Below, in pieces: positions 1 to 64,000 of a DNA stretch of 64,000 bases (the stretch's first letter is position 1; each line of letters starts with the position of its first letter). The DNA lies in assembly GCA_963735035.1 (NCBI GenBank), contig CAVTJJ010000004.1:1280001-1344000 (forward strand), given 5' to 3'. The stretch comes from an uncultured candidate division Zixibacteria bacterium (lineage in GTDB: Bacteria > Zixibacteria > MSB-5A5 > GN15 > FEB-12). Below the pieces are notes generated by a model. The model did not search any database, was not told where the DNA came from, and saw nothing but the letters and a program-made list of their open reading frames with translations. The translations under genes were made by a program, and so were the position numbers.

Positions 1-1109
1 GCACGAACAAGAGAGTCATGGTGGCCATGTCCGGGGGCGTGGATTCGTCCGTGACGGCTTTCCTTCTGAAGGAACAGGGGTACGAGATAATCGGCGCTCA
101 CATGAAGCTGTGGGATTATGTCGATGTCGGAGGCGATATCCATCGTGACGGCCGTTGCTGTGGGCTCGACTCGATCACCGACTGCCGCTTTGTCTGTGAC
201 AAGATCGGCGCGCCGTTTTTCGTGCTCAATCTGTCGGAACCGTTCAAGAAGACAGTTATCGAGAATTTCGTAGCCGAATATTCCGCCGGTCGCACACCCA
301 ACCCATGCGTGCGCTGCAACAGCGAAGTTAAATGGGATGCCTTTCTCGCCAAGGCCTATGAACTTGGATGCGGTCACATCGCCACCGGACATTACGCCAT
401 AGTTGAACGAGGTGAAAACAATCGCTGGCATATTCGCAAAGGGGTCGATGACACTCGCGACCAGTCGTACGTCCTGTGGGGTCTGAGTCAGGACGCCCTT
501 TCGCGCACTCTCATGCCGCTAGGCGGACTGCTCAAGACTGAAGTGCGCGAAATCGCCCGAAAGCACGGCCTTCGGACGGCCGAAAAGGCAGAGTCACGCG
601 AAATCTGTTTTGTAGCCGACGATGACTACCGCCGCTTCTTGCGCGAATACGCCGCCAAGCATGAGGTCAAGTTTCATCCGGGGGATATCGTCGATGATTC
701 CGGGGTGGTGCTAGGTTCGCACGATGGCACCGAGTTCTTTACGATCGGCCAGCGCAAGGGGTTGGGAGTGAGCCACCCGACGCCGTTGTACGTCCAGAAG
801 ATCGAGCCGGAGGAGGGTCGGGTGGTGGTTGGTGACGACCGCGGCGTGCTGAATCGTGAATTGGTTGCCGAGAGTGTCAACTGGGTGAGCATGCCGCCCA
901 CGAGCACTGGCACTTCATCGGAACCGGTCACATTCGCGTGTGAAGTCAAGATCAGGTACCAGCACCAGCCGGCTGCGGCCAAGGCCTCGATCCTGCCGGA
1001 CGGGGGGGTGCGGGTGACCTTCGAGTGCGATCAAAGAGCCGTCACACCGGGACAGTCAGCGGTATTGTATCAGGGTGACCGGCTGCTCGCCGGTGGCGTG
1101 ATTGCCTAG
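1..1109 (+). CDS. mnmA: tRNA-specific 2-thiouridylase MnmA (5' end probably just outside the window)
   Basis: PP-loop AMSGGVDSS, TPNPCVRCN, ATGHY, DQSY, ESREICF, FTIGQRKGL, VTPGQ motifs; reading frame is open from the window edge (TNKRVMVAMSGG). Confidence 0.97.
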   Translation, partial: TNKRVMVAMSGGVDSSVTAFLLKEQGYEIIGAHMKLWDYVDVGGDIHRDGRCCGLDSITDCRFVCDKIGAPFFVLNLSEPFKKTVIENFVAEYSAGRTPNPCVRCNSEVKWDAFLAKAYELGCGHIATGHYAIVERGENNRWHIRKGVDDTRDQSYVLWGLSQDALSRTLMPLGGLLKTEVREIARKHGLRTAEKAESREICFVADDDYRRFLREYAAKHEVKFHPGDIVDDSGVVLGSHDGTEFFTIGQRKGLGVSHPTPLYVQKIEPEEGRVVVGDDRGVLNRELVAESVNWVSMPPTSTGTSSEPVTFACEVKIRYQHQPAAAKASILPDGGVRVTFECDQRAVTPGQSAVLYQGDRLLAGGVIA

Positions 1110-1137
1110 GCGAGAGAAACCTCGCCTTCGCATTCGG

Positions 1138-1166
1138 TTGACAACGACCAACCGCGATATTAGTAT
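1138..1166 (+). promoter_or_regulatory. sigma70-type promoter
   Basis: TTGACA-N17-TAGTAT upstream of the gene at 1212, which has a GAGGAG RBS. Confidence 0.65.
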
Positions 1167-1211
1167 CCACTATAGAAAGGACCTAAGAACTCAGGCGCGA
1201 GGAGAAAGTAT

Positions 1212-1889
1212 ATGCCAAAAGCCACTTTCATGGGACATTCCTGTGTGATGTTGATCGACGGGAAACACCGCCTGATCATCGATCCGTTTCTGTCCGGCAA
1301 CGATAAGGCCGCGGCGAAACCAGAAGATATCGACGTCACCCATATCCTGGTCACGCACGGTCACGGTGATCATATCGGCGATGCCGTCGCTATCGCCAAG
1401 CGGACCGGTGCCACGATAGTCGCCAACTACGAGATCGCGATGCTGGTCGGTCGGCAGGGGGCTAACACTCATCCGCTGCATATCGGCGGCAGCGCCCGGT
1501 TCGATTTCGGCCGGATCAAGCTGACTATCGCCCATCATGGCGGGGGATACGGCCCCAATTCCGACATCTACACCGGTCCACCCGCCGGATTTCTTGTAAC
1601 CATCGGTGGCAAGACGGTCTATCACGCCGGCGATACCGGCCTGTTCTATGACATGAAGCTGATCGGCGAAATGAATAAGATCGACCTGGCGTTTCTGCCC
1701 ATCGGAGACAATTTCACTATGGGTGTCGACGATGCCGCCAAGGCGGTGGAGTTTCTCAAGCCGAAACAGGTCGTGCCCATGCACTACAACACATTCCCGA
1801 TTATTCAAGCCGATCCAAACGAGTTTGCCCGAAAAGTCACCGGCAGCAAGGTCGTGATACTCAAGCCGGGCGAGTCGGTCGAATTCTGA
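1212..1889 (+). CDS. Metal-dependent hydrolase, metallo-beta-lactamase fold (UPF0173/YtkL-like)
   Basis: GHS, IDPF, THGHGDH (HxHxDH), YHAGDT, LPIGDNFTM, PMHY motifs. Confidence 0.92.
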   Translation: MPKATFMGHSCVMLIDGKHRLIIDPFLSGNDKAAAKPEDIDVTHILVTHGHGDHIGDAVAIAKRTGATIVANYEIAMLVGRQGANTHPLHIGGSARFDFGRIKLTIAHHGGGYGPNSDIYTGPPAGFLVTIGGKTVYHAGDTGLFYDMKLIGEMNKIDLAFLPIGDNFTMGVDDAAKAVEFLKPKQVVPMHYNTFPIIQADPNEFARKVTGSKVVILKPGESVEF

Positions 1890-1951
1890 GCAAAGACAGG
1901 CCAGAGACCCGACATCCCCGCGAAGGGGCTCGTTGAAAGACTTCTCGAACG

Positions 1952-2009
1952 TTGTTACGTCAGGTCTTGCGACCCGCCGCGGCGGGGCGTGTGACCTGAC
2001 GCGTAGCAA
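1952..2009. repeat. Long imperfect inverted repeat (REP-like or terminator hairpin)
   Basis: CGTCAGGTC(1958-1966)...CCCGCC GC GGCGGG...GACCTGACG(1993-2001), with outer TTGTTACG/CGTAGCAA arms. Confidence 0.6.
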
Positions 2010-2291
2010 GATTATTGTCGAAGCTATCGATGCGAACATGGACTTCAGTCAGAACGTCAGCGACTTTGCAACCACAACTGGGCACCGGTTTTCACCGGTG
2101 TGACGGCCTCTCGGCCGTCTATCATTCTCGTGGTGAGTACTCTCATAACCGCACCTCGTCCCTCGTTTCGAATTTCGGACACTATTTGTCGGCTTCATGC
2201 CCTGTTCAAACTTGTTCTGACTCAGTCGGGAACTTTTGTTCCGTCGTGTGAGTCAAAGTCTTAGCTATTAGTCTATTGGAAGTGGGTCGAT

Positions 2292-5102
2292 ATGAAGAAG
2301 TTTTCGAAGATACTGCTCTGGATAGTCGGCGTCATAGTGGCGCTGTTCATACTGCTCGTCGTGGCCGTGAAGCTCTTTCTCCCCGCCGACAAGATCAAGG
2401 CGATGGCGATTGAGAAAGGCTCCAAGGCTATCGGTCGCGAAATCCAGGTCGCCGGTCTCGATATCTCTGTCTGGGGCGGTTTGGGGGTCGAACTCCAACA
2501 AGTACAGGTCGGAAATCCGACCGGATTTGACGCCACGCCCTTTCTGACGGCCGACAAAATCGATTTGAAACTGCAGTTGCTCCCGCTGATTACAGGTGAT
2601 GTCAAATTCGACCGTCTGGTCATCGACAAGCCCACTGTCCACATGGTGAAAACCGCGACCGGTGCTGTCAACTATACCTTCAAGACCGCCGACACGCTTA
2701 AGCTACCGGAAGATGTCAAAGCCATTCCGCCGGAGGGTCAGACCGCCGCCATGGCCATTTCATTCGGCGAACTGGAGATCAAGGACGCTCTCGTAACGTA
2801 TCGCGACGATAGCAGTAAAGTGTCGCTCGATGCCACCGGGCTCGACCTGGTCTCGTCGCTGGAGTATCCGCGCACGGGAGTTTATCTGAGTTCCGGGCGG
2901 CTTCGGGTCGACACGGTGCTTCTGGCCATGGAGAAACCGTACCCGCCGCTGGCCCTGGACATGAGTTATCGCGCATCGTACGAACTGCCGACCCACACCC
3001 TGGCAATTGAGAGTGTCACGGCCAATATCAATGCCATGCGTCTGAAGCTGTCCGGCCAGTTGTCCGGTTTGCCTGAAATGAAGTCGGCCAGCCTGAATGT
3101 ATCCTCGGATCAGATCGCCATTACCGATGTACTCTCGCTCTTGTCGCCGGAGCAGCGCGCCAAACTGTCCGACTACACGATTGCTGGCAATTTCCTGGTC
3201 GACGTTGATCTGTCACTGGACACAACCAAAGTGAAACCAACCTGGCTGTACTCAGGTAATCTGGCGTTGACTGACATCAAGATGACCGGGAAGAAGTTCC
3301 CCGGCGAACTGGCGTTCCGTCGCTGTATGCTCGACATCAAACCGAACCAACTTCGCCTGAATATCGAGGACGGTAGTTTCGATCAGCAACCGCTCAAAGG
3401 ATATCTGACAGTCGAAGATTTCGCTGCCCCGCGCATTTCCGGTGAGTTGGCGGGCGGGCTCGATCTGGCAGTCATTTCACCGTTCCTGCCGTCGGGCAAG
3501 TCCCAGGAACTTTCCGGACGCAGCAATTTCAACCTGAAGTTCTCCGGGCCGGTGAAGAAACTCGACAGCCTGGACTTCTCGGGTGACCTGAAAGTAACTG
3601 GAGGCAAGTACAGCTCGACCGTTGTCCCTGAGCCGATTGAAGAATTCAATCTCGATGCCTACTTCGACCGTCGCGTGGTCAACATTCGTAACCTCGATTG
3701 CCGGTTCCCGTCAGGTTCACTTACCATCAAAGGCCGCGTTTCCGATTTGATGCCTTATCTACTGGCCGATTCGGCTTCCCCTGTGAAAGTGACCCCGGCG
3801 GTCGACGCCGATATCAAGGGGACGGTCGATCTGGCTATGGTAAAACGGTATCTCCCTCCCAAGGGGAATCCTCAGGTCTCAGGGCAGTTGGTCCTGGATG
3901 TTAACGCCATGGGCAATCTCAACGACTTGACCAGTTTCCGTCCCCGTGGTCAGGTGGACATCCGCAACGCCAAGTATAACGACTCTCTGCTGCCGGAACC
4001 GATCCAGCGGTTTGAAGCGCAACTGCTTCTCAAACCCGATACGATCGACATCCGCAAGTTCGAAGCTCAGTTCACTACCAGCGATGTAGCCCTTACCGGG
4101 CAGTTGACCAGACCGTTCCCATATTTTCTGCCGGTGCTGGGAGTGAATCGAGACAGTCTGCCCAAACCGCTGCTGGTGTTCGAGCTGACCTCGCATCGTT
4201 TCGACACCGACAAGCTGTTTCCTGAAGCTGTGCCGGGAGCGGGTGAAGCCGGGATGACTATCTCGGCCGATTCCGTATCGCCAATGATACTTCCGGACAT
4301 CGAAGGACGGGGCACAGCCAAAGCCGATACGGTTATCTACTGCAAGGTGGATTTGAACCAGGTTACGGGCAAGATCCGCATCAAGGATCGCAAGATCGAA
4401 TATTATGACGCCACCGCTAAAGTCTACACCGGTTCGGTTACGGGCAGCACGACCATTGACCTGTCCGATTTCGAGCATCCCAAGTACGTTGGTGAATTTG
4501 CCGCCACTCAGGTTGAGGCGAATGATTTTGTGTCGCGCTTCTCAAAGTTCGGTGGGTTCATATTCGGAAAGACCGATTTTACCGGCACCTACAATGCCGC
4601 CGGCTGGGAACCGCAGGACTTCCTGAAATCGCTGACTCTCGACGGCAAAGCCAATGTACACGACGGCCGTCTGGTGACTTCCGGTTCGATTCTGTCATCG
4701 TTCAACGATCTGGCCTCGAAACTCGGCAAGTCGTTCGACAAGGAGCAGACTATAAGAAGCCTCGTATCCAAAGTAGTCGTCCGCAACGGGCGGGTCGGAA
4801 TCGACAGCCTGATGACCTCGCTGGGACAACTCGGCGACATGGGGTTGGGGGGTTCATACGGATTCGACGGCACCCTGGACTATTCGGGCTCGCTCAAGAC
4901 CAGTGTCACAGCCACCGATCAGCTTGGCGGTTTGGGCAAGCTCCTGGGCGGCGGACAGGGCGATGCCAAGCGGGTCAATCTGCCGTTCAAGGTAACCGGA
5001 ACGATTACGGCGCCAAAATTGACTTTCGACTACGGTGCTTTGAGCAAGCAAGCCGGGGAGAGTCTCCTAAATCAGGCCGTAGATCGACTTAAGAAGAAGT
5101 AG
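2292..5102 (+). CDS. AsmA-family (repeating beta-groove) inner-membrane-anchored lipid-transfer protein
   Basis: N-terminal TM anchor followed by an AsmA-like N-terminus (GREIQVAGLDISVW...LQLLPLITG), internal beta-rich repeats (PEPIEEF/PEPIQRF), AsmA_2-like C-terminus (LPFKVTGTITAPK). Confidence 0.85.
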   Translation: MKKFSKILLWIVGVIVALFILLVVAVKLFLPADKIKAMAIEKGSKAIGREIQVAGLDISVWGGLGVELQQVQVGNPTGFDATPFLTADKIDLKLQLLPLITGDVKFDRLVIDKPTVHMVKTATGAVNYTFKTADTLKLPEDVKAIPPEGQTAAMAISFGELEIKDALVTYRDDSSKVSLDATGLDLVSSLEYPRTGVYLSSGRLRVDTVLLAMEKPYPPLALDMSYRASYELPTHTLAIESVTANINAMRLKLSGQLSGLPEMKSASLNVSSDQIAITDVLSLLSPEQRAKLSDYTIAGNFLVDVDLSLDTTKVKPTWLYSGNLALTDIKMTGKKFPGELAFRRCMLDIKPNQLRLNIEDGSFDQQPLKGYLTVEDFAAPRISGELAGGLDLAVISPFLPSGKSQELSGRSNFNLKFSGPVKKLDSLDFSGDLKVTGGKYSSTVVPEPIEEFNLDAYFDRRVVNIRNLDCRFPSGSLTIKGRVSDLMPYLLADSASPVKVTPAVDADIKGTVDLAMVKRYLPPKGNPQVSGQLVLDVNAMGNLNDLTSFRPRGQVDIRNAKYNDSLLPEPIQRFEAQLLLKPDTIDIRKFEAQFTTSDVALTGQLTRPFPYFLPVLGVNRDSLPKPLLVFELTSHRFDTDKLFPEAVPGAGEAGMTISADSVSPMILPDIEGRGTAKADTVIYCKVDLNQVTGKIRIKDRKIEYYDATAKVYTGSVTGSTTIDLSDFEHPKYVGEFAATQVEANDFVSRFSKFGGFIFGKTDFTGTYNAAGWEPQDFLKSLTLDGKANVHDGRLVTSGSILSSFNDLASKLGKSFDKEQTIRSLVSKVVVRNGRVGIDSLMTSLGQLGDMGLGGSYGFDGTLDYSGSLKTSVTATDQLGGLGKLLGGGQGDAKRVNLPFKVTGTITAPKLTFDYGALSKQAGESLLNQAVDRLKKK

Positions 5103-5155
5103 TAGTTGCCGAAATCGAGCTACTTCATAAGCCCGATTTCTAGTTTTCGAAAAGA

Positions 5156-5200
5156 GTCCCCGACTGCGTAATTCGCGCGGTTGCGGGACTCAATCTTTTC
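5156..5200 (+). terminator. Probable intrinsic terminator after the AsmA gene
   Basis: AGTCCC-CGACTGCG...CGCGGTTG-GGGACT stem followed by CAATCTTTT. Confidence 0.5.
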
Positions 5201-5216
5201 CCGTAACAACCGATAA
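5190..5216 (+). promoter_or_regulatory. sigma28 (FliA/WhiG)-like promoter
   Basis: TCAA-N15-ACCGATAA upstream of the PAS/kinase-like gene. Confidence 0.5.
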
Positions 5217-5326
5217 CATAATGAGTAACCGGCCTTGGTACTGACCTACCGGGAGTTGCAGTTTGACCGTGATCATACGGATGACTGAAGGATCAGTGTG
5301 CCAGGCTAAGCCCCAAGTAGTGTGTT

Positions 5327-7162
5327 ATGGTTGTTGCACCGATTGATCAGGCTGTCAGCGTCAAGCGATGCGGTCTCTGCAAAATAGATCGCAAGGGTCG
5401 ATTTATTCTTGCTAATTTGGAAGCCCAGCGGCTTTTCGGTTTGAGCGAAGTCGAGTTGTTCGGGCGACCGTTCGTGGATTTCCTCCAAACCTCCGACCGT
5501 CCTGTTTATCAGCAGCTCATCAAGAATCGCAGTCCGTATGACACCGGGTATGACTCGGCCGGGATAACTATTGTTGGAGCCGGGGGGCAGACCCAACCGG
5601 TGACGATGGTGGTGTCCGTGAATTTCGGCGGCGGCAATCCCTCCAACTATCAAATCATCTTGCGGCCCGACGATCTCCCCGTGGTCGAAGAAAAATCAGA
5701 ATCCGAAAGCGGATTGTGGGAAACGCTCATTCGCCTGCTCGTGATGGAGTTCGATCAACCCGACCTCAAGAAGCTCGTCGATCTTCTGAAGGACATCACC
5801 GACGCTCACGGTGTGGGGATCTTCGATCTTAATGACGAACACCATCGTTGCCTTGCCCTGACAGAAGAAGTCTTGAAAGATTCGGCCGATCTGGACAATG
5901 TCTGGAAAGAGGATGGCGACGCTGAATCCACGCCGAACGAGGTTCGCGCCACTTTCCGTCTTGGCTCAGAGCATACCGGCCTGGTGCGTTTCAATCTTGG
6001 ACATTCCGACTCGGCCGAAAACGACGCGCGCATACGCTGGCGCTCCGAGTTGGCCGCTTCCCTGATTCACGCTGTCCGCTCGCCCCATGAAATCGAACCG
6101 GTTCCGGTGGAACGGCCCTCGGTCTATCCGTCACAGGTTCTCGACCAGCTTCGGATAGGTTTCGTGGCATTCGATCATGACAGCAAAGTGACCCAGCATA
6201 ATCATACGTTCGAGACCTTCTTCGCCCCGCAGAATGAAGTTGTCTCGGTCGGTCAGTTGATTGAGTTGATCGGCGCCTCCTGCGGCGAGTCGGCGTCTTC
6301 CGCCATTGCCGGCTATATTGCGGTTCTGGCCGGATGCGATTGCCTGCCCGGATTCAAAGCTACTTATGAAACGACTGACGGCCACTCGTTGAGTATAGAG
6401 ATACTACCCCTCGAAACCGTTACCGAACCAACCTCGCATTGCTTCCTATTCTACGAAAGCGGAAGTGTCCTGGCCGGTCCGAGCGCTTTCCCGGGCGTGT
6501 CGTCTCAGGTGGGTTTGACGGCTATAGACTTGCTGAAGTCGACCATGAACGCGACAGAGTCGGTCTGGCAGAAGCTGGAACATGAGCATCACGACCGACT
6601 TGATCGTGACGGCGGTTTCTATCTCGGTTGCCTCAATCACCATCTGGAGACCATGTCCGACACAATCCGCGATTTTGAGAAGATGCTTCGGTTAATCGGG
6701 GACGGCGAAGAGCCGCAAATTGTTGATTTGGGATTGGTGGTGACTCGTCTCGGAGACACGCTTCTGGCGGAACATCCGGGAGCCCGCCTGGCGGTCCGGC
6801 AGAGCGATCTCCCCAAAGTAACCGCGCCGCTGCGGAAGCTGACTGCCGTATTGCACGACGTCCTCACTCTGGCCGTACAGGCGTATTCCGATCGGGCAGT
6901 CGAGGCGACTGTGACGGCCTCAGTCGAGAACGGCAGTTGCGTAATCTGGGTGCGGGACAACGGCCCCGGCCTGTCCTCGCGCCAGAAAAAGACTCTTTTC
7001 ACGCTCCGTCGAAGTTTCTCCAAAGACAAGTCGGGCAAGCCGGGCGGGCTGAGTGTGGGTGTGGCCGTGGCGCGGGAAATTATGGCCTCGATCAACGGAT
7101 CCCTCGAACTGGACTCCCGACCGGGCAAAGGGACAATCGTCAAGATTGTCTTCCCGACTTGA
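5327..7162 (+). CDS. PAS-domain sensor histidine kinase-like protein with degenerate H and N boxes
   Basis: N-terminal PAS (IDRKGRFILANLEAQRLFG), second PAS-like region, HATPase G1 box VRDNGPGL and C-terminal SRPGKGTIVKIVFP. Confidence 0.8.
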   Translation: MVVAPIDQAVSVKRCGLCKIDRKGRFILANLEAQRLFGLSEVELFGRPFVDFLQTSDRPVYQQLIKNRSPYDTGYDSAGITIVGAGGQTQPVTMVVSVNFGGGNPSNYQIILRPDDLPVVEEKSESESGLWETLIRLLVMEFDQPDLKKLVDLLKDITDAHGVGIFDLNDEHHRCLALTEEVLKDSADLDNVWKEDGDAESTPNEVRATFRLGSEHTGLVRFNLGHSDSAENDARIRWRSELAASLIHAVRSPHEIEPVPVERPSVYPSQVLDQLRIGFVAFDHDSKVTQHNHTFETFFAPQNEVVSVGQLIELIGASCGESASSAIAGYIAVLAGCDCLPGFKATYETTDGHSLSIEILPLETVTEPTSHCFLFYESGSVLAGPSAFPGVSSQVGLTAIDLLKSTMNATESVWQKLEHEHHDRLDRDGGFYLGCLNHHLETMSDTIRDFEKMLRLIGDGEEPQIVDLGLVVTRLGDTLLAEHPGARLAVRQSDLPKVTAPLRKLTAVLHDVLTLAVQAYSDRAVEATVTASVENGSCVIWVRDNGPGLSSRQKKTLFTLRRSFSKDKSGKPGGLSVGVAVAREIMASINGSLELDSRPGKGTIVKIVFPT

Positions 7163-7335
7163 TCGATAGAGTACGAAGAAACCCGATTCCCGACGTCTCT
7201 GCGAAATATCATCCTAATATTGGTCCGATCATCGGACCCTCAGGGGAAGAAGCGTTGTTGCCGTGAACCGCTTGGCGTTCTTCACGTTCACCAACGTGAA
7301 CAACGAGGTTTCGGTCAGCTATTTCAGTTTAGCGG

Positions 7336-7363
7336 TTGACAAACGGTCTCAAGCCTCTATTTT
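7336..7363 (+). promoter_or_regulatory. sigma70-type promoter of yicC-gmk-rpoZ-topA
   Basis: TTGACA-N16-TATTTT; the ORF caller's TTG start at 7336 is the -35 box. Confidence 0.5.
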
Positions 7364-7392
7364 GCGCCCTTGTCTTTGTAGACGGGTGGATT

Positions 7393-8268
7393 ATGAATTC
7401 AATGACCGGCTTCGGTCGCGCCGAAATCGACAGCAAGTTCGGAAAGTTTACCGTCGAGCTGTCCAGCATCAATAGTCGTTTTCTCGAGGTTGTGGTGCGC
7501 CTGCCCCGTCCGTTCGGGGCGCTCGAACCACAAGCGCGGGAATTGCTTAATGCGGAAGTGGGGCGCGGCAAGGTAAGTCTCTTCGTTAATCTTGCAGACA
7601 ACGGCGGGGCCGCCGGACATCCCCTCATTAATAGGGAGCTGGCGAAGGAATACTGTCGCGAACTGACCAAGCTCAAGAAAGACCTTAAGCTCGAAGGCGA
7701 ACTGACCGTCAGTGATCTACTTACGCTTCCCGACATAACTCGTCCCACTGCCGTTGATCCCGATCAGGAACAAGCCTGGCCAATAATAAAGGGCGGCGTC
7801 TCTAAAGCACTGAAGGCGATGCAGGCCATGCGGGCGCGCGAAGGCAAGAACCTGTCTGTCGACATGCGCGAGCGGCTCAAGACCATGTCCGGGTTGATGG
7901 ATCAAATTGAAAAGGAAACGACCGGGGCCGTTGAGAAATACGCCAAGAAACTAGCGGTGCGGATAAACGAACTTCTGGGCAGTCAGAGCATTGACCGGGC
8001 CCGGCTCGAAGAAGAAATCGCCGTCTTTGCCGACCGTACCGATATCGCCGAAGAGTGCCTGCGGTTTCGTAGTCATATCAGTCAGTTCCAACAGACGTTG
8101 CGCCAGACCGACGCGGTCGGCCGCCGTCTGAATTTCATCCTCCAGGAAATGAATCGCGAAGTCAACACGATCGGCTCCAAGGCCTCCGATTTTGACATCT
8201 CCGCGAAAGTGATTTCCCTCAAAGAGGAAATAGAAAAACTTCGCGAGCAAGCTCAAAACGTGGAGTAG
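7393..8268 (+). CDS. yicC: YicC/YloC family endoribonuclease
   Basis: MNSMTGFGR start, SINSRFLE, RGKV, GRRLNFILQEMNREVNTIGSK, EQAQNVE end; upstream of gmk. Confidence 0.95.
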   Translation: MNSMTGFGRAEIDSKFGKFTVELSSINSRFLEVVVRLPRPFGALEPQARELLNAEVGRGKVSLFVNLADNGGAAGHPLINRELAKEYCRELTKLKKDLKLEGELTVSDLLTLPDITRPTAVDPDQEQAWPIIKGGVSKALKAMQAMRAREGKNLSVDMRERLKTMSGLMDQIEKETTGAVEKYAKKLAVRINELLGSQSIDRARLEEEIAVFADRTDIAEECLRFRSHISQFQQTLRQTDAVGRRLNFILQEMNREVNTIGSKASDFDISAKVISLKEEIEKLREQAQNVE

Positions 8269-8282
8269 GCTTCCTGGAGCGA

Positions 8283-8915
8283 ATGGTGCGATCAAAAGAA
8301 CTGGGCAAAATAGTCATTATATCTTCACCTTCCGGCGGCGGGAAAACGTCGATTTGCCGACGTTTGCTCTCACCGTCGCGTCGGCGCCAGGGTTGGACTT
8401 TTTCCGTTTCATATACGACCCGCTCCAAGCGCCGAGGCGAACGTGACGGCCGGGAATATTTCTTCGTGACCGAAGAGCATTTCGGGCAACTGGCGAAGCA
8501 GGACTTTTTTGCCGAACAATTCAAAGTGCATCTTTATCGTTACGGCACCCCTCGTCGGCCGATAGATGCTGTGCGTCGGCGCGGTGGTGTGATGCTTTTC
8601 GACGTTGACGTCAAGGGAGCCGGTAAACTCAAAGCGGAATATCCCGATGCTATTTCGATTTTTGTTCTTCCGCCCTCCCAGGTCGAATTGCGCCGTCGAT
8701 TGAGGCAGAGAGGTACCGAGACTAAAGAACAACTCAAAATAAGACTACGTAATGCGCTGCACGAGTTGCAGTCTTTCCGCAAGTTTGGATTCGACTATGT
8801 CGTTATCAACAAAGAGCTTGACCGAGCCGTGCGGGAAGTTCTTCATATTGTGGAGTCACACGGAAACCGGATTGAACAGTTTGATCCGGAACAATTAAGG
8901 CGCATAACAGGTTAG
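8283..8915 (+). CDS. gmk: Guanylate kinase
   Basis: P-loop SPSGGGKTS, SYTTRSKRRGERDGREYFF, YGTP, RGTE. Confidence 0.96.
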   Translation: MVRSKELGKIVIISSPSGGGKTSICRRLLSPSRRRQGWTFSVSYTTRSKRRGERDGREYFFVTEEHFGQLAKQDFFAEQFKVHLYRYGTPRRPIDAVRRRGGVMLFDVDVKGAGKLKAEYPDAISIFVLPPSQVELRRRLRQRGTETKEQLKIRLRNALHELQSFRKFGFDYVVINKELDRAVREVLHIVESHGNRIEQFDPEQLRRITG

Positions 8916-8944
8916 GCCAGCATAACCAATGGAGAACCGAAGAC

Positions 8945-9181
8945 ATGATTATTAACTACAGCTACAATGACAAGATCGAGACGGTTACTGAGAATCGTTA
9001 CGAGATGGTGCTCGTAGCTTCCAAGCACGCTCGTCACCTCAATTCCAAGCGCTTAGCCAAACTGGCGCGCCTTCAGGAAGGCTCGACCGAAGTCGATATC
9101 GAAGCGCGGAAAATGACCATGGTGGCGTTGAAAGAAGTAATTGAAGGTAAAGTAAACTTCAAGCGAACCGATAGGGAATAG
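8945..9181 (+). CDS. rpoZ: RNA polymerase omega subunit
   Basis: NRYEMVLVASKHAR and K...ALKEVIEGK motifs; follows gmk. Confidence 0.9.
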   Translation: MIINYSYNDKIETVTENRYEMVLVASKHARHLNSKRLAKLARLQEGSTEVDIEARKMTMVALKEVIEGKVNFKRTDRE

Positions 9182-9214
9182 CAACATCATAAGCCGATCG
9201 CATAGGAAAGTCCG

Positions 9215-11509
9215 ATGGCCAAGAATCTTGTCATAGTCGAATCACCCGCCAAATCTCGCACCCTGAGCCGCTTCCTGGGGAAGGATTTTGATATCCTTTC
9301 GACGGTCGGTCACGTGATCGATCTCCCCAAGTCGTCACTCGGGGTGGATGTAGACAATGACTTTCTACCGGCTTACACGGTCATCGACGGCAAAGAGAAG
9401 ATTCTCGCCAAGCTCCGCAAAGCGGCCGCGAGCGCCGAGACCGTTTATCTGGCGCCCGATCCGGACCGCGAGGGAGAGGCTATCGCCTGGCATGTGGCCA
9501 ACAATCTGACCGGCAAGGCCAAGGTTCATCGGGTTACTTTCAACGAAATCACCAAGACCGCGGTTACCGAAGCGATCAAGAATCCCCGCGAGATTGACAT
9601 CGACCTGGTCAACGCCCAGCAGGCGCGGCGTGTGCTCGACCGTCTGGTCGGCTATCTGGTATCACCTTTCCTGTGGAAGACCGTGGCCCGCAATCTTTCG
9701 GCCGGGCGCGTTCAATCGGTCGCGCTTCGTTTGGTGTGCGAGCGTGAAGTCGAAATCGCCGCCTTCATACAGCAGGAATATTGGAGGATTAGCGCCAATC
9801 TTTCCAACGGCGCCAAAGAAATGTTCTGGGCGTCGCTGTTCAAGATCGACGGCCAATCGGTCGTAAAGGCCGGCGAAGAAACCAAGAACAGCATTGTTAT
9901 CACCAGTGAAGCCCAGGCGCGAGCCATCGAGAAAGATCTCGGTTTGCAGAAATTCAAAGCGCTCGAGATCAAGCGCACCGAGCGAGTCCGCCGCCCACCG
10001 GCGCCTTTTATTACTTCGACTCTGCAGCAGGAAGCGGCCAAGGTTCATGGTATGTCGCCGAAACGTACGATGGCGGTCGCGCAGGCTCTCTACGAAGGTG
10101 TGGAACTGGGCAAAGAAGGGCCGACCGGTCTGATAACTTACATGAGAACCGATTCGACCCGTGTGGCCGCCGAGGCCCTGACCGCGGTTCGCGAACACAT
10201 CGTAAGCGAGTACGGGAAAGACTATCTTCCGGGTAAACCCAAATTCTACGGCAAACAGAAACAGGCTCAGGATGCCCACGAGGCCATTCGTCCTACCTAT
10301 CTGAATCTGCCGCCTGACAAGATCAAGAAGAACCTGACCGCGCAGCAATACAAACTCTATCGTTTGATTTGGAATCGGTTTGTCGCCTCACAGATGAATG
10401 ACGCCCTCTACGATGTCGAGACGGTCGATATCTCCGGCGGCAAGTATCTGCTGAGAGCCAGAGCACAACGTTTGAGATTCGACGGCTTCCTCAAGGTCTA
10501 CCAGGAGGAAAAGGAACCGGACGAGAATGGCAACGGTGAAAACGGTGAAGAGACCCTTCCGGAACTGAAGAACGGCGAAACCGTCAAGCTGGAAAAGACC
10601 GAAGCCGAGCAGTCATTCACCAAGCCACCGGCGCGATATTCCGAAGCCATGTTGGTGAAACGTCTCGAAGCCGATGGTATCGGCCGCCCGTCGACCTATG
10701 CCATGATTATTTCGACGCTCAAAGACCGCAAGTATGTCGAACTGACCGAGAAGAAACTGCATCCGACCGATCTGGGTACCACTGTCAACGGGATCCTGGT
10801 CGAACATTTCCCGAAGATTTTCAACGTGCAATTCACGGCCGGGATGGAATTGGAACTCGACCTGGTGGAAGAGGGCAAAGACAACTGGGTCGACGTCATC
10901 CGCAAATTCTACGATCCGTTCAGTGAACAGTTGGCGAGTCTGAAGGGGAAGGAAAAGCAGATCAAGGCGGCGATGGTCGAAACGACCGATATCGCCTGTC
11001 CCAAGTGCAGCAATCCCATGGTGATCAAGTGGGGTCGCAACGGTCGTTTTCTGGCTTGCTCGGGTTGGCCCAAGTGCAAATCGACTCAGCCTCTGCCTGA
11101 AGAAGCCGCCAAGAATCAGACCGACGAAAAGTGTGAAAAGTGCGGCTCGCCCATGGTTGTCAAGTCCGGCCGGTTTGGGCGTTTCATGGCCTGCTCTGCC
11201 TATCCCGACTGCAAGAACACGAAGCCGCTGACTTTGAAAATTGGCTGCCCCAAGAAAGACTGCAACGGCAAAGTTATCGAGAAGACCACGCGCACCAAGC
11301 GCACTTTCTACGGCTGCACCAACTATCCCAAATGCGATTTTGCCAGTTGGGATCGCCCGGTGGCCACCGCCTGCCCCGTCTGCAACAGCACTTATATGCT
11401 GCAGAAATCTTCGAAGGTTAAGGGCGAGTACCTGAAATGCCCCGAGTGCAAGCACGAGATGGTCGAAGAACAGGCCGCCGAAAACACCGCCGAAAACACC
11501 ACCGCCTAG
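9215..11509 (+). CDS. topA: DNA topoisomerase I (type IA) with C-terminal zinc ribbons
   Basis: LVIVESPAK, DPDREGE TOPRIM, SAGRVQS, LITYMRTDS catalytic Tyr, GIGRPSTY, repeated CPxC zinc ribbons. Confidence 0.98.
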   Translation: MAKNLVIVESPAKSRTLSRFLGKDFDILSTVGHVIDLPKSSLGVDVDNDFLPAYTVIDGKEKILAKLRKAAASAETVYLAPDPDREGEAIAWHVANNLTGKAKVHRVTFNEITKTAVTEAIKNPREIDIDLVNAQQARRVLDRLVGYLVSPFLWKTVARNLSAGRVQSVALRLVCEREVEIAAFIQQEYWRISANLSNGAKEMFWASLFKIDGQSVVKAGEETKNSIVITSEAQARAIEKDLGLQKFKALEIKRTERVRRPPAPFITSTLQQEAAKVHGMSPKRTMAVAQALYEGVELGKEGPTGLITYMRTDSTRVAAEALTAVREHIVSEYGKDYLPGKPKFYGKQKQAQDAHEAIRPTYLNLPPDKIKKNLTAQQYKLYRLIWNRFVASQMNDALYDVETVDISGGKYLLRARAQRLRFDGFLKVYQEEKEPDENGNGENGEETLPELKNGETVKLEKTEAEQSFTKPPARYSEAMLVKRLEADGIGRPSTYAMIISTLKDRKYVELTEKKLHPTDLGTTVNGILVEHFPKIFNVQFTAGMELELDLVEEGKDNWVDVIRKFYDPFSEQLASLKGKEKQIKAAMVETTDIACPKCSNPMVIKWGRNGRFLACSGWPKCKSTQPLPEEAAKNQTDEKCEKCGSPMVVKSGRFGRFMACSAYPDCKNTKPLTLKIGCPKKDCNGKVIEKTTRTKRTFYGCTNYPKCDFASWDRPVATACPVCNSTYMLQKSSKVKGEYLKCPECKHEMVEEQAAENTAENTTA

Positions 11510-11543
11510 TGATAGGTCAGCCTTTTTCAGTGTCGCGGTGTTC

Positions 11544-11572
11544 TTGACACGTCAGCCACCCATCTATATCTT
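11544..11572 (+). promoter_or_regulatory. sigma70-type promoter
   Basis: TTGACA-N17-TATCTT upstream of the PAS-LuxR gene; inverted repeat TACGAAGC...GCTTCGTA in the leader (~11595-11621). Confidence 0.55.
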
Positions 11573-11652
11573 TATCTGTAGGCACGCTGAATCATACGAA
11601 GCGTTTACTATGTGCTTCGTAACATGATCCGCCGTCATTTGGGCCCGAACTA

Positions 11653-13653
11653 ATGACTGGATCCTCATCGAATAACCGACCGCGCGACCGCGCCAACCAG
11701 GCAGGTCGTGGAGCGTCAGCGACGGCCGGTCCGGCAATTGTCATCCCTCAACCGACCGAATATTTGCTTGCAGCTCTTCATGACGTCCAGGACATGGTCT
11801 ATTTCCTGGACCTTAGGGGTCGAGCTTGCCGCTTCAATCCCGCCGGCTCCACACTGACGGGATACACGACTGACCAGCTTGACAACAAACTTCAGTTCAT
11901 ACAAGATCTCGTTCATCCGGACGACTTGCCGACGATGCGTCGGGCTCCCGAGAACGACATCCCACTGGTAGAAATAGACTATCGTCTTAAGAGGTGCAAC
12001 GGGACCATACGGTGGATGCACTCACACCGACTGGCCGCCAGAGACGAATCCGGCAAGCTGTGCGGCTACTTTTGTCTCGACCGCGATGTTACGGCACAGA
12101 AGGAAATTGACGTAGCTCTACGGAACGAAAGAGACCGCGCGCGCGAATACTTGAATATCGCCGGAGTCATCCTGGTAGCTATCGACGCCGAACAGAAAGT
12201 CACCATGATCAATCGCAAGGGGTGCGATACTCTGGGTTGCTCGGAATCCGAGATACTCGGCGCCAACTGGTTCGATACTTTTGTGCCGTCCCGGGATCGC
12301 GAGGCGACTCGCGATGCCTTCATACACCTGATGGGCGGCAGTCTTGAGACGGTAGAACACTTCGAGAATCGGTTGCTTGGCCGCGACGGGAAAGAACGCC
12401 TGGTATCCTGGCACAATACGCTCTTGCGCGGACCCGATGGAGCCATTGCCGGCACGCTCAGTTCGGGCGAGGACATTACGGAGAAACGACGGGCCCAGGA
12501 GCTGCTCCGACAGACCGAAGAACAATTCCGGGCGCTGTTTGAAGGCGCGGCAAGTTGCATCCTCTTTCTCGATGGTCGAACCATTCGATTCGCCAACGAC
12601 GCCATGCTCAAGACGTTCGGATACACCCGCATCGAATTGATCGGTGCGGATATTGAGCTTCTGCATGTTTCGTCGGAGATGTACGAACGGGCCTACGCTA
12701 CCGCTTTCCAGACGATTACGCAGAAAGGCTCCTGGCGTGGCGACTGGCCCCTAAGAAAGAAAGATGGTTCCGAGATATGGATGGATAACTATCTCACCCG
12801 TCTCTCCGGCGGTGGGATTGTGGCAGTTCTTCACGATATCACCGAACGTTTGCACGCGGAACGGACCTTGCGCCATCGTGAGGCCGAGCTCAGCAGCATC
12901 TTTCGCGCTGCCCCGGTGGGTATCGGGCTCACGGTGGAACGTGTCCTCAGGCAGGTCAATCAAAGGCTCTGCGACATGGTGGGGTACAGTCGTGAGGAGT
13001 TGATAGGGAAGAGCGCTCGCATACTCTATCCTGCCGACAGCGATTTCGAATACGTCGGCGCGGAGAAATATCGACAGATGGGCGAATGCGGTACCGGGAC
13101 AGTGGAGACCCGCTTTCTTTGCAGTGATGGCCACATCATGGATGTCCTGTTAAGCTCCACGCCGGTCGATCCGGAAGATTGGGCCAAGGGCATCACCTTC
13201 ACGGCGATGGATATCACCGAACGCAAGAAGAATGAGCAGGCTTTGCTCGAAAAGAACATTGCGTTGCGGGAAGTTCTAAACCAGATTTCTTCGGATCAGG
13301 AATCTATCCGCGAACAAATCGCCACCAATATCGACGAAGCGATTCTCCCGATGCTCGGTCGCCTTCAGGAACGGGCCAGTCCCGCCCAGGAAGTTCTCAT
13401 CAAACAACTGCGAAACGATTTCGAGCAGGTCAGCTCGCCGTTTCTGGAATTGCTGAAGAGACGACAACCACGATTGACCCCGCGGGAGACCGAAATCTGT
13501 CGCCTCATCAAGAGCGGTATGACCTCAAAGCAAATCGCCGAAACGCTGAACGTGTCCCTGGGAACCATACACAAGTACCGCGAGTTGATTCGCCGGAAAC
13601 TCGGCCTGGCCAATGTCGATGTCAATCTAACCAGCTATCTTCAGTCGCTCTGA
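11653..13653 (+). CDS. Multi-PAS (about 4 PAS/PAC) LuxR-type HTH one-component transcriptional regulator
   Basis: Four PAS/PAC modules ending DVT/DIT; C-terminal LTPRETEICRLIKSGMTSKQIAETLNVSLGTIHKYRELIRRKLG LuxR HTH. Confidence 0.9.
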   Translation: MTGSSSNNRPRDRANQAGRGASATAGPAIVIPQPTEYLLAALHDVQDMVYFLDLRGRACRFNPAGSTLTGYTTDQLDNKLQFIQDLVHPDDLPTMRRAPENDIPLVEIDYRLKRCNGTIRWMHSHRLAARDESGKLCGYFCLDRDVTAQKEIDVALRNERDRAREYLNIAGVILVAIDAEQKVTMINRKGCDTLGCSESEILGANWFDTFVPSRDREATRDAFIHLMGGSLETVEHFENRLLGRDGKERLVSWHNTLLRGPDGAIAGTLSSGEDITEKRRAQELLRQTEEQFRALFEGAASCILFLDGRTIRFANDAMLKTFGYTRIELIGADIELLHVSSEMYERAYATAFQTITQKGSWRGDWPLRKKDGSEIWMDNYLTRLSGGGIVAVLHDITERLHAERTLRHREAELSSIFRAAPVGIGLTVERVLRQVNQRLCDMVGYSREELIGKSARILYPADSDFEYVGAEKYRQMGECGTGTVETRFLCSDGHIMDVLLSSTPVDPEDWAKGITFTAMDITERKKNEQALLEKNIALREVLNQISSDQESIREQIATNIDEAILPMLGRLQERASPAQEVLIKQLRNDFEQVSSPFLELLKRRQPRLTPRETEICRLIKSGMTSKQIAETLNVSLGTIHKYRELIRRKLGLANVDVNLTSYLQSL

Positions 13654-13704
13654 TTTCTAGTCAGTAAGCCGCTTGTCCCCGGAGCCCGGTCGGGCCGAAA
13701 CCCT

Positions 13705-13733
13705 TTGACTGACCTGCTAAACTTTGATATTCT
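13705..13733 (+). promoter_or_regulatory. sigma70-type promoter, likely leaderless xerC mRNA
   Basis: TTGACT-N17-TATTCT with TG extended -10; ATG 13741 follows the -10 after a 7-nt gap. Confidence 0.6.
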
Positions 13734-13740
13734 GTTACTT

Positions 13741-14655
13741 ATGCTGAAGAAGATGCTCGCAGAATTCATTCAGGATCTAAGCGATAATCGAGGCCGATCC
13801 GCCCGGACGGTCGACGCGTACCGTCGCGACCTTGAACCGTGGGTGCAGTTTCTCTATCAGCAGCACACAGCGATGCCGAACGACCCCATGAACGCCCCTC
13901 TGTATTTGCGCGTCTACCTACGCAATCGCGGACAAGCGGGAGTGTCAAACCGTTCTTTGGCGCGGTTTCTGTCGGCACTCTCATCGTTTCAAAGATTCCT
14001 GTCTTTACGGAGCGGTTTGGAGAAATATCTCTTTCAGATTCCGCGTATCAAATTTGGCAGTCGACTGCCGAATTTCTTGCCCCAGAGCGATGCCGCCCGG
14101 CTTTTTGAGCACGGCAATGCCCGCGAAGACAAGCAGGGTTACGGTTACTGGCGCGACTACCTAATGATCGCCTTGCTGTACGTGACCGGGGTCCGTCGCG
14201 AAGAATTGGCCCACATAAAGCTCTCGGATATTGATCTACGCCAGGGGTTGATTCGCGTGATCGGCAAGGGGAACAAGGAACGGGTCGTTCCAATCGGCGA
14301 TACCACCCTGGCTGACCTGAAAGCATATATAGAACGCCGCCGGGAATTCGTGGGCGATTCGAACGTGCACAACGGTGTGCTGTTTCTGAACCTGAAGGGG
14401 GGAGCGCTGTCGGTCCGCTCAGTCGACCGACTGGTGAAGAATTTCGGGCGAGGGGAAGGACTCGATTTCACACCGCACACTTTGCGCCACTCATTTGCCA
14501 CGCACCTGATGGAGAACGGCGCCGACATGATGCTCATCAAAGAGATTCTCGGCCATGCGTCGCTGTCGACCACGCAGAAGTACACTCACGTCACGGCGGA
14601 GACACTGAAGAAAGTATATCGGACAGCACATCCCCGCTCCGGTTCGCGGAATTAG
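13741..14655 (+). CDS. xerC: Tyrosine recombinase XerC/XerD family
   Basis: [50 protein letters not shown]; classic position upstream of hslVU. Confidence 0.9.
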
Positions 14656-14663
14656 GACACAAT

Positions 14664-15200
14664 ATGAAAACCAGATCGACGACAATTATCGGACTTATTC
14701 ACAACGGCAAGGCGGCTATGGCCGGCGACGGTCAGGTATCGATGGATGATACGATCATGAAGGCCAAGGCGACCAAGATTCGCACGATGCAGGACGGCAA
14801 AGTGCTGGTCGGGTTCGCCGGTTCGGCGGCTGATTCGCTCGCACTGTTCGAACATTTCGAGCACAAGCTGGAAGAATATCGGGGCAATCTGCCGCGTGCG
14901 GCCATTGAACTGGCCAAGGAATGGCGCACCGACCGCATCCTGCGCCGACTCGAATCGGTCATCGCCGTGACCGATGGGGAGCACATCTTTCTGTTCAGCG
15001 GTAACGGCGACGTGATCGAGCCCGATGACGGTATCGTGGCGATAGGCTCCGGCGGGCCGTATGCACTGGCCGCCGCCCGGGCCCTGATCTTCGCCAATCC
15101 GAAATTGACCGCCGACAAGATCGTCCGCAAAGCCATAGAAATAGCCGCGGACATCTGTATCTTCACCAACGACAACATTGAGGTTGTTAACGTCAAATGA
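14664..15200 (+). CDS. hslV: ATP-dependent protease subunit HslV
   Basis: TTI N-terminal Thr nucleophile, [24 protein letters not shown]. Confidence 0.98.
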
Positions 15201-16570
15201 ACGACAATTATCCGCAGCCACGCGAGATCGTGGCGCATCTGGACAAGTACATCATCGGTCAGGACGCCGCCAAGAAATCCGTGGCCATTGCTCTGCGTAA
15301 CCGCTGGCGTCGTCAGAACGCGCCGCTGGAAATCCGCAGCGAGATCATGCCCAACAACATCATCATGATCGGCCCCACCGGAGTCGGCAAGACCGAAATC
15401 GCCCGGCGACTGGCTGATATGGCTGGCGCGCCGTTCCTCAAAGTTGAGGCGTCGAAGTTCACCGAAGTCGGTTATGTCGGCCGCGATGTCGAATCCATGG
15501 TCCGCGATCTCGTAGAAATCGCGGTGAACATGGTCAAGATGGAAATTGCCGGGAGCCATCATGTCAAGGCGGAACAGGCCATGGTCGAGCGACTTCTCGA
15601 TATGCTGGTCGGTCCGCCGCCACGGCGCCACCCGCCGGTCGATATCGGCAATGAGGGCGCTCCCGTTGACCATTCGGACGAAGCCGAACAGGCGGGTCGC
15701 ACGCGAGACAAATTCCGCGATATGTTGATCGCGGGCAAACTCGACGAACGAGAAGTGGAAATCGATGCCCCGCAGCGGAGCTTCCCGATTGTCGAAGTCT
15801 TTTCGCCACAGGGAGTCGAAGAGCTCGGCGTGAATTTCCAGGAAATGTTCTCGGGCATGATGCCCAAGCGTACCAAACGGCGCAAGATGACCGTCCGCGA
15901 TGCCCGCCAGTTCCTGCTCAACGAAGAACTCGATCGTCTGGTCAACATGGACGAAGTCATACCGTCGGCTCTCGACCGGGTGCAGGAGTCCGGGATCATC
16001 TTTGTCGATGAAATCGATAAGATCGTCGGCGGCGACAGCAAGGGCGGCCCCGATGTCAGCCGCGAGGGTGTTCAGCGGGACATTCTACCTATCGTCGAAG
16101 GGTGTGCCGTCATGACCAAGTACGGTATGGTACACACCGACCACGTTCTTTTCATCGCGGCGGGCGCCTTTCACGGCACTAATCCATCCGACCTGATCCC
16201 TGAACTACAGGGCCGTTTTCCCATCCGGGTCGAACTGGACAGCCTCACCGCTCATGACTTCGAGCGTATCCTGGTGGAACCCAAGGCCTCTCTGGTCAAA
16301 CAGTACAAGGCGCTCCTGGCGACTGAAGGAGTCAATCTTGAGTTCGATGAGGGCGCCATTCGGAAAATCGCGGAGATTGCCGAGCAGGTCAACACGCGTA
16401 CCGAGAACATCGGGGCGCGACGGCTGCACACGGTTATGACAACGCTGCTTGAAGATCTACTATATGAACCACCGGCAAAGAAACGCCGGGTCGTCATTAC
16501 GGCGCAGGCGGTAGACAAGAAGCTATCGGACATCGTCGAAGACGAAGATCTGAGTAGATACATTCTGTAA
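15197..16570 (+). CDS. hslU: ATP-dependent protease ATPase subunit HslU
   Basis: [54 protein letters not shown] terminus. Confidence 0.98.
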
Positions 16571-16593
16571 GAGGGGAACGGAGGGGACAGGGC

Positions 16594-17310
16594 TCAGACG
16601 ATATATACGCGAACGTCACCGATGAAATGGTTGCTCGCGATATAAAGCTTGGCCTCGGCGTCGCCGTAGTTGGCCGTCTGGGCATCCAGCGAGTTGCCGA
16701 ATCCTGATGACCGCTTGCCCATCATTTCGATATCCCCGATAAAATTCGAACTCTGGGCAAACACCGCCATACCTTCCGGGGCGAGCACGCGCACGTCACC
16801 AATAAATCCGGATATGATCATCCGATTCAAACCGGGCGCCAGCTTGCCGCCGTGCAGCTTGACTTCGACATCCCCGACGAAACTGCTGACTTCGATATTC
16901 TGAAGGTCGAGACCACCGCAATCGACAAACATATCCCCGATGAACTTGTTGTATCGCAGCCGGCTGTCCTTGCCCGATTCGGGCGTAGCCGAAACTCTGG
17001 GATGGTCTGTGATCGAAGGGGGGACTGACGGTATTCCGGACGGTGGCATGCCGGGAGGCATGGTTCGGTCGTGTAAAGGCGATGACCCATGACGGGCGTG
17101 GGGGGAGGTTTCTGCTTCTCCGGCTCGGTCGGCCTGCTCACGGCTGCGAGACCGGGCGAGCAACCAGAGCCCCATGGCAATCAGAAAGAGCGGAAAGAGA
17201 TAGCCGAGTATTTGACCAAAAGTGAAAAACACAAAGCCCATGGTCCGGGCGAGCAGGAGCAACCCCAGGACTATGAAAACCACACCTATGATCCATTTCC
17301 GGCCGGACAT
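16594..17310 (-). CDS. LiaF-like cell-envelope stress membrane protein (DUF2154-type C-terminal domain)
   Basis: Two N-terminal TM helices, Pro-rich linker, repeated (F/I)IGD(V/M/I) beta-solenoid motifs. Confidence 0.8.
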   Translation of the reverse strand: MSGRKWIIGVVFIVLGLLLLARTMGFVFFTFGQILGYLFPLFLIAMGLWLLARSRSREQADRAGEAETSPHARHGSSPLHDRTMPPGMPPSGIPSVPPSITDHPRVSATPESGKDSRLRYNKFIGDMFVDCGGLDLQNIEVSSFVGDVEVKLHGGKLAPGLNRMIISGFIGDVRVLAPEGMAVFAQSSNFIGDIEMMGKRSSGFGNSLDAQTANYGDAEAKLYIASNHFIGDVRVYIV

Positions 17311-17553
17311 GACTGCTCTTTCGATCCTTTTCTACTACTTATTAGTACGCAATATCGTTGGCCGGGTTACGAGCCGCAAGGTTTTTGACCTCCTTAAGTG
17401 ACCGGACGGCAAGCGGCTTTGTTCAACTTATGAACAATCGCGGCGTAAACGAGGTCATATCGATCCGGCCTCGATCTCGCCTTGACTTGCTGCCGGGCTC
17501 AGATTTTATTCGGGGGATTTTGAGTAGCGAACATCAGCTTCTTAGGAGGAATA

Positions 17554-18459
17554 ATGCCCCGAACACTCTGCGAAATAACCGACTTCACGACCCAGGAAAT
17601 ATATGAGATCATGGATTTGTGCGGTCGGATGAAATCCGGTCAGATCCGGCCGCGGCCGCTTGAAGGCAAAGCCGTCGCCTGTATCTTTACGAAGGAATCG
17701 CTACGGACGCGAATCTCATTCGAGGTAGGCATCAACCAGCTCGGCGGACACCCCATTTACATTACCGACAAAGAAATAAAGCTCGGCCAGCGCGAATCGG
17801 TAGCGGACGCCGCCCGGGTGTTGTCGCGTTATGTCGGATTGATCATGATCCGGACCTTCGCCCATACCGACGTCACCGAACTGGCCAAATACGCCACCGT
17901 TCCGGTCGTTAACGGCCTGACCGATCTGGTCCATCCGTGCCAGATTCTGGGCGATTATTTCACGGCTATCGAACATCTGGGCAAGAAGGAACGATACTCG
18001 GTGGCGTACCTGGGTGACGGCAACAATATCACCAATAGCTGGCTGAATCTGGCGTCCCGGCTGCCGTTGGACCTCAGAGTAGGCACGTCCGGCGATACCC
18101 TCCCGAGCCCGGTTCATGTCGAGCGGGCCAGGTCAAATCGGGCCAGCGTGGTGCTGATTACCGACGATCCTAAAGAAGCGGTTCGGGGTGCCGATGTAGT
18201 CTATACGGATGTCTGGGCTTCAATGGGCCAGAAACATCTGGCAGAGGAAAAGGCAAGTAAACTAAAGAAGTTTCAGGTTAATAGCGCTCTGCTGGAGGAG
18301 GCCGGACCCGGGGCTATAGTGATGCACTGCCTGCCCGCCGAACGCGGCAAGGAAATCACCGACGAGGTGATGGACGGACCGCGATCGGTGGTGTTCGACG
18401 AGGCAGAGAACAGACTGCACATTCAGAAGGCAATCATGACCTTCCTGTTGCAGCACTGA
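17554..18459 (+). CDS. argF: Ornithine carbamoyltransferase
   Basis: SLRTR carbamoyl-phosphate loop, HPCQ, GDGNN, DVWASMG, HCLP, AENR; AGGAGG RBS. Confidence 0.95.
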   Translation: MPRTLCEITDFTTQEIYEIMDLCGRMKSGQIRPRPLEGKAVACIFTKESLRTRISFEVGINQLGGHPIYITDKEIKLGQRESVADAARVLSRYVGLIMIRTFAHTDVTELAKYATVPVVNGLTDLVHPCQILGDYFTAIEHLGKKERYSVAYLGDGNNITNSWLNLASRLPLDLRVGTSGDTLPSPVHVERARSNRASVVLITDDPKEAVRGADVVYTDVWASMGQKHLAEEKASKLKKFQVNSALLEEAGPGAIVMHCLPAERGKEITDEVMDGPRSVVFDEAENRLHIQKAIMTFLLQH

Positions 18460-18510
18460 GCCCGGATCCAATCCCGCCGGCTGGAGCGAGCAAATGAAAG
18501 GAGACGCTGC

Positions 18511-19362
18511 ATGCGTTCCAAGAAATCACTCCTCCTGGCGGGATTGGCCGCCTTCGTCGCAGTCACCTTCCTGGCGTTGGGGTGTTCAGATGACGACACA
18601 ACGACGCCGTCCACACCGACCACGCCGGCCGACAACAACGGCATCGAGACGGTCCTGCCGTTAGTTCAGACCCAGGTGCACCAGTATCTCGATTCTATAG
18701 TGGTCGAGATGGAAGCCGGTCTGAAGGTCGCTACTTTCACCGAGGCCGGAAGCAATAACGATATCGGCGATCTGTTCATGGGTGGAGGATACCCGGATTC
18801 TACCCGGACCGCCAATTCCTGGATCGTTTCGTATCTCACTGACCTGGGTTCAGGAGTGGGCACGAAGACTATCGTCGACTCCATTGCCTACATCGTCGGC
18901 GGCAATCTTAGCGTCACCGCGCATAACGCCGAAGCCATGTTCGCCCGGCACAAATTCAATTACCAGACCTCCGACACGGTCAACTCCTACACCGACCTGA
19001 CTAATCACGGCGATCTGCATATTACGGGCATCAATACCACGACCGCTACCGTCAACGGCACGTTCAACGTCGTGGTGGACAGTAAGCACATTTCCACTGA
19101 TTCTCTCGTCTGGAACAATTGGACGATAGACGTGACGACTAACAACCTGACCTTCGTCCGCACCAGTGATTCCTGGACGAACGGCTGTCCTAATTCGGGC
19201 ACCGCTACCGTAAACGTAGTCTGGGAGCGTACGCTGCCCAACAGTGTCCCGACCTACACGCAGTGGCAGTTCGACATAACTTTCACTGATGGCGTCATGG
19301 AAGCTGATGTAACTACCGGCAGTCTATCCGCCACATACGGCCGTACGCTCTGCACTCCGTAG
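18511..19362 (+). CDS. Hypothetical lipoprotein, Thr/Asn/Val-rich, probably beta-sheet
   Basis: Lipobox LALG-C, TTPSTPTTP linker, AAGGAG RBS, followed by a terminator. Confidence 0.8.
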   Translation: MRSKKSLLLAGLAAFVAVTFLALGCSDDDTTTPSTPTTPADNNGIETVLPLVQTQVHQYLDSIVVEMEAGLKVATFTEAGSNNDIGDLFMGGGYPDSTRTANSWIVSYLTDLGSGVGTKTIVDSIAYIVGGNLSVTAHNAEAMFARHKFNYQTSDTVNSYTDLTNHGDLHITGINTTTATVNGTFNVVVDSKHISTDSLVWNNWTIDVTTNNLTFVRTSDSWTNGCPNSGTATVNVVWERTLPNSVPTYTQWQFDITFTDGVMEADVTTGSLSATYGRTLCTP

Positions 19363-19388
19363 TCAGTACGAGCAGCAGTAAATAAATG

Positions 19389-19420
19389 CCCGGCAGATGA
19401 CTCATCTGCCGGGTTTTTTC
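19389..19420 (+). terminator. Intrinsic terminator
   Basis: CCCGGCAGATGA/TCATCTGCCGGG inverted repeat followed by a T6 tract. Confidence 0.85.
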
Positions 19421-19461
19421 TTGGGATTGACTTGACGCTTCCTGACGGCTATGCTCCGATC

Positions 19462-19896
19462 ATGAAGGAAATAGTTCGATACAAGAATTGCTTTGTGTGC
19501 GGCCACGACAATCCCCACGGTCTCAAAGCCCGTTTCTTCGAGCATGACGGCGGAGCCGTGACCGAACTGACCGCCGAGCCGCACTTCGAAGGATATCAGG
19601 GTTTGTATCACGGCGGAATCCTGGCGAGTCTGCTCGATGAAGTAATGATCAAGGCGGTGCTGTCTCGAGGGGTATTCGCGGTAACCGCCGAAATGACGGT
19701 TCGGTTCAAGAAGCCGATTCCGACCGGCACCAAACTCCGTCTCACCGGAAAAATTACCGGCGCAAAGAAGAGAGTGTACACTACAACCGGAGAAGCTCTA
19801 GGCCCGGACGGTACCATCTTCGCCACCGCGACCGGCACCTATATTCAGGCACGAGAAGAACTCAAGGACCAGCTTGTCAGGTCAATCGACTCCTGA
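19462..19896 (+). CDS. PaaI-family hotdog-fold thioesterase
   Basis: CFVCGHDNPHGL, HGGILASLLDE, TAEMTVRFKKP; start placed at ATG 19462, downstream of TTGACT-N17-TATGCT (19427-19455). Confidence 0.9.
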   Translation: MKEIVRYKNCFVCGHDNPHGLKARFFEHDGGAVTELTAEPHFEGYQGLYHGGILASLLDEVMIKAVLSRGVFAVTAEMTVRFKKPIPTGTKLRLTGKITGAKKRVYTTTGEALGPDGTIFATATGTYIQAREELKDQLVRSIDS

Positions 19897-19965
19897 TTAC
19901 CAATCTGGTTCTCAAATAGTGAAATCTAATGACCATCCGGCAGGTTGCGCTCCAAATAGATGGCG

Positions 19966-20020
19966 TAACGTGTTGATATGCCATAGCATAGGCACAAGCC
20001 CCGGTCGGCACCAGGCTTGC
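19966..20020 (+). promoter_or_regulatory. sigma54 (-24/-12) promoter with upstream IHF site
   Basis: CGGCAC-CAGGC-TTGC at 20006-20020 (GG-N10-GC); TAACGTGTTGATA at 19966-19978 is the reverse complement of the IHF consensus WATCAANNNNTTR. Confidence 0.6.
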
Positions 20021-20034
20021 TCCATCAACCTGTA

Positions 20035-20547
20035 ATGAAATCTGAATCTCCCCGAACCGAGTGCTACATTGGGTCATTTTGCCGTCCTCTGCAGGAGGCG
20101 TGGCTAGAGGATCGTGGTTTCGGCCACGGTATGATCATGTTCGCTATCCCCAGCCAGGGTATACTCTTCAAATGTCGGGCGGAGGGGAGGCCGATCGATC
20201 TCGAATTCGGAGCGTTTTTCTCTTTGTTGCGCTTCATCAAAACCTCTCTGTCGAAAGAGAAGATCAAAGCGGTAAGGGTACTTTCCTCAAATCCTGAGTT
20301 TGTGTTTGCCATCCTTAACGCGGGCAAGCCATTGAAAGCCAATCCCCAGCGCCTCAAAATTTATCGAAAGTACCTGGCCAGCTTTGATATTGAAGTGGCC
20401 TATGTTCCGTCGCGTCGTAACAAGACCGGCGTTTCCCCGATCGATTATCCCTCGGTTCCCAGGGATGCTACTCCACCGCTGACTTCTCCCAAGCGGGGCC
20501 GGGGCAGAATCAGACTTCGCCCCATCCAAAAGGGCGTTCACCTCTGA
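20035..20547 (+). CDS. Hypothetical protein resembling a degenerate RNase HI (RVT_3-like) fold
   Basis: Spaced motifs LEFGAFFSLLRFI / VRVLSSNPEFV / LASFDIEVAYVPSRRN parallel RNase HI AEYxALIxGL / VxVxxDSQLV / FxxVxxxHVPRxxN. Confidence 0.6.
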   Translation: MKSESPRTECYIGSFCRPLQEAWLEDRGFGHGMIMFAIPSQGILFKCRAEGRPIDLEFGAFFSLLRFIKTSLSKEKIKAVRVLSSNPEFVFAILNAGKPLKANPQRLKIYRKYLASFDIEVAYVPSRRNKTGVSPIDYPSVPRDATPPLTSPKRGRGRIRLRPIQKGVHL

Positions 20548-20719
20548 GTTGCCCGAGTGTCGCCTCATCGGCAAACTTCTTGACAACATCGCTTTCGACG
20601 GTACCTTACAGATGTGGCCACGTACTTAGCCACCGGTCCCACAACTCGTTGCACAGGAATGAAATCGAATTCGTCTTGTGGACAACAAGGGTTTATGGCA
20701 TAAGAAGGACACCGCTACT

Positions 20720-23539
20720 ATGTTACTTCGCACTCCAATCGGCAGGATCCTCACGGGATCTATTGCGTTCGTCTCGATTCTTGTCACTGTCTCGGTCGGG
20801 GCGACCGAACCGATCGGCATGATCACGATCCGAAACGCCCAGGACGCCGCGACCGCACGCGAAGTTGTCGGTACCGCGTTCGGGCGAAGCAGCAACAAGT
20901 TTCTGGTGTCCATCAACGATGACCAGCGCGCCCAGTTGACGGCTGTCGGAATCGAGTTCGAATCGGTCATCGAAGACGCCGATCCGAGCGATGTTTACCA
21001 GATCCTCGACATGAATCGCAGTCCGAGACTAGAGATGGTAGAGATCGACCGTCTCGGCACTGTAAACGATCTTGGTCATGGCCTGCGTATCATGTCGCTT
21101 ACCAGAGCTGAGGCGGCATCCGTATCAAATGATCCCCGATTGAGAGCTATACCCCTTACCGCTCGGTCGATTCGAATCTTCTATCCAGCGACCTCAGTAG
21201 CATCACCGCTGGCGGACGAGTACCCCAGCGATTCTTTGATATCCCGCATTAATCAGGATTCACTGCAGTCATATGTCCAGAGACTGGAGAATTTTCGCAC
21301 CCGGTACACTTTTACCGACTCATGTGAAGCGGCGCGAGATTGGCTGGAACAAAAATTTCGGTCCTGGGGATATACCGATGTTACCAAACCGGGGTACTAC
21401 GACTCCTATCTTAATAGTTGGGTCTATAATGTTCAGTGCGTGAAGCCCGGAGTGACACAACCGGAAGAATATATTGTCATGGGTGGTCACTACGATTCCT
21501 GGACCGACGGTCAACAGTCACCCGGTCCCGGGGCGTATGCGCCGGGAGCCGATGATGACGCTACAGGTGTAGCCCTGATCCTTGAGATGGCGCGGGTGCT
21601 GGCCGATGTCCCTCTCCGCAAGAGCATTGTCTTCATACCTTTTGACGCCGAGGAAGTCGGGTTGGTCGGCTCGGCTTTTGCTGCCAACGGTTTTGCCAGC
21701 AGAGGTGATAATCTCGAAGTCATGTACAACTTCGACATGGTGGCATTTACCGACGATCCGGTGTGGGACTTGAATTATGCGGCGGGCGATATTGCTGTGT
21801 ATCGTAATTTCTCGACCGCTACGGCCGCCCGGGTCAGCAGCCTTATTCCCATCGTCACTTCCATGGGACAGAGCTCAGATCACGCCACTTTCGACGCGGC
21901 CGGTTTCCCAATCGTTGATCACATCGAATCCGATTTCAATACTATCGGTTGGCACACCAATGCAGATATATCGAGTCGTCTCAATTTCCCCTATTTCAAG
22001 GAAGTCGCGAAGGCCGCACTGGCCTCGGTGGCCGTAGTTGCCGATGCCGCATATCCGGCCACTGTGAACCAAATCGCTGATCCGGGCGACGGTCAATCGC
22101 TTCAAGTGTCCTGGTCGAATTGCGACTCCGACTGCGACTACACGGTCTACTGGGGAACTCAACCGGGCGTGTATGTCGATTCCTCGTCTGTGCCCGCAGG
22201 CGACTGCAGCTTCACGATCCCTGCCCTGACTGACGGGGTTGAGTACCATATCTTGGCGGTGGGTACAGCGCCTCAGGGATATCGCGCCTTCTACGGTATA
22301 GAGGGGAGCGGCACCCCTTACCTGTATCCCCGGGTGCCGTTCGGTTTGGCCGGGAGTCCGTCCCCCAACCAGATGCGCCTGTACCTGACCTGGCAGCCTA
22401 ACGCCGAACTGGATTTTTCTCACTATCGAGTATACCGGCGGCCGGGTACGGTAGGAGAATGGCAACTGTATCAGGACGGAGTTACGGGAACAACGTTTTC
22501 AGATGTGAACGTCCTGCCTCATGTGGGGTATGAGTACGCCGTGACAGCGGTGGACATGACGGGGTATGAGTCGCCGAAGTCGTCGACGGTGACGATCTTC
22601 CCGGCCACTTACGACGGCGGTCCGGTGGTTGCGGACGGATTCGTGAAGGATCATGACTATGATCCGGACCAGGCCTGGCAGGAAGCGTGGTTGGATACGA
22701 TCTTTGGCCCGATCGGATTCAGTGTGGCGCCGTCGGATGAGAACGGTGGACCGGTAACGCTTTCGACCATCGGGCAGTACGGGACGTTGGTTTGGATTGA
22801 CGACGACGTAATTTACAAGAACATCAGCCAGAGCAACGCGACTTTGGACGAATACTCGAAACATGGTACGAACATGCTGATATCGGGGTACCGGACCTGG
22901 TTTACCTGGGCGGCCAAGTCGGTGCCAACCAGTCACCTGCTGTATCGTGAATTTGGGCTGACCAGCTATGACTACACGCCGTATTTCGATTTCATCGGGG
23001 CTGTAGGGGAGAATGGGTGGCCGTCGGTCCAAATCGATCGGACCCGGGGTATGCGCGAATGGCGAGACATTGCCAAACTGGCGGGGCGTCCGGGATCACA
23101 GGTGATTCTGCGTTTTGATTCAGAAATGGATCTTCCCGAATGGGAAGGGCAGCCGGTGGGGATTACCTATCAGACCGCAAACGGGAAGCGGGTCCTGTTG
23201 GCGTTTCCGCTATACTATTTAACTCCCGCCTCGGCGACGGCTCTGATGGCCAAGGTGTTTGAGTATTTTGCCGTCACGAACCAGTTTGACAAGGGCGATC
23301 TGAATCATTCCGGGACGGTGGATATCGGAGACGTTTCGATATTGATCGATCATCTGTTCATCAGTCTGGACCCGTTGGCATACCCCGAAGACGCTGATAT
23401 GGACGGGGTCCACGGAGTGAGCATCGGCGACGTAATGTACCTGATCAGCTACCTCTTCCTGGGCGGCCCGGCGCCCGTGCCGACGGGAGGAACTGGTACA
23501 GGAGGGCTTCCCTTGCCGGGGGGCGACGGCGTACACTAG
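20720..23539 (+). CDS. Secreted M28 zinc aminopeptidase with FN3 domains and C-terminal dockerin-like domain (paralogue 1)
   Basis: Signal peptide; GHYDS, GADDDATG, AEE, NFDM, SDH, WHT M28 motifs; two FN3-like domains; GDLNHSGTVDIGD...ADMDGVHGVSIGD duplicated EF-hand-like loops; AAGGA RBS before ATG 20720. Confidence 0.9.
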   Translation: MLLRTPIGRILTGSIAFVSILVTVSVGATEPIGMITIRNAQDAATAREVVGTAFGRSSNKFLVSINDDQRAQLTAVGIEFESVIEDADPSDVYQILDMNRSPRLEMVEIDRLGTVNDLGHGLRIMSLTRAEAASVSNDPRLRAIPLTARSIRIFYPATSVASPLADEYPSDSLISRINQDSLQSYVQRLENFRTRYTFTDSCEAARDWLEQKFRSWGYTDVTKPGYYDSYLNSWVYNVQCVKPGVTQPEEYIVMGGHYDSWTDGQQSPGPGAYAPGADDDATGVALILEMARVLADVPLRKSIVFIPFDAEEVGLVGSAFAANGFASRGDNLEVMYNFDMVAFTDDPVWDLNYAAGDIAVYRNFSTATAARVSSLIPIVTSMGQSSDHATFDAAGFPIVDHIESDFNTIGWHTNADISSRLNFPYFKEVAKAALASVAVVADAAYPATVNQIADPGDGQSLQVSWSNCDSDCDYTVYWGTQPGVYVDSSSVPAGDCSFTIPALTDGVEYHILAVGTAPQGYRAFYGIEGSGTPYLYPRVPFGLAGSPSPNQMRLYLTWQPNAELDFSHYRVYRRPGTVGEWQLYQDGVTGTTFSDVNVLPHVGYEYAVTAVDMTGYESPKSSTVTIFPATYDGGPVVADGFVKDHDYDPDQAWQEAWLDTIFGPIGFSVAPSDENGGPVTLSTIGQYGTLVWIDDDVIYKNISQSNATLDEYSKHGTNMLISGYRTWFTWAAKSVPTSHLLYREFGLTSYDYTPYFDFIGAVGENGWPSVQIDRTRGMREWRDIAKLAGRPGSQVILRFDSEMDLPEWEGQPVGITYQTANGKRVLLAFPLYYLTPASATALMAKVFEYFAVTNQFDKGDLNHSGTVDIGDVSILIDHLFISLDPLAYPEDADMDGVHGVSIGDVMYLISYLFLGGPAPVPTGGTGTGGLPLPGGDGVH
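22352..23485 (+). repeat. Direct repeat copy 1 (about 1.13 kb; identical over 22793-23485)
   Basis: Matches 25257-26390 at a constant offset of 2905 bp. Confidence 0.95.
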
Positions 23540-23633
23540 ACGCCAAGATGTACATAGTGTAAGTTACTATCTCTTCGACGGCGTTCCCGCAGGACACCGT
23601 GCGGAGAACGAATAGCAGAGGAAAGGGGTTGCT

Positions 23634-26396
23634 GTGAAATCTCAGCGGCGTTTCCTTTCAACGGCCGTGTTGGTCGGCCTAATAGCCGTACTTACGCTGG
23701 CCACGAGGGGACGGGGGGATGATCTGGTGCGGATCGTCATTAATAACCCGACTGAGGGACAAATCGTAAATGCAATCGCTGGAAATGCCGTCGCGCGTGA
23801 TAAGAATGCTTTTTTGTTAGTCTTGGACGAAGCGGGGCGGCAATCCATATCTAATGCCGGAGTAGCGCTCCAGACCCTCATGGAAGATGTTGATCTTTCT
23901 GAGTTGTACTACATTCCAGACCGTGGTCGGTCAATTGTTCAGCAGTCGCTCGATTGGGGAAAGGTGGGCCGAAGTGCGACCGTGGGGGAAAGCCGACTGA
24001 TCTTGCAAATGAGTCGTGCAATGGCAGCTTCACTGGCTGAAGGTTACCGTGTCGGGGCCGTGCCGTTGTGTCAACGCGCCGTACCCGTCAGGTACGTACC
24101 GCTCTCAAGCGGAAGGAGTCAGCCCGAGGATTTTGCACACGATACCCTGGCTACACTGGTCAATCAGGACTCCATCTACTCCTACAATAAGCGTCTTGAA
24201 GAATTCGCCACCCGATACGTATTCACTGACTCCGTTGATCGTGCTCGCGACTGGATCGAGGAAAAATTCCTGTCTTTCGGCTACGCGGACGTGACTGTCC
24301 AACCTTTCTTTCATAGCAGTTGGGCCGGCACGGGATACGGTTACAACGTCATTACCGTTAAGTCGGGAAACGTCGAGCCGGACAAGGTCGTTCTTATTGG
24401 TGCCCATTATGACTCATATAGCACGATCGATCCTTTTAACTTCGCGCCGGGAGCAGACGACGACGCTTCGGGAGTAGCGTTGATGCTCGAGTTGGCTCGC
24501 ATCCTTGCCGATCAACCCCTGCGCAAGACGGTAATGTTCGTGGCCTTTTCTGCGGAAGAACAGTGGATGTACGGGTCGGGGTATCTGGCTAATCAAATGC
24601 ACGCCGCCGGCACAGAATTAGAAGCTATGTTCAACTACGATATGGTCGCCTACACCGCCGACAATTACTGGGACCTCGAAGTACATTCCGAATATCAGGA
24701 TGTCTATCGAGCGGTAACCGCTGCTGCGGCAGGGCGTGTTACTCTGCTACATCCGGCCGAGCCAGGCTTGTCTCGTCCCGGAGACAATTATCCATTCGAG
24801 GACCTGGGTTACCCGACAATTCGCATAGAAGAATCAGATTTCAATACTCCTAACTATCACCTTGAAACCGACCTTTGCTCAGAGCTCAATTTCCCTTATC
24901 TGACCGAAGTCGCGAAAATGGCAATAGTAGCTCTCGCTTCGGTAGCCGATGCTCCGTATCCGATCATGAATGTCAGCCTGGCAGATGTCGGGGACGGCCA
25001 GTCACTGCAGGTTTCCTGGCCCAACTGTGCCACCGATTGCAGTCACTGGATTTGCTGGGGCGGCGGTTCCGGCCAATATACCGACTCGACGTTGGTTCCT
25101 CCTGGACAATGCACCTACACGGTGACCGGGCTCATCCCTGAACAGGTCTGTTATGTAGCAGTCTACGGTTTGTCTCCACAACTGCAGAGGGCAATGTACG
25201 CGGTAGAGCGAAGCGGAACGTCAATGCTCTATCCCCGGATACCTTCAGGTTTGGGGGGGAGTCCGTCCCCCAACCAGATGCGCCTCGACCTGGCCTGGCA
25301 GCCTAACGCCGAACTGGATTTTTCTCACTATCGATTGTACCGGCGACCGGGTACGGTAGGAGAATGGCAACTGTATCAGGACGGAGTTACGGGAACGACA
25401 TTTTCAGATGTGAACGTCCTGCCTCATGTGGGGTATGAGTACGCCGTTACAGCGGTGGATATGACAGGGTATGAGTCGCCGAAGTCTTCGACGGTGGTGG
25501 TCTATCCGGCCACTTACGATGGTGGTCCGGTGGTAGCGGACGGATTCGTTAAGGATCATGACTATGATCCGGACCAGGCCTGGCAGGAAGCGTGGTTGGA
25601 TACGATCTTTGGCCCGTTCGGATTTAGCGTGGCGCCATCGGATGAGAATGGCGGGCCGGTTACTCTTTCGACCATCGGTCAGTATGGGACGTTGCTGTGG
25701 ATTGACGACGACGTAATTTACAAGAACATCAGCCAGAGCAACGCGACTTTGGACGAATACTCGAAACATGGTACGAACATGCTGATATCGGGGTACCGGA
25801 CCTGGTTTACCTGGGCGGCCAAGTCGGTGCCAACCAGTCACCTGCTGTATCGTGAATTTGGGCTGACCAGCTATGACTACACGCCGTATTTCGATTTCAT
25901 CGGGGCTGTAGGGGAGAATGGGTGGCCGTCGGTCCAAATCGATCGGACCCGGGGTATGCGCGAATGGCGAGACATTGCCAAACTGGCGGGGCGTCCGGGA
26001 TCACAGGTGATTCTGCGTTTTGATTCAGAAATGGATCTTCCCGAATGGGAAGGGCAGCCGGTGGGGATTACCTATCAGACCGCAAACGGGAAGCGGGTCC
26101 TGTTGGCGTTTCCGCTATACTATTTAACTCCCGCCTCGGCGACGGCTCTGATGGCCAAGGTGTTTGAGTATTTTGCCGTCACGAACCAGTTTGACAAGGG
26201 CGATCTGAATCATTCCGGGACGGTGGATATCGGAGACGTTTCGATATTGATCGATCATCTGTTCATCAGTCTGGACCCGTTGGCATACCCCGAAGACGCT
26301 GATATGGACGGGGTCCACGGAGTGAGCATCGGCGACGTAATGTACCTGATCAGCTACCTCTTCCTGGGCGGCCCGGCGCCCGTGCCGACGCCGTAG
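23634..26396 (+). CDS. Secreted M28 zinc aminopeptidase with FN3 domains and C-terminal dockerin-like domain (paralogue 2)
   Basis: GTG start; GAHYDS, GADDDASG, AEE, NYDM, YH motifs; C-terminal ~380 aa nearly identical to paralogue 1. Confidence 0.9.
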   Translation: MKSQRRFLSTAVLVGLIAVLTLATRGRGDDLVRIVINNPTEGQIVNAIAGNAVARDKNAFLLVLDEAGRQSISNAGVALQTLMEDVDLSELYYIPDRGRSIVQQSLDWGKVGRSATVGESRLILQMSRAMAASLAEGYRVGAVPLCQRAVPVRYVPLSSGRSQPEDFAHDTLATLVNQDSIYSYNKRLEEFATRYVFTDSVDRARDWIEEKFLSFGYADVTVQPFFHSSWAGTGYGYNVITVKSGNVEPDKVVLIGAHYDSYSTIDPFNFAPGADDDASGVALMLELARILADQPLRKTVMFVAFSAEEQWMYGSGYLANQMHAAGTELEAMFNYDMVAYTADNYWDLEVHSEYQDVYRAVTAAAAGRVTLLHPAEPGLSRPGDNYPFEDLGYPTIRIEESDFNTPNYHLETDLCSELNFPYLTEVAKMAIVALASVADAPYPIMNVSLADVGDGQSLQVSWPNCATDCSHWICWGGGSGQYTDSTLVPPGQCTYTVTGLIPEQVCYVAVYGLSPQLQRAMYAVERSGTSMLYPRIPSGLGGSPSPNQMRLDLAWQPNAELDFSHYRLYRRPGTVGEWQLYQDGVTGTTFSDVNVLPHVGYEYAVTAVDMTGYESPKSSTVVVYPATYDGGPVVADGFVKDHDYDPDQAWQEAWLDTIFGPFGFSVAPSDENGGPVTLSTIGQYGTLLWIDDDVIYKNISQSNATLDEYSKHGTNMLISGYRTWFTWAAKSVPTSHLLYREFGLTSYDYTPYFDFIGAVGENGWPSVQIDRTRGMREWRDIAKLAGRPGSQVILRFDSEMDLPEWEGQPVGITYQTANGKRVLLAFPLYYLTPASATALMAKVFEYFAVTNQFDKGDLNHSGTVDIGDVSILIDHLFISLDPLAYPEDADMDGVHGVSIGDVMYLISYLFLGGPAPVPTP
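25257..26390 (+). repeat. Direct repeat copy 2
   Basis: Matches 22352-23485; 25698-26390 reads identical to 22793-23485. Confidence 0.95.
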
Positions 26397-26520
26397 ATAT
26401 TATTCTCGGTGGGGTCACCCCGCCGATGGCCCTCAAAAACTTGTTGAATCAACCCGGGGGAGAGAGCTACGTTCGGTTATGCCTGCTCCCAATAGACAAA
26501 GGTTCGGGTCTGGAAAACAG

Positions 26521-26548
26521 AAACCCGCGCCAAGGGAGGCGCGGGTTT
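26521..26548. terminator. Bidirectional terminator between the convergent peptidase gene and rpsT
   Basis: AAACCCGCGCC-AAGGGA-GGCGCGGGTTT. Confidence 0.8.
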
Positions 26549-26577
26549 GGTATTTTATGCTGTCAGAGAATGTCAGA

Positions 26578-26832
26578 CTAAGCGAGTTTGGAGACGAACT
26601 GCGTGAGCCGCGATTTGTTTCGGGCTGCGGTGCGCTTGTGAATCAAGCCGCTGCCAGCCGCTTTATCGATGATCGAAGTGGTCTCCTGGAGAATCTTGGC
26701 CGCCGCTTCGCGATTAGTCGCAGTGCGGACGTCTTTAATGGCCTGACGCAGACGGGAACGGAAAGCCCGATTCCTCTCGCGCTCTTCTCCGGCGATTCTC
26801 ATGCGCTTGACGCAGGATTTATGATTCGGCAA
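26578..26832 (-). CDS. rpsT: 30S ribosomal protein S20
   Basis: MPNHKSCVKRMR...RNR...IDKAAGSGLIHKRTAARNKSRL; TTG start with AAAGGA RBS. Confidence 0.96.
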   Translation of the reverse strand: MPNHKSCVKRMRIAGEERERNRAFRSRLRQAIKDVRTATNREAAAKILQETTSIIDKAAGSGLIHKRTAARNKSRLTQFVSKLA

Positions 26833-26893
26833 AGGTCTTCCTTTCGTTATTTCACCGATAACTTAGCTCGGAAATATAGCCGACGGAGCTGTT

Positions 26894-28462
26894 TTGTCAA
26901 CCGATAAGATCAAGAAAAGCTCCAATGTGGCTTCGGTCGGTAAAGTCTCGGCCGCAACGGCCGTTTCCCGCGTTCTGGGGCTGGTTCGCGAGCAGGTCCA
27001 GGCCTATCTGTTTGGCGCCTCGATGGCTACCGATGCCTTTGTGGCCGCTTTCCGGATTCCCAACCTGCTGCGTGACCTGTTTGCCGAAGGGGCTCTTTCG
27101 GCCGCTTTTGTCCCGGTTTTCAAGGAACAGCTGGTCAACGACACGGAACAGAGCGCCTTCGATCTGGCCTGCACGGTCGCAACCGCCATAATGGTAGTCG
27201 TGGGCGGAGTGGTACTCCTCGGGATTGTAGCGACCCCGGTCCTTATCTTTGTCTCGGCCAACGGGTTTACCGACGAACCGGAGAAGTTTACTCTTACCGT
27301 CGAAATGACCCGGATCATGTGGGTCTTTCTCTTGCTGGTGTCGCTGTCCGCCCTGTTTATGGGCATGCTGAATTCGTTTGGAAGGTTCGGAATTCCCGCT
27401 CTTTCGCCGGCGTTATTTAATCTCGGCATTATTGGCTGCGCGGTTCTGATGTATCGCTGGCTGGACATACCGGTTTACGCGATGGCAATCGGGGTGGTCG
27501 TCGGGGGGCTGGGTCAGTTGCTGATCCTGGTGCCTCAATTACGACGAACCGGTTTTCGGTTTCGATGGCGATTCAATTTCCTGGATCAGAACTTCCGCAA
27601 AGTCATGCGATTGTTCTTACCCATGGTGGTCGGGCTGTCGGCCAGCCGGGTCAACATCCTGGTGAGTACTCTGCTTGCCTCGTATCTGGCCGAGGGATCG
27701 ATTTCTTATTTGAATTATTCGTTCCGCCTGATGCATTTTCCGCTGGGAGTATTCGGAGTGGCGCTCGGAACTGTCTACTTGCCAAATGCTTCCGAACTGG
27801 CAGCCCGGAGGGAAATGGATCGCCTTACCGCGGCCTTTCACGAGTCAATAAATCTAAACATGTTTCTTGTGGTGCCATCGGCCGCGTTTCTGGCAATCAT
27901 GGGCCACGAGTTGGTTGATGTCGTCTATCGCTGGGGCAGATTCTCCGAAGCTGATTCCGCCAATACGGCAATCGCCCTTTTTCACTATTCGTATGGCCTG
28001 ATAGGTTTTGCCGCGGTACGCGTAACGGTGCCAATCTACTATGCGCTAAAGGACTCATCGCTCCCGATGCGCTTTTCAGTAATCTCGGTAATCGTAAACA
28101 TCGCGCTATATTATCCGCTTATGAAGATGTTCAGCTTCGCCGGACTGGCGGCTGCGACTTCGATTGCAGGTCTGGTAAATTTCGGTTTGCTTCTGGGATT
28201 TCTTCCGCGCAAGGAAGTGAAGCCGGCTTATGGGCGGCTCTTGCTCGTCTTCCTTCGCGTCACGTTGGCCAGTGTGGTCGCGTTCTGGCTGGCGTCAATG
28301 TTGCCAATCCCGTCACCCGACAGCTGGTCCGAAAAGATTCAGCGTATCTGGGAATTTGGCATACGCACGTGCGTCGGAGCAGCGCTCTATTTGGGTCTCT
28401 GCGCGGTGCTCCGAGTCCAGGAGCTGCAATTGGTGCTCAACAAGGTAATTCGTCGCAAGTGA
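26894..28462 (+). CDS. murJ: Lipid II flippase MurJ (MviN)
   Basis: SRVLGLVRE, DAFVAAFRIPNLLRDLFAEGALSAAFVP, RLMHFPLGVFG; divergent from rpsT as in many bacteria. Confidence 0.96.
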   Translation: MSTDKIKKSSNVASVGKVSAATAVSRVLGLVREQVQAYLFGASMATDAFVAAFRIPNLLRDLFAEGALSAAFVPVFKEQLVNDTEQSAFDLACTVATAIMVVVGGVVLLGIVATPVLIFVSANGFTDEPEKFTLTVEMTRIMWVFLLLVSLSALFMGMLNSFGRFGIPALSPALFNLGIIGCAVLMYRWLDIPVYAMAIGVVVGGLGQLLILVPQLRRTGFRFRWRFNFLDQNFRKVMRLFLPMVVGLSASRVNILVSTLLASYLAEGSISYLNYSFRLMHFPLGVFGVALGTVYLPNASELAARREMDRLTAAFHESINLNMFLVVPSAAFLAIMGHELVDVVYRWGRFSEADSANTAIALFHYSYGLIGFAAVRVTVPIYYALKDSSLPMRFSVISVIVNIALYYPLMKMFSFAGLAAATSIAGLVNFGLLLGFLPRKEVKPAYGRLLLVFLRVTLASVVAFWLASMLPIPSPDSWSEKIQRIWEFGIRTCVGAALYLGLCAVLRVQELQLVLNKVIRRK

Positions 28463-28480
28463 GGTAATTACGGGGAGGGT

Positions 28481-30787
28481 GTGATGATCAAATCCCATCC
28501 AAGTTTGTTTCTGCTCTTCTTCGTCGTAGGTGGCATTCTTCTATCCGACTATCTGGACGTATCCCCGCTGGTTGGTTTTGCGTTCGCTTCACTCTCGGCC
28601 GGGCTGGCCGTAATAACGCTGACCCGTCAGCGGCGAGCTTCAGCCGCAATGCTTGCGGGGTTAGCACTTGGACTGATCGCCGCGGTCAACTTCGGCCTCC
28701 AGCTTCGCGGCCTTGGACCGAACCATCTCGGCAACATTGTTCGAGAACCGCTTCTCTATGAAGTGTGTGGTCGGGTGGCCGATTGGCCGGAGTTGAAGCC
28801 GGGGCGCACGGAGATCAAGATCGATATCGATTCGCTCCTGCCCGCGACAGCGCCGGGTCAGGTCAGCCGCAAGGTGGATGGTCGTCTGCTCCTAAAGATC
28901 ACCGACACGACGACCGCATTCCAGCGCGGCGACCGACTGGCTTTTCAGGCGCGGCTCTATCCTGTTAGATCCGAAGGGCGCGAGGATTTCGGCTACGCCC
29001 GCTACCTCAATTTGCAGGACATCCATGCCCAGGCGTTTCTACCGACGGGGCTCTACATCCAAATTGATCGACGCCCGTCGGTCGGGTTCTGGCCGCTGGT
29101 AGACGGGATACGCAACGCTGTGTGCGGGAGTCTTCAGAGCGATCTTAGTCCTACCGCGTCGGCGTTGGCGCGTGGCTTTTTGATCGGCGAGACTCGAGAT
29201 ATTCCAGCGGACGTCTATGGCCGCTTTCGCGACAGCGGCACGCTGCATCTCTTGGCCGTGTCCGGAGGTAATGTCGCCTTGGTTCTGCTGTTCTTCCTCG
29301 GGTTGATGCGCCCTCTATGGCTGGGTCGGGGTGCGCGTTCTCTGGTTCTGCTCGTAGTGATAGTCGTGTTTGCCGGTGTCTCCTACGGGGACCCCTCGGT
29401 GGTAAGAGCGTGCCTGATGGCAGCGCTGGTGGTCGGCGCTCGCCTTCTGGGACGGGTGTACGACCTCAATAACATCATTGCCGTCGCCGCGCTGATAATC
29501 CTGTTGGTACAGCCGACACAGCTATTCGATATCGGCTTTCAACTGTCGTTCGCCACCGCGTGGGGGCTGATATTCTTCGTCCCACGAATTGGCCAAGCCT
29601 TCGGCCGGCTTCAGGAAAGCCGCTGGTATCGCTGGCTGGGTATGCCAATCGTAGCTTCTTTGGTGGCGCAGATCGTTTCGACGCCGTTGATACTGCTCTA
29701 TTTCGAGCGCGTTCCGTTGATATCAGTCGCCGCCAATCTTGTCATCGTGCCGATGGTTTCGGTCGGTGTGATCGCAGTCATGCTTCTTCTCGTTGCGCAT
29801 CTGGTCTGGCCGCTTCTGGGTACGATGGTAGGGAGCCTGGTCGATCTGTGGCTGCGCGGGGTACTCTCCATGCTCGATTTCTTCGGCGGGGGAGAGGTCC
29901 CGGTTTGGAAGTCAGGCCTTCTATCGAAGTCCGACTGGGGTACGTTGATAATTGTCCTGGCGTATTTCGTCATGATCCTCTTCGCGGTGGCGTTCACTCG
30001 CCGCTGGGCCAGGAAGACTCTGCTAGTATCGGTGGCCTTAACGGTCAACGTTGCGTTGGCGGTCGGTGTAATCGCTCAGTTTCGACAACCGACCGGCGAA
30101 CTCCGTATTGAGCGGATACCGGGCGGCCTGGCAGTTCTTACCTGCGACCAGAAATCCTCGAATGTCGATCTGGTAATCACCGATATGTTGTCCCGCGACG
30201 ACGGTTCATCGGGAGTGACCATATTGAACGGACTGTTGAGCAGAAACGCGGTGACCCGTCTTCGCCGCCTGGTAGTCATGAGCGCCGACTACAATGCGCT
30301 CGCCGATATTCTCCGGGTCGCTCGAACCATGGAAGTAGAGTCGGTTCTGGTCGATCGAAGTCTGGAGCGCTCAGCGGGCGATTTGCAAGTCAGGAGCGAC
30401 TCGGCGGTGTATCACGGGCCGGTCTTGTTCTTCGGGGGAAGGCTCGGTCAATCGAACGGGAAGGGCTGCTATTTGGGCGACGAGGCCGTGCGCCTGAATC
30501 TCGGCAAGCTTCAGGTTGACATCTTGAACCACCCCGACAACGCAAGCCTTCCGCCCGAGTCTCTCAGTCTATCCGGCGTCTTGATTGTTGGTAGTCGCTG
30601 GAAGCCTGAGCCTCAGGAGTGGATCGAGCGTCGCAGGGCCGGCTATGATCAGATTATCTGTGCAGCTTTTGAGCAGCCTGAGCTGACGTCCGGGCCGGAC
30701 ACGGAACTCGATCCCGATGCCGCCCCGCCGGACTACGTAATCGATCTGTCACGATCCGGGGCTCTTAAGCTAAGTTTCGATCTATAA
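28481..30787 (+). CDS. comEC: DNA uptake channel ComEC/Rec2
   Basis: OB-like DUF4131 region, FRDSGTLHLLAVSGGN, PSVVRA, DIGFQLSFAT, ANLVIVP competence-domain motifs; degenerate C-terminal MBL domain. Confidence 0.9.
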   Translation: MMIKSHPSLFLLFFVVGGILLSDYLDVSPLVGFAFASLSAGLAVITLTRQRRASAAMLAGLALGLIAAVNFGLQLRGLGPNHLGNIVREPLLYEVCGRVADWPELKPGRTEIKIDIDSLLPATAPGQVSRKVDGRLLLKITDTTTAFQRGDRLAFQARLYPVRSEGREDFGYARYLNLQDIHAQAFLPTGLYIQIDRRPSVGFWPLVDGIRNAVCGSLQSDLSPTASALARGFLIGETRDIPADVYGRFRDSGTLHLLAVSGGNVALVLLFFLGLMRPLWLGRGARSLVLLVVIVVFAGVSYGDPSVVRACLMAALVVGARLLGRVYDLNNIIAVAALIILLVQPTQLFDIGFQLSFATAWGLIFFVPRIGQAFGRLQESRWYRWLGMPIVASLVAQIVSTPLILLYFERVPLISVAANLVIVPMVSVGVIAVMLLLVAHLVWPLLGTMVGSLVDLWLRGVLSMLDFFGGGEVPVWKSGLLSKSDWGTLIIVLAYFVMILFAVAFTRRWARKTLLVSVALTVNVALAVGVIAQFRQPTGELRIERIPGGLAVLTCDQKSSNVDLVITDMLSRDDGSSGVTILNGLLSRNAVTRLRRLVVMSADYNALADILRVARTMEVESVLVDRSLERSAGDLQVRSDSAVYHGPVLFFGGRLGQSNGKGCYLGDEAVRLNLGKLQVDILNHPDNASLPPESLSLSGVLIVGSRWKPEPQEWIERRRAGYDQIICAAFEQPELTSGPDTELDPDAAPPDYVIDLSRSGALKLSFDL

Positions 30788-30828
30788 GCGGTTTCGGCCC
30801 AAAAGAGCGGGCTGCCGCTAGTAAGTCT

Positions 30829-30856
30829 TAAAGTAAAGCCCGTATTCTCCCGATAA
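30829..30856 (+). promoter_or_regulatory. sigma28-like promoter of the DUF4388/mgl cluster
   Basis: TAAAG-N15-CCCGATAA. Confidence 0.6.
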
Positions 30857-30922
30857 ATACAGAGAATTGGTATGAAAACAGGATAGGTCTGCCGTTTGAC
30901 CTACGTCCAGAAAGATACCGCC

Positions 30923-32134
30923 ATGAGTCTGTCAGGAAATCTCAAGACCGTTGCCTTCTCAGATATTCTGCAGTTGCTGGCCACCGGGAAGAAATCCGGC
31001 ATGCTGGAATGCCATACCTCGACCCGTCAAAAAGAGGTAGCCTTCAAGGATGGCAACATTGTGTTCGCTTCATCGGTGAACGCCTCGGAAGACCTGCTGG
31101 GAAACATGCTCCTGAAGCGGGGGCGCATTTCCAAGACCGATCTGGAAAGAGCCATCGCTCTGCACAAGCAGACCGGCCGTCAGCTCGGCACCACTCTGAT
31201 CGACATGGGGCTGTTCGATAAGAACGAAATCGCCGAGTGTCTTAAGCTTCAGATCGAAGAGATCGTCTACAACCTGTTTTCCTGGCAGGAAGGCGATTTT
31301 GTCTTCCACGAAGGCGTTGCCCCCAGGAACGCGCCGTTCCTCGTGGAATTGGCTACTATGAGTGTCATCATGGAGGGGACGCGTCGTATAGACGAATGGC
31401 TGGAAATCCAGAAAGTACTTCCGCCCGATGACGTTCTGCTGCGCATTACCAAATCGCCCAAGTCCAACCGTGAAGAGCTCACGATGTCGCTCGATGAGTT
31501 CCGGTTATTGTCGCTTATCAATGGTGAGAGAACTCTGCCCGAGTTGATCAATCTCTCGCCGATGGGAGAATTTGTCACCTGCCGCGCCTTGTATCGTTTG
31601 ATCGTTCAGAATCTCGTGGAAGTGGCCGGCAAGTGCGAACGGGCCCAGGATGCCGAGCAGGAAGATGAAGAAGAGGCGGTGCTGAACATCGTCTTTCGCA
31701 TGTACTCAAATTGTTTTTATCAGATCCACGCCCGGGTGGAGCAGGTGCTCGGCAGCGACAACTCAAGGTACCCATCGTTCGCTTCGAAATTCCGCTCGGG
31801 TCTGACGAATTATTTCCCGGGGGTCGATCCGAAGTCGGACCTGATGCCGCCGTTCGAAAAGTTTCTCGCGTCGGTACGAACGCTGCCACCGCAGATTCGC
31901 TATCACACTCTGATGGCCTCGCTGGAACAGATGCTCTCGGAGCAGCTTCTGTTCGTATATCAGTTGCTTGGTGACGGCGTGTTTCACGACACCGCGTCCA
32001 AGGTGAAGATGGAAATATCGGGCCCCCTGGCGAGTCGCCGCGATCTGGTCAAGCGGTTCAATCTTGAGGATGATTTCTACGGCACGCTCAAACGGGCCGA
32101 CAAAATGGTTAAGCTTTTGAGAGGTTCTGTATGA
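30923..32134 (+). CDS. DUF4388 (PatA_N-like) domain protein with MshEN-like repeat and winged-helix segment
   Basis: MSLSGNLKTVAFSDILQLLATGKKSGML...LFSWQEGDFVF...MEGTRRIDEW; LLGNMLLKRGRIS...QLGTTLIDMG. Confidence 0.85.
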   Translation: MSLSGNLKTVAFSDILQLLATGKKSGMLECHTSTRQKEVAFKDGNIVFASSVNASEDLLGNMLLKRGRISKTDLERAIALHKQTGRQLGTTLIDMGLFDKNEIAECLKLQIEEIVYNLFSWQEGDFVFHEGVAPRNAPFLVELATMSVIMEGTRRIDEWLEIQKVLPPDDVLLRITKSPKSNREELTMSLDEFRLLSLINGERTLPELINLSPMGEFVTCRALYRLIVQNLVEVAGKCERAQDAEQEDEEEAVLNIVFRMYSNCFYQIHARVEQVLGSDNSRYPSFASKFRSGLTNYFPGVDPKSDLMPPFEKFLASVRTLPPQIRYHTLMASLEQMLSEQLLFVYQLLGDGVFHDTASKVKMEISGPLASRRDLVKRFNLEDDFYGTLKRADKMVKLLRGSV

Positions 32135-32493
32135 AAGCCACTATTGTAACTACCGCGCTACTTATTGCCGGGCTCGCCGATCGGGTCGATGCGGCCAACC
32201 TGGCGGTCATTGCCAGCCCGCCGGCGTTCCTGAATTTGATCGTGCTCGGCCTGGCGGTTGGGGCCATCGTAATCGGCTTGCCGATGCTTCGGACGATCAA
32301 AGGCGGATATCTGAGCCGTCCCTGGCAGTTGTTCCTCGCCGGTTTCGCATTGATGGCTCTGGCGCAACTTCTGGGACTCATCCGGACGTTGGAAATAGCG
32401 GACATCCCGATGTGGATATCTCCTGCTCTTACGGCTGTCTGTGTGGGGGCGTTTTTCTACGCCGTATTTGAGACGAAAAAGGTGCTGGGATAA
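32131..32493 (+). CDS. Small hypothetical membrane protein (signal-like N-terminus plus about 3 TM)
   Basis: ATGA overlap with the upstream gene; hydrophobic segments. Confidence 0.75.
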   Translation: MKATIVTTALLIAGLADRVDAANLAVIASPPAFLNLIVLGLAVGAIVIGLPMLRTIKGGYLSRPWQLFLAGFALMALAQLLGLIRTLEIADIPMWISPALTAVCVGAFFYAVFETKKVLG

Positions 32494-32504
32494 GCTGATT
32501 TGTG

Positions 32505-32533
32505 TTGACATAACCGCTTGGGAGATATATAAA
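32505..32533 (+). promoter_or_regulatory. sigma70-type promoter
   Basis: TTGACA-N17-TATAAA upstream of the TPR-roadblock gene. Confidence 0.55.
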
Positions 32534-32598
32534 TAACGTTACGTGAAATAGTCTCCCGGGTAACCGATTGCAAATGTTGTACTTGTGAGCAAATACCG

Positions 32599-33447
32599 AT
32601 GACGGTCAATGTCGAAATAGACAGCCGCATATTGAAGTGCCAGAAGATCTTGGAGATGGATCCCAACTCCCAGATCTTTGCGGCGCTGGCTGAGGCCTAT
32701 CGGAAGAAGGGCGAGCTTGAAAAAGCATTTCAGGTTTGCCACAGCGGACTCCGCATTCATCCGAATTACGGCGCCGCGCATCTGGTAATGGCCAAAGTCA
32801 ATCTCGATCGCGGTCTGTACGATTGGGCTGCGACCGAAGTGGAGAAAGCTCGTGAGGCCGGGGGCGACCTTCGCACAATCGAGTTGCTTTTGGCCGAGAT
32901 CAATATCTACAAGGGCGAATTTCAAGCGGCGATCAAATCCCTCAAGCGACTGTCAACCTCCGATCCGGGCAACATGCACGTGAAGCGGCTTTTGGAAATT
33001 GCGACCCGGATACCGGAAGAGCAACAGGAGCAGACCGGCGAGCCGGCGGAAACGAAATCTCCCGACCCGGCCGTGATTCCTCAAGCGGAATCACCGAACC
33101 GCATCATACCGGCGGATCTGTTGGCGGAAGCGCTTCGCATTCGCGGTGTCGAAGGCGCTCTGTTTATCAACGCCGAAGGTCTCGTGATCGAATCCCGGTG
33201 GGAAGCCGGTGTCGACCAGACCACTTGTGGCGCGGTGATGGCGGAAGTGAATACGTTCGTCGAACAGGAATTGATGAAGATATCTTTCGGACGGGTGACG
33301 ACGGTTCTAATTGAAACTTCCACCCTGGTGTTTTATATCATGATCGTTCCGGGTGGGATGTTTTTGATAGCAGGCGGAAGCGGGATCAATCTGGGTTCGT
33401 TGCGGATGAAAATGGCCACGCTGTTGGATAGGGTTCAGACCAGCTAG
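32599..33447 (+). CDS. TPR-repeat plus roadblock/LC7 domain protein
   Basis: DPNSQIFAALAEAYRKKGELEKA...HPNYGAAHLVMAKV TPRs; C-terminal GVEGALFINAEGLVIES...NLGSLRMKM roadblock. Confidence 0.85.
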   Translation: MTVNVEIDSRILKCQKILEMDPNSQIFAALAEAYRKKGELEKAFQVCHSGLRIHPNYGAAHLVMAKVNLDRGLYDWAATEVEKAREAGGDLRTIELLLAEINIYKGEFQAAIKSLKRLSTSDPGNMHVKRLLEIATRIPEEQQEQTGEPAETKSPDPAVIPQAESPNRIIPADLLAEALRIRGVEGALFINAEGLVIESRWEAGVDQTTCGAVMAEVNTFVEQELMKISFGRVTTVLIETSTLVFYIMIVPGGMFLIAGGSGINLGSLRMKMATLLDRVQTS

Positions 33448-33458
33448 GTAGGGCGCAT

Positions 33459-34463
33459 ATGGAACTGACCGGTCAAATCAATCGTCGGATCATTATCTTC
33501 TCACTGGCGGCGATCATTCTGCCACTCGTGGCGTTTCCCGCCCGGCTGGGGACTGATCTGGCCAGGGCGGCGTTCATCAACGCCCTGTACGAAGTGGTCT
33601 TTTACGGGGCCGTACTCTTTGTCTTTCACCGCCGCACCACGCTGCTAAAGCTGGTTCAGGGAGCGGGCGTTTGTCTCGTTTACCGCCTGGCTCAGGGAGC
33701 CGCCTTCGGTCTCTTGATTGCTGCGATTCATTCCATGCAATTGAAAGCCTCGTTGTCTCTGGGGATGTCCGCCTATCTGCCGGCGATCTTCTTCCAAATC
33801 ATCCTCGCGCCGTTTGCTTTGAAGCCGGCGCTCGATCAGTTGTATGAAGAAAGCACTCCCCGGCAGCGCGCTTTGAACGCGCCGGCCATGAATGACCGCG
33901 CCGACATGAGGCGGACGTCACTGGCCGTATCGAGAGACAGGTCACACCAATCTGACGAAGATTCCGTTCCTCGTGCGTTCCGACCCATGCCGCGTCCGGA
34001 CAGTGCGAACTCGTCGCGGTCCATGGAATCGTCGACCGGTCACCTTCGAATCGATCAAAATGGGTTTGATCGCGCCGTGAGATACATCGGCGAACACGCC
34101 TCGGTTCATCTGGCGGTCGTGCTCGACAACGAAGGCTTGGTGTTGGGCCATTACCGGCGGGGAAACATCGAGCCGGAAGAATGGGCGCCGCTGGCCCTGC
34201 TTCTGGTGGATGGCGGTGATCGTGTCCTGGCGCGCGGTCATCTGAACGGGCTCGAAAAGATGGATCTGGTTCTGAAAGATAAACGTCTGATCGTGGCTCG
34301 TCCCGATGGTTGTCATTTGATGGTGCTGTCCGAGAGACATGAGGATGAGCTCCTGAATATTCGTATCAATCAGTCGCTCGACATGATTAACAAGTTTGTC
34401 GCCGAGCGTTACGGCGCGAAGTTGAACCCGAACGCGGAGAGAGTACATGTACCAAGTGCTTAG
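33459..34463 (+). CDS. Membrane protein (about 4 TM) plus disordered linker plus roadblock/LC7 domain
   Basis: Hydrophobic N-terminal ~125 aa; SVHLAVVLDNEGLVLG...LLNIRINQ roadblock-like C-terminus. Confidence 0.75.
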   Translation: MELTGQINRRIIIFSLAAIILPLVAFPARLGTDLARAAFINALYEVVFYGAVLFVFHRRTTLLKLVQGAGVCLVYRLAQGAAFGLLIAAIHSMQLKASLSLGMSAYLPAIFFQIILAPFALKPALDQLYEESTPRQRALNAPAMNDRADMRRTSLAVSRDRSHQSDEDSVPRAFRPMPRPDSANSSRSMESSTGHLRIDQNGFDRAVRYIGEHASVHLAVVLDNEGLVLGHYRRGNIEPEEWAPLALLLVDGGDRVLARGHLNGLEKMDLVLKDKRLIVARPDGCHLMVLSERHEDELLNIRINQSLDMINKFVAERYGAKLNPNAERVHVPSA

Positions 34464-34790
34464 CAATCTTAACAAGACTCCCGGGGTCACCGGATCGATG
34501 GTAGTCGGTAACGACGGCATCGTGATTGCCGCCGACATGGCTTCCGGTTTCGAGGGAGAAACGGTCGGGGCCCTGGCCGCTTCGATCACTTCCAACATCC
34601 AGAAATCGCTGGATCGGCTGGAGGCTACTCCCTGGGCTCAGGTGACAATCGAAGCCGACAGCGCCAAGTTGTTCTTTACCGATGCCGGTCTCGGTATACT
34701 GGTGGTCACTACCGAGAAAGTGGTGAACATCGGTTTGATCCGTCTGGAGATAAGAATGCGATCGACAAAATAAAACTGCCGTCCTAAACG
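34447..34790 (+). CDS. Stand-alone roadblock/LC7 protein (MglB/MglC-like); C-terminus probably affected by an indel, so the true end is uncertain
   Basis: GVTGSMVVGNDGIVIA...VGALAAS...NIGLIRLEI; adding one A at ~34751 gives KNAIDKIK, the expected final helix. Confidence 0.8.
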
Positions 34791-34815
34791 GAGAGAGGAA
34801 TAGGACCGCTCAACT

Positions 34816-35895
34816 ATGGTATCAATCAACTACTCGGCCCGCGAGGTCTGCTGCAAGATCGTCTATTACGGTCCGGGACTGTCCGGCAAGACGACCAATC
34901 TGCAGTACGTCCATTCCCGGGTGCCGCAGAACACGCGAGGCAAGCTGATCTCGCTGGCGACCGAGGCCGACCGGACGCTGTACTTTGATTTCCTGCCGAT
35001 CAACATCGGCACGATCAACGACTTCCAGGCGAAGTTCCAGTTGTACACCGTCCCCGGCCAGGTCTACTACAACGCCACCCGCAAGCTGGTCTTGCGCGGC
35101 GTCGACGGTCTCGTCTTTGTGGCCGACAGTCAGCCCGACAAGATGGACGAGAACATCGAATCATTGGCCAACCTCGAAGATAACCTTCGGGAATACGGCT
35201 ACGACATGGCCCTGTTGCCGCTGGTGATACAGTACAACAAGCGCGATTTGCCCGGTGTCCTGAGTCTCGATGAACTCAACGCGCGGCTCAATCCGAGAGG
35301 GGTGCCGTTCTTCGAGGCGTCCGCTCCACAGGGCAAGGGCGTGTTCGATACTCTTAAGTTGATCATCAAACTCGTGCTCGACAAAGCCAAGGCGACCGGG
35401 GCTTCGGCGATGCCTCGTCGCACTGAAGCTGTCGCGGCGCCACCCGCCGCCGAGGCGCCGTATCCGTCGGTCGAACGAGTTCCGATCATGGCCCATGTCG
35501 AATCGGCTCCGGTGCAGATTCCGAAGCCGACACCACAACCGGTGGCCGCTTCGGCCAACTGGGAAGCGACCGCACAGGCGACTCCGACGGCCTGGGCCGG
35601 CGAGCATGAGGCTCATCCGCATGATCCGACCGCTTCCGAAGAGATGGGGGTTCGGCCGTATCCAGGCACGGATCGTGGCCACACCGGTGAGCTGCGTCGT
35701 ACCGGCCGTATAGGGCTGGGTGCGGTTACAAAGGAACTTCCCGCTGATTCGATAGGAAAGAATGTTAACTCCGAGGGTGCCGACCAGGTCCCGGGGATGT
35801 CATCGATGAACACACCGCAGATGGCTCCCTCTCTCAGGCGTCGCGGTCTGGCCAAGAAGCGCGGCTTCTTCAGACGCCTGTTCGGAATGAAATAG
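34816..35895 (+). CDS. mglA: MglA Ras-like GTPase with long C-terminal extension
   Basis: KIVYYGPGLSGKTTNL, DRTLYFDFLP (intrinsic Arg finger), TVPGQVYY, NKRD; ~165-aa Pro/Ala-rich tail ending KKRGFFRRLFGMK. Confidence 0.95.
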   Translation: MVSINYSAREVCCKIVYYGPGLSGKTTNLQYVHSRVPQNTRGKLISLATEADRTLYFDFLPINIGTINDFQAKFQLYTVPGQVYYNATRKLVLRGVDGLVFVADSQPDKMDENIESLANLEDNLREYGYDMALLPLVIQYNKRDLPGVLSLDELNARLNPRGVPFFEASAPQGKGVFDTLKLIIKLVLDKAKATGASAMPRRTEAVAAPPAAEAPYPSVERVPIMAHVESAPVQIPKPTPQPVAASANWEATAQATPTAWAGEHEAHPHDPTASEEMGVRPYPGTDRGHTGELRRTGRIGLGAVTKELPADSIGKNVNSEGADQVPGMSSMNTPQMAPSLRRRGLAKKRGFFRRLFGMK

Positions 35896-35913
35896 ATAGG
35901 TTTGGAGGACGTT

Positions 35914-36399
35914 ATGTCTGATGACGGTTTGATCATTTACGAAGAAGAAATCGCAACCATTGACACGCTTCTCAAGAAGATGTTGAAGGGGGCCGAGGCC
36001 AAGTGCGCGCTCCTCGTGGACAAGGATGGCCATCTGATTACGCGCCAGGGCTTCACCCATTCGCTCGACACCACGGCGCTTGCGGCGCTTCTGGCCGGGT
36101 CGTTCGCCTCGACGAAAGAGATCGCGCGTCTGGTCGGTGAGCCGGAATTCTCCGTGTTGTTTCACCAGGGCAAGAAAGACCACATCCACATGTCGATTGT
36201 GGGCGAACGGTCCATTCTGGTGGTGATCTTCGACGATCGCACCACGATCGGTATGGTGCGTCTGTATGCCAAGGAGACGTCGGAAGAATTGTCCCGGGTG
36301 TTTCGCACCCATACTGAGCGCAAACAGCCGAACGAGGCCCTGAGCGACGATTTCTCGGACAAGACGCAGGAAAGGCTCAACGACATTTTTCAGGACTGA
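35914..36399 (+). CDS. mglB: MglB roadblock GTPase-activating protein
   Basis: LIIYEEE...LVDKDGHLI...DTTALAALLAG...IFDDRTTIGMVRL and acidic C-terminal helix, closely paralleling Myxococcus MglB; GGAGG RBS. Confidence 0.93.
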   Translation: MSDDGLIIYEEEIATIDTLLKKMLKGAEAKCALLVDKDGHLITRQGFTHSLDTTALAALLAGSFASTKEIARLVGEPEFSVLFHQGKKDHIHMSIVGERSILVVIFDDRTTIGMVRLYAKETSEELSRVFRTHTERKQPNEALSDDFSDKTQERLNDIFQD

Positions 36400-36480
36400 G
36401 TGACGCTTGTGTCCGTCCATTGCGGGTGCGTGGCTTCACGTGCAAACCGGTTACCGCTTGAATAAATGTAAAGATCACCT

Positions 36481-38185
36481 ATGTCTGTCGAACTCAGCGC
36501 CATTCTCGTAAAGGCAGGGAAGATTTCTCAGGAACAGGCCAATGCGGCGCTGGAACGTTCCAAGATATCCAAAGAGCAATTCTCTAAAGTCCTGGTCGAT
36601 ATGGGGGCGGTCACCTCGGAAGAAGAGGTCACCAGTTTTGTCGGCAAGCATCTCAAGATCGGCGCCCTGAGGCTGAGCGACGTCGAACTTAATCCCGAAA
36701 TCGTCAAGCTGATTCCGCTTGATATCGCCCGTAAATTCAAAGTCATCGCGATCAGCAAGATCGGCAAGACTCTACTCGTGGCGATCAGCGATCCGAACAA
36801 TATCTACGTCCTCGACGCCATCAAGTTCATAACCGGCTGCAATGTCCAGCCGGCCATCGCGCCCGAAAAAGCAATCGAAAAGGCGATCGAGCAGTATTAC
36901 ACCGATGCTGGCGCTCTCTCGGAAATCGTCAAGGGGATGGAAGACGATCCCGATCTCGAAGTCGTATCCGTGGAGGACGGGCCGTCGGAAACCGACCTGA
37001 TGTCGCAGATCCAGGACAAACCGCTGGTCAAGCTGGTCGATTCGATCATCGGCGATGCCATCCGGATGGGTGCTTCCGATATTCACTTCGAGATGTACGA
37101 AAAGCGGATACGTGTTCGGTATCGTATCGACGGTGAACTTCGGGAGATGGCCCCGCTGCCGTTCAAGTATCGGGCGGCGATTGTCTCGCGTATCAAGATC
37201 ATGGCCGAACTCGACATCTCGGAACGCCGCCTGCCGCAGGACGGACGCATCAAGATCAAGATCACCGGCCGCACGGTCGATCTTCGCGTCTCGGTCCTGC
37301 CGACAATTTTCGGCGAAAAAGTCGTGATGCGAATTCTCGATCCGAAGGCGCTGAAGATCGACATGACCCAACTCGGTTTCCGCCAGGAAGATCTCGACAA
37401 ATTTGCGGACAAGATTCACTCGCCCGTACGGGATCATTCTCGTGACCGGGCCGACCGGTTCGGGTAAAACGACGACGCTGTATTCGGCGCTTCAGCAGTT
37501 GAACACGATCGACGTGAATATCATGACCGCCGAGGACCCGGTGGAGTTCAACTTCGAGGGCATCAACCAGGTGGCGGTGAAATCGGAAATCGGCCTGACC
37601 TTTGCCGCGGCGCTTCAGGTCTTTCTTGCGACAGGACCCGGATATCATCATGGTCGGTGAAATTCGTGACTCCGAAACGGCCGAGATTGCCATCAAGGCC
37701 GCCCTTACCGGACACCTCGTGTTTTCGACCCTGCACACCAACGACGCTCCGTCGTCGGTCACGCGTCTTATCGATATGGGCGTGCCGAACTATCTCGTGG
37801 CCTCGGCAACCCAGTTGATCATGGCTCAGCGTATGTGCAAGAAGATCTGCCAGAAGTGCAAGGAAGAGGTCAACCTGACCGTCCGGAGCAGGTCGAGACG
37901 CCTGAAGATGCCCCCGGACATGCTCAAAGGTATCCGGGCATTTCAAGGGAAAGGGATGCAGCGCGTGCAACGATACCGGAAAGTCGGGACGAACCGGTAT
38001 CTACGAAGTTATGCCTATCACCTCGGCCCTTGAGGAATTGATCCTACAGGAAAGCCTCTGACACCGAGATACGCAGACTCGCCATGGAGGAGGGGATGTT
38101 TTCACTTCGTATGGCGGCAGTCGATAAAATGAAGCAGGGCATGATCAGTATCGAAGAAGTTTTTGCGGTCACTGGGACCAACTAA
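36481..38185 (+). CDS. pilB: Type IV pilus extension ATPase PilB (read across several single-base indels)
   Basis: [61 protein letters not shown] and CxxC pairs spread over consecutive frames; indels near 37423, 37617, 37880-37945 and 38050. Confidence 0.92.
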
Positions 38186-38224
38186 GTCCGGCCACTTCTT
38201 GGTTTTCCGGCAGAATCCGCTGCC

Positions 38225-38291
38225 CATCAATCACTTATCATTGACAAGTAGGCTCTTTTCCGGTCAAGATTCGGCGATTTCTAGCCGATAT
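38225..38291 (+). promoter_or_regulatory. sigma28-like promoter of pilT-pilC with IHF-like site
   Basis: TCAAG-N15-GCCGATAT (38264-38291); CATCAATCACTTA (38225-38237) is close to the IHF consensus. Confidence 0.6.
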
Positions 38292-38350
38292 ACTGACAGT
38301 GGACCTTTATAGGTGTGAAGACTGTCCTTTTTCGGAATAGGAGATTGTCA

Positions 38351-39446
38351 ATGGTTTCGTTGCGCGAGCTTGCTGGATCAAATGGTTACGTATGGGGGCA
38401 TCCGACTTGCACTTGACCGTCGGGTCGCCGCCGGTCGTGCGTGTCGATGGCAAGCTTCAGAGAATGACCAGTACGACGTGCTCACCGGTGAAGAAACCAA
38501 GAAGCTCGCTTACTCCATGTTGAACGAGAAGCAGAAGCTCAAATTCGAACAGAATTGGGAACTGGATTTCTCGTTCGGTATCGAACAGTATGAGCCGTTT
38601 TCGCTGCAACATCTTCATGCAGCGCGGTAACGTGGCGGTCGTGCTGCGGCAGATTCCGTATAAGATGCAAGACCTTCGATCGAACTCGGCCTGCCCAAAG
38701 TGATCGCCGAATTCTCCAAGCTGCCGCGCGGTCTGGTGCTGGTAACCGGTCCGACCGGCTCGGGCAAGTCCACCACCCTGGCGGCGATTATCGACAAGAT
38801 CAACAAAGAGCGCCCGGTTCATATCATTACGGTGGAAGACCCGATTGAGTATTTGCACCGCCATCAGTTGGCGTTGATCAATCAGCGTGAAGTGTACTCC
38901 GACACCCCGTCGTTTGCGTCGGCGCTGAAGTACGCTCTCCGCGAGGATCCGGACGTAGTGCTGGTCGGTGAAATGCGCGATCTGGAAACGATCGAAGCGG
39001 CCCTTTCGATTTCGGAGACGGGTCACCTGGCGTTCGCCACGCTGCATACCAACTCCTGCGCCGAGACGATCAACCGTATCGTCGACGTATTCCCGACCAA
39101 CCAGCAGGAGCAGATTCGGGTGACGCTGTCGTTCACGCTACAGGCGGTGGTCTCACAGGTGTTGATCCCCAAGATCGGGGGCGGGCGAGTTCTGGCCATG
39201 GAGATCATGGTCGCCACGCCGGCGATGCGGGCGATCATTCGCGACGACAAGATCCACCAGTTGTACTCGATGATTCAGTCCGGACAGAAATACGGCATGA
39301 AGACGATGAACCAGTCGTTGTCGGAACTATACCAGGGTGGCAAGATTTCGCTGAACGATGCCATGGGCACAGTCACAACCCGCAGGAACTGGGCGAGATG
39401 CTTTCGCGTCAGAAAGCGCCGGCCTACACTTGATGCGGCGACGTGA
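38351..39446 (+). CDS. pilT: Type IV pilus retraction ATPase PilT (read across several indels; exact stop uncertain)
   Basis: Corrected N-terminus MVSLRELLDQMVTYGASDLHLTVGSPP..RVDG; GPTGSGKSTT, EDPIE, ALREDPD, GEMRD, TGHL..TLHT, AMRAIIRD (AIRNLIRE-like); AGGAG RBS. Confidence 0.92.
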
Positions 39447-39472
39447 GATAGGAACGAGAAAGGAATAGAGAT

Positions 39473-40672
39473 ATGCCAGTTTTCGAGTACAAAGGCAAGA
39501 CGCTGGCCGGGGCGGCCGTCCAGGGGATGATGAAAGCGAATACCCGCGCCGACCTTGAGCGGGTCCTCCGTCAGAACCGCGTCCTCGTATCTTCGATCAG
39601 CAAGCAGGCTCCCGAGATCAACATCAAGTTCGGCACCGGTATCAAGCGGGTCGAAATCTCCCGGTTTACGCGTCAGTTCGCGACCATGATCGGCGCCGGG
39701 TTGCCGATGGTGCAGTGTCTGGAGATTCTCGGGTCCCAGACCGAGAACAAGGAATTGTCCAAGATCGTAAACCAGGTTCGCGACGGCGTCCAGGGCGGTG
39801 CCACGCTTTCCGACGCCATGAAACGTCACCCCAAAATTTTCGATGAGTTGTACACGAACATGGTCGAAGCGGGTGAAGTCGGCGGTGCCCTCGATTCGAT
39901 TCTGGTCCGACTGGCCGTCTATCGCGAGAAATCGGATCAGCTCATCCGCAAAGTAAAAGGCGCTATGGTTTATCCGACCGTGGTTATGGCCGTCGCCGGA
40001 CTGGTGACCTTCGCCATGCTCACGTTTGTCGTGCCTACATTCGCCAAGATGTTCTCCGGCCTCGGCGCCGACCTTCCGGAACCGACCAAGATAGTGCTGG
40101 GGATATCGAATTTCCTGAAGGCCAATATTCTGTACATCTTTCTCGGTGTCGCCGGATTGTTCGTGGCCTTCATCTACTGGAAGAAAACGCCCACGGGCGG
40201 TATGGCCGTCGACAAGGGTATGTTGAAAGTCCCGGTTCTCGGCAACCTGATTCGCAAGTCGGCCGTCGCCCGCTTCACCCGTACGCTGGCGACCCTGCTG
40301 GCTTCAGGTGTCTCGATTCTGGAAGCGCTCGATATCACCGCCAAGACGGCCGGTAACCGGGTCGTGGCGAGAGCTATCAATCGCTCGGTGCTGGCCATTG
40401 CCGAAGGCGATACCATCACCGGTCCGTTGAAGGCGTCCGGCGTGTTCCCTCCGATGGTGACTCAGATGATCGGCGTTGGTGAAAAGACCGGCGGATTGGA
40501 CGACATGCTGAACAAGATCGCCGATTTCTACGACGAAGAAGTGGACGAGGCTGTCAGCGCTCTGACGTCGGTTATTGAGCCGATTATTATCTGTTTCCTG
40601 GGTGTAGTGATCGGTGGCATCATGATTGCCATGTATCTGCCGATGTTCGACATCATCGGGAAATTCAATTGA
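39473..40672 (+). CDS. pilC: Type IV pilus platform protein PilC (GspF family)
   Basis: FTRQFATMIGAGLP, AGEVGGAL, AMVYP, GEKTGGLDDML, AMYLPMF. Confidence 0.96.
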   Translation: MPVFEYKGKTLAGAAVQGMMKANTRADLERVLRQNRVLVSSISKQAPEINIKFGTGIKRVEISRFTRQFATMIGAGLPMVQCLEILGSQTENKELSKIVNQVRDGVQGGATLSDAMKRHPKIFDELYTNMVEAGEVGGALDSILVRLAVYREKSDQLIRKVKGAMVYPTVVMAVAGLVTFAMLTFVVPTFAKMFSGLGADLPEPTKIVLGISNFLKANILYIFLGVAGLFVAFIYWKKTPTGGMAVDKGMLKVPVLGNLIRKSAVARFTRTLATLLASGVSILEALDITAKTAGNRVVARAINRSVLAIAEGDTITGPLKASGVFPPMVTQMIGVGEKTGGLDDMLNKIADFYDEEVDEAVSALTSVIEPIIICFLGVVIGGIMIAMYLPMFDIIGKFN

Positions 40673-40711
40673 CCGCCGGAAGACCGCTGCGATCTTAAGA
40701 GATAAAGGAAG

Positions 40712-40738
40712 AGCGGCCCGCCGGTGCGGGCCGCTTTG
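40712..40738 (+). terminator. Hairpin, possible terminator between pilC and pilS
   Basis: AGCGGCCCGC-CGGT-GCGGGCCGCT followed by a short T run. Confidence 0.5.
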
Positions 40739-40743
40739 CTTAA

Positions 40744-42456
40744 ATGGACAAAACGCGCGTCCCGAACCAGCTCGGACTTTTTCTCCCGCTCCGATTGGCG
40801 ACGTACATGGTGCTTATTGCCATTGCGGTCGCCTGGATGCACGATCCGAAATATCTGCATTTTCCGGTTATCATCTATTCGCTCGTGACCCTGGCCTTTG
40901 CGGTCGGACTTGCCCTGGAACGGAAACTAGGCCTGAAGGGTGTTACGCGAGTCTTGACCGCCTTACAGTTCCTGATCGAAATCACGTTGGAATCCGGCAT
41001 CATCTACGTTACCGGCAACATCCACTCGCCATTTTCGGCGCTCTTCGTACTGACAATTGTTTCGGCAGCTCTGGTGTATCGGCTGGTGGGAACATTGGTG
41101 GTGGCGTCGATTGTCTCAGTCGCCTATGCTTTTGTCATCTGGCTCGGTCTTACCCAGGGCGCGGGTGACCTGAGCGTCCAGGCACTGAAGACGATATTCT
41201 CTTCGAATGACCTGGCCTTCTACGGCATACTGCTGCACATCCTGATATTCTATCTGACCGCCTTCGTCTCTGGATACCTGGCCGAACGACTGAGCAGCAA
41301 CGTGCGACAACTGCAGGACGCGTCCAGCGCTTTGAAACGAGCTCAGTTGGAGACGGACGACATCCTTCGCCATCTGAATTCAGGTCTGCTTACGGTGGAT
41401 GCTTCAGGTCATGTCATCTACTTCAACCGGGCTGCGGAAAAGATCCTCGGTTATCACGAAGAAAATGTGAGAGGAATGCCCTGTGTCGACGTCTTCTCCG
41501 AGCGAATGCCTGAATTGGCGGCCTGCCTGATGGACGGTGTCAGGTCACGCATGGGGTATCCTCGTCGTGAGCTAGAGATTAGGAATCAGGCCGCGAAGCA
41601 GGTGCCGCTGGGGTTGTCCACTTCGATTCTGACCGAGGACTCAGGCGAACTTCGGGGCGTCATAGCCATATTTTCGGATCTGACCGAAGCAAAGGAACTG
41701 GAAGCCAAGGTTCGCAAGAGCGACCGTCTGGCGGCGGTAGGCGAGCTGTCGGCATCGATTGCGCATGAAATCCGCAATCCGTTGGCCGCGATCTCGGGAT
41801 CGGTCGAGTTGCTCTCGCGCGAACTGGCCCTGGACGGGGAGAACCAGCGGTTGATGGCTCTCATTATGAAAGAATCCCAGCGTCTCAATCGCATTCTGAC
41901 CGATTTCCTGACCTACGCACGAATGGAGCGTCCAGCCTACAACAAGGTTGAGTTGTGTCATATCGTCGCCGATATCCGCGAGCTTCTCAAACGCCACGAA
42001 GCGGTGCCGGACAATGTGACCCTGCGCTTTGACACCGACGAGTCGTTTGCGTATGTGGTTGGGGACGAAGGGCTCGTGCGACAATTGGTTATGAATCTCG
42101 CCCTCAATGCCTGCGAGTCGTTCGACGGAAAATCCGGGGAAGTGGTCTTCCGTTTGGGGAGGATGGCCGGTAGCGGGACGGTCTGGCTGAGCGTCCGTGA
42201 CAACGGCCCCGGGATTGATCCGAAAATAGTCGATAAGATCTTCCAACCCTTCTTTTCCACCAAGAAAACCGGCACTGGTCTGGGGCTGGCGATTGTCCAT
42301 CGCATCTGCAACGCCCTGGGATTGAGGCTTCATCTCCACACCCGGCCCGGCCAGGGGACGACTTTCACGGTCGCTTTCACCAGCTACGCTCCTGGGAGCC
42401 CTGTCGCCGAAGGTCAGGTTCCTGATCCAGACTTCACCGAAATCGGGGTCCACTAG
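40744..42456 (+). CDS. pilS: PilS-like membrane sensor histidine kinase with PAS domain
   Basis: About 6 TM including TG..HSPFS, PAS, H box AHEIRNPL, N box NLALNA, DNGPG, FQPFFSTK, GTGLGL; located after pilC. Confidence 0.85.
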   Translation: MDKTRVPNQLGLFLPLRLATYMVLIAIAVAWMHDPKYLHFPVIIYSLVTLAFAVGLALERKLGLKGVTRVLTALQFLIEITLESGIIYVTGNIHSPFSALFVLTIVSAALVYRLVGTLVVASIVSVAYAFVIWLGLTQGAGDLSVQALKTIFSSNDLAFYGILLHILIFYLTAFVSGYLAERLSSNVRQLQDASSALKRAQLETDDILRHLNSGLLTVDASGHVIYFNRAAEKILGYHEENVRGMPCVDVFSERMPELAACLMDGVRSRMGYPRRELEIRNQAAKQVPLGLSTSILTEDSGELRGVIAIFSDLTEAKELEAKVRKSDRLAAVGELSASIAHEIRNPLAAISGSVELLSRELALDGENQRLMALIMKESQRLNRILTDFLTYARMERPAYNKVELCHIVADIRELLKRHEAVPDNVTLRFDTDESFAYVVGDEGLVRQLVMNLALNACESFDGKSGEVVFRLGRMAGSGTVWLSVRDNGPGIDPKIVDKIFQPFFSTKKTGTGLGLAIVHRICNALGLRLHLHTRPGQGTTFTVAFTSYAPGSPVAEGQVPDPDFTEIGVH

Positions 42457-42529
42457 TCTCGTTTGGCCTTGATTTTGTCTCCAGGTTGTATAAGTTGCGT
42501 GTTCGTTCTCGTTTTGGATGGAGTAAAGA

Positions 42530-44329
42530 ATGCGCATTTCGAATCGATTAGTCTTCTGCTTCCTGGCCTGTGCTGTGATCTTGGTAACCTGTGGGGGGCC
42601 GCCCAAAGTACAATGGGAGACCCTCGACCGCTACAATTTCGACGTGGCAGAGGCTTCGCCCAATTTTCGTATGCCGGCCAAGCATCTGTATGAGTTGATG
42701 TATTTCTCCAGAGTTGCGGCGGCCGGAGGACCGGTGACTGATTCGATGATCCGTGCTTTCCGCGACAGTGTGCTCGTCGATTCCTTCATGGTGATGTCGG
42801 TCGATAAGTACGATTTGCACTCCAACTGGTACCAGTACCGCGACTACCGAGATCGATCCAACGCCACCTTGAGACAGGCCTTTTGGGATGACAGGGTCGG
42901 CTCCAAGATTGTTGTCGATACCCAGGAAGTAATCAAATATTACAAAGACCATCCCGATGAGTTTTCGTATCCAGAGCAGGCTGACATTTATCACATACTA
43001 AGCAGTCCGCTGGGATTCCGTCAGGGGCCCGATTCGGTCCTGGTTGACCGTTGGACCCGTGAGGACCTGTCCCGATTCTCGGAAGTTTACGCCTGGCGTC
43101 TGTACCAGCTTCTGCTGTACGGCGAGGCTTTTGAAAACGTCGCCCATAATTACTCTCATGACCTTCAGTCGCGTGATCGAGGCGGTCATCTCGGCTGGGT
43201 GAAGCGGGGAGTCTACGTCGACCCCTTCGATTCTATCGCTTTTTCATTGAAAGACGGTGATTTCTCCAAGCCTTACAAGGACGATGACGGCTGGCACATA
43301 ATCCTTCGTGCTCGCTATAATCCCGCCGGCCCGCTTCCTTTGGATACTCCTTCGGTCTACGTGAAGGCCCGCAACGCCGTCTTCAGCGTCAAAGGAACGG
43401 CTATGGCCGCTCAAATAATGGACAGTCTACACAAGGCCGCAACTGTCACGATCAATCCAATTGTTCTGACCGATACTGTCATCTACCTGATCGATGACTC
43501 GGTGTGGGCAGCCGTGATCAACGGTACCGATACGATAGATGCCCTTCGACTGAAAGGTTTCGAAGAGGATTATCGGCGCAGCTACGGGGTCGGCAACACG
43601 CCTCCGGATATTCGCCGGCTGATGGTACTTCACGCCACCGGCCCGGTTCTGGTAGAAGAAGCGGCGCGTCGTCTGGGATTGGACACGTTGCCCGCGCAGG
43701 TCGAAGCTGATCGTCAGGTGTGGAAAGAAACAGTCAAAGCGCTCATGGTCGCCAATCTATATACCAATGACAAGTGGGCCCCGACCGACTCCGCCATCGA
43801 GCAGTATTATCAGGACCATTTCGACGAATACAACCCGGACCCTCATTTCAAGGCCGAGCAACTGGTAGTACAGGACCGCGAATTGGCCGAGTTCCTCCGG
43901 GAGCAGGTCAATTCGGGATTCACACTGAAGTACTTATATGACTACTACGCTAAGGGCGAAGGGTACGACATCAAGTACGAGGAACTAGGCACCGTCAATA
44001 AGGGTACCGTGGATTCGGCTCTTTACGAGGCCATGCGGCGTACCCACGAGTATCGTTTCACCAAGGTAGTCAAGACGCCCCGCGGATATCATATTGCCCG
44101 GATTCTGGAGCGGAATTACGCCCAGCCGTTGGAAGTCGTTCGGGCGAATATCCGAACCATATTGGTCGACGTACACCGCCACCAATACTGGAACGAATAC
44201 AGGGATAGTATCTTCCAGGCCTGGGATGTCAAATTCCCCGGTACTTTGCCGCCTTTTGAATTGCCCAGGCTTTCTCTGAGGAACCATAAACGGACGTTGC
44301 CCAGATTACCCGTTGCTGACTTCGAGTGA
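42530..44329 (+). CDS. PpiC/parvulin-type peptidyl-prolyl isomerase lipoprotein (SurA/PrsA-like)
   Basis: Lipobox ILVT-C; HIL...FENVAHNYSHD..SRDRGGHLGW...F...AFSL...GWHII; second degenerate parvulin domain. Confidence 0.85.
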   Translation: MRISNRLVFCFLACAVILVTCGGPPKVQWETLDRYNFDVAEASPNFRMPAKHLYELMYFSRVAAAGGPVTDSMIRAFRDSVLVDSFMVMSVDKYDLHSNWYQYRDYRDRSNATLRQAFWDDRVGSKIVVDTQEVIKYYKDHPDEFSYPEQADIYHILSSPLGFRQGPDSVLVDRWTREDLSRFSEVYAWRLYQLLLYGEAFENVAHNYSHDLQSRDRGGHLGWVKRGVYVDPFDSIAFSLKDGDFSKPYKDDDGWHIILRARYNPAGPLPLDTPSVYVKARNAVFSVKGTAMAAQIMDSLHKAATVTINPIVLTDTVIYLIDDSVWAAVINGTDTIDALRLKGFEEDYRRSYGVGNTPPDIRRLMVLHATGPVLVEEAARRLGLDTLPAQVEADRQVWKETVKALMVANLYTNDKWAPTDSAIEQYYQDHFDEYNPDPHFKAEQLVVQDRELAEFLREQVNSGFTLKYLYDYYAKGEGYDIKYEELGTVNKGTVDSALYEAMRRTHEYRFTKVVKTPRGYHIARILERNYAQPLEVVRANIRTILVDVHRHQYWNEYRDSIFQAWDVKFPGTLPPFELPRLSLRNHKRTLPRLPVADFE

Positions 44330-44966
44330 AATAAAGCCCGCCGAGCAGATCCCGTTTTCGCAGGAGCTGTGGCGCAAAGCTACTCACATGGGCGCCCTCG
44401 TAATTCCGGGCGGCTATTACGTGCTGGGCCTGTCACGCCCTGAAATGATAGCGATCATGGCGCCAATCGCGCTAGCGATGTTCATGATCGATGTTTCCCG
44501 ACTCCGTCAGTGGGCTTTCTGGTGTAACTTCGCCGAGCGTATCGGCGGCAAAATGGTTCGGGACCACGAGAAATCAGGCGATTTTACCGGTGCTACTTAT
44601 ATCTTGATCTCGGTCTGTCTGACCGTCGCCCTCTACTCCAAACCGATCGCGATTGCCGCTCTGGCGTTTATTATTGTCGGCGACACGTTTGCGGCCCTGA
44701 TCGGACGCAAGTTCGGCCGTCATCGGTTCGGCCGCAAATCGGTAGAAGGCTCGCTGGCTTGTCTTGTGGGTACCGGGATCGTGGCTTTTCTAGCTCCTGA
44801 CCTGACCATACCTGTGGCCCTGACCGGGGCGGTGGTTGCAACCTTCACCGAGGCGGTTTCCTTGACCATCGACGACAACATCACCGTGCCCCTGATGTCA
44901 GGCTTGATAATGACCCTCGTTCAGCGGGTTCTAGAAGTGAGTCAAGGCACAGCTTCGCTCGTTTAA
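44313..44966 (+). CDS. CTP-dependent polyprenol/diacylglycerol kinase (SEC59/DGK1/VTE5 family)
   Basis: RKATH, GDTFAALIGRKFG, KSVEGS, DDN motifs; multiple TM helices. Confidence 0.88.
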   Translation: MLTSSEIKPAEQIPFSQELWRKATHMGALVIPGGYYVLGLSRPEMIAIMAPIALAMFMIDVSRLRQWAFWCNFAERIGGKMVRDHEKSGDFTGATYILISVCLTVALYSKPIAIAALAFIIVGDTFAALIGRKFGRHRFGRKSVEGSLACLVGTGIVAFLAPDLTIPVALTGAVVATFTEAVSLTIDDNITVPLMSGLIMTLVQRVLEVSQGTASLV

Positions 44967-45083
44967 TCACTTGTCCTGCAATAAATTGCAATCAAATCGC
45001 TGGCCGGAGGGAAAAGATTTCTGGGGTTGGGGCCGGGTGGTCGTTTCTGAAACAAATTGGAGCGGGACATATCAATTAATTTG

Positions 45084-45112
45084 TTGGCTCAAATGCTGCC
45101 AGTTGGTATAAT
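45084..45112 (+). promoter_or_regulatory. sigma70 promoter of the cold-shock gene
   Basis: TTGGCT-N17-TATAAT with TG extended -10. Confidence 0.65.
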
Positions 45113-45170
45113 AATCATGGAGCAAGAAGCTCAGTCGAGAAACCTCACGCACGGTACAGGAGGTGTACTT

Positions 45171-45377
45171 GTGTCTAAGGGTCAAGTGAAGTATTTCAAC
45201 GAACACAAGGGTTGGGGATTGATCGCTGATCGGGATTTAGATCGGGACATCTATGTCCATCACAGCGCCATCAAGATGGATGGCTACAAGACTTTAAGAG
45301 AGGGACAATTGGTGTCATTCGAGATCGCCCATACGGAGCTTGGGCCGCAGGCATGTAATGTGACACCGCAGGCCTGA
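45171..45377 (+). CDS. Cold-shock domain protein
   Basis: GQVKYFNEHKGWGLI (RNP1), DIYVHHSAI (RNP2), GYKTLREGQ; GTG start after AGGAGGT. Confidence 0.93.
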   Translation: MSKGQVKYFNEHKGWGLIADRDLDRDIYVHHSAIKMDGYKTLREGQLVSFEIAHTELGPQACNVTPQA

Positions 45378-45397
45378 TCAGCCTTTACAATTCCGCG

Positions 45398-45437
45398 AAG
45401 CCTCCCGGGCAGTGTGCCCCGGGAGGCTTTGTATTTT
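45398..45437 (+). terminator. Intrinsic terminator
   Basis: AAGCCTCCCGGG...CCCGGGAGGCTT followed by TGTATTTT. Confidence 0.8.
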
Positions 45438-45509
45438 GTGTCCGCCTGCTCCCTAAAGTCAGATCATTAGCGCTTAACAAGTGCATTCGCACGCCTTATA
45501 TTGTCACCC

Positions 45510-46542
45510 ATGAAAAACATAGATCTACGCTCCGATACCGTCACGCGGCCGTCGGCCGCCATGCGTGATGCCATCGCCCGGGCCGAAGTAGGCGACGATG
45601 TCTTTGGTGATGATCCGACCGTCAACGAACTCGAAAAGTACGTGGCCGCGCTATTTGAGCGTGAGGCTTCGATGTTTGTACCTTCGGGGACAATGGCCAA
45701 CCAGATCTGCCTCAATGTCCAAAGCCTGCCGGGCTGGGAACTTCTCTGTGACCGCGAATGCCATGTGGTCAACTATGAGGCCGCTGCTCCAGTGCTGCAC
45801 TCGCAACTGTTGATCAATCTGGTAACGACCGAACGTGGCATGCTCACGGCTGATACGGTCCGCAAATTGATTCGCCCGAAGAACCTCCATCACCCTGAGA
45901 CCAAGATGGTGGCGCTCGAAAACACCCACAATCACCAGGGTGGGACCATTCTGCCTCAGGATGAAATCGTCAAGCTTCGCAAAGTCTGTGACGAATTCGG
46001 TCTGGTGTACCATCTCGACGGTGCGCGCATCTGGAACGTGCACGTCGCCACCGGCATGTCTCTTCCGGAATTGACCCGTCCCTTTGATTCCATTTCGTGC
46101 TGTCTCTCCAAGGGGCTGGGCGCTCCGGTCGGCTCAATGGTGGTCGGTTCGGCTGAGTTGATTCTCAAAGGCCGTCGCCGTCGCAAAATACTTGGCGGCG
46201 GTATGCGCCAGTCCGGGATTCTGGCGGCCGCCGGACTATACGCGGTGAAGAACAACATTCCTCGCCTGGCCGAGGATCATGCCAACGCCGCGTACATGGC
46301 GGCGCAGTTGAACCAACTACCGTCATTTAAGGTCGATTTGTCGCGCGTGCAGACAAACATCATTCTGGCCAACATTGTTACGGGGCAGACCGGCGAGCAG
46401 GTGCTGGCCCGTCTCAAGCAGGTCGGTGTGCTGGCCGTGCAATTCGGCCCGGCCACCCTTACGCTTTGTGACCCATCTCGACGTCTCCCGCGCCGATTGT
46501 GAAGAAGCCCTGGGACGCATAGCTGACGCGATGAAGGGATGA
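45510..46542 (+). CDS. ltaE: Low-specificity L-threonine aldolase (one-base insertion near 46458)
   Basis: DLRSDTVT, GDDVFGDDP, SGTMAN, ENTHN, HLDGARIWN, CLSKGLGAP; removing one base restores LRFVTHLDV...MKG* with an ATGA overlap onto the next gene. Confidence 0.93.
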
Positions 46543-47313
46543 AACGGAATTCGTTTACGGTACTCGGTTCCTCGTCGGGGCTGCCGCAGGCCGACCGCGC
46601 CTGTTCCGGGTACGTGCTGGAAACAGGGGAGAGTCTAAGCTTGATAGATTGCGGGGGTGGGGTGGCCTCGTCGTTTCTTCGATTCGGTTTCGATCCTATG
46701 AAGCTGGACCGGGTCTTTATTACCCACACCCATACCGATCATTGTTGCGAATTGACGCTCGTTATCCAGATGCTGCACGTGTTGAGATCGACACGCAGTC
46801 TGGAAATTTACGTACCGGACGAGTTCGTTCGGCCATTTCTGGCATACCTGAACGCCGTGTATCTCTTTCCTCAGCACATTACTCCCGACTTGCATATACA
46901 CGGATATGCCGACGGATTTCGGTATCAGGGCCCCGGCTTCGAGTTGACGGCGATAGCCAATCAGCACATGGCTAAGTCGGCTGACATTATCGAGCAGTAT
47001 GACATCCCCAATCAGATGCAATGCCACTCCTTCCGGGTTGAGACTGAGGAGACGGCGTTGCTGTACTCGGGTGATTTGGCTGATTTTCAGGAACTTGTCC
47101 CGTATTTGGACGACGTGAGCGATTGCCGTCGTCGAAGCCACTCATATAGATCTGAACCAGCTGTTCGAGCACGCTCGTACGTCGGAAGTGCGAGACTACG
47201 TTCTGACTCATCTGGGGAGCCGGGAAGAAGTAGCCGCTTTGGAGGTAAATATTAAGAGGTCGGGTAGTACGAAAATCAGGACGGCTTCAGATGGACTACG
47301 AATTCCTCTTTAG
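46539..47313 (+). CDS. RNase Z-like metallo-beta-lactamase-fold hydrolase (one-base insertion near 47118)
   Basis: LGSSSG.P...R..S, IDCGGG, THTHTDH, YSGD; corrected frame gives VVEATH...LTHL...DGLRIPL*. Confidence 0.8.
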
Positions 47314-47492
47314 CCCACAACGAGTTAGTGAGATTGGACCCTTTGTTTACCTAAGGTGTAAAAAGAGAGTTGAAAAGGATCGGTGAAGATTGTATTTGGA
47401 ACGGGACCGGGACCGAATGATATTCCCGGCCAATAAACTATGGACTGGGCTTGTCGTAGGCAGGCCGAAATGGAAACTTCAGGAGGTATTCG

Positions 47493-48015
47493 ATGAAACT
47501 TCGTTGGTCACACGTTTTGATCACGATGGCAATGGTTTTGGCCTTTACCTGCGCTTTGATGGCTCAGGAAGCTGCCAAGACTGAGGCTCCCAAGCATCAG
47601 TTCGTTGGCGAGAAGGGCTGCAAGATGTGCCACAAGAAGGACGGAATTGACAGCAGCTGGGCAGCCACCATCCACGCCACAGCCTATCGACAAATTGGCT
47701 GAAGCCGACAAGAAGAACGAGGCTCTGATTCCGTTCTACACCACCGGAACGACCGCTGAAGGCGAACTGCTCACCGGTGTACAGTGCGAAGCCTGTCACG
47801 GCGCTGGATCAGACTACAAGAAGATGACCGTGATGAAGGACAAAGCGGCCGCGATTGCTGCCGGTCTGGTGATGCCGGACGCCAAGGTTTGCGCGAAGTG
47901 CCACAATGACAAGGCCCCGGGCAAGCTCGGTGCCACGGCCAAGGACTTCGATTTCGCCAAGGCGAAAGTAGCGGGCGTGCATGCCAAGGCTATCAAGGCG
48001 ACCACGACTCCGTAG
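47493..48015 (+). CDS. Periplasmic multiheme cytochrome c (c554-like), 3 CxxCH motifs; one-base insertion near 47688
   Basis: AGGAGG RBS, signal peptide, FVG..GCKMCH, W..TIHA.AY, GVQCEACHGAGS, CAKCH. Confidence 0.88.
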
Positions 48016-48049
48016 TTGGCCGTCTGCAGACTTTGCTTTGACAGTGACT

Positions 48050-48082
48050 AAAGCGCCCCCATTTCGGGGGCGCTTTTCTTTA
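48050..48082. terminator. Intrinsic terminator (possibly bidirectional, also serving the tRNA)
   Basis: AAAGCGCCCCC-ATTTC-GGGGGCGCTTT followed by TCTTT. Confidence 0.85.
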
Positions 48083-48150
48083 TGGCCAATCGCTACCAAT
48101 GCCTGGGGACGAATCAGAATCCGGATAATTGGAAGGGGAAAAGGGTATAA

Positions 48151-48224
48151 TCGGGGTGAGAGGATTTGAACCTCCGACACCATGCTCCCAAAGCATGTGC
48201 GCTACCAGACTGCGCCACACCCCG
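48151..48224 (-). tRNA. tRNA-Pro (anticodon UGG); CCA not encoded
   Basis: Minus strand CGGGGTGTGGCGCAGTCTGGTAGCGCACATGCTTTGGGAGCATGGTGTCGGAGGTTCAAATCCTCTCACCCCGA folds as a cloverleaf; TTGACA-N18-TATCAT upstream (48265-48236). Confidence 0.97.
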
Positions 48225-48313
48225 AGTAGGCTGCCATGATACCGCTATCGACATAAGTCTGTCAAGGGACGAACATTGTTGCTTGCCAATCGGTTCCGGG
48301 CGCGTAGATTATT

Positions 48314-49348
48314 ATGATGTCCAGATCGAATTTGCTCGGCTATACCCTCCAACAAATGGAGGACCTGCTGGTTCAGTTGGGTGAACGACCCTTCCGGGGA
48401 AAACAACTGTTCAAATGGCTGTATAACAACAGGCAATACGATTTTCAGGCTATGACCGATTTCACGAAAGAGCTTCGGGCCAACATTGAGGCGAATTACG
48501 AGTTTCGCCCGCCCACTTTGCAGGTGAAGTCGGAATCACAGGACGGCACGATAAAATTCCTGTTTCAACTGGACGATGGATCTCCGGTGGAAACGGTTCT
48601 GATTCCGGACGACGAACGTCAGACCTTGTGCGTGTCTTCTCAGTCAGGTTGTGCTCTAAAATGTCGTTTTTGCGCCACCGGGACGATGGGGCTAAAGCGC
48701 AACCTGTCGGTGGGTGAGATGGTTGGGCAGTTGATCCACGTGCGAGACAATTACGGTAACGAGGCTTTCTCGAACGTCGTCTTTATGGGTATGGGTGAAC
48801 CGTTCAACAACTACGATAACTTGATCGCCGCCTTACGCATTATGAGCGACTCACTTGGTCTGGGTATCGCCGCCAAGAAAGTGACCGTATCTACTTCCGG
48901 CATCACACCGATCATTCGCAAATATGCCGATTCCGGATCGAAAGCCAATCTGGCGTTGTCGCTTCACGCCGCCACGCAGGAAAAACGCGTAGCAATTATG
49001 CCGGTTGCCCGGACTTACGATCTGGATAATTTGATGGCGGCCATCCGGTACTATACCGAGAAGACCGGACGACGCGTTACATTCGAGTACATTCTTTTCG
49101 ACGGGTTTAACGATACGATGGAAGACGTCCTGGCGCTGACCAGACTGGTGCAGGGGATCCCTTGCAAGATTAATGTACTGGCGTATAATCCGGTGCCGGG
49201 GCTCGATTTTGCCCGTCCGACCGACGAGAAAGTTGACTGGTTCGCAAAAATGCTCTATCCTCGGACGCCGGCTGTTACCGTCCGCAAGAGCCGGGGACAG
49301 GATATCGACGCCGCCTGCGGCCAGTTGGCTGCCCGGTATGACCAATAG
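48314..49348 (+). CDS. rlmN: 23S rRNA/tRNA m2A methyltransferase RlmN (radical SAM)
   Basis: CVSSQSGCALKCRFCATG, MGMGEP, SLHA, TFEY, DIDAACGQL; the start may be the second ATG (48317). Confidence 0.97.
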   Translation: MMSRSNLLGYTLQQMEDLLVQLGERPFRGKQLFKWLYNNRQYDFQAMTDFTKELRANIEANYEFRPPTLQVKSESQDGTIKFLFQLDDGSPVETVLIPDDERQTLCVSSQSGCALKCRFCATGTMGLKRNLSVGEMVGQLIHVRDNYGNEAFSNVVFMGMGEPFNNYDNLIAALRIMSDSLGLGIAAKKVTVSTSGITPIIRKYADSGSKANLALSLHAATQEKRVAIMPVARTYDLDNLMAAIRYYTEKTGRRVTFEYILFDGFNDTMEDVLALTRLVQGIPCKINVLAYNPVPGLDFARPTDEKVDWFAKMLYPRTPAVTVRKSRGQDIDAACGQLAARYDQ

Positions 49349-49357
49349 GAGGTTTGC

Positions 49358-50761
49358 ATGTTCGACCGAAGAATAAGACTGGCTCTCGCGCTTCTCTGTC
49401 TGGGGTTCGTTTCTGGAGCCCTGGCCGCCGAGCCGGAAGTGATCGTCGGAGACATCGGTTTTCCCAAGAATTCATGGGGGGAGCAGATTCTGCCTTTCGA
49501 CGTAACCAACAAGACCGAATGGTTGAAGTTTATAGTCGTAGAGACAGACGTCCGGTTCGAAGGTTCATACGTCAACCCGCACCGCGTAACACGCACCAAT
49601 TTCATTCTGGAACCAGGCGCCAGGACTAAGATAGAGCCTCGGCTGGACATACCGCCGAATTTTGGACAGATGATATTCGTGGTCAAACTCTACGATGTGG
49701 TCGACACCCTCGATGATCTCGCCATGGGCGTTCAGGTCTACGAGCAACCCTTCCGAATCAAGTTCCCAATGCCCTCGGCGGTAGTCCCTTATTTTCAGGA
49801 GCGGATAACCCTGCCACCCTTGGTCGGTCAACATGGCTTGTTCGACAACGAGTTGGTCCGTCTCATGATGGTAATGATCTCGGAAGGGAAGAAGATTTCC
49901 GAGATCGCGGCTATCTGTGACGCCGACTCGACCTTTGTGGATGGTGTCGCTATCGATCTTGATGCGGAGCGTTATATAAAGAAGTCCGGCGATACTTGTT
50001 GGACGCACGTGCCCGTAATTACTACGGCTGAAGCCAAGGTCGGTAAAGAACTTTCAGACAAGATATCAGCCCGATTGGTCGAAATCCTGACGAAGAATCT
50101 CAATCGTCGCCAGCCGGTTATTGACTCCATGAAAGCTACCGGGAAATTCAGCGGTGACCCGACCAACTTTGTCGAAGGAGGAACGGTTCTGTTCAATCCA
50201 TACCCGCTGATCGGCGGACTGTATCTCTGGCAAGTGTTGGGTCAGAAGTTTATCGTAGGCAGCAGAAACATGGAGATTTTCCCGTACGGCAACTATTGCG
50301 ACCCCAAGATAGGCGCCTACATGTATCTGGCTATTGGCGGCGACTATCTGAACGGGCACCATTTCTTTTCCAGCACGGCGATGAGCAGTGGCTATCATTC
50401 CCAATTCGGGGATACGATTCCTGTAATCAACTGCAAGACCGGTTTCGAGAGGAAATTCCAGTTGGCTGAGAATATTGACTGGAACTACCCGCCCGGTTTA
50501 ACTCCGGAGACATTTCCGTACGACAGCACTTTTGTCAATCCGGTCCTCCGTGCCCTTGATGAGGGAGTCCAGCCGATTCTGCTGGATGCTATCAGCGAGT
50601 TGAGGAACATCGACAAACAGTATCGTTCGAGCGATCTGCCCATGGGTGTTCTTTACTGGTTTTGGAACCTGACAGCGTCACGAACCCTGGATGATCTGGC
50701 CAGTTCCGGAACGATCAAGCGCTCGGGCAACGGTCAGTACAAATATACGGAGAACAAGTAG
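49358..50761 (+). CDS. Hypothetical secreted protein
   Basis: AGGAGG RBS, signal peptide ending ALA-A, 467-aa ORF. Confidence 0.8.
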   Translation: MFDRRIRLALALLCLGFVSGALAAEPEVIVGDIGFPKNSWGEQILPFDVTNKTEWLKFIVVETDVRFEGSYVNPHRVTRTNFILEPGARTKIEPRLDIPPNFGQMIFVVKLYDVVDTLDDLAMGVQVYEQPFRIKFPMPSAVVPYFQERITLPPLVGQHGLFDNELVRLMMVMISEGKKISEIAAICDADSTFVDGVAIDLDAERYIKKSGDTCWTHVPVITTAEAKVGKELSDKISARLVEILTKNLNRRQPVIDSMKATGKFSGDPTNFVEGGTVLFNPYPLIGGLYLWQVLGQKFIVGSRNMEIFPYGNYCDPKIGAYMYLAIGGDYLNGHHFFSSTAMSSGYHSQFGDTIPVINCKTGFERKFQLAENIDWNYPPGLTPETFPYDSTFVNPVLRALDEGVQPILLDAISELRNIDKQYRSSDLPMGVLYWFWNLTASRTLDDLASSGTIKRSGNGQYKYTENK

Positions 50762-51186
50762 TGCGAACAGGTTGGGCGTTACTATCTGTGGTTGCGCTGG
50801 TGACCTGGGGATGCAGCGGAGACGATCTGCCTTCGAGGAATCAAATCCCGGTCATCCGTCAGCGGGTCTTTGCTCTCGAAGAGGGGATACGCGCTCGCAA
50901 TCGGGCAGGGATCGATTCACTCCTCTCGGTGGACATACTCGACGCCAAAGAGAATACCGATTCGCTGCTTCGATTCGTGTACGGTAGTGACGACCGCTTT
51001 CCTTTCAAGAAGCTGGGCGATTACACGATTTTCTTCAGCAAGGAGATCGGGGTGGTGGATTGCTTTATAATGGACAGCACTCAAAACCACGATCGCCCAC
51101 TGCGCCTAAAATACAAACTCAGCCACAAGCTCTGGCTGCTTACCGAGTTCGCCGCCGGAAATCCTGACTCGACTCTGCTCAAGTGA
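50761..51186 (+). CDS. Hypothetical lipoprotein (possibly NTF2-like)
   Basis: Lipobox TWG-C; start overlaps the upstream stop codon. Confidence 0.7.
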   Translation: MRTGWALLSVVALVTWGCSGDDLPSRNQIPVIRQRVFALEEGIRARNRAGIDSLLSVDILDAKENTDSLLRFVYGSDDRFPFKKLGDYTIFFSKEIGVVDCFIMDSTQNHDRPLRLKYKLSHKLWLLTEFAAGNPDSTLLK

Positions 51187-51208
51187 GATAGCCCAACGGG
51201 ACACAAAC

Positions 51209-51242
51209 AAAAGAGCGCTCGCCTTGAAGGCGAGCGCTCTTC
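51209..51242. terminator. Bidirectional terminator
   Basis: AAGAGCGCTCGCC-TTGAA-GGCGAGCGCTCTT between convergent genes. Confidence 0.85.
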
Positions 51243-51273
51243 GTATATCCGGTATTAATCGCCAGACCGATCT

Positions 51274-53073
51274 CTACAGCTCGGCCTTCTTCTTGCCGTC
51301 GGTGATCAACTTCGAGTACTCGCCCGGCTGAGTCAGGATTTCTTTCGCCTTCAGCACGGTCTTGTCGGATTGGAAGAGGATGTCCTCATAGACACCACGC
51401 TCGCCAAAGACGGACGAGATAACTTCGCGCTTGATCGCGCGTCTGATGTAGTCCTGAGAGCGACCGAAATCGGCGTCCTTTTCGGACTGAACCAGGGCAT
51501 CCATATCCTTGAGCGACTTGTCGAACTCCGGTTCCTTGTCCTCTTCAGTGACCGTGGTTTTTAGGTCTTCTAGGGCTATCTGAAGGGCCGATTTATAGGT
51601 AAAGTCCTTGCTCTTGATATACTGGCGGAACTGCTCGACGATTTCGTCCGTAACCTGGAAATCCGGTCTTATATCAGGGTGGGCGGCCACGTATTCGACC
51701 GCGAAATTGAAGAACATGGAGCGGCGTTCCAGGTTAATTTCGATCGGTTTCCAGAGTTCGCGATCCACGTCAACATCCGGGGCGATACCGCCACCGCCGT
51801 ACACGACTCTCCCGCCGTTGGTGTAGAAGACTTCCTTATCTGAAACCACAAGGGAGTCAGTCTTGGCGCTGTCGACCTGCATGTCGTTCGGATGTTTCGA
51901 TTGGCGTTCCGGCTTTTGGATGCAGCGGCCCGATGGCACATAGTACTTGGCCGTGGTCAGCTTCAGAGATTCCTGACCGTCAGCCGAGATCGGGAAGATC
52001 TGCTGCACAAGGCCTTTTCCATAAGTGGTGCTGCCGATAAGCAATCCACGATCCCAGTCCTGGATGGCGCCGGCGACGATTTCGGAAGCCGAGGCGGTGC
52101 CTTCATCCACGAGCACGACCAGCGGCTTGTCTTCGGGATAAAGGGGCGGTCGTTCTGATTTATAATGGCGTTCGGAACTCTCATCCCGTCCCTTGGTGTA
52201 TACGATCTCACGACCCTGGGTGAGAAACAACTCGGCGGTTTCCTTGGCCTGGTCGAGCAGCCCGCCGCCGTTTGATCTCAAATCGAATATCAACGATTCG
52301 ACATTTTGATCGTTGAGCGCCGAGACGGCTTCACGGAGTTCTCGGCTGGTTTCCTCGGCAAAGCGCGATAGCCGCACGTAGCCGATCTTGGTGCCGGGCA
52401 GGACGCCGTAGTAATTGACCGACTTGAGTTCTATGACAGCCCGTTCGACTTCGAACTCGAGATTTTCGTTTATGCCCATGCGCTTAATGTCGAGCTTGAT
52501 CGAAGTCCCGGCGGTGCCGCGCATGAGACTTACCGCCTTGGTCGACGTCATCCCTTCCGTGTCCTGGCCGTCAATGGCCATAATCACGTCGCCCGCATGC
52601 AACCCTTTCTTGTAAGCCGGGGTGCCTTCAATCGGCGAGATGATCATGATGCGACTGTCACGCTCGTCGATCTGCATTCCCAGACCTTCGTACTTGCCGT
52701 GGGTGCTTTCCATCAGAGAACTGTAAGCATCCGGCTCCATCAGGACGGAGTAGCGGTCGAGGTCGGCCAGCATGCCGTCGATACCGGCCTGCACGATCTT
52801 GTCTATGTCAACATCTTCCATGTAGTGATTGCGAATGGAAAACGCGGTCTGCGTCAGCTTGCGGACACTCTTAAGAAACGTATCGGGGCTCTGCGGAGGC
52901 GCCACTTCGACTGTAGCATTCGGTTTCTCCAGGTTGATCTGCACAGTATCAGCCCATAGCACCGGCTCCGGTCTTTTGGCCGACATCTGGCTGGCGTCGC
53001 CGGGATCGGCGAACCAGATAAGGGCGAGAGCAAAGAGCGTAATTCCGAATAGTTGGACCGTGAAACGGTACAT
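51274..53073 (-). CDS. ctpA: C-terminal processing protease (S41A, CtpA/Prc) with PDZ domain
   Basis: YEGLG PDZ, DLRSNGGG, ASASE (catalytic Ser), YGKG (catalytic Lys), YYVPSGRCIQ, GGGIAPD. Confidence 0.93.
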   Translation of the reverse strand: MYRFTVQLFGITLFALALIWFADPGDASQMSAKRPEPVLWADTVQINLEKPNATVEVAPPQSPDTFLKSVRKLTQTAFSIRNHYMEDVDIDKIVQAGIDGMLADLDRYSVLMEPDAYSSLMESTHGKYEGLGMQIDERDSRIMIISPIEGTPAYKKGLHAGDVIMAIDGQDTEGMTSTKAVSLMRGTAGTSIKLDIKRMGINENLEFEVERAVIELKSVNYYGVLPGTKIGYVRLSRFAEETSRELREAVSALNDQNVESLIFDLRSNGGGLLDQAKETAELFLTQGREIVYTKGRDESSERHYKSERPPLYPEDKPLVVLVDEGTASASEIVAGAIQDWDRGLLIGSTTYGKGLVQQIFPISADGQESLKLTTAKYYVPSGRCIQKPERQSKHPNDMQVDSAKTDSLVVSDKEVFYTNGGRVVYGGGGIAPDVDVDRELWKPIEINLERRSMFFNFAVEYVAAHPDIRPDFQVTDEIVEQFRQYIKSKDFTYKSALQIALEDLKTTVTEEDKEPEFDKSLKDMDALVQSEKDADFGRSQDYIRRAIKREVISSVFGERGVYEDILFQSDKTVLKAKEILTQPGEYSKLITDGKKKAEL

Positions 53074-53343
53074 GGCAAACCTCTATGTTTATGAGCCTCA
53101 AGCCAATGTATGCGGTAAAGTCCCGATGTCAAGCAAGGATGGTACCGGGGCCGCGACGTATCTCATTGCTAATATATACACTTATGTTGATCCGAACGTT
53201 TCCGTTTACCTGTCTGCAGCCGATTGCAATTTCTATTGTACTGTCACACAACTGCTTAGCCATCGACTATGTCATGTGATCGCAACATTCCGGGCATCCG
53301 AATCGTCCAATGGAGCAAGGCATAGTCTCGAACCTGATAAGTA

Positions 53344-53370
53344 ATATCGGCTTACCATCTATATGCTGGA
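53344..53370 (-). promoter_or_regulatory. sigma28-like promoter pointing to ctpA
   Basis: Minus strand TCCAG-N14-GCCGATAT. Confidence 0.4.
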
Positions 53371-54199
53371 CGGAAGCCGAACCAAATTGTTTGTTTTTGG
53401 CACAGTGGGTACATCACTCTTGAAACGCATTATCAACCACCCCGGTTTCGCCGTTCTCCTAAGTCTTTTGATGCCCGGTCTGGGGCATCTGTTCTGGCGA
53501 GAATACCTCTTTGGAGTGTTCGTCTTTCTCGTAATGATCATTGCCTCGGTGCTCGTCTTCTTCTCGTATCTGGTCGAATTACCACTGTTCTTGAAATGGG
53601 TGCTTTTCGGTCTTCCCGTCTTGTTCTACCTGTTCACCTTCTTAGACCTCAAACGGTCAATAAGTCGAAAGACGGCGGCTTCTACGAGAAGCCCTGAAAT
53701 TGCGATAGTCTTCCTTCTCGCGGCAGTCGCGGTCAATCTTTGTCTGCCTCTGTCGCCGACAAACTTCATCCTCCGCAATCACCCGACTCTGAGCACGATT
53801 CGTGCCGAAACTTTCAAACCGCTTTTCAATAAAGGCGACTTTTGTTGGATTGGCAGCACGGCCTATCGGGTCAATCTGTTCTTCCTGGACAAACCGATAA
53901 TCTTTCGCCAGCCCGACCGCTGGGATCTGATTTCTTTCAGGGATGAGGGGGAAATCGACCAACTGGGGCTTGTGATCGGGTATGGGGGAGAAGAAATATC
54001 CTACACCGGGGGAGTTCTTGTTATTGACAGCCTGCCGAACAATGACCAATCCTGGATTCCGGCCCCGGAAGGGGAGATTCCGTTGACTCGGGTGGAGGCT
54101 GGAAGTATCTTGGTCGCCACCCTTGAGAAGGGCACACTGGCCGGAACCAGGCAGATTTCCGACCGCAATATTATTGGCAAGGTGCACCGACTCTTTTGA
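53363..54199 (+). CDS. Membrane protein with degenerate signal peptidase I (S26)-like domain; true start may be TTG 53420
   Basis: About 4 TM (LLSLLMPGLGHL); P...KGD, PDRWDLISF, VIGYGGEEI..GGVLVID and NIIGKV match the LepB boxes without the catalytic Ser/Lys. Confidence 0.7.
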   Translation: MLDGSRTKLFVFGTVGTSLLKRIINHPGFAVLLSLLMPGLGHLFWREYLFGVFVFLVMIIASVLVFFSYLVELPLFLKWVLFGLPVLFYLFTFLDLKRSISRKTAASTRSPEIAIVFLLAAVAVNLCLPLSPTNFILRNHPTLSTIRAETFKPLFNKGDFCWIGSTAYRVNLFFLDKPIIFRQPDRWDLISFRDEGEIDQLGLVIGYGGEEISYTGGVLVIDSLPNNDQSWIPAPEGEIPLTRVEAGSILVATLEKGTLAGTRQISDRNIIGKVHRLF

Positions 54200-54846
54200 A
54201 AGCTATTCACAACCTGGTCTTTGATCTCGACGGTACTCTGATTGATTCCTCGGAAGGAGTCGTGGACGCCGTCAATTATTCGCTACGCATGATGGACTGT
54301 CCGGAGCAGCGGCCGGAGCGGATCAAGCGTTATATCGGTTTTCCCCTTTCGCAGATGTATCCCGACTTTACCGATGCCCCGGTCGATCAGTTATATCATC
54401 ACTTTCAAAAGCGGGCGAGCGACACCGTGGTGTCATCGACCGTGCCGCTCGACGGTGTAGCCGAAGCCCTAAAGACTCTTCACGCCCAGGGCTTTCACAT
54501 GGCCATAGCCTCGACCAAGATTCGAAAACATGTTGAGGGAATTGTCGCCAAGCTGGGGTGGAGCCATTACTTTGAAGCGCTGGTGGGAGGCGACGACGTT
54601 GCCGAAGTCAAACCGGCGCCTGACGCTTTCCGGGTCGCTCTGGAAAGACTCGCCGCAGCATCCGACCAAACCCTGGTTGTCGGGGATACGATCAATGATA
54701 TTCAGGCGGCGAGGGCCGTGCCTATGCGGGTGATTGCGGTAGAATCCCCCTATCGCGAGCGAAGCGAGTTGGTGGGCGCTCGGCCCGATTATCTTATCGA
54801 GTCTTTGAGGAGACTGCCTTCGCTTTTGAAGCAGATCAATCGCTAA
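54196..54846 (+). CDS. HAD-superfamily phosphatase (Gph/PpaX-like)
   Basis: FDLDGTLIDS, ASTK, KPAPD, VGDTINDI. Confidence 0.92.
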   Translation: MKAIHNLVFDLDGTLIDSSEGVVDAVNYSLRMMDCPEQRPERIKRYIGFPLSQMYPDFTDAPVDQLYHHFQKRASDTVVSSTVPLDGVAEALKTLHAQGFHMAIASTKIRKHVEGIVAKLGWSHYFEALVGGDDVAEVKPAPDAFRVALERLAAASDQTLVVGDTINDIQAARAVPMRVIAVESPYRERSELVGARPDYLIESLRRLPSLLKQINR

Positions 54847-54888
54847 GTTGTCTGGTTATATCGCTACGCGCACATGAGGAGAAAGAAT

Positions 54889-55989
54889 ATGGATCCGCGG
54901 GTTCAAAAACTGGCTCGACTACTTATCAACTACTCGTTGGAATTGAAGAAGAAACAACTCGTCAAGATTCAGGGCGAAATAGTGACGATGCCTCTGCTTC
55001 AGGCCGCCTATGAGGAGGCCCTCGCCGTGGGAGCTTATCCGTACATCGAAGTGACCTGCCCCGATGCCAACGAAGCCATCCTGAAACATGGCAGCGCCGA
55101 TCAGCTCTCATTCATTTCGCCCATGAGAAAGCTGGAGGTCAATAGGATCGATGCCCTGCTCGTAGTCTGGGGTACCCACAACACCAACTATTTGTCCGGG
55201 GTCGATCCCAAGAAGCAGTCTTTGCAGCGTAAGGCTCGCACCGCGCTTCAGAAGACGCTCTTCAAGCGGATCGCCGATAAATCGATGACCTGGGTCGGGA
55301 CGGCGTTTCCAACTCAAGCCGACGCTCAAAAGGCTCAGATGTCGCTTTCAGATTACGAAGACTTTGTCTATAGCGCCGGCAATCTACAGCAGACCGATCC
55401 GGTCAAGCATTGGCGGAAAATAGCCGGCGAGCAAATGCGCCTGGTAAAGATTCTCAATCGTTTTAACCGTCTGCACGTGCGCGGCTCCAATGTCGATCTG
55501 AAGCTGCAGGTAAAGGGACGCAAGTGGATCAGTTGCCACGGGACCGAGAACTTCCCGGACGGCGAGATATTCACGAGTCCGATCGAGAATACCGTCGAGG
55601 GATTTATCAACTTCACCTATCCGGCTGAATACGACGGACGCTCGGTGAATGACGTCCGGCTTGAGTTCAAATCAGGGCGCGTGGTAGCTGAGAGTGCTTC
55701 GAGCAATCTCGACTTCTTGCAGGCGATGCTGAACACCGACAAGGGGGCGCGTTCGGTCGGTGAGTTCGCTATCGGCACCAATTACGAGATCCAGCAGGCA
55801 ACCGGCAACACCCTGTTCGATGAAAAGATCGGTGGCACTTGTCACATGGCCGTAGGGGCGTCGATTCTCGAATCGGGCGGCAAGAACCATAGCGCCATCC
55901 ATTGGGATATGGTCTGCAATCTCAAGAAGGACGGCGAAATCATAGCCGACGGTAAAGTGATTTACCGAAAGGGCAGATTCACCATCTAA
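54889..55989 (+). CDS. M29 (AmpS/AmpT thermophilic) aminopeptidase
   Basis: NFPDGEIFT, GEFAIG, LFDEKIGGTCHMAVG, NHSAIHWDM; GAGGAG RBS. Confidence 0.93.
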   Translation: MDPRVQKLARLLINYSLELKKKQLVKIQGEIVTMPLLQAAYEEALAVGAYPYIEVTCPDANEAILKHGSADQLSFISPMRKLEVNRIDALLVVWGTHNTNYLSGVDPKKQSLQRKARTALQKTLFKRIADKSMTWVGTAFPTQADAQKAQMSLSDYEDFVYSAGNLQQTDPVKHWRKIAGEQMRLVKILNRFNRLHVRGSNVDLKLQVKGRKWISCHGTENFPDGEIFTSPIENTVEGFINFTYPAEYDGRSVNDVRLEFKSGRVVAESASSNLDFLQAMLNTDKGARSVGEFAIGTNYEIQQATGNTLFDEKIGGTCHMAVGASILESGGKNHSAIHWDMVCNLKKDGEIIADGKVIYRKGRFTI

Positions 55990-56014
55990 TCGATCCCAGA
56001 CTCCCTACAATAAT

Positions 56015-56047
56015 AAAGCCGGCGCTGCGCGATGCAGGCCGGCTTTT
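56015..56047. terminator. Bidirectional terminator
   Basis: AAAGCCGGC...GCCGGCTTTT between convergent genes. Confidence 0.7.
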
Positions 56048-56065
56048 CAGTTTTCGGAGAATAAC

Positions 56066-57841
56066 CTATGGGCAGTCGTTCAAGGGAACTCCGCTTATGA
56101 AAATGTGATCGATCAACATCGAGATATCACCAATAGTAATGTCGTTCTTCAGCGGAGCCGCTCCGCCAGAAAGATTAACATCGGCCTCACCCATACACGC
56201 CGGAGGAGTGCCGGACACGAACAGAAAGTCTATCAGTAGCATGACATCGCCTATGGTTGGTTCCTCGCCGCCAAGCCCGTTGACATTGCCGACCTTGCCG
56301 GTGCAACAGCCGGTGTTGATCCGAAGCGCTGAATCGACTCGGATGACTCCCCAGCCATAATTGTTGTCCGGACTGACGGCGTGATTACCTGACGCCTTTA
56401 GAGCCTCACGCACCTCGCGTGGGGTCCAGTCAGGACGGGCCTCAATCACCAGGCAGGCGGCTCCGGCCACCAGGGGGGTGGCAAAGGAAGTACCGCTGCC
56501 GGTCGTGTACATGTTAGTGACGGTTGGGCTTGGAAACGCCGTAGTGACGGACGTTCCGCGAGCACAGACTTCCGGTTTGATCCGGCCGTCAAAAGTCGGC
56601 CCTCGGCTTGAAGACGCCGCGATAGTCCCGTTGCCATCCACGTTTCCGACGGCGAGAATATCGAAGGCGTCGCCCGGAGCAGACATCGAACCGGCCGAAG
56701 GACCTTCGTTTCCGACCGACTTGCAAAGGACTATGCCGAGACCATCTGCCATACTTGCCGCAATCGAAGTGGTAGCGGTCGCGCCATTCATGTCGGCATA
56801 GGTGTAATTGCAGCCGCAACTGGCGTCGAAGATTCTGTAACCCAACGAAGTGGTCAAGACATCGGTACCGATTGAGTCGGCGAATTCCATCCCGGCGACC
56901 CAGTTGTCCTCTTCGATGGGCAGTTCGTAGCGGAGGCTCTCGGTCTTGCAGAGGATGAAATTGGCGCCATAGGCCGGACCATAAAGCTGCCCGGGAGCGT
57001 TTCCACCGGCTATCGACCAGACCTGTGTGCCGTGATTAGGTTGGCTCGCCATGGAATCGGTAGCTTCCGCATCGGTATTCCCATCATTGTGTACGAAATC
57101 CCACTCAGCCAGGAGGCGTCCCTCAGCTATGGCAGCGGCGAGGGCCTCGTGGTTCTTCCGAAATCCTGAATCGAGAATGGCCAGAGTCACGCCGGCGCCG
57201 GAGTAGCCCAGCGCATGCACGGCCGGTACACCGATCTGATTCAATTGGGCGTATGAAGCACCGTAATCCAGAACTTCTACCGATTGTGCCCCGCCGGGTG
57301 CAGGCTCTCGCGACTCCACGCCAATCGGTTCCTCCGGAGGTGTTCGGAATTGGGCCATCGGTTTGATCTCGGCCACAAAGGGCAGTTGGGCGATTTGGTC
57401 CACCCTGCTCGCTGCAACCTCGAACGTGGCTGCGTTCAGCCAGCGCGAGGACCGTCGATGGCGGGCGCCGATTTGCTCTATCGCATTGACGTAGCCCTGA
57501 GCCACCGGAAGATCGGCGAATACCACATGATTCAGGTCCACTTTGGCTCGACGATGAGCGGCGCGCTCGGTTAGAGTCACCGAAGTTGCTGCACTCTCGA
57601 AAGCGGCCTTGCTATTCACGCCTTTGTTGGTGAAGAACACCCATATTTTGACCGTATCTGTGCCATGAGATTGGAGACAGTCGGCAAAATCAGGAGTGAC
57701 TACTGAACTGAGGCGAGGCCGTTCGATGGCATCGCTCACAAGCGATGCTCTGAACTCAACCGGAGCGGCGGCCGTTCTTCCGGCGCCTCCGATCAGAACC
57801 GAACCAAGTATTAGAATCGACTTGAGTAAGTAATTAGTCAT
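56066..57841 (-). CDS. Secreted S8 subtilisin-like serine peptidase with C-terminal Cys-flanked dockerin-like domain
   Basis: Signal peptide, propeptide, triad ILDSG / HGT / GTSFA, oxyanion GN; CCTGKVGNVN...TIGDVMLLIDFLF...ADVN...TIGDISMLIDHIF...CP. Confidence 0.9.
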   Translation of the reverse strand: MTNYLLKSILILGSVLIGGAGRTAAAPVEFRASLVSDAIERPRLSSVVTPDFADCLQSHGTDTVKIWVFFTNKGVNSKAAFESAATSVTLTERAAHRRAKVDLNHVVFADLPVAQGYVNAIEQIGARHRRSSRWLNAATFEVAASRVDQIAQLPFVAEIKPMAQFRTPPEEPIGVESREPAPGGAQSVEVLDYGASYAQLNQIGVPAVHALGYSGAGVTLAILDSGFRKNHEALAAAIAEGRLLAEWDFVHNDGNTDAEATDSMASQPNHGTQVWSIAGGNAPGQLYGPAYGANFILCKTESLRYELPIEEDNWVAGMEFADSIGTDVLTTSLGYRIFDASCGCNYTYADMNGATATTSIAASMADGLGIVLCKSVGNEGPSAGSMSAPGDAFDILAVGNVDGNGTIAASSSRGPTFDGRIKPEVCARGTSVTTAFPSPTVTNMYTTGSGTSFATPLVAGAACLVIEARPDWTPREVREALKASGNHAVSPDNNYGWGVIRVDSALRINTGCCTGKVGNVNGLGGEEPTIGDVMLLIDFLFVSGTPPACMGEADVNLSGGAAPLKNDITIGDISMLIDHIFISGVPLNDCP

Positions 57842-58092
57842 TTCGCCTCGTTTGGTCAGAACAATCCGGGCAGGCACAACAGATCGCTTTATCATAATCT
57901 AAGCCTGTTTTCCTGACCGTCAATCCGAATCTACCCAGAACCAATACCTGTGGGCGCGTTCCCACACTTTGTATAACGAACCGCGTATACCTTCTGTTCG
58001 GCGGTCAGTCGAGCGGTTGATCCTGCCGTTGTAACATGTTATCGGACATCGGGAACTAAAGTACACTCAGTTTCTCTTGCGTGGGGCAAGGG

Positions 58093-58107
58093 TGGCAAGC
58101 CTTATGC
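58093..58107 (+). promoter_or_regulatory. sigma54-type promoter upstream of the minor pilin gene
   Basis: TGGCAAGCCTTATGC (GG-N10-GC). Confidence 0.5.
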
Positions 58108-58192
58108 TCACCATGAGACGGCGACCCCGCTTAACGCTATTCCCCGACCTCGGCCGGGAAGGGGCGTCCGGGCGAAAGAAAGAGGTAAGTAT

Positions 58193-58720
58193 ATGGTCAT
58201 GAACCGGAAGAACGAAACACCGTCGATTCAGAATGGGTTTACCCTGATTGAACTGATGGTGGTCGTGCTCATTTTTGGCGTCTTGTCGGCTCTGGCCGCT
58301 CCAACGTTTCAGCGGTCGTATGACGGCTTTAAGTTTCACGAGGGCGAACGTTCCGTCACTTCCTCATTGAAGAAGGCCCGCTCTTTCTCCGTGAGCAGCA
58401 AGGCGCCGGTGGGGGTTCATTTCAATAGCGGCTCCCGCGTTGTTACGATATTCAAGAATACGACCAATCCGTCGCAGACCTCGTTTGAGGACACCGACTC
58501 CGTCTATTCGTCAGATACCCTCCCGTCCGATTTCTCCTATGTCTATGCCGACATGGGAAACAGCGCGGTTGTCTTTCAGCCCAACGGGTCTGCAACGTAC
58601 TCTGGATCGGGAATGGTATTTTTGTTAGGCGAAACCAACAAACTGACGGCTACTTTCACTATTAGCATCCTGGCTTCTACAGGTCGGGTCAGCTCGTACT
58701 CTCATTTCTACAACTGGTAG
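58193..58720 (+). CDS. FimT/GspH-like minor pilin (type IV prepilin)
   Basis: Class III signal peptide G|FTLIELMVVVLIFGVL with E5; ARS..VS, VFQPNG, TGRV GspH-like motifs. Confidence 0.88.
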   Translation: MVMNRKNETPSIQNGFTLIELMVVVLIFGVLSALAAPTFQRSYDGFKFHEGERSVTSSLKKARSFSVSSKAPVGVHFNSGSRVVTIFKNTTNPSQTSFEDTDSVYSSDTLPSDFSYVYADMGNSAVVFQPNGSATYSGSGMVFLLGETNKLTATFTISILASTGRVSSYSHFYNW

Positions 58721-58762
58721 TAGGAGCCTTCCGGCCCCAAAAAAGGCCAAAATATAGCGTTT

Positions 58763-58791
58763 GACCTCCCCGTCCCCCGGGGAGGTCGTTT
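58763..58791 (+). terminator. Hairpin/terminator after the minor pilin gene
   Basis: GACCTCCCCG-TCCCC-CGGGGAGGTC followed by GTTT. Confidence 0.6.
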
Positions 58792-58828
58792 CCGGCGGGT
58801 TCGATTCCTTAAAGACTTCAGATTTTCC

Positions 58829-58856
58829 TCAAGATACTGTAGGGGCGGGCCGATAT
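58829..58856 (+). promoter_or_regulatory. sigma28-like promoter of pilMNOPQ
   Basis: TCAAG-N15-GCCGATAT, same boxes and spacing as the motif upstream of pilT. Confidence 0.6.
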
Positions 58857-59023
58857 GAAGACTATCGGCCCCGAACCATGGCTGGTGGTCTGTACTAAGG
58901 TTCACCAGGTCAGGAGCCGAGGCCCGTCGTTGAGCCCCGATATTTCAGGCACCGGCTCGACAAAGGCAAAGTCGGGATGGACATGATTTTGAAGAACAGG
59001 TACACACAAATAAAGAGAAACTC

Positions 59024-60076
59024 ATGATCTTCTCAGGCAGACGAAAAAGCGCAGTGGGGTTGGACGTCGGCTCCAATTCCGTCAAGCTGGTCAAGCTCGA
59101 GCATGGCAGGGATGGCTATACGGTCTCAGCGATAGGGATCCGCGAATTGCCGCCCGAGGCCATCGTCGGCGACGAGATAAGGGATCGCGAAGCCGTCATC
59201 TTCAACATCCAGTCGCTGATCGACCAGACCGATCCCAAGATTAAGGAAGTAGTGGTCTCGGTATCCGGTCACAGTGTCATCACCGACCGCTTCACGATCG
59301 ATAAGAAAACCGGTCCGGAAGCGGAGCAGGCGATCTTGTTCGAGACCGAACAACGCGCCCCGTTTGACGTTGACGACGTCAGTCTGGATTACCACATCAT
59401 AAAGACCGACGACGACATTAATAAGATGGACGTCCTCCTGGTCGCGGCTCGCAAGGAATACCTGCGGACATACCTGGACCTAATTGAAGATTGTGGGCTC
59501 CAGCCGGTGGTGGTCGACGACGACGCGTTTGCCGTGCTAAACGCTTACGAGGCCAACTACGATATCGACCCGACCAAGGTAACAGCACTGGTCAACATCG
59601 GTTACGATGTCACCAATATCACCTACCTCTCGGAAGGGCTGTTTGCGGCCACTCGCGACGTTTCGGCCGGTACGCGCGAAATATTCGAAGCGGTCAAGAA
59701 AGAGTTCCGTCTGAATCCGGAACTGACGGCTAAGGCGCTCAAGGGTGAAATGAGCGATTCGATCGATCAGGATATGTTCAAGGCGACCGTCATGTCGGCG
59801 GCCGACGAATTGATGTCCGGTATCGAGTTGGCGTTCTCATACTTCCGCTCCCAGACCAAGATTGAAAATATCGACTGGATCGTTCTGTCAGGTGGCGGGG
59901 CTTTGATCCCCTATCTGCCGGAATTCCTGCAGTCAAAGATAAATATCCCGCTGGAACTGGCTAACCCGCTTCGCAACCTCGACTACGATCCTGAGCTGTT
60001 CCAGTTTGTTCAGCCGGAAAAGATCGCGCCGTTGTTGACGGTTTCGGTCGGCCTGGCCATGCGAAAGAGTAAGTGA
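59024..60076 (+). CDS. pilM: Type IV pilus assembly protein PilM
   Basis: VGLDVGSNSVK, LDY, VLLVAARK, ALVNIG, LSGGGA, ANP, SVGLAMR actin-like motifs. Confidence 0.95.
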   Translation: MIFSGRRKSAVGLDVGSNSVKLVKLEHGRDGYTVSAIGIRELPPEAIVGDEIRDREAVIFNIQSLIDQTDPKIKEVVVSVSGHSVITDRFTIDKKTGPEAEQAILFETEQRAPFDVDDVSLDYHIIKTDDDINKMDVLLVAARKEYLRTYLDLIEDCGLQPVVVDDDAFAVLNAYEANYDIDPTKVTALVNIGYDVTNITYLSEGLFAATRDVSAGTREIFEAVKKEFRLNPELTAKALKGEMSDSIDQDMFKATVMSAADELMSGIELAFSYFRSQTKIENIDWIVLSGGGALIPYLPEFLQSKINIPLELANPLRNLDYDPELFQFVQPEKIAPLLTVSVGLAMRKSK

Positions 60077-60087
60077 GGCACGGCACC

Positions 60088-60837
60088 ATGATAGAAATAA
60101 ATCTACTGCCAAAAGATCATCGGAAGGGAACCGGCGCCCTTCAGTTCGGGAAGACCGGCATCTATGTCGCCTCGGCTGCAATCGGTGTCGTGCTCATGCT
60201 GGCGGCCATCACGTTCTATCAGATGAGCCAGTTGGGCAGTCTCAAATCCGACATCGAACGCGCCAACCAGCGGGCCGAAATGCTTCGCGACGATATCCGC
60301 GTGGTGGATGCCCTTACCGACGTCAAAGACAAGATCCATCGCCGCATCAGCGCTGTCGAAAAACTCGACCGCCATCGCTCCGCCTGGGTGAGAATCCTCG
60401 AAGAAGTCTCACGCAATATGCCGGAGTTCGTCTGGCTCGATCAGTTCCGGGAACAACCGCTCGACGCAAAAGAACCGGCCGAAAAGGGCAACAAAGGGAA
60501 GAATGAGAAGGCCGCCGACAAGAAGGACGAGAAGACCGCTGAAGTGAAAACAACCGAAACGTACGAACCGCCATCACAGCGGAACGTCGAGATCAAAGGT
60601 TTCGCCTTCACGCTCAACGCTCTTGCCGCCACCATGATTAAGATGATGCGCTCCGAGTATTTCGATAAAGTCGAGTTGATCGACTCCCGGGACACCCTGT
60701 ACGGCGGTGAAAAGGCTTATATGTTCTCGCTGTCGGCCAACGTGCAGTACCTCTCCGACGAGGAGCTGCGGGCCCGGGTCGCTCAGAATCAAGAAGTAGT
60801 CGATTCCACCGCCACCAGTCACGCGACTCTGAATTAG
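60088..60837 (+). CDS. pilN: Type IV pilus assembly protein PilN
   Basis: MIEINLLP PilM-binding motif, TM, coiled coil, PEFVWL; Lys/Glu-rich insertion. Confidence 0.92.
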   Translation: MIEINLLPKDHRKGTGALQFGKTGIYVASAAIGVVLMLAAITFYQMSQLGSLKSDIERANQRAEMLRDDIRVVDALTDVKDKIHRRISAVEKLDRHRSAWVRILEEVSRNMPEFVWLDQFREQPLDAKEPAEKGNKGKNEKAADKKDEKTAEVKTTETYEPPSQRNVEIKGFAFTLNALAATMIKMMRSEYFDKVELIDSRDTLYGGEKAYMFSLSANVQYLSDEELRARVAQNQEVVDSTATSHATLN

Positions 60838-60850
60838 GGAAGGATGTCCT

Positions 60851-61483
60851 ATGGATTTGAAAGATTCAAAAACTCAGAAGATCGTGATCGCGGCGCTGGT
60901 GTTCTTCGTAATCGTCTATTTCTGGCACAGCCGGCTGTATTCCAACTACAACAGCCAGATCAATACCCAGCGCCAGGAATTTGAGACCATCACGACCGAT
61001 CTGCGCAATGTCGAGATGAAAGCCAAGTCGCTCGACGCGCTCAAGGTCGAGTATGCCGATCTGATCGATCGCTACCACGAGATCGAAGCGCTGCTTCCGG
61101 AAGTGAAGCAGGTACCGTCGATACTGGTGCAGCTCCACACGGCGTCGTCGATAACGGGCACCCGGATCACCAAAATCCACCCGCTGCCGATCGAGTCGCA
61201 GGAGTTTTACGATATTGCGGCCTTCGAAATCGAAATTACCGGCACCTATCACGATTTTGGCAAGTTCGCCAGCTACGTGGCCAATTTTCCGTTCATCGCC
61301 AACATGATGGATGTGCAACTGAAGGCCATGAAGCATCCCGGCGCGAAAGCGCGGAATGAAGCCGAGGAGCCGGTGGGCGAGGTGGTTGATGTCGGCCGCA
61401 AGGCTGCCAGTATAACCGCCACATTTACGCTTTCGACGTATTACGTCAAAGAGAATGAACGGCTCGCGGAACTGACGCTGTAG
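60851..61483 (+). CDS. pilO: Type IV pilus assembly protein PilO
   Basis: TM, coiled coil, LLP...VPSIL, GTYHDFGKF...F.FI. Confidence 0.92.
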   Translation: MDLKDSKTQKIVIAALVFFVIVYFWHSRLYSNYNSQINTQRQEFETITTDLRNVEMKAKSLDALKVEYADLIDRYHEIEALLPEVKQVPSILVQLHTASSITGTRITKIHPLPIESQEFYDIAAFEIEITGTYHDFGKFASYVANFPFIANMMDVQLKAMKHPGAKARNEAEEPVGEVVDVGRKAASITATFTLSTYYVKENERLAELTL

Positions 61484-61497
61484 GAAACGGAGATGTC

Positions 61498-63219
61498 ATG
61501 AAGAGAATCGCTGTCATAGCAATCATCGGATGGCTCCTGCTCGCGGGCTTTACCTGGGCGTCCGAGGTGACCAATGTGGCCCTCAACTACCAGGACGGTA
61601 GCACGGTTGCGCGAATCGATATCAAGGGGCCGGTCCGCTTTGTTCATCAAACCGAGGTGCCCAAAGACGGCCGCCCGGATCGGGTGATTGTCGACGTCTT
61701 GTCGGCCACGCACGCCCTCGGTGCGAAAGCATTCCTCAATCTGCCGGCCTGTGTCGTCACCGGAATCCGCAGCAGCCAGTACGCCGTCAGCCCTGAGAAG
61801 ATCGTCCGCATCGTGTTCGATCTCGGCACGACGCCGTTATACCAGATCGATTCTGACGACCACAGCATAACCTTGAAGTTCAGCCACAAAGAGCCGAGCA
61901 GCTTCACCTCGTGGTCTTCCAATAGCGGTTCGGCCGGCGCCTCCCCCGCGACGGCTGATTTGCCGGTCATCGAAAAGCCGGCTGCGCTTTCTATTACACC
62001 TGCGACCGTTGCCGCCCGAAATGAAATCATCGAGAAAGACCGCGTAGAAAGTCTGTCCACCGCCGCGAGCCAAAAGCCGCGCGTCGAGACGCCGGCGTCA
62101 AAGGCCGATGAGGCGACTCCTCTTGAGGCTCCCATTGCAAAGAATCTTAGCGGCCTGGCTTTCTCTGAAGACTGGGGTTCGCCACAGGTTTGGAAACCGA
62201 AGGACTTTACTGCGTTTCCGTCGGCCATTCCCCAGGTAGAACCTCAAGCCGTAGCTCCGGCTCCGGCGCCGGTTCCGACGAGCGTCGTAGTAGCAGAATC
62301 AGAGCCGGTTGAACCGGATGTGACCGCTCCGACACCTGAAGAACAGAAGATTGTGGAGCAGCCAGAAGTTGTTCCTGAGGCCGAGCAGCACCAGGAAACC
62401 CTGGCAGTGGCGCAGCCTGAAGCTGTCTCTGCAGAACAGCCGGGTAATGAAGAACCGGACTTCCCGCCGATGGAGACGTTTGATTTCCCGGTACAGGATT
62501 TTCCGGCCACCAGCCCGATGACGGCTTCTGTCGACGACGAGCCGGTCGCTACCGCGACTCCGCAGCCTCAAGTTACTCAACCCGCTCCGACCAACGACAG
62601 CGCCGAGCCTACGCCGGAAGCTGTGTCGGTGAAGCCCGTTGAGACGCCTGTTCAGAATGATACGAATGAAGCTGGGCCGACTGCGGCTACCGGTGAAGAG
62701 AAAGCGAATATTCTCGACGAGGCTGATTTCAAACCGGCCGTCGAGTTGCCGGCTACGGTCAAGCCTGAAGACTTGAATAAGATAGCTGCGGTTGATGATT
62801 CAACGTTCAAGAGTGACGAGAACGCGCAGCGTACTACGTCCCGATTCCGTCGCGACGTGCAGTCTGACAAGATCCGCGGTACCATGGTCGCCGAATTCCC
62901 GCAGCGCCTGGTGATCCAGTATCAGGCCCAGGATCAGCGGGATCCGTTTGATCCGTTAATTGACGATAGCAAGAATTTCAACAGCCCGGTCGAAAACCGC
63001 ATTCCTAACGTCGAAGGCTTGAAGCTGGTTGGTATTCTCGAATCAGAATCAGGCAACAACCGAGCCCTGTTCGAAGACAAGGGCGGTTTCAGCTACATCC
63101 TGCAGAGCGGTGACAAGGTTCGTAATGGTTATGTCCTCCGGGTGGAACTCGATCAGGTCTATTTCCAAATATTCGAGTACGGTTGGTCGCGTACCGTCGC
63201 ACTTACGATGGAATACTAA
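61498..63219 (+). CDS. AMIN domain plus Pro/Glu/Ala-rich linker plus PilP-like C-terminal domain
   Basis: Signal peptide; PDRVIVDV...IRSSQY....VRIVFDL (AMIN); Y.....RDPF.PL...LKLVGIL...ALFED..G..YIL..GD (PilP-like); occupies the pilP slot. Confidence 0.8.
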   Translation: MKRIAVIAIIGWLLLAGFTWASEVTNVALNYQDGSTVARIDIKGPVRFVHQTEVPKDGRPDRVIVDVLSATHALGAKAFLNLPACVVTGIRSSQYAVSPEKIVRIVFDLGTTPLYQIDSDDHSITLKFSHKEPSSFTSWSSNSGSAGASPATADLPVIEKPAALSITPATVAARNEIIEKDRVESLSTAASQKPRVETPASKADEATPLEAPIAKNLSGLAFSEDWGSPQVWKPKDFTAFPSAIPQVEPQAVAPAPAPVPTSVVVAESEPVEPDVTAPTPEEQKIVEQPEVVPEAEQHQETLAVAQPEAVSAEQPGNEEPDFPPMETFDFPVQDFPATSPMTASVDDEPVATATPQPQVTQPAPTNDSAEPTPEAVSVKPVETPVQNDTNEAGPTAATGEEKANILDEADFKPAVELPATVKPEDLNKIAAVDDSTFKSDENAQRTTSRFRRDVQSDKIRGTMVAEFPQRLVIQYQAQDQRDPFDPLIDDSKNFNSPVENRIPNVEGLKLVGILESESGNNRALFEDKGGFSYILQSGDKVRNGYVLRVELDQVYFQIFEYGWSRTVALTMEY

Positions 63220-63237
63220 TGAAAGGCTGGTAGGAAT

Positions 63238-64000
63238 ATGTGGTGGAGAGACCAATTTGCTTCGTGGAAACAAGCCGGCGTCATCCTGTCGGTTTTGTTG
63301 ATGCTGTCGCCGGTGATGGCGCAGAATCAGCCGAAAGATCCTTCGGTGCCGATCAAAAACGTCGAGTTCCAGGGCAGTGACATCCGTGCCGCCCTGACTT
63401 TCCTCGCCGACTATGGCAACGTCAACGTTGTGATTGCACCGGATGTAACGGGTACCGTTACGATCCGACTTCGCGACGTCAACTGGCGCGACGCCATGGA
63501 CATCATCGGCCGGACCTACGACCTGTCGATCGTCGATGACCAGGCGGGATATGTCCGCGTGCTAAAGTCGGCGACCTATCGTGAGGAACTGACCAAGAAG
63601 GCCGAACACGACGCCACCCAGCAGAAACTCGTGCCGCTGGAGACCAAGATCATCAAGATCAACAATTCCGTGGCGCAGGACATGCTCGAAACGGTGAAGA
63701 ACCTGCTTACGGAACGCGGTAGAGTGGTGGCCGATCTCCGTTCCAACTCTCTGGTGCTCCAGGAAGTGCCGGACAATATCCCGGCCGTGTTGGACTACAT
63801 TACGCGGCTGGATTCGCCGTCCAAGCAGATCAAGATTTCCGCCCAGCTTCTGGAGATCTCCTCCGACGGGTTGCAGGAGCTAGGTATTAACTGGATGGTC
63901 AACAGCAATTTCTCCTCTACCGGCGGCAATACCAACGGCGATCAGACGGGCCAGGTCATGGCCGATATCGGCTCCACCGACCCGATTGGTCGCTATACCG
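63238..64000 (+). CDS. pilQ: Type IV pilus secretin PilQ (3' truncated by the window)
   Basis: Own translation: signal peptide, EFQGSDIRAALTFLADYGNVNVVIAPDVTGTVTIRLRDVNW (N0), LLTERGRVVADLRSNSLVL (N3), QIKISAQLLE...ELGINW (start of secretin domain). Confidence 0.93.
   Translation, partial: MWWRDQFASWKQAGVILSVLLMLSPVMAQNQPKDPSVPIKNVEFQGSDIRAALTFLADYGNVNVVIAPDVTGTVTIRLRDVNWRDAMDIIGRTYDLSIVDDQAGYVRVLKSATYREELTKKAEHDATQQKLVPLETKIIKINNSVAQDMLETVKNLLTERGRVVADLRSNSLVLQEVPDNIPAVLDYITRLDSPSKQIKISAQLLEISSDGLQELGINWMVNSNFSSTGGNTNGDQTGQVMADIGSTDPIGRYT

Follow-up and report, generated by a model that had tools for sequence, protein, structure and literature searches.

A seven-gene cassette in Zixibacteria that probably links the type IVa pilus motor with an MglA/MglB switch

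A cassette of seven genes was found between comEC and pilB in a 64,000-nucleotide stretch of DNA from an uncultured candidate division Zixibacteria bacterium (GCA_963735035.1, CAVTJJ010000004.1:1280001-1344000; this whole stretch is referred to hereafter as the window, with positions counted from its first letter). We propose, with a probability of roughly 0.6, that this regulatory cassette links the motor of the type IVa pilus with a Myxococcus-type MglA/MglB G-protein switch. In this joint reading the switch would be membrane-tethered and dedicated to type IVa pili, and the frame breaks present in pilB and pilT would most likely be assembly errors. The literature searched contained no paper on this seven-gene module, in agreement with the original prediction that the system is undescribed. 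The features of the locus are as follows.

28481-30787, + strand: comEC, DNA-uptake channel (Pfam Competence 185 bits, and DUF4131)
30923-32134 (longest ORF from 30896), + strand: PATAN (DUF4388) protein (DUF4388 108 bits; MshE-related motif NF053729 48.8 bits, cut-off 38)
32131-32493, + strand: small membrane protein, 120 aa (three hydrophobic segments; no Pfam match)
32599-33447, + strand: TPR-Roadblock, 282 aa (TPR_19, TPR_14 and others; Robl_LC7 27 bits, cut-off 23)
33459-34463, + strand: 4TM-Roadblock, 334 aa (candidate by AF2 model and Foldseek; hydropathy)
34447-34773, + strand: small stand-alone Roadblock, 108 aa (Robl_LC7 52.8 bits)
34816-35895, + strand: MglA, 359 aa, whole gene (GTPase domain and C-terminal tail)
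34816-35400, + strand: MglA GTPase domain, residues 1-195 (alignment to 5ymx and 3t12)
35401-35895, + strand: MglA C-terminal tail (low-complexity linker, 13-residue end, stop)
35902-36399, + strand: MglB, putative GAP of MglA (Pfam Robl_LC7 55 bits; M. xanthus MglB alignment)
36481-38185, + strand: pilB, type IVa pilus extension ATPase with MshEN N-domain (TIGR02538, T2SSE and MshEN on pieces)
38351-39433, + strand: pilT, retraction ATPase (TIGR01420 354.7 bits on the C-terminal piece)
39473-40672, + strand: pilC, platform protein, intact (T2SSF 217.8 bits; NF052606 482 bits)
40744-42456, + strand: pilS-like sensor histidine kinase, intact (6TM_PilS, PAS, HisKA, HATPase_c)

The seven co-oriented genes fill the space from comEC to pilB in the order that had been predicted, with mglA ahead of mglB. 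The downstream order pilB-pilT-pilC-pilS also stood, although pilB and pilT proved not to be open frames. Elsewhere in the window the genes are long and intact; the window also contains pilA and pilMNO. Position 42456, which had been given as the end of the module, marks where the pilS-like kinase gene stops, and no pilR is found beside this gene. A GC-rich hairpin lies at 40712-40735, between pilC and the kinase gene. The original prediction had overlooked that MglA has a putative membrane-targeting tail, that the frames of pilB and pilT are broken and that a family without the cassette exists; its interpretation as a whole is partly supported.

Synteny with the pilus genes was confirmed in relatives. 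The module lay beside pilB-pilT-pilC-pilS, with the gene order unchanged, at every one of 12 loci in relatives, in all 80 public loci over the extent of each (48 extend to pilS), and at all five loci that represent the most divergent of the families sampled. This arrangement is far beyond chance. The 4TM-Roadblock was present in 277 of the 285 genomes of the phylum, in 195 of 198 high-quality genomes and in 128 of 130 genera. The Zixibacteria that carry the cassette are uncultured organisms. One family, represented by genomes G053 and G054, has pilB-pilT-pilC-pilS without the cassette, and a search of both genomes did not find MglA. Because this family keeps comEC and pilBTC without the cassette, we regard the latter as an accessory regulator that lies outside the pilus machine and without which pili can manage.

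Group 1 MglA proteins are marked by a P-loop, an intrinsic arginine finger, a TxxGQ motif, in which Thr replaces the DxxG aspartate and is followed by the catalytic Gln, and NKxD. Residues 3-197 of the Zixibacteria MglA aligned position by position with M. xanthus MglA (5ymx; 266 bits, E 4e-78), and the signatures GPGLSGKTT (P-loop), the DRTL arginine, TVPGQ and NKRD were all retained, column for column. By these sequence marks the protein is a bona fide group-1 prokaryotic Ras-like GTPase. Residues 10-164 of MglB aligned with residues 5-158 of M. xanthus MglB, that is, over the full length (129 bits). As had been predicted, MglA and MglB are, judged from these alignments, close relatives of the characterised Myxococcus proteins. 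MglB has the Roadblock/LC7 fold and the MglB C-terminal extension, and is the predicted GAP of MglA. Since matches in relatives begin at residue 2, 5 or 11 of the MglB frame, its likely start is ATG 35914. The start of mglB lies 7-19 nt past the mglA stop, an adjacency kept in all related loci examined. The same GTPase/GAP pair is recognizable by sequence in Thermus thermophilus (MglA, 3t12, 238 bits; MglB, 1j3w, 69 bits), although MglB scored 90 bits, under the cut-off of 200, against the Thermus-based NCBIfam equivalog NF052242. The solved Thermus chains are of 198 and 163-165 aa, and with 198 aa the Thermus MglA has no long tail. The Thermus pair is not known to be accompanied by accessory Roadblocks or to be joined to the pilus motor operon.

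MglA is 359 aa long, not about 195 aa, and has a conserved C-terminal tail. This disordered tail of about 164 aa consists of a low-complexity linker of about 150 aa followed by the last 13 residues, KKRGFFRRLFGMK, encoded at 35854-35892 directly before the stop. All 68 distinct full-length MglA proteins from related loci (324-415 aa) had a variable low-complexity tail and a conserved basic/aromatic end; the tail and the end were also kept, with differing sequence, in five divergent families, and long MglA was found in 29 of 31 relatives. The membrane-targeting tag of E. coli MinD is described as KGFLKRLFGG (PMC5471200), which the MglA end resembles; both stand at the extreme C-terminus and the hydrophobic moment of each is 0.45. 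This resemblance suggests that the MglA end is a putative membrane-targeting, basic, amphipathic helix of the MinD kind, which, unlike the MinD tag, would be joined to a Ras-like GTPase through the disordered linker. This layout of a GTPase, a disordered linker and a basic end resembles that of eukaryotic Ras/Rho proteins, which have a hypervariable region and a polybasic anchor.

In M. xanthus, MglA is described as recruiting the TPR protein SgmX, which takes PilB to the pole (PMC11580455). The Zixibacteria cassette is like the M. xanthus polarity module (MglA, MglB, MglC, RomR/RomX, RomY, SgmX) in the sequences and signatures of MglA and MglB, in having an extra Roadblock paralogue beside MglB and a TPR protein, and in its presumed target, a type IVa extension ATPase, as reported for M. 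xanthus (PMC11580455). It differs in that its genes form a single block joined to pilB-pilT-pilC, with mglA before mglB, in the long MglA tail with its membrane-targeting-like end, and in having three additional Roadblocks, of which one carries four transmembrane helices and another is fused to TPRs. The TPR-Roadblock has three or four TPRs over approximately residues 1-140, a linker and a Roadblock domain at residues 173-253, as compared with the 14 TPRs and no Roadblock described for SgmX (PMC11580455). It was rejected as an SgmX-type effector on the criterion of a long TPR array, although its function may still be analogous. For the small Roadblock, the nearest solved relatives were Asgard Roadblocks (7yh1, E 2e-10); with E-values of 0.79 against MglC and 0.89 against MglB, it is no nearer to M. 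xanthus MglC than to dynein/Ragulator Roadblocks. Its gene and the 4TM-Roadblock gene share 17 nt, at the 3' end of the latter.

The four Roadblock domains that had been predicted were recovered; the superfamily (Roadblock/LC7) is marked by an alpha-beta-beta-alpha-beta-beta-beta core. Three of them, including two of the three in the extra proteins, match the Pfam profile, and the fourth, in the 4TM protein, is predicted from a structure model and Foldseek. This protein has four hydrophobic helices, a disordered linker (residues 132-198) and a C-terminal domain at about residues 200-322. The profile searches bore out the DUF4388, TPR and Robl_LC7 assignments, but gave no family match for the small membrane protein and no Pfam or NCBIfam match for the 4TM-Roadblock, whose Pfam score of 14 bits was below the cut-off. 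Its AF2 model has a pLDDT of about 90 over residues 200-322, and the top Foldseek matches were LAMTOR2/p14, Asgard Roadblocks and MglB (E about 1e-7, target-normalised TM 0.8). The 4TM-Roadblock also matched the small Roadblock in hhalign (E 3e-4).

Complex modelling covered one pairing, that of the 4TM-Roadblock domain with the small Roadblock. The three runs gave ipSAE values of 0.82, 0.69 and 0.82, the best of three controls giving 0.00; the high scores for the pair may owe something to its resemblance to Roadblock dimers of known structure. The mark used for such models was attained by 2 of 215 mismatched pairs, as against 116 of 157 solved complexes. At least 84% of contacts were common to the runs, the partner's pLDDT was at least 82, and the modelled interface consists of helix 2 and strand 3 of both domains. 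The model supports a heterodimer of the two proteins on a membrane anchor. Of the predicted membrane-anchored Roadblock scaffold, it is this pair that finds support, so that the loose analogy drawn with Ragulator is not empty. As in Rag-Ragulator (LAMTOR), Roadblock heterodimers on a membrane anchor would act for a small GTPase; LAMTOR2/p14 chains head the structural matches of the 4TM-Roadblock domain, and the modelled heterodimer uses the same helix-2/strand-3 interface. Unlike Rag-Ragulator, the cassette showed no evidence of a LAMTOR1 homologue; the anchor is a domain of four predicted membrane helices that belongs to the Roadblock chain itself, and the GTPase is MglA, whereas a Rag carries a Roadblock domain of its own. 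The likeness would thus be an analogy of design, not membership. In two loci (L107 and L109) the 4TM-Roadblock slot is only about 400 nt long and matches just the Roadblock part, indicating that the membrane anchor is not universal.

The first gene of the cassette has its longest ORF from TTG 30896, while the conserved start is ATG 30923; its product showed 72% mean column identity across relatives. The match to PF14332 (DUF4388) spans profile positions 1-121 of 122 and residues 13-168, with an insertion, and is followed by a long, all-helical C-terminal domain. The insertion is of the MshEN_N four-helix type: its model matched V. cholerae MshE-N with c-di-GMP (5htl_B) with Z 6.5 and an rmsd of 1.7 A over 59 aligned residues at 34% identity, and it also matched PilF GSPII-B. 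Residues 67-119 (numbered from TTG 30896), LLGNMLLKRGRISKTDLERAIALHKQTGRQLGTTLIDMGLFDKNEIAECLKLQ, have the 24+5+24 layout of MshEN over 53 residues. In MshEN receptors the nucleotide is contacted by conserved key residues of each motif (RLG ... Q). In the two motif halves here the first Arg is replaced by L67 and Q96, the invariant R95 lying one residue before Q96; position 24 of motif 1 is H90, and motif 2 agrees with the pattern at its remaining conserved positions. Because both first arginines are absent and H90 stands in place of glutamine, c-di-GMP binding by the insertion is uncertain. In cyanobacteria, the PATAN domain of PixE is described as binding PilB1, and PatA-type regulators as membrane-located and binding the PilC N-domain (bioRxiv 10.1101/2021.06.11.447907). 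Like these regulators (PixE, PixG), the PATAN protein is encoded with pilus motor genes, and their output to PilB is documented there; unlike them, it has no receiver domain and carries the MshEN_N-like insertion and the long helical domain. Proximity of mglA/mglB to PATAN genes has been noted earlier (PMC4316618, citing Makarova 2006). The start of the small membrane protein gene overlaps the PATAN stop by 4 nt, and this protein is weakly conserved, with tblastn matches in 10 of 12 loci.

The 13 frame-breaking indel events in pilB and pilT as deposited raise the alternative that both are true pseudogenes here and that the cassette is stranded, possibly serving another secretion-type ATPase; three further T2SSE-family ATPase genes, all of them intact, do occur in the same genome (open frames of 490, 585 and 403 aa). 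The indels were placed by alignment to the intact gene of a related genome, G002. Twelve are insertions, six in pilB (37423, 37617, 37882 (2 nt), 37904, 37956 and 38046) and six in pilT (38369, 38388, 38470 (2 nt), 38589, 38667 and 38682), and one is a 1-nt deletion in pilT (39370). The pilB profile matches (TIGR02538, T2SSE, MshEN) are split over three frames, and every piece of the two genes matches TIGR02538 or TIGR01420. Against pseudogenes, all but one of the 13 events are insertions, mostly outside homopolymers, 12 of the events are clustered tightly within 37423-38682, and pilC, the pilS-like kinase and all cassette genes are intact. Divergence from G002 in the affected stretches remains concentrated at third positions (mismatches of 0.09, 0.05 and 0.43-0.48 at codon positions 1, 2 and 3), as in intact MglB and pilC, and this lack of any pattern of decay favours assembly error. 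Across the covering loci, pilB is intact in 63 of 67 and pilT in 61 of 63 (window included; one record counted twice); local frame breaks of a similar kind occur in other few-contig MAG loci (L016, identical with L079; L069; and L074), and in two scaffolded records pilB contains gaps of 100 N, so that such breaks and gaps recur at the same conserved genes. Judged from these patterns, the broken frames most likely arose as errors in the assembly consensus and not by gene decay, and true loss of both genes is quite improbable.

Two further explanations accept the cassette as functional. It could be a switch for cell polarity in general or for another motility or process (gliding, division site, envelope), its place beside the pil genes being merely inherited order. 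M. xanthus MglA has been described as also governing gliding motility, the neighbourhoods of group 1 MglA are reported to vary widely (Wuichet and Sogaard-Andersen, PMC4316618), and one family retains pilus genes without the cassette. However, wherever it is present across the 20 families sampled, its position between comEC and pilB is invariant, MglB ends 81 nt upstream of pilB on the same strand, and its PATAN and TPR partners have PilB links described in other phyla, all of which makes such a role unlikely. The cassette could instead act with ComEC in controlling a competence pilus for the uptake of DNA, and not surface motility. In every locus examined that extends so far, comEC forms the upstream edge of the cassette, and it directly abuts pilB where the cassette is missing (genome G053; locus L105). 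Yet a gap of 136 nt separates comEC from the PATAN gene, no known competence regulator is present, and the retraction ATPase, the PilS-type kinase and the pilA-pilMNO genes in the window fit a general type IVa pilus; control of a pilus specifically for competence is unlikely. This explanation is a variant of our main reading as to output, not as to mechanism.

In the membrane-tethered, pilus-dedicated switch that we favour, MglA would be held at the cytoplasmic membrane via its long flexible tail and its terminal MinD-like amphipathic, polybasic helix, and would be turned off by MglB. The 4TM-Roadblock and the small Roadblock would form a membrane-anchored heterodimeric platform. Acting much like MglC/RomR-RomX or Ragulator, this platform would position MglB, oppose it, or load MglA. 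MglA-GTP would engage the TPR-Roadblock, as an SgmX-like adaptor, and/or the PATAN protein, whose helical insertion may provide a c-di-GMP input. This engagement would license pilus extension at a defined site, with twitching or DNA uptake as the output.

Seven plus-strand genes lie between comEC and pilB in the window. Pfam and NCBIfam searches of the block's reading frames bore out the gene list of the original prediction, which had placed an Mgl GTPase/Roadblock module directly ahead of the motor genes for type IV pili. The end coordinate assigned to the module in that prediction marks the end of pilS instead.

Genes of the block and its flanks, in order (position or frame length, strand, description)
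comEC: 28481-30787, plus strand, Competence domain (185 bits)
PATAN protein: 412-aa frame, plus strand, DUF4388/PATAN match (108 bits)
Small membrane protein: 120 aa, plus strand, no family match
TPR-Roadblock: 282 aa, plus strand, TPR matches and a Roadblock domain (27 bits, cut-off 23)
4TM-Roadblock: 334 aa, plus strand, no match in Pfam or NCBIfam
Small Roadblock: 108 aa, plus strand, Roadblock (52.8 bits)
MglA: 359 aa, plus strand, weak Arf/Ras matches
MglB: 165 aa, plus strand, Roadblock (55 bits), MglB-like by NCBIfam
3' of MglB: fragments of one PilB-type and one PilT-type ATPase, then PilC (intact) and a PilS-like kinase

Four Roadblock domains had been proposed; three were recovered by profile match and the fourth, in the 4TM protein, by a structure model. 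A pilin gene with an N-terminal methylation motif, together with pilM, pilN and pilO, is located at 58193-63219, about 16 kb downstream of pilS, so that the rest of the pilus machine is near but not contiguous. A 573-aa ORF without a Pfam match is found in the same interval. No pilR was detected beside pilS at the locus. After pilS, positions 42530-44329 encode a protein of 599 aa, with two rotamase domains of the PPIC type, which is likewise present in 10 of the 12 loci from relatives, and two very large neighbouring M28-peptidase proteins (953 and 920 aa) are encoded at 20678-26396. A scan for promoters and terminators pointed to no operon boundaries other than a hairpin following pilC, and the number of promoter-like sites was not above chance (six, against a shuffle mean of 7.7). 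The hairpin, a perfect GC-rich stem of 10 bp (nine GC pairs) at 40712-40735, falls in the gap from pilC to the PilS-like kinase gene and may be a terminator or attenuator that sets pilS apart from the motor genes.

The order comEC, PATAN, small TM, TPR-Roadblock, 4TM-Roadblock, Roadblock, MglA, MglB, pilB, pilT, pilC, pilS was the same in all 12 loci from relatives, the small TM protein being detected in 10 of them. Relatives of the PATAN protein are encoded in 163 public stretches; the best 80 of these, nearly all of them Zixibacteria or Zixiibacteriota records with some under other labels, had the same order in every case as far as each reaches. Forty-eight extend to pilS and, judged by locus length, the others end at contig ends, apart from two that stop at scaffold gaps inside pilB. 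The two sets are not independent, since at least five loci belong to both. The predicted retention of the cluster beside the pil genes in relatives thus holds in both sets, as far as each locus reaches, and we conclude that the module is real and strongly conserved. When the phylum's genomes were searched with a profile of the 4TM-Roadblock protein, 277 of 285 gave a match, including 195 of 198 high-quality genomes; by genus, the count is 128 of 130.

In one family the 4TM-Roadblock profile matched none of the three genomes, though an orthologous pilC is present, and a search for MglA in this cassette-free family found none. In one of its loci (L105; genome G053, C30:48000-67999), comEC adjoins pilB-pilT-pilC-pilS with a gap of about 290 nt and the cassette is absent. 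This state is either ancestral or the result of a clean loss of all seven genes. The existence of a family with pil genes and without the cassette indicates that the seven genes are present or absent as one unit and that pili are independent of the cassette. A further genome (G006, 96% complete) lacks the cassette and close pilB and pilC orthologues too. Two loci that had appeared to lack pilT-pilC after pilB were set aside as uninformative, as each has a 100-N scaffold gap inside pilB (L086, 15726-15825; L098, 17211-17310); both records are titled MAG chromosomes. Many short-read contigs among the 80 loci end within or shortly after pilB. Since contig ends and 100-N gaps both fall there, pilB is an assembly breakpoint.

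MglA residues 3-197 align without gaps to the MglA proteins of Myxococcus xanthus (266 bits) and Thermus thermophilus (238 bits), and the P-loop, the DRTL arginine, TVPGQ and NKRD are retained. The block's MglB, along its whole length, matches that of M. xanthus (129 bits). The module is a variant of the MglA/MglB polarity module and not a new kind of system. The small Roadblock is nearest to Asgard archaeal Roadblocks (E 2e-10) and has no special likeness to MglC (E 0.79). Membership of the actinobacterial conservons (CvnA-D) was considered and rejected, because the cassette has neither a CvnA-type kinase nor a CvnC-like gene and because its MglA belongs to group 1 by similarity to the Myxococcus protein.

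The GTPase domain of MglA ends near residue 195 and the frame continues for 164 residues. The long protein was matched in 29 of 31 relatives, in open frames of 321-422 aa. In a set of 93 related loci, all 73 complete genes (68 distinct) encode proteins of 324-415 aa, with tails of 129-220 aa that are of low complexity and variable in length, and whose end is strikingly conserved (in the window's protein, KKRGFFRRLFGMK). The MglA gene of one relative's locus, L019, is intact on direct translation (407 aa). Five more divergent families keep the tail (total length 349-476 aa) with another end sequence, again basic and aromatic. Because the long form recurs across relatives with a conserved end, the tail is real and not a chance open frame. 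Its layout resembles that of eukaryotic Ras, which has a flexible linker plus a basic anchor. The last 11 residues have a net charge of +4 and a helical hydrophobic moment of 0.45, equal to that of the membrane-targeting tag of Escherichia coli MinD, KGFLKRLFGG (PMC5471200). From these sequence features we infer that MglA may be tethered to the membrane by its tail.

Sequence comparison gave faint signals for a Roadblock domain in the 4TM protein. In the C-terminal 144 aa of six orthologues, the Pfam family Robl_LC7 matched one, below threshold (14 bits), and BLASTP against the small Roadblock found nothing. Profile comparison of the two proteins (hhalign) gave a weak match (E 3e-4), and in a profile search of solved structures dynein Roadblocks came top, again weakly (E 0.01). 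In an AlphaFold model built with 13 orthologues, residues 200-322 have a pLDDT of about 90 and an alpha-beta-beta-alpha-beta-beta-beta-alpha order. The best Foldseek matches of this domain were LAMTOR2/p14 of Ragulator, Asgard Roadblocks and MglB (E about 1e-7, TM about 0.8 on the target). It is the structure model alone that settles the presence of this predicted Roadblock domain. Four hydrophobic segments occupy the N-terminal third of the protein, and a disordered linker of about 65 residues precedes the Roadblock.

The genes of the 4TM-Roadblock and the small Roadblock share 17 nt. Complex prediction was run on one pairing, the cytoplasmic part of the 4TM-Roadblock (residues 196-334) with the small Roadblock, using a 13-row alignment for each. 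The scores were 0.82, 0.69 and 0.82, as compared with 0.00 for the best of three controls, a level attained by 116 of 157 solved complexes and by two of 215 mismatched pairs. The runs had at least 84% of contacts in common, with a partner pLDDT of at least 82, and the modelled interface, formed by helix 2 and strand 3 of both domains, is the usual Roadblock dimer interface. Many Roadblock dimers have been solved, so the pass of this pair may reflect likeness only. The modelling supports, for this pairing, the membrane-anchored Roadblock heterodimer that had been suggested. In two divergent families the 4TM-Roadblock slot is about 400 nt long and encodes the Roadblock part only (L107, 10956-11360; L109, 7671-8021), which would be a version without the membrane domain.

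The PATAN protein has a mean identity of 72% across 12 orthologues, with a conserved start at the ATG at 30923. In its model, the strands are broken by a helical insertion and are followed by a disordered stretch (residues 166-254) and a confident all-helical C-terminal domain. NCBIfam also assigns to it a c-di-GMP motif related to that of MshE (48.8 bits, cut-off 38). The insertion superposes on c-di-GMP-bound Vibrio cholerae MshE-N (Z 6.5, rmsd 1.7 A over 59 residues, 34% identity), and also on PilF GSPII-B. The published motif consists of two copies of RLGxx(L/V/I)(L/V/I)xxG(L/V/I)(L/V/I)xxxxLxxxLxxQ with a five-residue joint (PMC5013675), and PATAN residues 67-119 retain this 24+5+24 layout. 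The first arginines are replaced by L67 and Q96 (an invariant R95 stands one place before the latter) and the first half ends in H90; because of these departures, binding of c-di-GMP is plausible, not assured. For the C-terminal helical domain, the Atlas gave no usable match, Foldseek gave none at E <= 0.001, and a wide search with VIA returned generic helical matches with Z <= 7.8, below the level that the tool regards as meaningful for helical folds.

A genome of the same genus (G002) has both genes intact; measured against it, pilB shows six events, all insertions, and pilT seven, of which six are insertions and one is a deletion. Of these 13 events, twelve fall within 37423-38682 and most are not in homopolymers. 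The affected span is 36481-39433; every neighbouring gene is intact, and the other window genes scanned are full length. The window's genome amounts to 3.6 Mb in six contigs. Disruptions of this kind could mean that pilB and pilT are true pseudogenes, to which we assign a low probability. Each frame piece is still a strong PilB or PilT match. Once gap columns are excluded, the affected stretches differ from G002 with mismatch fractions of 0.09, 0.05 and 0.43-0.48 for codon positions 1, 2 and 3, the same pattern as in the unaffected parts, intact MglB and pilC; divergence biased to the third position as in intact genes gives no sign of relaxed selection. The intact neighbours also speak against pseudogenes, as do breaks at other MAG loci: among those with few contigs, local frame breaks occur in the block in pilB, pilT and pilC (L016, identical to L079), in pilS (L069) and in comEC (L074). 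In L089 pilB is split over two frames, and two scaffolded chromosomes break inside pilB. We therefore attribute the frame breaks, with a probability of about 0.85, to an erroneous consensus over the block's most conserved genes.

When the genome was scanned for stretches devoid of long ORFs, the pilB region went unnoticed, since the opposite strand carries chance ORFs there; a scan of this type is of no use for detecting frameshifts. Three more intact genes for T2SSE-family ATPases are present in the window's genome (C2:134111-135253, C4:1615636-1616784 and C4:571770-572582), with open frames of 490, 585 and 403 aa. These further ATPases suggest that the genome encodes additional secretion or pilus systems. 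In annotation, the seeming absence of intact pilB and pilT from this assembly is no ground for concluding that pili have been lost.

We regard as firm what each part is, the constant linkage of the parts to the genes of the pilus motor, and the conservation of the MglA tail. In the mechanism that we propose, MglA would be held on the membrane via its tail and would be switched off by MglB. The membrane-anchored Roadblock pair would position or oppose MglB, or help to load MglA, and MglA-GTP would engage the TPR-Roadblock and/or the PATAN protein and thereby PilB/PilC. The final step is modelled on the SgmX and PATAN precedents. MglA of M. xanthus recruits SgmX, a TPR protein that in turn brings PilB to the pole (PMC11580455). 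In Synechocystis, PixE uses its PATAN domain to bind PilB1, and regulators of the PatA type bind PilC by its N-domain at the membrane (bioRxiv 10.1101/2021.06.11.447907). A more elaborate scheme joins all of these elements: a Ras-like GTPase with its own hypervariable linker and membrane anchor would be cycled by the membrane-embedded Roadblock heterodimer and the TPR-Roadblock, acting as exchange factor or scaffold with MglB opposing, and would gate the pilus motor via a c-di-GMP-reading PATAN adaptor, a Ragulator-like logic arisen in a bacterium and independent of polar landmark proteins. Taken as a whole, this scheme is rather unlikely to be right.

PATAN genes have been noted in the vicinity of some mglA genes of groups 1 and 5, and MglB-PATAN neighbourhoods were credited to Makarova 2006 (Wuichet and Sogaard-Andersen, PMC4316618); in the parts of that paper that we consulted, we saw neither linkage to pilB nor additional Roadblock proteins mentioned. 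Our search, which subscription journals largely lay beyond, found, by title and abstract among the papers listed, no description in print of a Zixibacteria MglA, a Zixibacteria pilus locus of this kind, a membrane-tethered MglA or a PATAN-MglA-PilB block.

MglA/MglB is the model for how a Ras-like switch sets polarity in bacteria, known mainly from one organism, whose genome holds the parts of the switch at scattered sites. A single phylum-wide block here unites the switch with three additional Roadblock partners, a PATAN adaptor and the pilus motor, an arrangement that directly identifies the likely partners and makes a compact protein set available for reconstitution. Two traits would, if confirmed, be new for the MglA family: a GTPase whose own tail tethers it to the membrane, as in eukaryotic Ras, and membrane anchoring of a Roadblock pair, as in Ragulator. 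Both would bear on how GTPase-Roadblock signalling was organized before eukaryotes.

Follow-up and report, generated by a model that had tools for sequence, protein, structure and literature searches.

A Zixibacteria MglA GTPase with a long predicted disordered tail and a MinD-type C-terminus

Gene content of the locus

The window, a stretch of 64,000 nucleotides from an uncultured Zixibacteria bacterium represented by a metagenome-type assembly alone, contains an mglA gene on the plus strand (34816..35895) that begins with ATG, ends with TAG (35893..35895) and encodes a protein of 359 aa. The G-domain (residues 1–192; 34816..35391, plus strand) carries the P-loop GPGLSGKT, R53 and T54 of switch I, TVPGQ of switch II and NKRD. 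Across 125 diverse sequences G19, G24, K25, T26, R53, T54, T78–Q82, N141, K142 and D144 do not vary, and R53, T54 and T78, V79, P80, G81 and Q82 align with their counterparts in M. xanthus MglA. The roles of TxPGQ in G3 (versus DxxGQ) and of the intrinsic arginine finger Arg53 are described in two earlier accounts (PMC4316618; PMC10933270). In comparison with the PDB, residues 3–197 of M. xanthus MglA (5ymx_A) align with residues 3–197 here (E 3.7e-78), and T. thermophilus MglA (3t12_A) matches the G-domain with E 1.8e-69. The identification is based on these matches because the protein passes none of the NCBIfam models and Pfam yields only weak Arf/Ras matches. Further, it is the sole MglA detected in the genome, with the full set of catalytic motifs. 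G-domain homology, TVPGQ with Arg53 and the adjoining mglB place it in MglA, group 1 of the prokaryotic Ras-superfamily GTPases; the family is also defined by a single domain of about 195 aa without a targeting extension, and here the protein reaches 359 aa. AF2 was run twice: with 64 close homologues the mean pLDDT was 57 and the N-terminal half of the G-domain stayed below 50 (a poor model), while 125 more diverse sequences gave a pLDDT of about 90–98 over most of the domain.

The gene lies in a conserved cluster on the plus strand, the first gene of which encodes a DUF4388-domain protein of 412 aa (30896..32134; Pfam DUF4388 4.1e-31), found in 18 of 20 upstream loci, the remaining two running into a contig end. 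Next come a TPR and Roadblock fusion of 282 aa (32599..33447; Pfam TPR families, Robl_LC7 3.7e-06), present in 20/20 upstream loci (two partial at a contig end), and a 334-aa protein (33459..34463) with four TM-like N-terminal segments (hydropathy windows 10–28, 38–56, 72–90 and 99–125) and a weakly Roadblock-like C-terminal half (Robl_LC7 E 0.041, 14.1 bits, under the cut-off). Directly upstream of mglA is a single Roadblock/LC7 protein of 108 aa (34447..34773; Pfam Robl_LC7 3.3e-14). The last two genes are syntenic in 24/24 relatives' loci, the 108-aa protein with 62–94% identity.

Directly downstream, mglB (35902..36399, plus strand) encodes a Roadblock-type GAP of 165 aa (PDB MglB 6izw_B E 1.4e-36; Pfam Robl_LC7 6.5e-15), also syntenic in 24/24 loci, which scores 90.4 bits against the NCBIfam MglB model, under its 200-bit cut-off. 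The order mglA, then mglB, is the reverse of that in Myxococcus, where mglB precedes mglA. The gene for the type IV pilus extension ATPase, pilB (36481..38185, plus strand; Pfam T2SSE, MshEN), is split into at least five frame pieces, delineated by tblastn against the intact 570-aa orthologue of genome G002. Because pilB has at least four frame changes and pilT at least two in this assembly, the local effector genes are perhaps nonfunctional or the assembly is poor there. The predicted integral-membrane Roadblock-like protein, mglB and pilB/T/C share one conserved operon with mglA. Pfam matched none of the five ORFs that overlap the MglA tail (four minus-strand, one plus-strand in a different frame), which were rejected as features, and in 33000–38000 every Rfam family stayed under its gathering score.

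A variable linker with conserved islands

The G-domain ends in KLVLDKAK at residue 192 (codon 35389–35391), which sets the start of the tail at 35392. The tail comprises residues 193–359, or 167 aa, in agreement with the original prediction of a disordered tail of about 165 aa with a Pro/Ala-rich linker after ...VLDKAK. Most of it is a variable linker rich in Ala, Pro, Ser, Thr and Glu (residues 193–333; 35392..35814, plus strand) and predicted to be disordered coil; its 141 residues include A 24, P 18, T 12, G 12 and E 12, and within them both Cys and Phe are absent. Across 118 orthologues the linker contains 17% A, 16% P and 12% S, and the tail measures 130–194 aa. The linker is poorly conserved, with a mean top-residue fraction of 0.21–0.57 per 10-residue block and frequent gaps. 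Both AF2 models leave it without secondary structure, including residues 201–240, for which the 125-sequence alignment gave a pLDDT of 70–74.

Within the linker lies a conserved island, R-P-Y-P-G (residues 280–284; 35653..35667, plus strand), four positions of which (R280, P281, P283 and G284) do not vary among 64 sequences. The pattern R[PA][YFW]PG is present in 120/120 listed homologues, 66–88 aa ahead of the C-terminus, and the island is probably a short motif for partner binding. The first half of the C-terminal module is P-x-M-A-P-S-L-R-R-R with a spacer (residues 334–346; 35815..35853, plus strand). P334, M336, A337, P338 and R343 are conserved at 90% or above, the PxMAPSLRRR pattern occurs in 119/120 listed homologues, and the related forms PTMQESLR and PKMAPSKR are seen in more distant tailed MglA representatives. 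Lipid binding alone does not account for RPYPG and PxMAPSLRRR. The original prediction was silent on both motifs and on the reach of the tail design well beyond this genome.

The protein finishes with KKRGFFRRLFGMK (residues 347–359; 35854..35892, plus strand), a predicted polybasic and MinD-type amphipathic membrane-targeting sequence in which GFF[KR]RLFG sits two residues ahead of the stop. The last 20 aa carry a net charge of +9. GFFKRLFG is exact in 102 of the 120 listed homologues, and the other 18 have conservative changes in the core, for instance L, I or W in place of F and V or M in place of L. Conservation of the last residues among orthologues had been proposed as a check, and the last nine indeed have a mean top-residue fraction of 0.95, against the low values of the linker. 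Over the terminal 11 core codons (K-12 to G-2), 20 genomes (190 pairs) show 1137 synonymous and 95 non-synonymous pairwise differences. This large excess of synonymous differences indicates selection on the peptide and not on the DNA; the terminal peptide is under purifying selection. Since the conserved module recurs in 120/120 listed homologues and its peptide is so selected, it is more than chance.

Had orthologues stopped near residue 195, the tail could have been dismissed, but they do not: the 120 listed homologues, Zixibacteria wherever named, measure 317–386 aa and all finish in the same C-terminal module, and 24/24 relatives' loci hold a single long mglA ORF in the same operon. Matches shorter than full length at 73% identity or more are fragments, except one ambiguous case of 195 aa (P0272). 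The frame changes of pilB and pilT in the same window lend some colour to the idea that the tail is an indel read-through artefact of long-read assembly or a fused neighbouring gene. However, the ORF is colinear end-to-end with 118 full-length homologues from independent assemblies and with 24 genomes, linkers of varied length lead without exception to one in-frame terminus, and purifying selection acts on the peptide. These long ORFs and the selected peptide refute read-through or fusion, which we regard as having almost no chance of being correct.

Resemblance of the terminus to MinD

In many Burkholderiales, MinD has a C-terminal core with exactly the letters of the consensus GFFKRLFG (...EKPGFFKRLFGGK), and in Enterobacterales MinD this core is GFLKRLFG (E. 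coli KGFLKRLFGG), which bears out the MinD-like character first ascribed to the terminus. As in MinD, the octapeptide stands 1–2 residues before the stop, with basic residues ahead. A scan for G-F-[FL]-K-R-L-F-G in one genome per species returned at least 119 loci; among the 119 matches listed, 56 belong to MinD C-termini, with no more than 2 aa left before the stop, and another 20 lie within 12 aa of the stop in proteins other than MinD, where a long linker, acidic or rich in Pro and Ala, often comes first. KGFLKRLFGG of E. coli is in use as a transplantable membrane tag (PMC5471200). The differences lie in the carrier, which is a Ras-like GTPase and not a ParA/MinD ATPase, in the disordered linker of about 140 aa, whereas the MinD peptide directly follows the fold, and in the much stronger polybasic flank (the charge of +9 in 20 aa). 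The genome has no MinD over the family cut-off (best 68 bits versus 212.9), and thus there is no resident MinD to share the peptide with.

The hydrophobic moment, put forward in the original prediction as a check, gives weak statistics for amphipathicity. FFRRLF has a moment of 0.924, the highest of 354 six-residue windows, but 517 of 5000 shuffles (~10%) reach this value; only the 6–8-residue core scores well. The 13-mer does not stand out (0.318, 80th of 347 windows, equalled or exceeded by 46% of shuffles), and windows of 11–18 residues do not single out the C-terminus. One AF2 run placed a low-confidence helix of five residues (351–355) at the terminus, which the run on the deeper alignment left as coil.

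Tail ends in related MglA-like families

In 5/5 genomes from other families of the class, MglA has 330–411 aa and ends in a polybasic-aromatic peptide with different letters, for example KKKKRFFLFRWLFGKR and RKSFFARLFSLFAKEKK. As judged from these sequences, conservation of the terminus across the class is physicochemical and not literal. Among the best 150 representatives at 50% identity, the C-terminus is a peptide of the polybasic-aromatic type in 37 and a predicted TM helix in 18. The G-domain tree places 18/18 TM forms and 34/37 peptide forms on one side of a supported branch, and in G-domain trees the tailed forms stand opposite the sampled forms of 190–196 aa across a supported branch. 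Other tailed MglA-like representatives have acidic-aromatic ends (DSPF[IL]DLxPF, DFDPY); because such a motif cannot anchor to a membrane, tails can bear protein-binding ends.

Phylum labels for the other tailed clades come from automatic ESM Atlas cluster summaries and are leads only; Planctomycetota is named among the cluster members of one TM-anchored form. Tailed MglA may constitute one large, old subfamily (automatic labels Zixibacteria, Fibrobacterota, Acidobacteriota and Planctomycetota) with interchangeable ends after a hypervariable disordered linker, a Ras-like design evolved independently of eukaryotes in which the polarity switch is membrane-bound. We offer this only tentatively and would sooner doubt than accept it.

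Probable membrane tethering and alternative explanations

We consider it likely that this MglA is tethered to the membrane through its MinD-type terminus, with the linker as a leash. The Ras-like MglA GTPase is fused, via a predicted disordered, fast-evolving linker of about 140 residues, to a conserved 26-residue C-terminal module made up of P-x-M-A-P-S-L-R-R-R, a short spacer and K-K-R-G-F-F-K/R-R-L-F-G-x-K. The terminal peptide, which most likely behaves as the MinD sequence does, would be unstructured in solution. Where it meets the anionic inner face of the cytoplasmic membrane it would fold into a short amphipathic helix lying in the membrane plane, with F351, F352, L355 and F356 inserted and electrostatic attraction coming from the charge of +9 over the last 20 residues. 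MglA would thereby be restricted to the membrane surface, and the flexible linker could let the G-domain reach its GAP MglB, the remaining Roadblock proteins encoded in the operon (one predicted to be membrane-integral) and the adjoining type IV pilus ATPases. From the sequence we infer that the terminus may form a helix and bind lipid and that the switch may work in two dimensions on the membrane; MglA probably works tethered beside the pilus motors. A single MinD-type peptide is weak alone, and MinD requires dimerisation. As MglA is a monomer, the strength of binding would depend on the putative contribution of the polybasic flank.

The constant presence of the TPR-Roadblock gene in the operon, together with three separate conserved islands that resemble short linear motifs in an otherwise variable tail, could also be read as protein docking: the terminal peptide and/or RPYPG and PxMAPSLRRR would bind a partner and not lipid, the candidates being the TPR-Roadblock protein, another Roadblock protein and the pilus ATPase. 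TPR domains commonly bind C-terminal peptides, and the acidic-aromatic ends of other tailed forms indicate that protein-binding tail ends exist. We nevertheless hold docking to be unlikely, given that unrelated proteins carry the very same octapeptide as a proven lipid-binding sequence, that other families change the letters and keep charge and aromaticity, and that a TM helix takes the place of the terminal peptide in sister clades. Partner-binding motifs, moreover, usually co-vary with the partner and do not converge on a MinD sequence.

Similarly, the anchor could be conditional, the tail being masked by the nucleotide state or by a partner so that MglA cycles on and off the membrane like MinD or Arf. 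The islands upstream of the anchor could mediate such masking, and the pLDDT of 70–74 at residues 201–240 might reflect packing on the G-domain. ArcoA, an archaeal Ras-superfamily GTPase, is reported in a preprint to be membrane-bound via an amphipathic helix while oscillating (10.64898/2026.07.23.738820). Cycling is improbable here: the data show no contact between tail and G-domain, a long variable linker (130–194 aa) fits a passive leash better, and sister clades with TM helices cannot cycle.

Comparison with other small GTPases

The likeness to MglA of M. xanthus and T. thermophilus (5ymx, 6h17, 6hjh and 3t12) covers the P-loop, Arg53, TVPGQ and NKRD, the gene for the MglB Roadblock GAP partner and the adjoining type IV pilus genes. 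The solved chains have 195–203 residues without an extension, consistent with the tailless proteins of about 195 aa that the original prediction had named for Myxococcus and Thermus, whereas the protein here goes on for a further 167 residues, in which three conserved motifs and a MinD-type end are found. The reference model of how a bacterial Ras-like GTPase sets front-rear polarity is MglA as a soluble protein that its partners recruit to a pole, and a 2026 preprint describes MglA as cytosolic. No description of a tailed or membrane-anchored MglA was found in the literature covered, subscription-only papers and bioRxiv supplements lying outside that coverage. Tailed MglA with a MinD-type end is a real form and a new variation on MglA.

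The G-domain, the flexible variable linker and the basic membrane-binding end (the last predicted here) are shared with the hypervariable region of eukaryotic Ras, Rho and Rab, as is the exchange of anchor kind among related clades. The suggested mimicry of the Ras/Rab tail holds for these features but fails for the lipid anchor: residues 193–359 contain no Cys, so that the C-terminal Cys of lipid-anchored Ras and Rab (CAAX, CC, CXC) is absent and a CAAX-like lipid anchor or prenylation is excluded. The linker is also several times longer, and the tail has an independent origin inside the MglA family. The nearer eukaryotic analogy is a polybasic and hydrophobic C-terminus that is not lipidated.

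Among archaea, Rab-like GTPases are reported to lack such an extension or polybasic signal (PMC4915359; PMC10933270). ArcoA of Haloferax volcanii and Asgard Arf-like GTPases are prokaryotic Ras-superfamily GTPases that are reported to bind membranes via an amphipathic helix (10.64898/2026.07.23.738820; PMC11914678). They differ from the protein here in that the helix is N-terminal beside the fold and that they are archaeal and belong to other subfamilies; ArcoA, moreover, acts in placing the division site and not beside pilus genes.

Implications

If MglA anchors itself, the physics of the switch would change: diffusion would be two-dimensional, the local concentration at the membrane high and the range of action set by a leash of defined reach, and the eukaryotic small-GTPase solution of a variable linker plus a membrane anchor would have arisen in bacteria as well. 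A compact membrane tag could also be made of the tail peptide together with its strongly polybasic flank. Should the subfamily reading be true, the interchangeable ends would comprise a MinD-like amphipathic peptide, a true TM helix, an acidic-aromatic docking motif and a small beta-rich domain, and MglA/MglB in these phyla would form a two-dimensional, membrane-bound reaction-diffusion system in contrast to a soluble pool.

The tailed mglA gene

The tailed mglA gene is a single open reading frame (34816..35895, plus strand) with an ATG start and 359 codons. In comparisons with PDB chains, residues 3-197 align gap-free to MglA of M. xanthus (5ymx_A, E 3.7e-78) and T. thermophilus (3t12_A, E 1.8e-69), and the P-loop GPGLSGKT, R53/T54, TVPGQ and NKRD are present and invariant across an alignment of 125 diverse relatives. 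Whereas the solved chains comprise 195-203 residues, MglA here has 359. The G-domain ends at ...KLVLDKAK (residue 192, last base 35391) and is followed by 167 more residues, the last of which form the peptide KKRGFFRRLFGMK (35854-35892, plus strand) with a TAG stop directly after it, so the position and description of the tail in the original prediction were correct. The protein is a genuine MglA on every test but the feature 'small soluble single domain'. Overlapping open reading frames and RNA were rejected as explanations of the tail stretch, as the five overlapping frames (one in a different plus-strand frame, the other four on the minus strand) gave no Pfam match and, within 33000-38000, every Rfam family stayed below its gathering score.

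Because pilB and pilT of the same window contain frame changes, the worry that the tail is an indel read-through, with true orthologues ending near residue 195, was legitimate. A search of 5.8 billion proteins returned at least 8000 scored candidates, and the best 120 are 317-386 aa long. MVSINY starts 118 of these, the other two being cut at the N-terminus; the named members are Zixibacteria MAGs; and all 120 end in the C-terminal module, i.e. the 26 residues that comprise P-x-M-A-P-S-L-R-R-R, a spacer and the MinD-like peptide. Among related genomes, 38 of 41 have an MglA match, with main matches in open frames of 321-422 aa, and the three giving no match are 77%, 96% and 68% complete. In the search for shorter MglA, the first ten listed matches (at least 73% identity) stop within the G-domain or in frame-shifted junk, with one exception, while genuine short MglA of 190-196 aa appear from 63-69% identity downward in that list and originate, where named, from Gemmatimonadota, Longimicrobium and Eisenbacteria. 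Read-through is therefore rejected on the long frames in related genomes, the module in the best-listed homologues and the broken state of the short matches at 73% identity or more. The exception, database protein P0272, is encoded on a 4-kb contig, has 195 aa with 83% identity to the G-domain and ends exactly at ...LDKAKSTS; either its gene call is truncated, or Zixibacteria have a rare MglA that lacks the tail.

Tail anatomy and selection

Conservation per 10-residue block is 0.64-1.00 in the G-domain, only 0.21-0.57 over residues 201-330, and recovers over the final three blocks (0.70, 0.75, 0.95). Tails of the 118 full-length homologues measure 130-194 aa (median 163). Their linkers consist mainly of A (17%), P (16%), S (12%), E (9%) and T (7%) and have a net charge of -5 at the median; that of the C-terminal 20 residues is +6 to +11 (median +9). 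Three islands are conserved: R-P-Y-P-G (residues 280-284), invariant in 64 sequences and found in 120/120 best-listed homologues at 66-88 residues from the end; P-x-M-A-P-S-L-R-R-R (residues 334-343), found in 119/120; and the C-terminal K-K-R-G-F-F-K-R-L-F-G, whose octapeptide GFFKRLFG is exact in 102/120 and conservatively substituted in the other 18. The first two islands may bind a partner or modulate anchoring. Residues 198-350 lacked secondary structure in both AlphaFold2 runs. The run on close homologues (mean pLDDT 57) placed a helix at 351-355; with 125 diverse sequences (pLDDT 76.9 on average, about 90-98 in the G-domain and 47-74 in the tail), coil continued through the C-terminus.

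What is conserved at the tail end is the amino-acid sequence, not a DNA or RNA element. Selection was compared over the last 27 codons in 20 genomes (190 pairs), and codons K-12 to G-2 (11 in all) showed 1137 synonymous versus 95 non-synonymous differences. Where Arg, Gly, Leu or Phe is fixed in the terminal peptide, three or four of the residue's codons occur, or both in the case of Phe.

MinD likeness of the terminal peptide

A scan for DNA that encodes G-F-[FL]-K-R-L-F-G, run on a single genome of each prokaryotic species, yielded at least 119 loci. Among those listed, 56 are C-termini of MinD whose motif lies no more than 2 residues from the stop, 20 are non-MinD proteins that have it within 12 residues of the stop, and the remaining 43, with internal motifs or in short ORFs, are probably mostly chance. 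MinD ends in ...EEEKKGFLKRLFGG in Enterobacterales and in ...EKPGFFKRLFGGK in Burkholderiales; the octapeptide of the latter is identical to the Zixibacterial MglA consensus, in agreement with the MinD-like terminus originally proposed. The E. coli MinD peptide KGFLKRLFGG serves as a transplantable membrane tag (PMC5471200). In this genome, MglA is the only protein with the motif at its C-terminus, and no protein passed the MinD family cut-off of 212.9, the best reaching 68 bits. Helical amphipathicity gave weak or neutral results: the core FFRRLF has the highest helical hydrophobic moment of 354 windows (0.924), a value matched by 10% of shuffles, and the 13-mer is ordinary (0.318, rank 80 of 347). 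What argues for an anchor is therefore the peptide's identity with a proven one, together with the comparative pattern, and not the moment statistic.

Several of the 20 non-MinD proteins carry the motif after a long acidic or Pro/Ala-rich linker, and, judging from the translations, GF[FL]KRLFG looks like the end of a widely reused 'linker plus anchor' cassette. By eye, the non-MinD carriers include penicillin-binding-protein-like sequences of Bacteroidota and a DEAD-box-helicase-like sequence with a Gly/Arg-rich tail from a Bdellovibrionaceae MAG (locus L072). Family-less proteins of about 200 aa and proteins with very long acidic or Pro/Ala-rich linkers also end in the motif plus basic residues. 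Loci of these unrelated carriers include L028, L067, L069, L096 and L122 (Bacteroidota); L072; L053 and L087; and L056, L073, L108 and L139.

Distribution of tailed MglA

Of 151 genomes drawn from across the phylum, 79 matched a query made of the last 37 residues. Most of them fall in three families of a single order (53/54, 8/10 and 15/15), and matches are nearly absent elsewhere. This scarcity reflects divergence, not absence, because five other families of the class keep a long MglA with a polybasic-aromatic end: one genome each of f2, f5, f6, f7 and f8 has a single MglA of 330-411 aa, and the ends are all different (KKPGFFRRLFGRK, RKSFFARLFSLFAKEKK, KKKKKKFFLFRWFSRDND, KKKKRFFLFRWLFGKR and RKNRSLFSRLFGWLFGR).

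Searching 1.84 billion 50%-identity representatives without a profile produced 6811 matches (E <=0.001). The best 150 were classified and are all 255-717 aa, a list skewed to long proteins because the query tail adds score. A crude classifier assigned a polybasic-aromatic end to 37 and a C-terminal TM helix to 18 of them, against a background of 29 and 154, respectively, among this genome's 2435 stop-to-stop ORFs of 250 aa or more. In a FastTree of G-domains alone, one 95-row group (local support 95) holds 18/18 TM forms and 34/37 peptide forms, and end-type labels change 17 times versus a shuffled mean of 49.7. Twenty-seven short MglA, every fourth of those found, form one group (support 99) on the opposite side of the branch that sets off the 95-row group. 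IQ-TREE with 63 rows recovered the same split (SH-aLRT 95); its rows were chosen by tail class, and therefore the tailed grouping is not independent of the feature. A relaxed rule makes 10 of the 43 unclassified rows in the 95-row group anchor-like. Cluster labels of the ESM Atlas and one NCBI name suggest Fibrobacterota, Acidobacteriota and Planctomycetota for tailed relatives, as leads only.

Other unclassified tailed relatives have different ends. Conserved acidic-aromatic motifs (DSPF[IL]DLxPF.GVD or D-F-D/N-P-Y/F) terminate proteins P0174, P0193, P0211, P0185, P0142, P0190 and P0187, and an apparent small beta-rich domain terminates the long-tailed MglA-like P0162, P0166, P0209, P0260 and P0267.

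Genomic context

The genes are arranged as DUF4388 protein, 120-aa unknown, TPR-Roadblock, four-TM Roadblock-like protein, 108-aa Roadblock, tailed MglA, MglB and PilB. The seven-gene block from the DUF4388 protein to MglB (30896-36399) is conserved in relatives: the order from TM protein to PilB is kept in 24/24 loci, and the DUF4388 and 120-aa genes are in place at 18/20 upstream loci, the other two stopping at a contig edge. MglB matches its M. xanthus counterpart (E 1.4e-36). Upstream of the cluster lie genes for MurJ (26894-28462), an ordinary envelope gene, and a ComEC-type competence protein (28481-30787); downstream of pilB are pilT, pilC and a PilS-like kinase.

Three clear Roadblock-type genes and one weak candidate surround the one GTPase gene. 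The candidate (334 aa, 33459-34463), whose gene immediately precedes that of the 108-aa Roadblock protein in 24/24 relatives' loci, has four TM-like segments at its N-terminus and, in its C-terminal half, a weak similarity to Roadblock/LC7 (E 0.041, below cut-off); it may be a membrane-integral MglB-like regulator. Such a partner would fit an MglA switch working at the membrane.

The disruption of pilB and pilT falls within 37412-39430. pilB is in at least five frame pieces, with changes near 37412-37425, 37614-37639, 37942-38030 and 38048-38055, and pilT has at least two frame changes. In relatives G002 (same genus) and G014, the orthologue of each is one unbroken ORF (570/584 and 380/358 aa). 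As mglA, mglB and pilC around them are intact, either the local assembly is poor or both pilus ATPases have recently decayed.

Novelty and proposed mechanism

Passages with matching terms in a 2014 survey of prokaryotic Ras-superfamily GTPases, based on genomes available in April 2012, mention no MglA extension or amphipathic element (PMC4316618). Bacterial MglA is called cytosolic in a passage of a preprint from 2026 about ArcoA, an archaeal GTPase (10.64898/2026.07.23.738820), and archaeal Rab-like proteins are described, in the relevant passages, as having no C-terminal extension or polybasic signal (PMC4915359, PMC10933270). No description of a tailed or membrane-anchored MglA was found in openly accessible journal papers and the main texts of preprints. 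The novelty would be a new combination, a known type of membrane anchor on a genuine MglA.

By homology, MglA would switch between its GTP and GDP states under the control of MglB, as it does in model organisms. The C-terminal module would keep it on the inner face of the cytoplasmic membrane, with electrostatic attraction as part of the hold and F351, F352, L355 and F356 inserting as a short in-plane helix, in line with the membrane-tethered MglA originally proposed. By general polymer estimates, a leash of about 140 residues spans about 50 nm at full stretch and some 10 nm, in order of magnitude, as a random coil. The linker may act as such a leash, bringing the pilus ATPases as well as MglB and the Roadblock partners within range of the G-domain.
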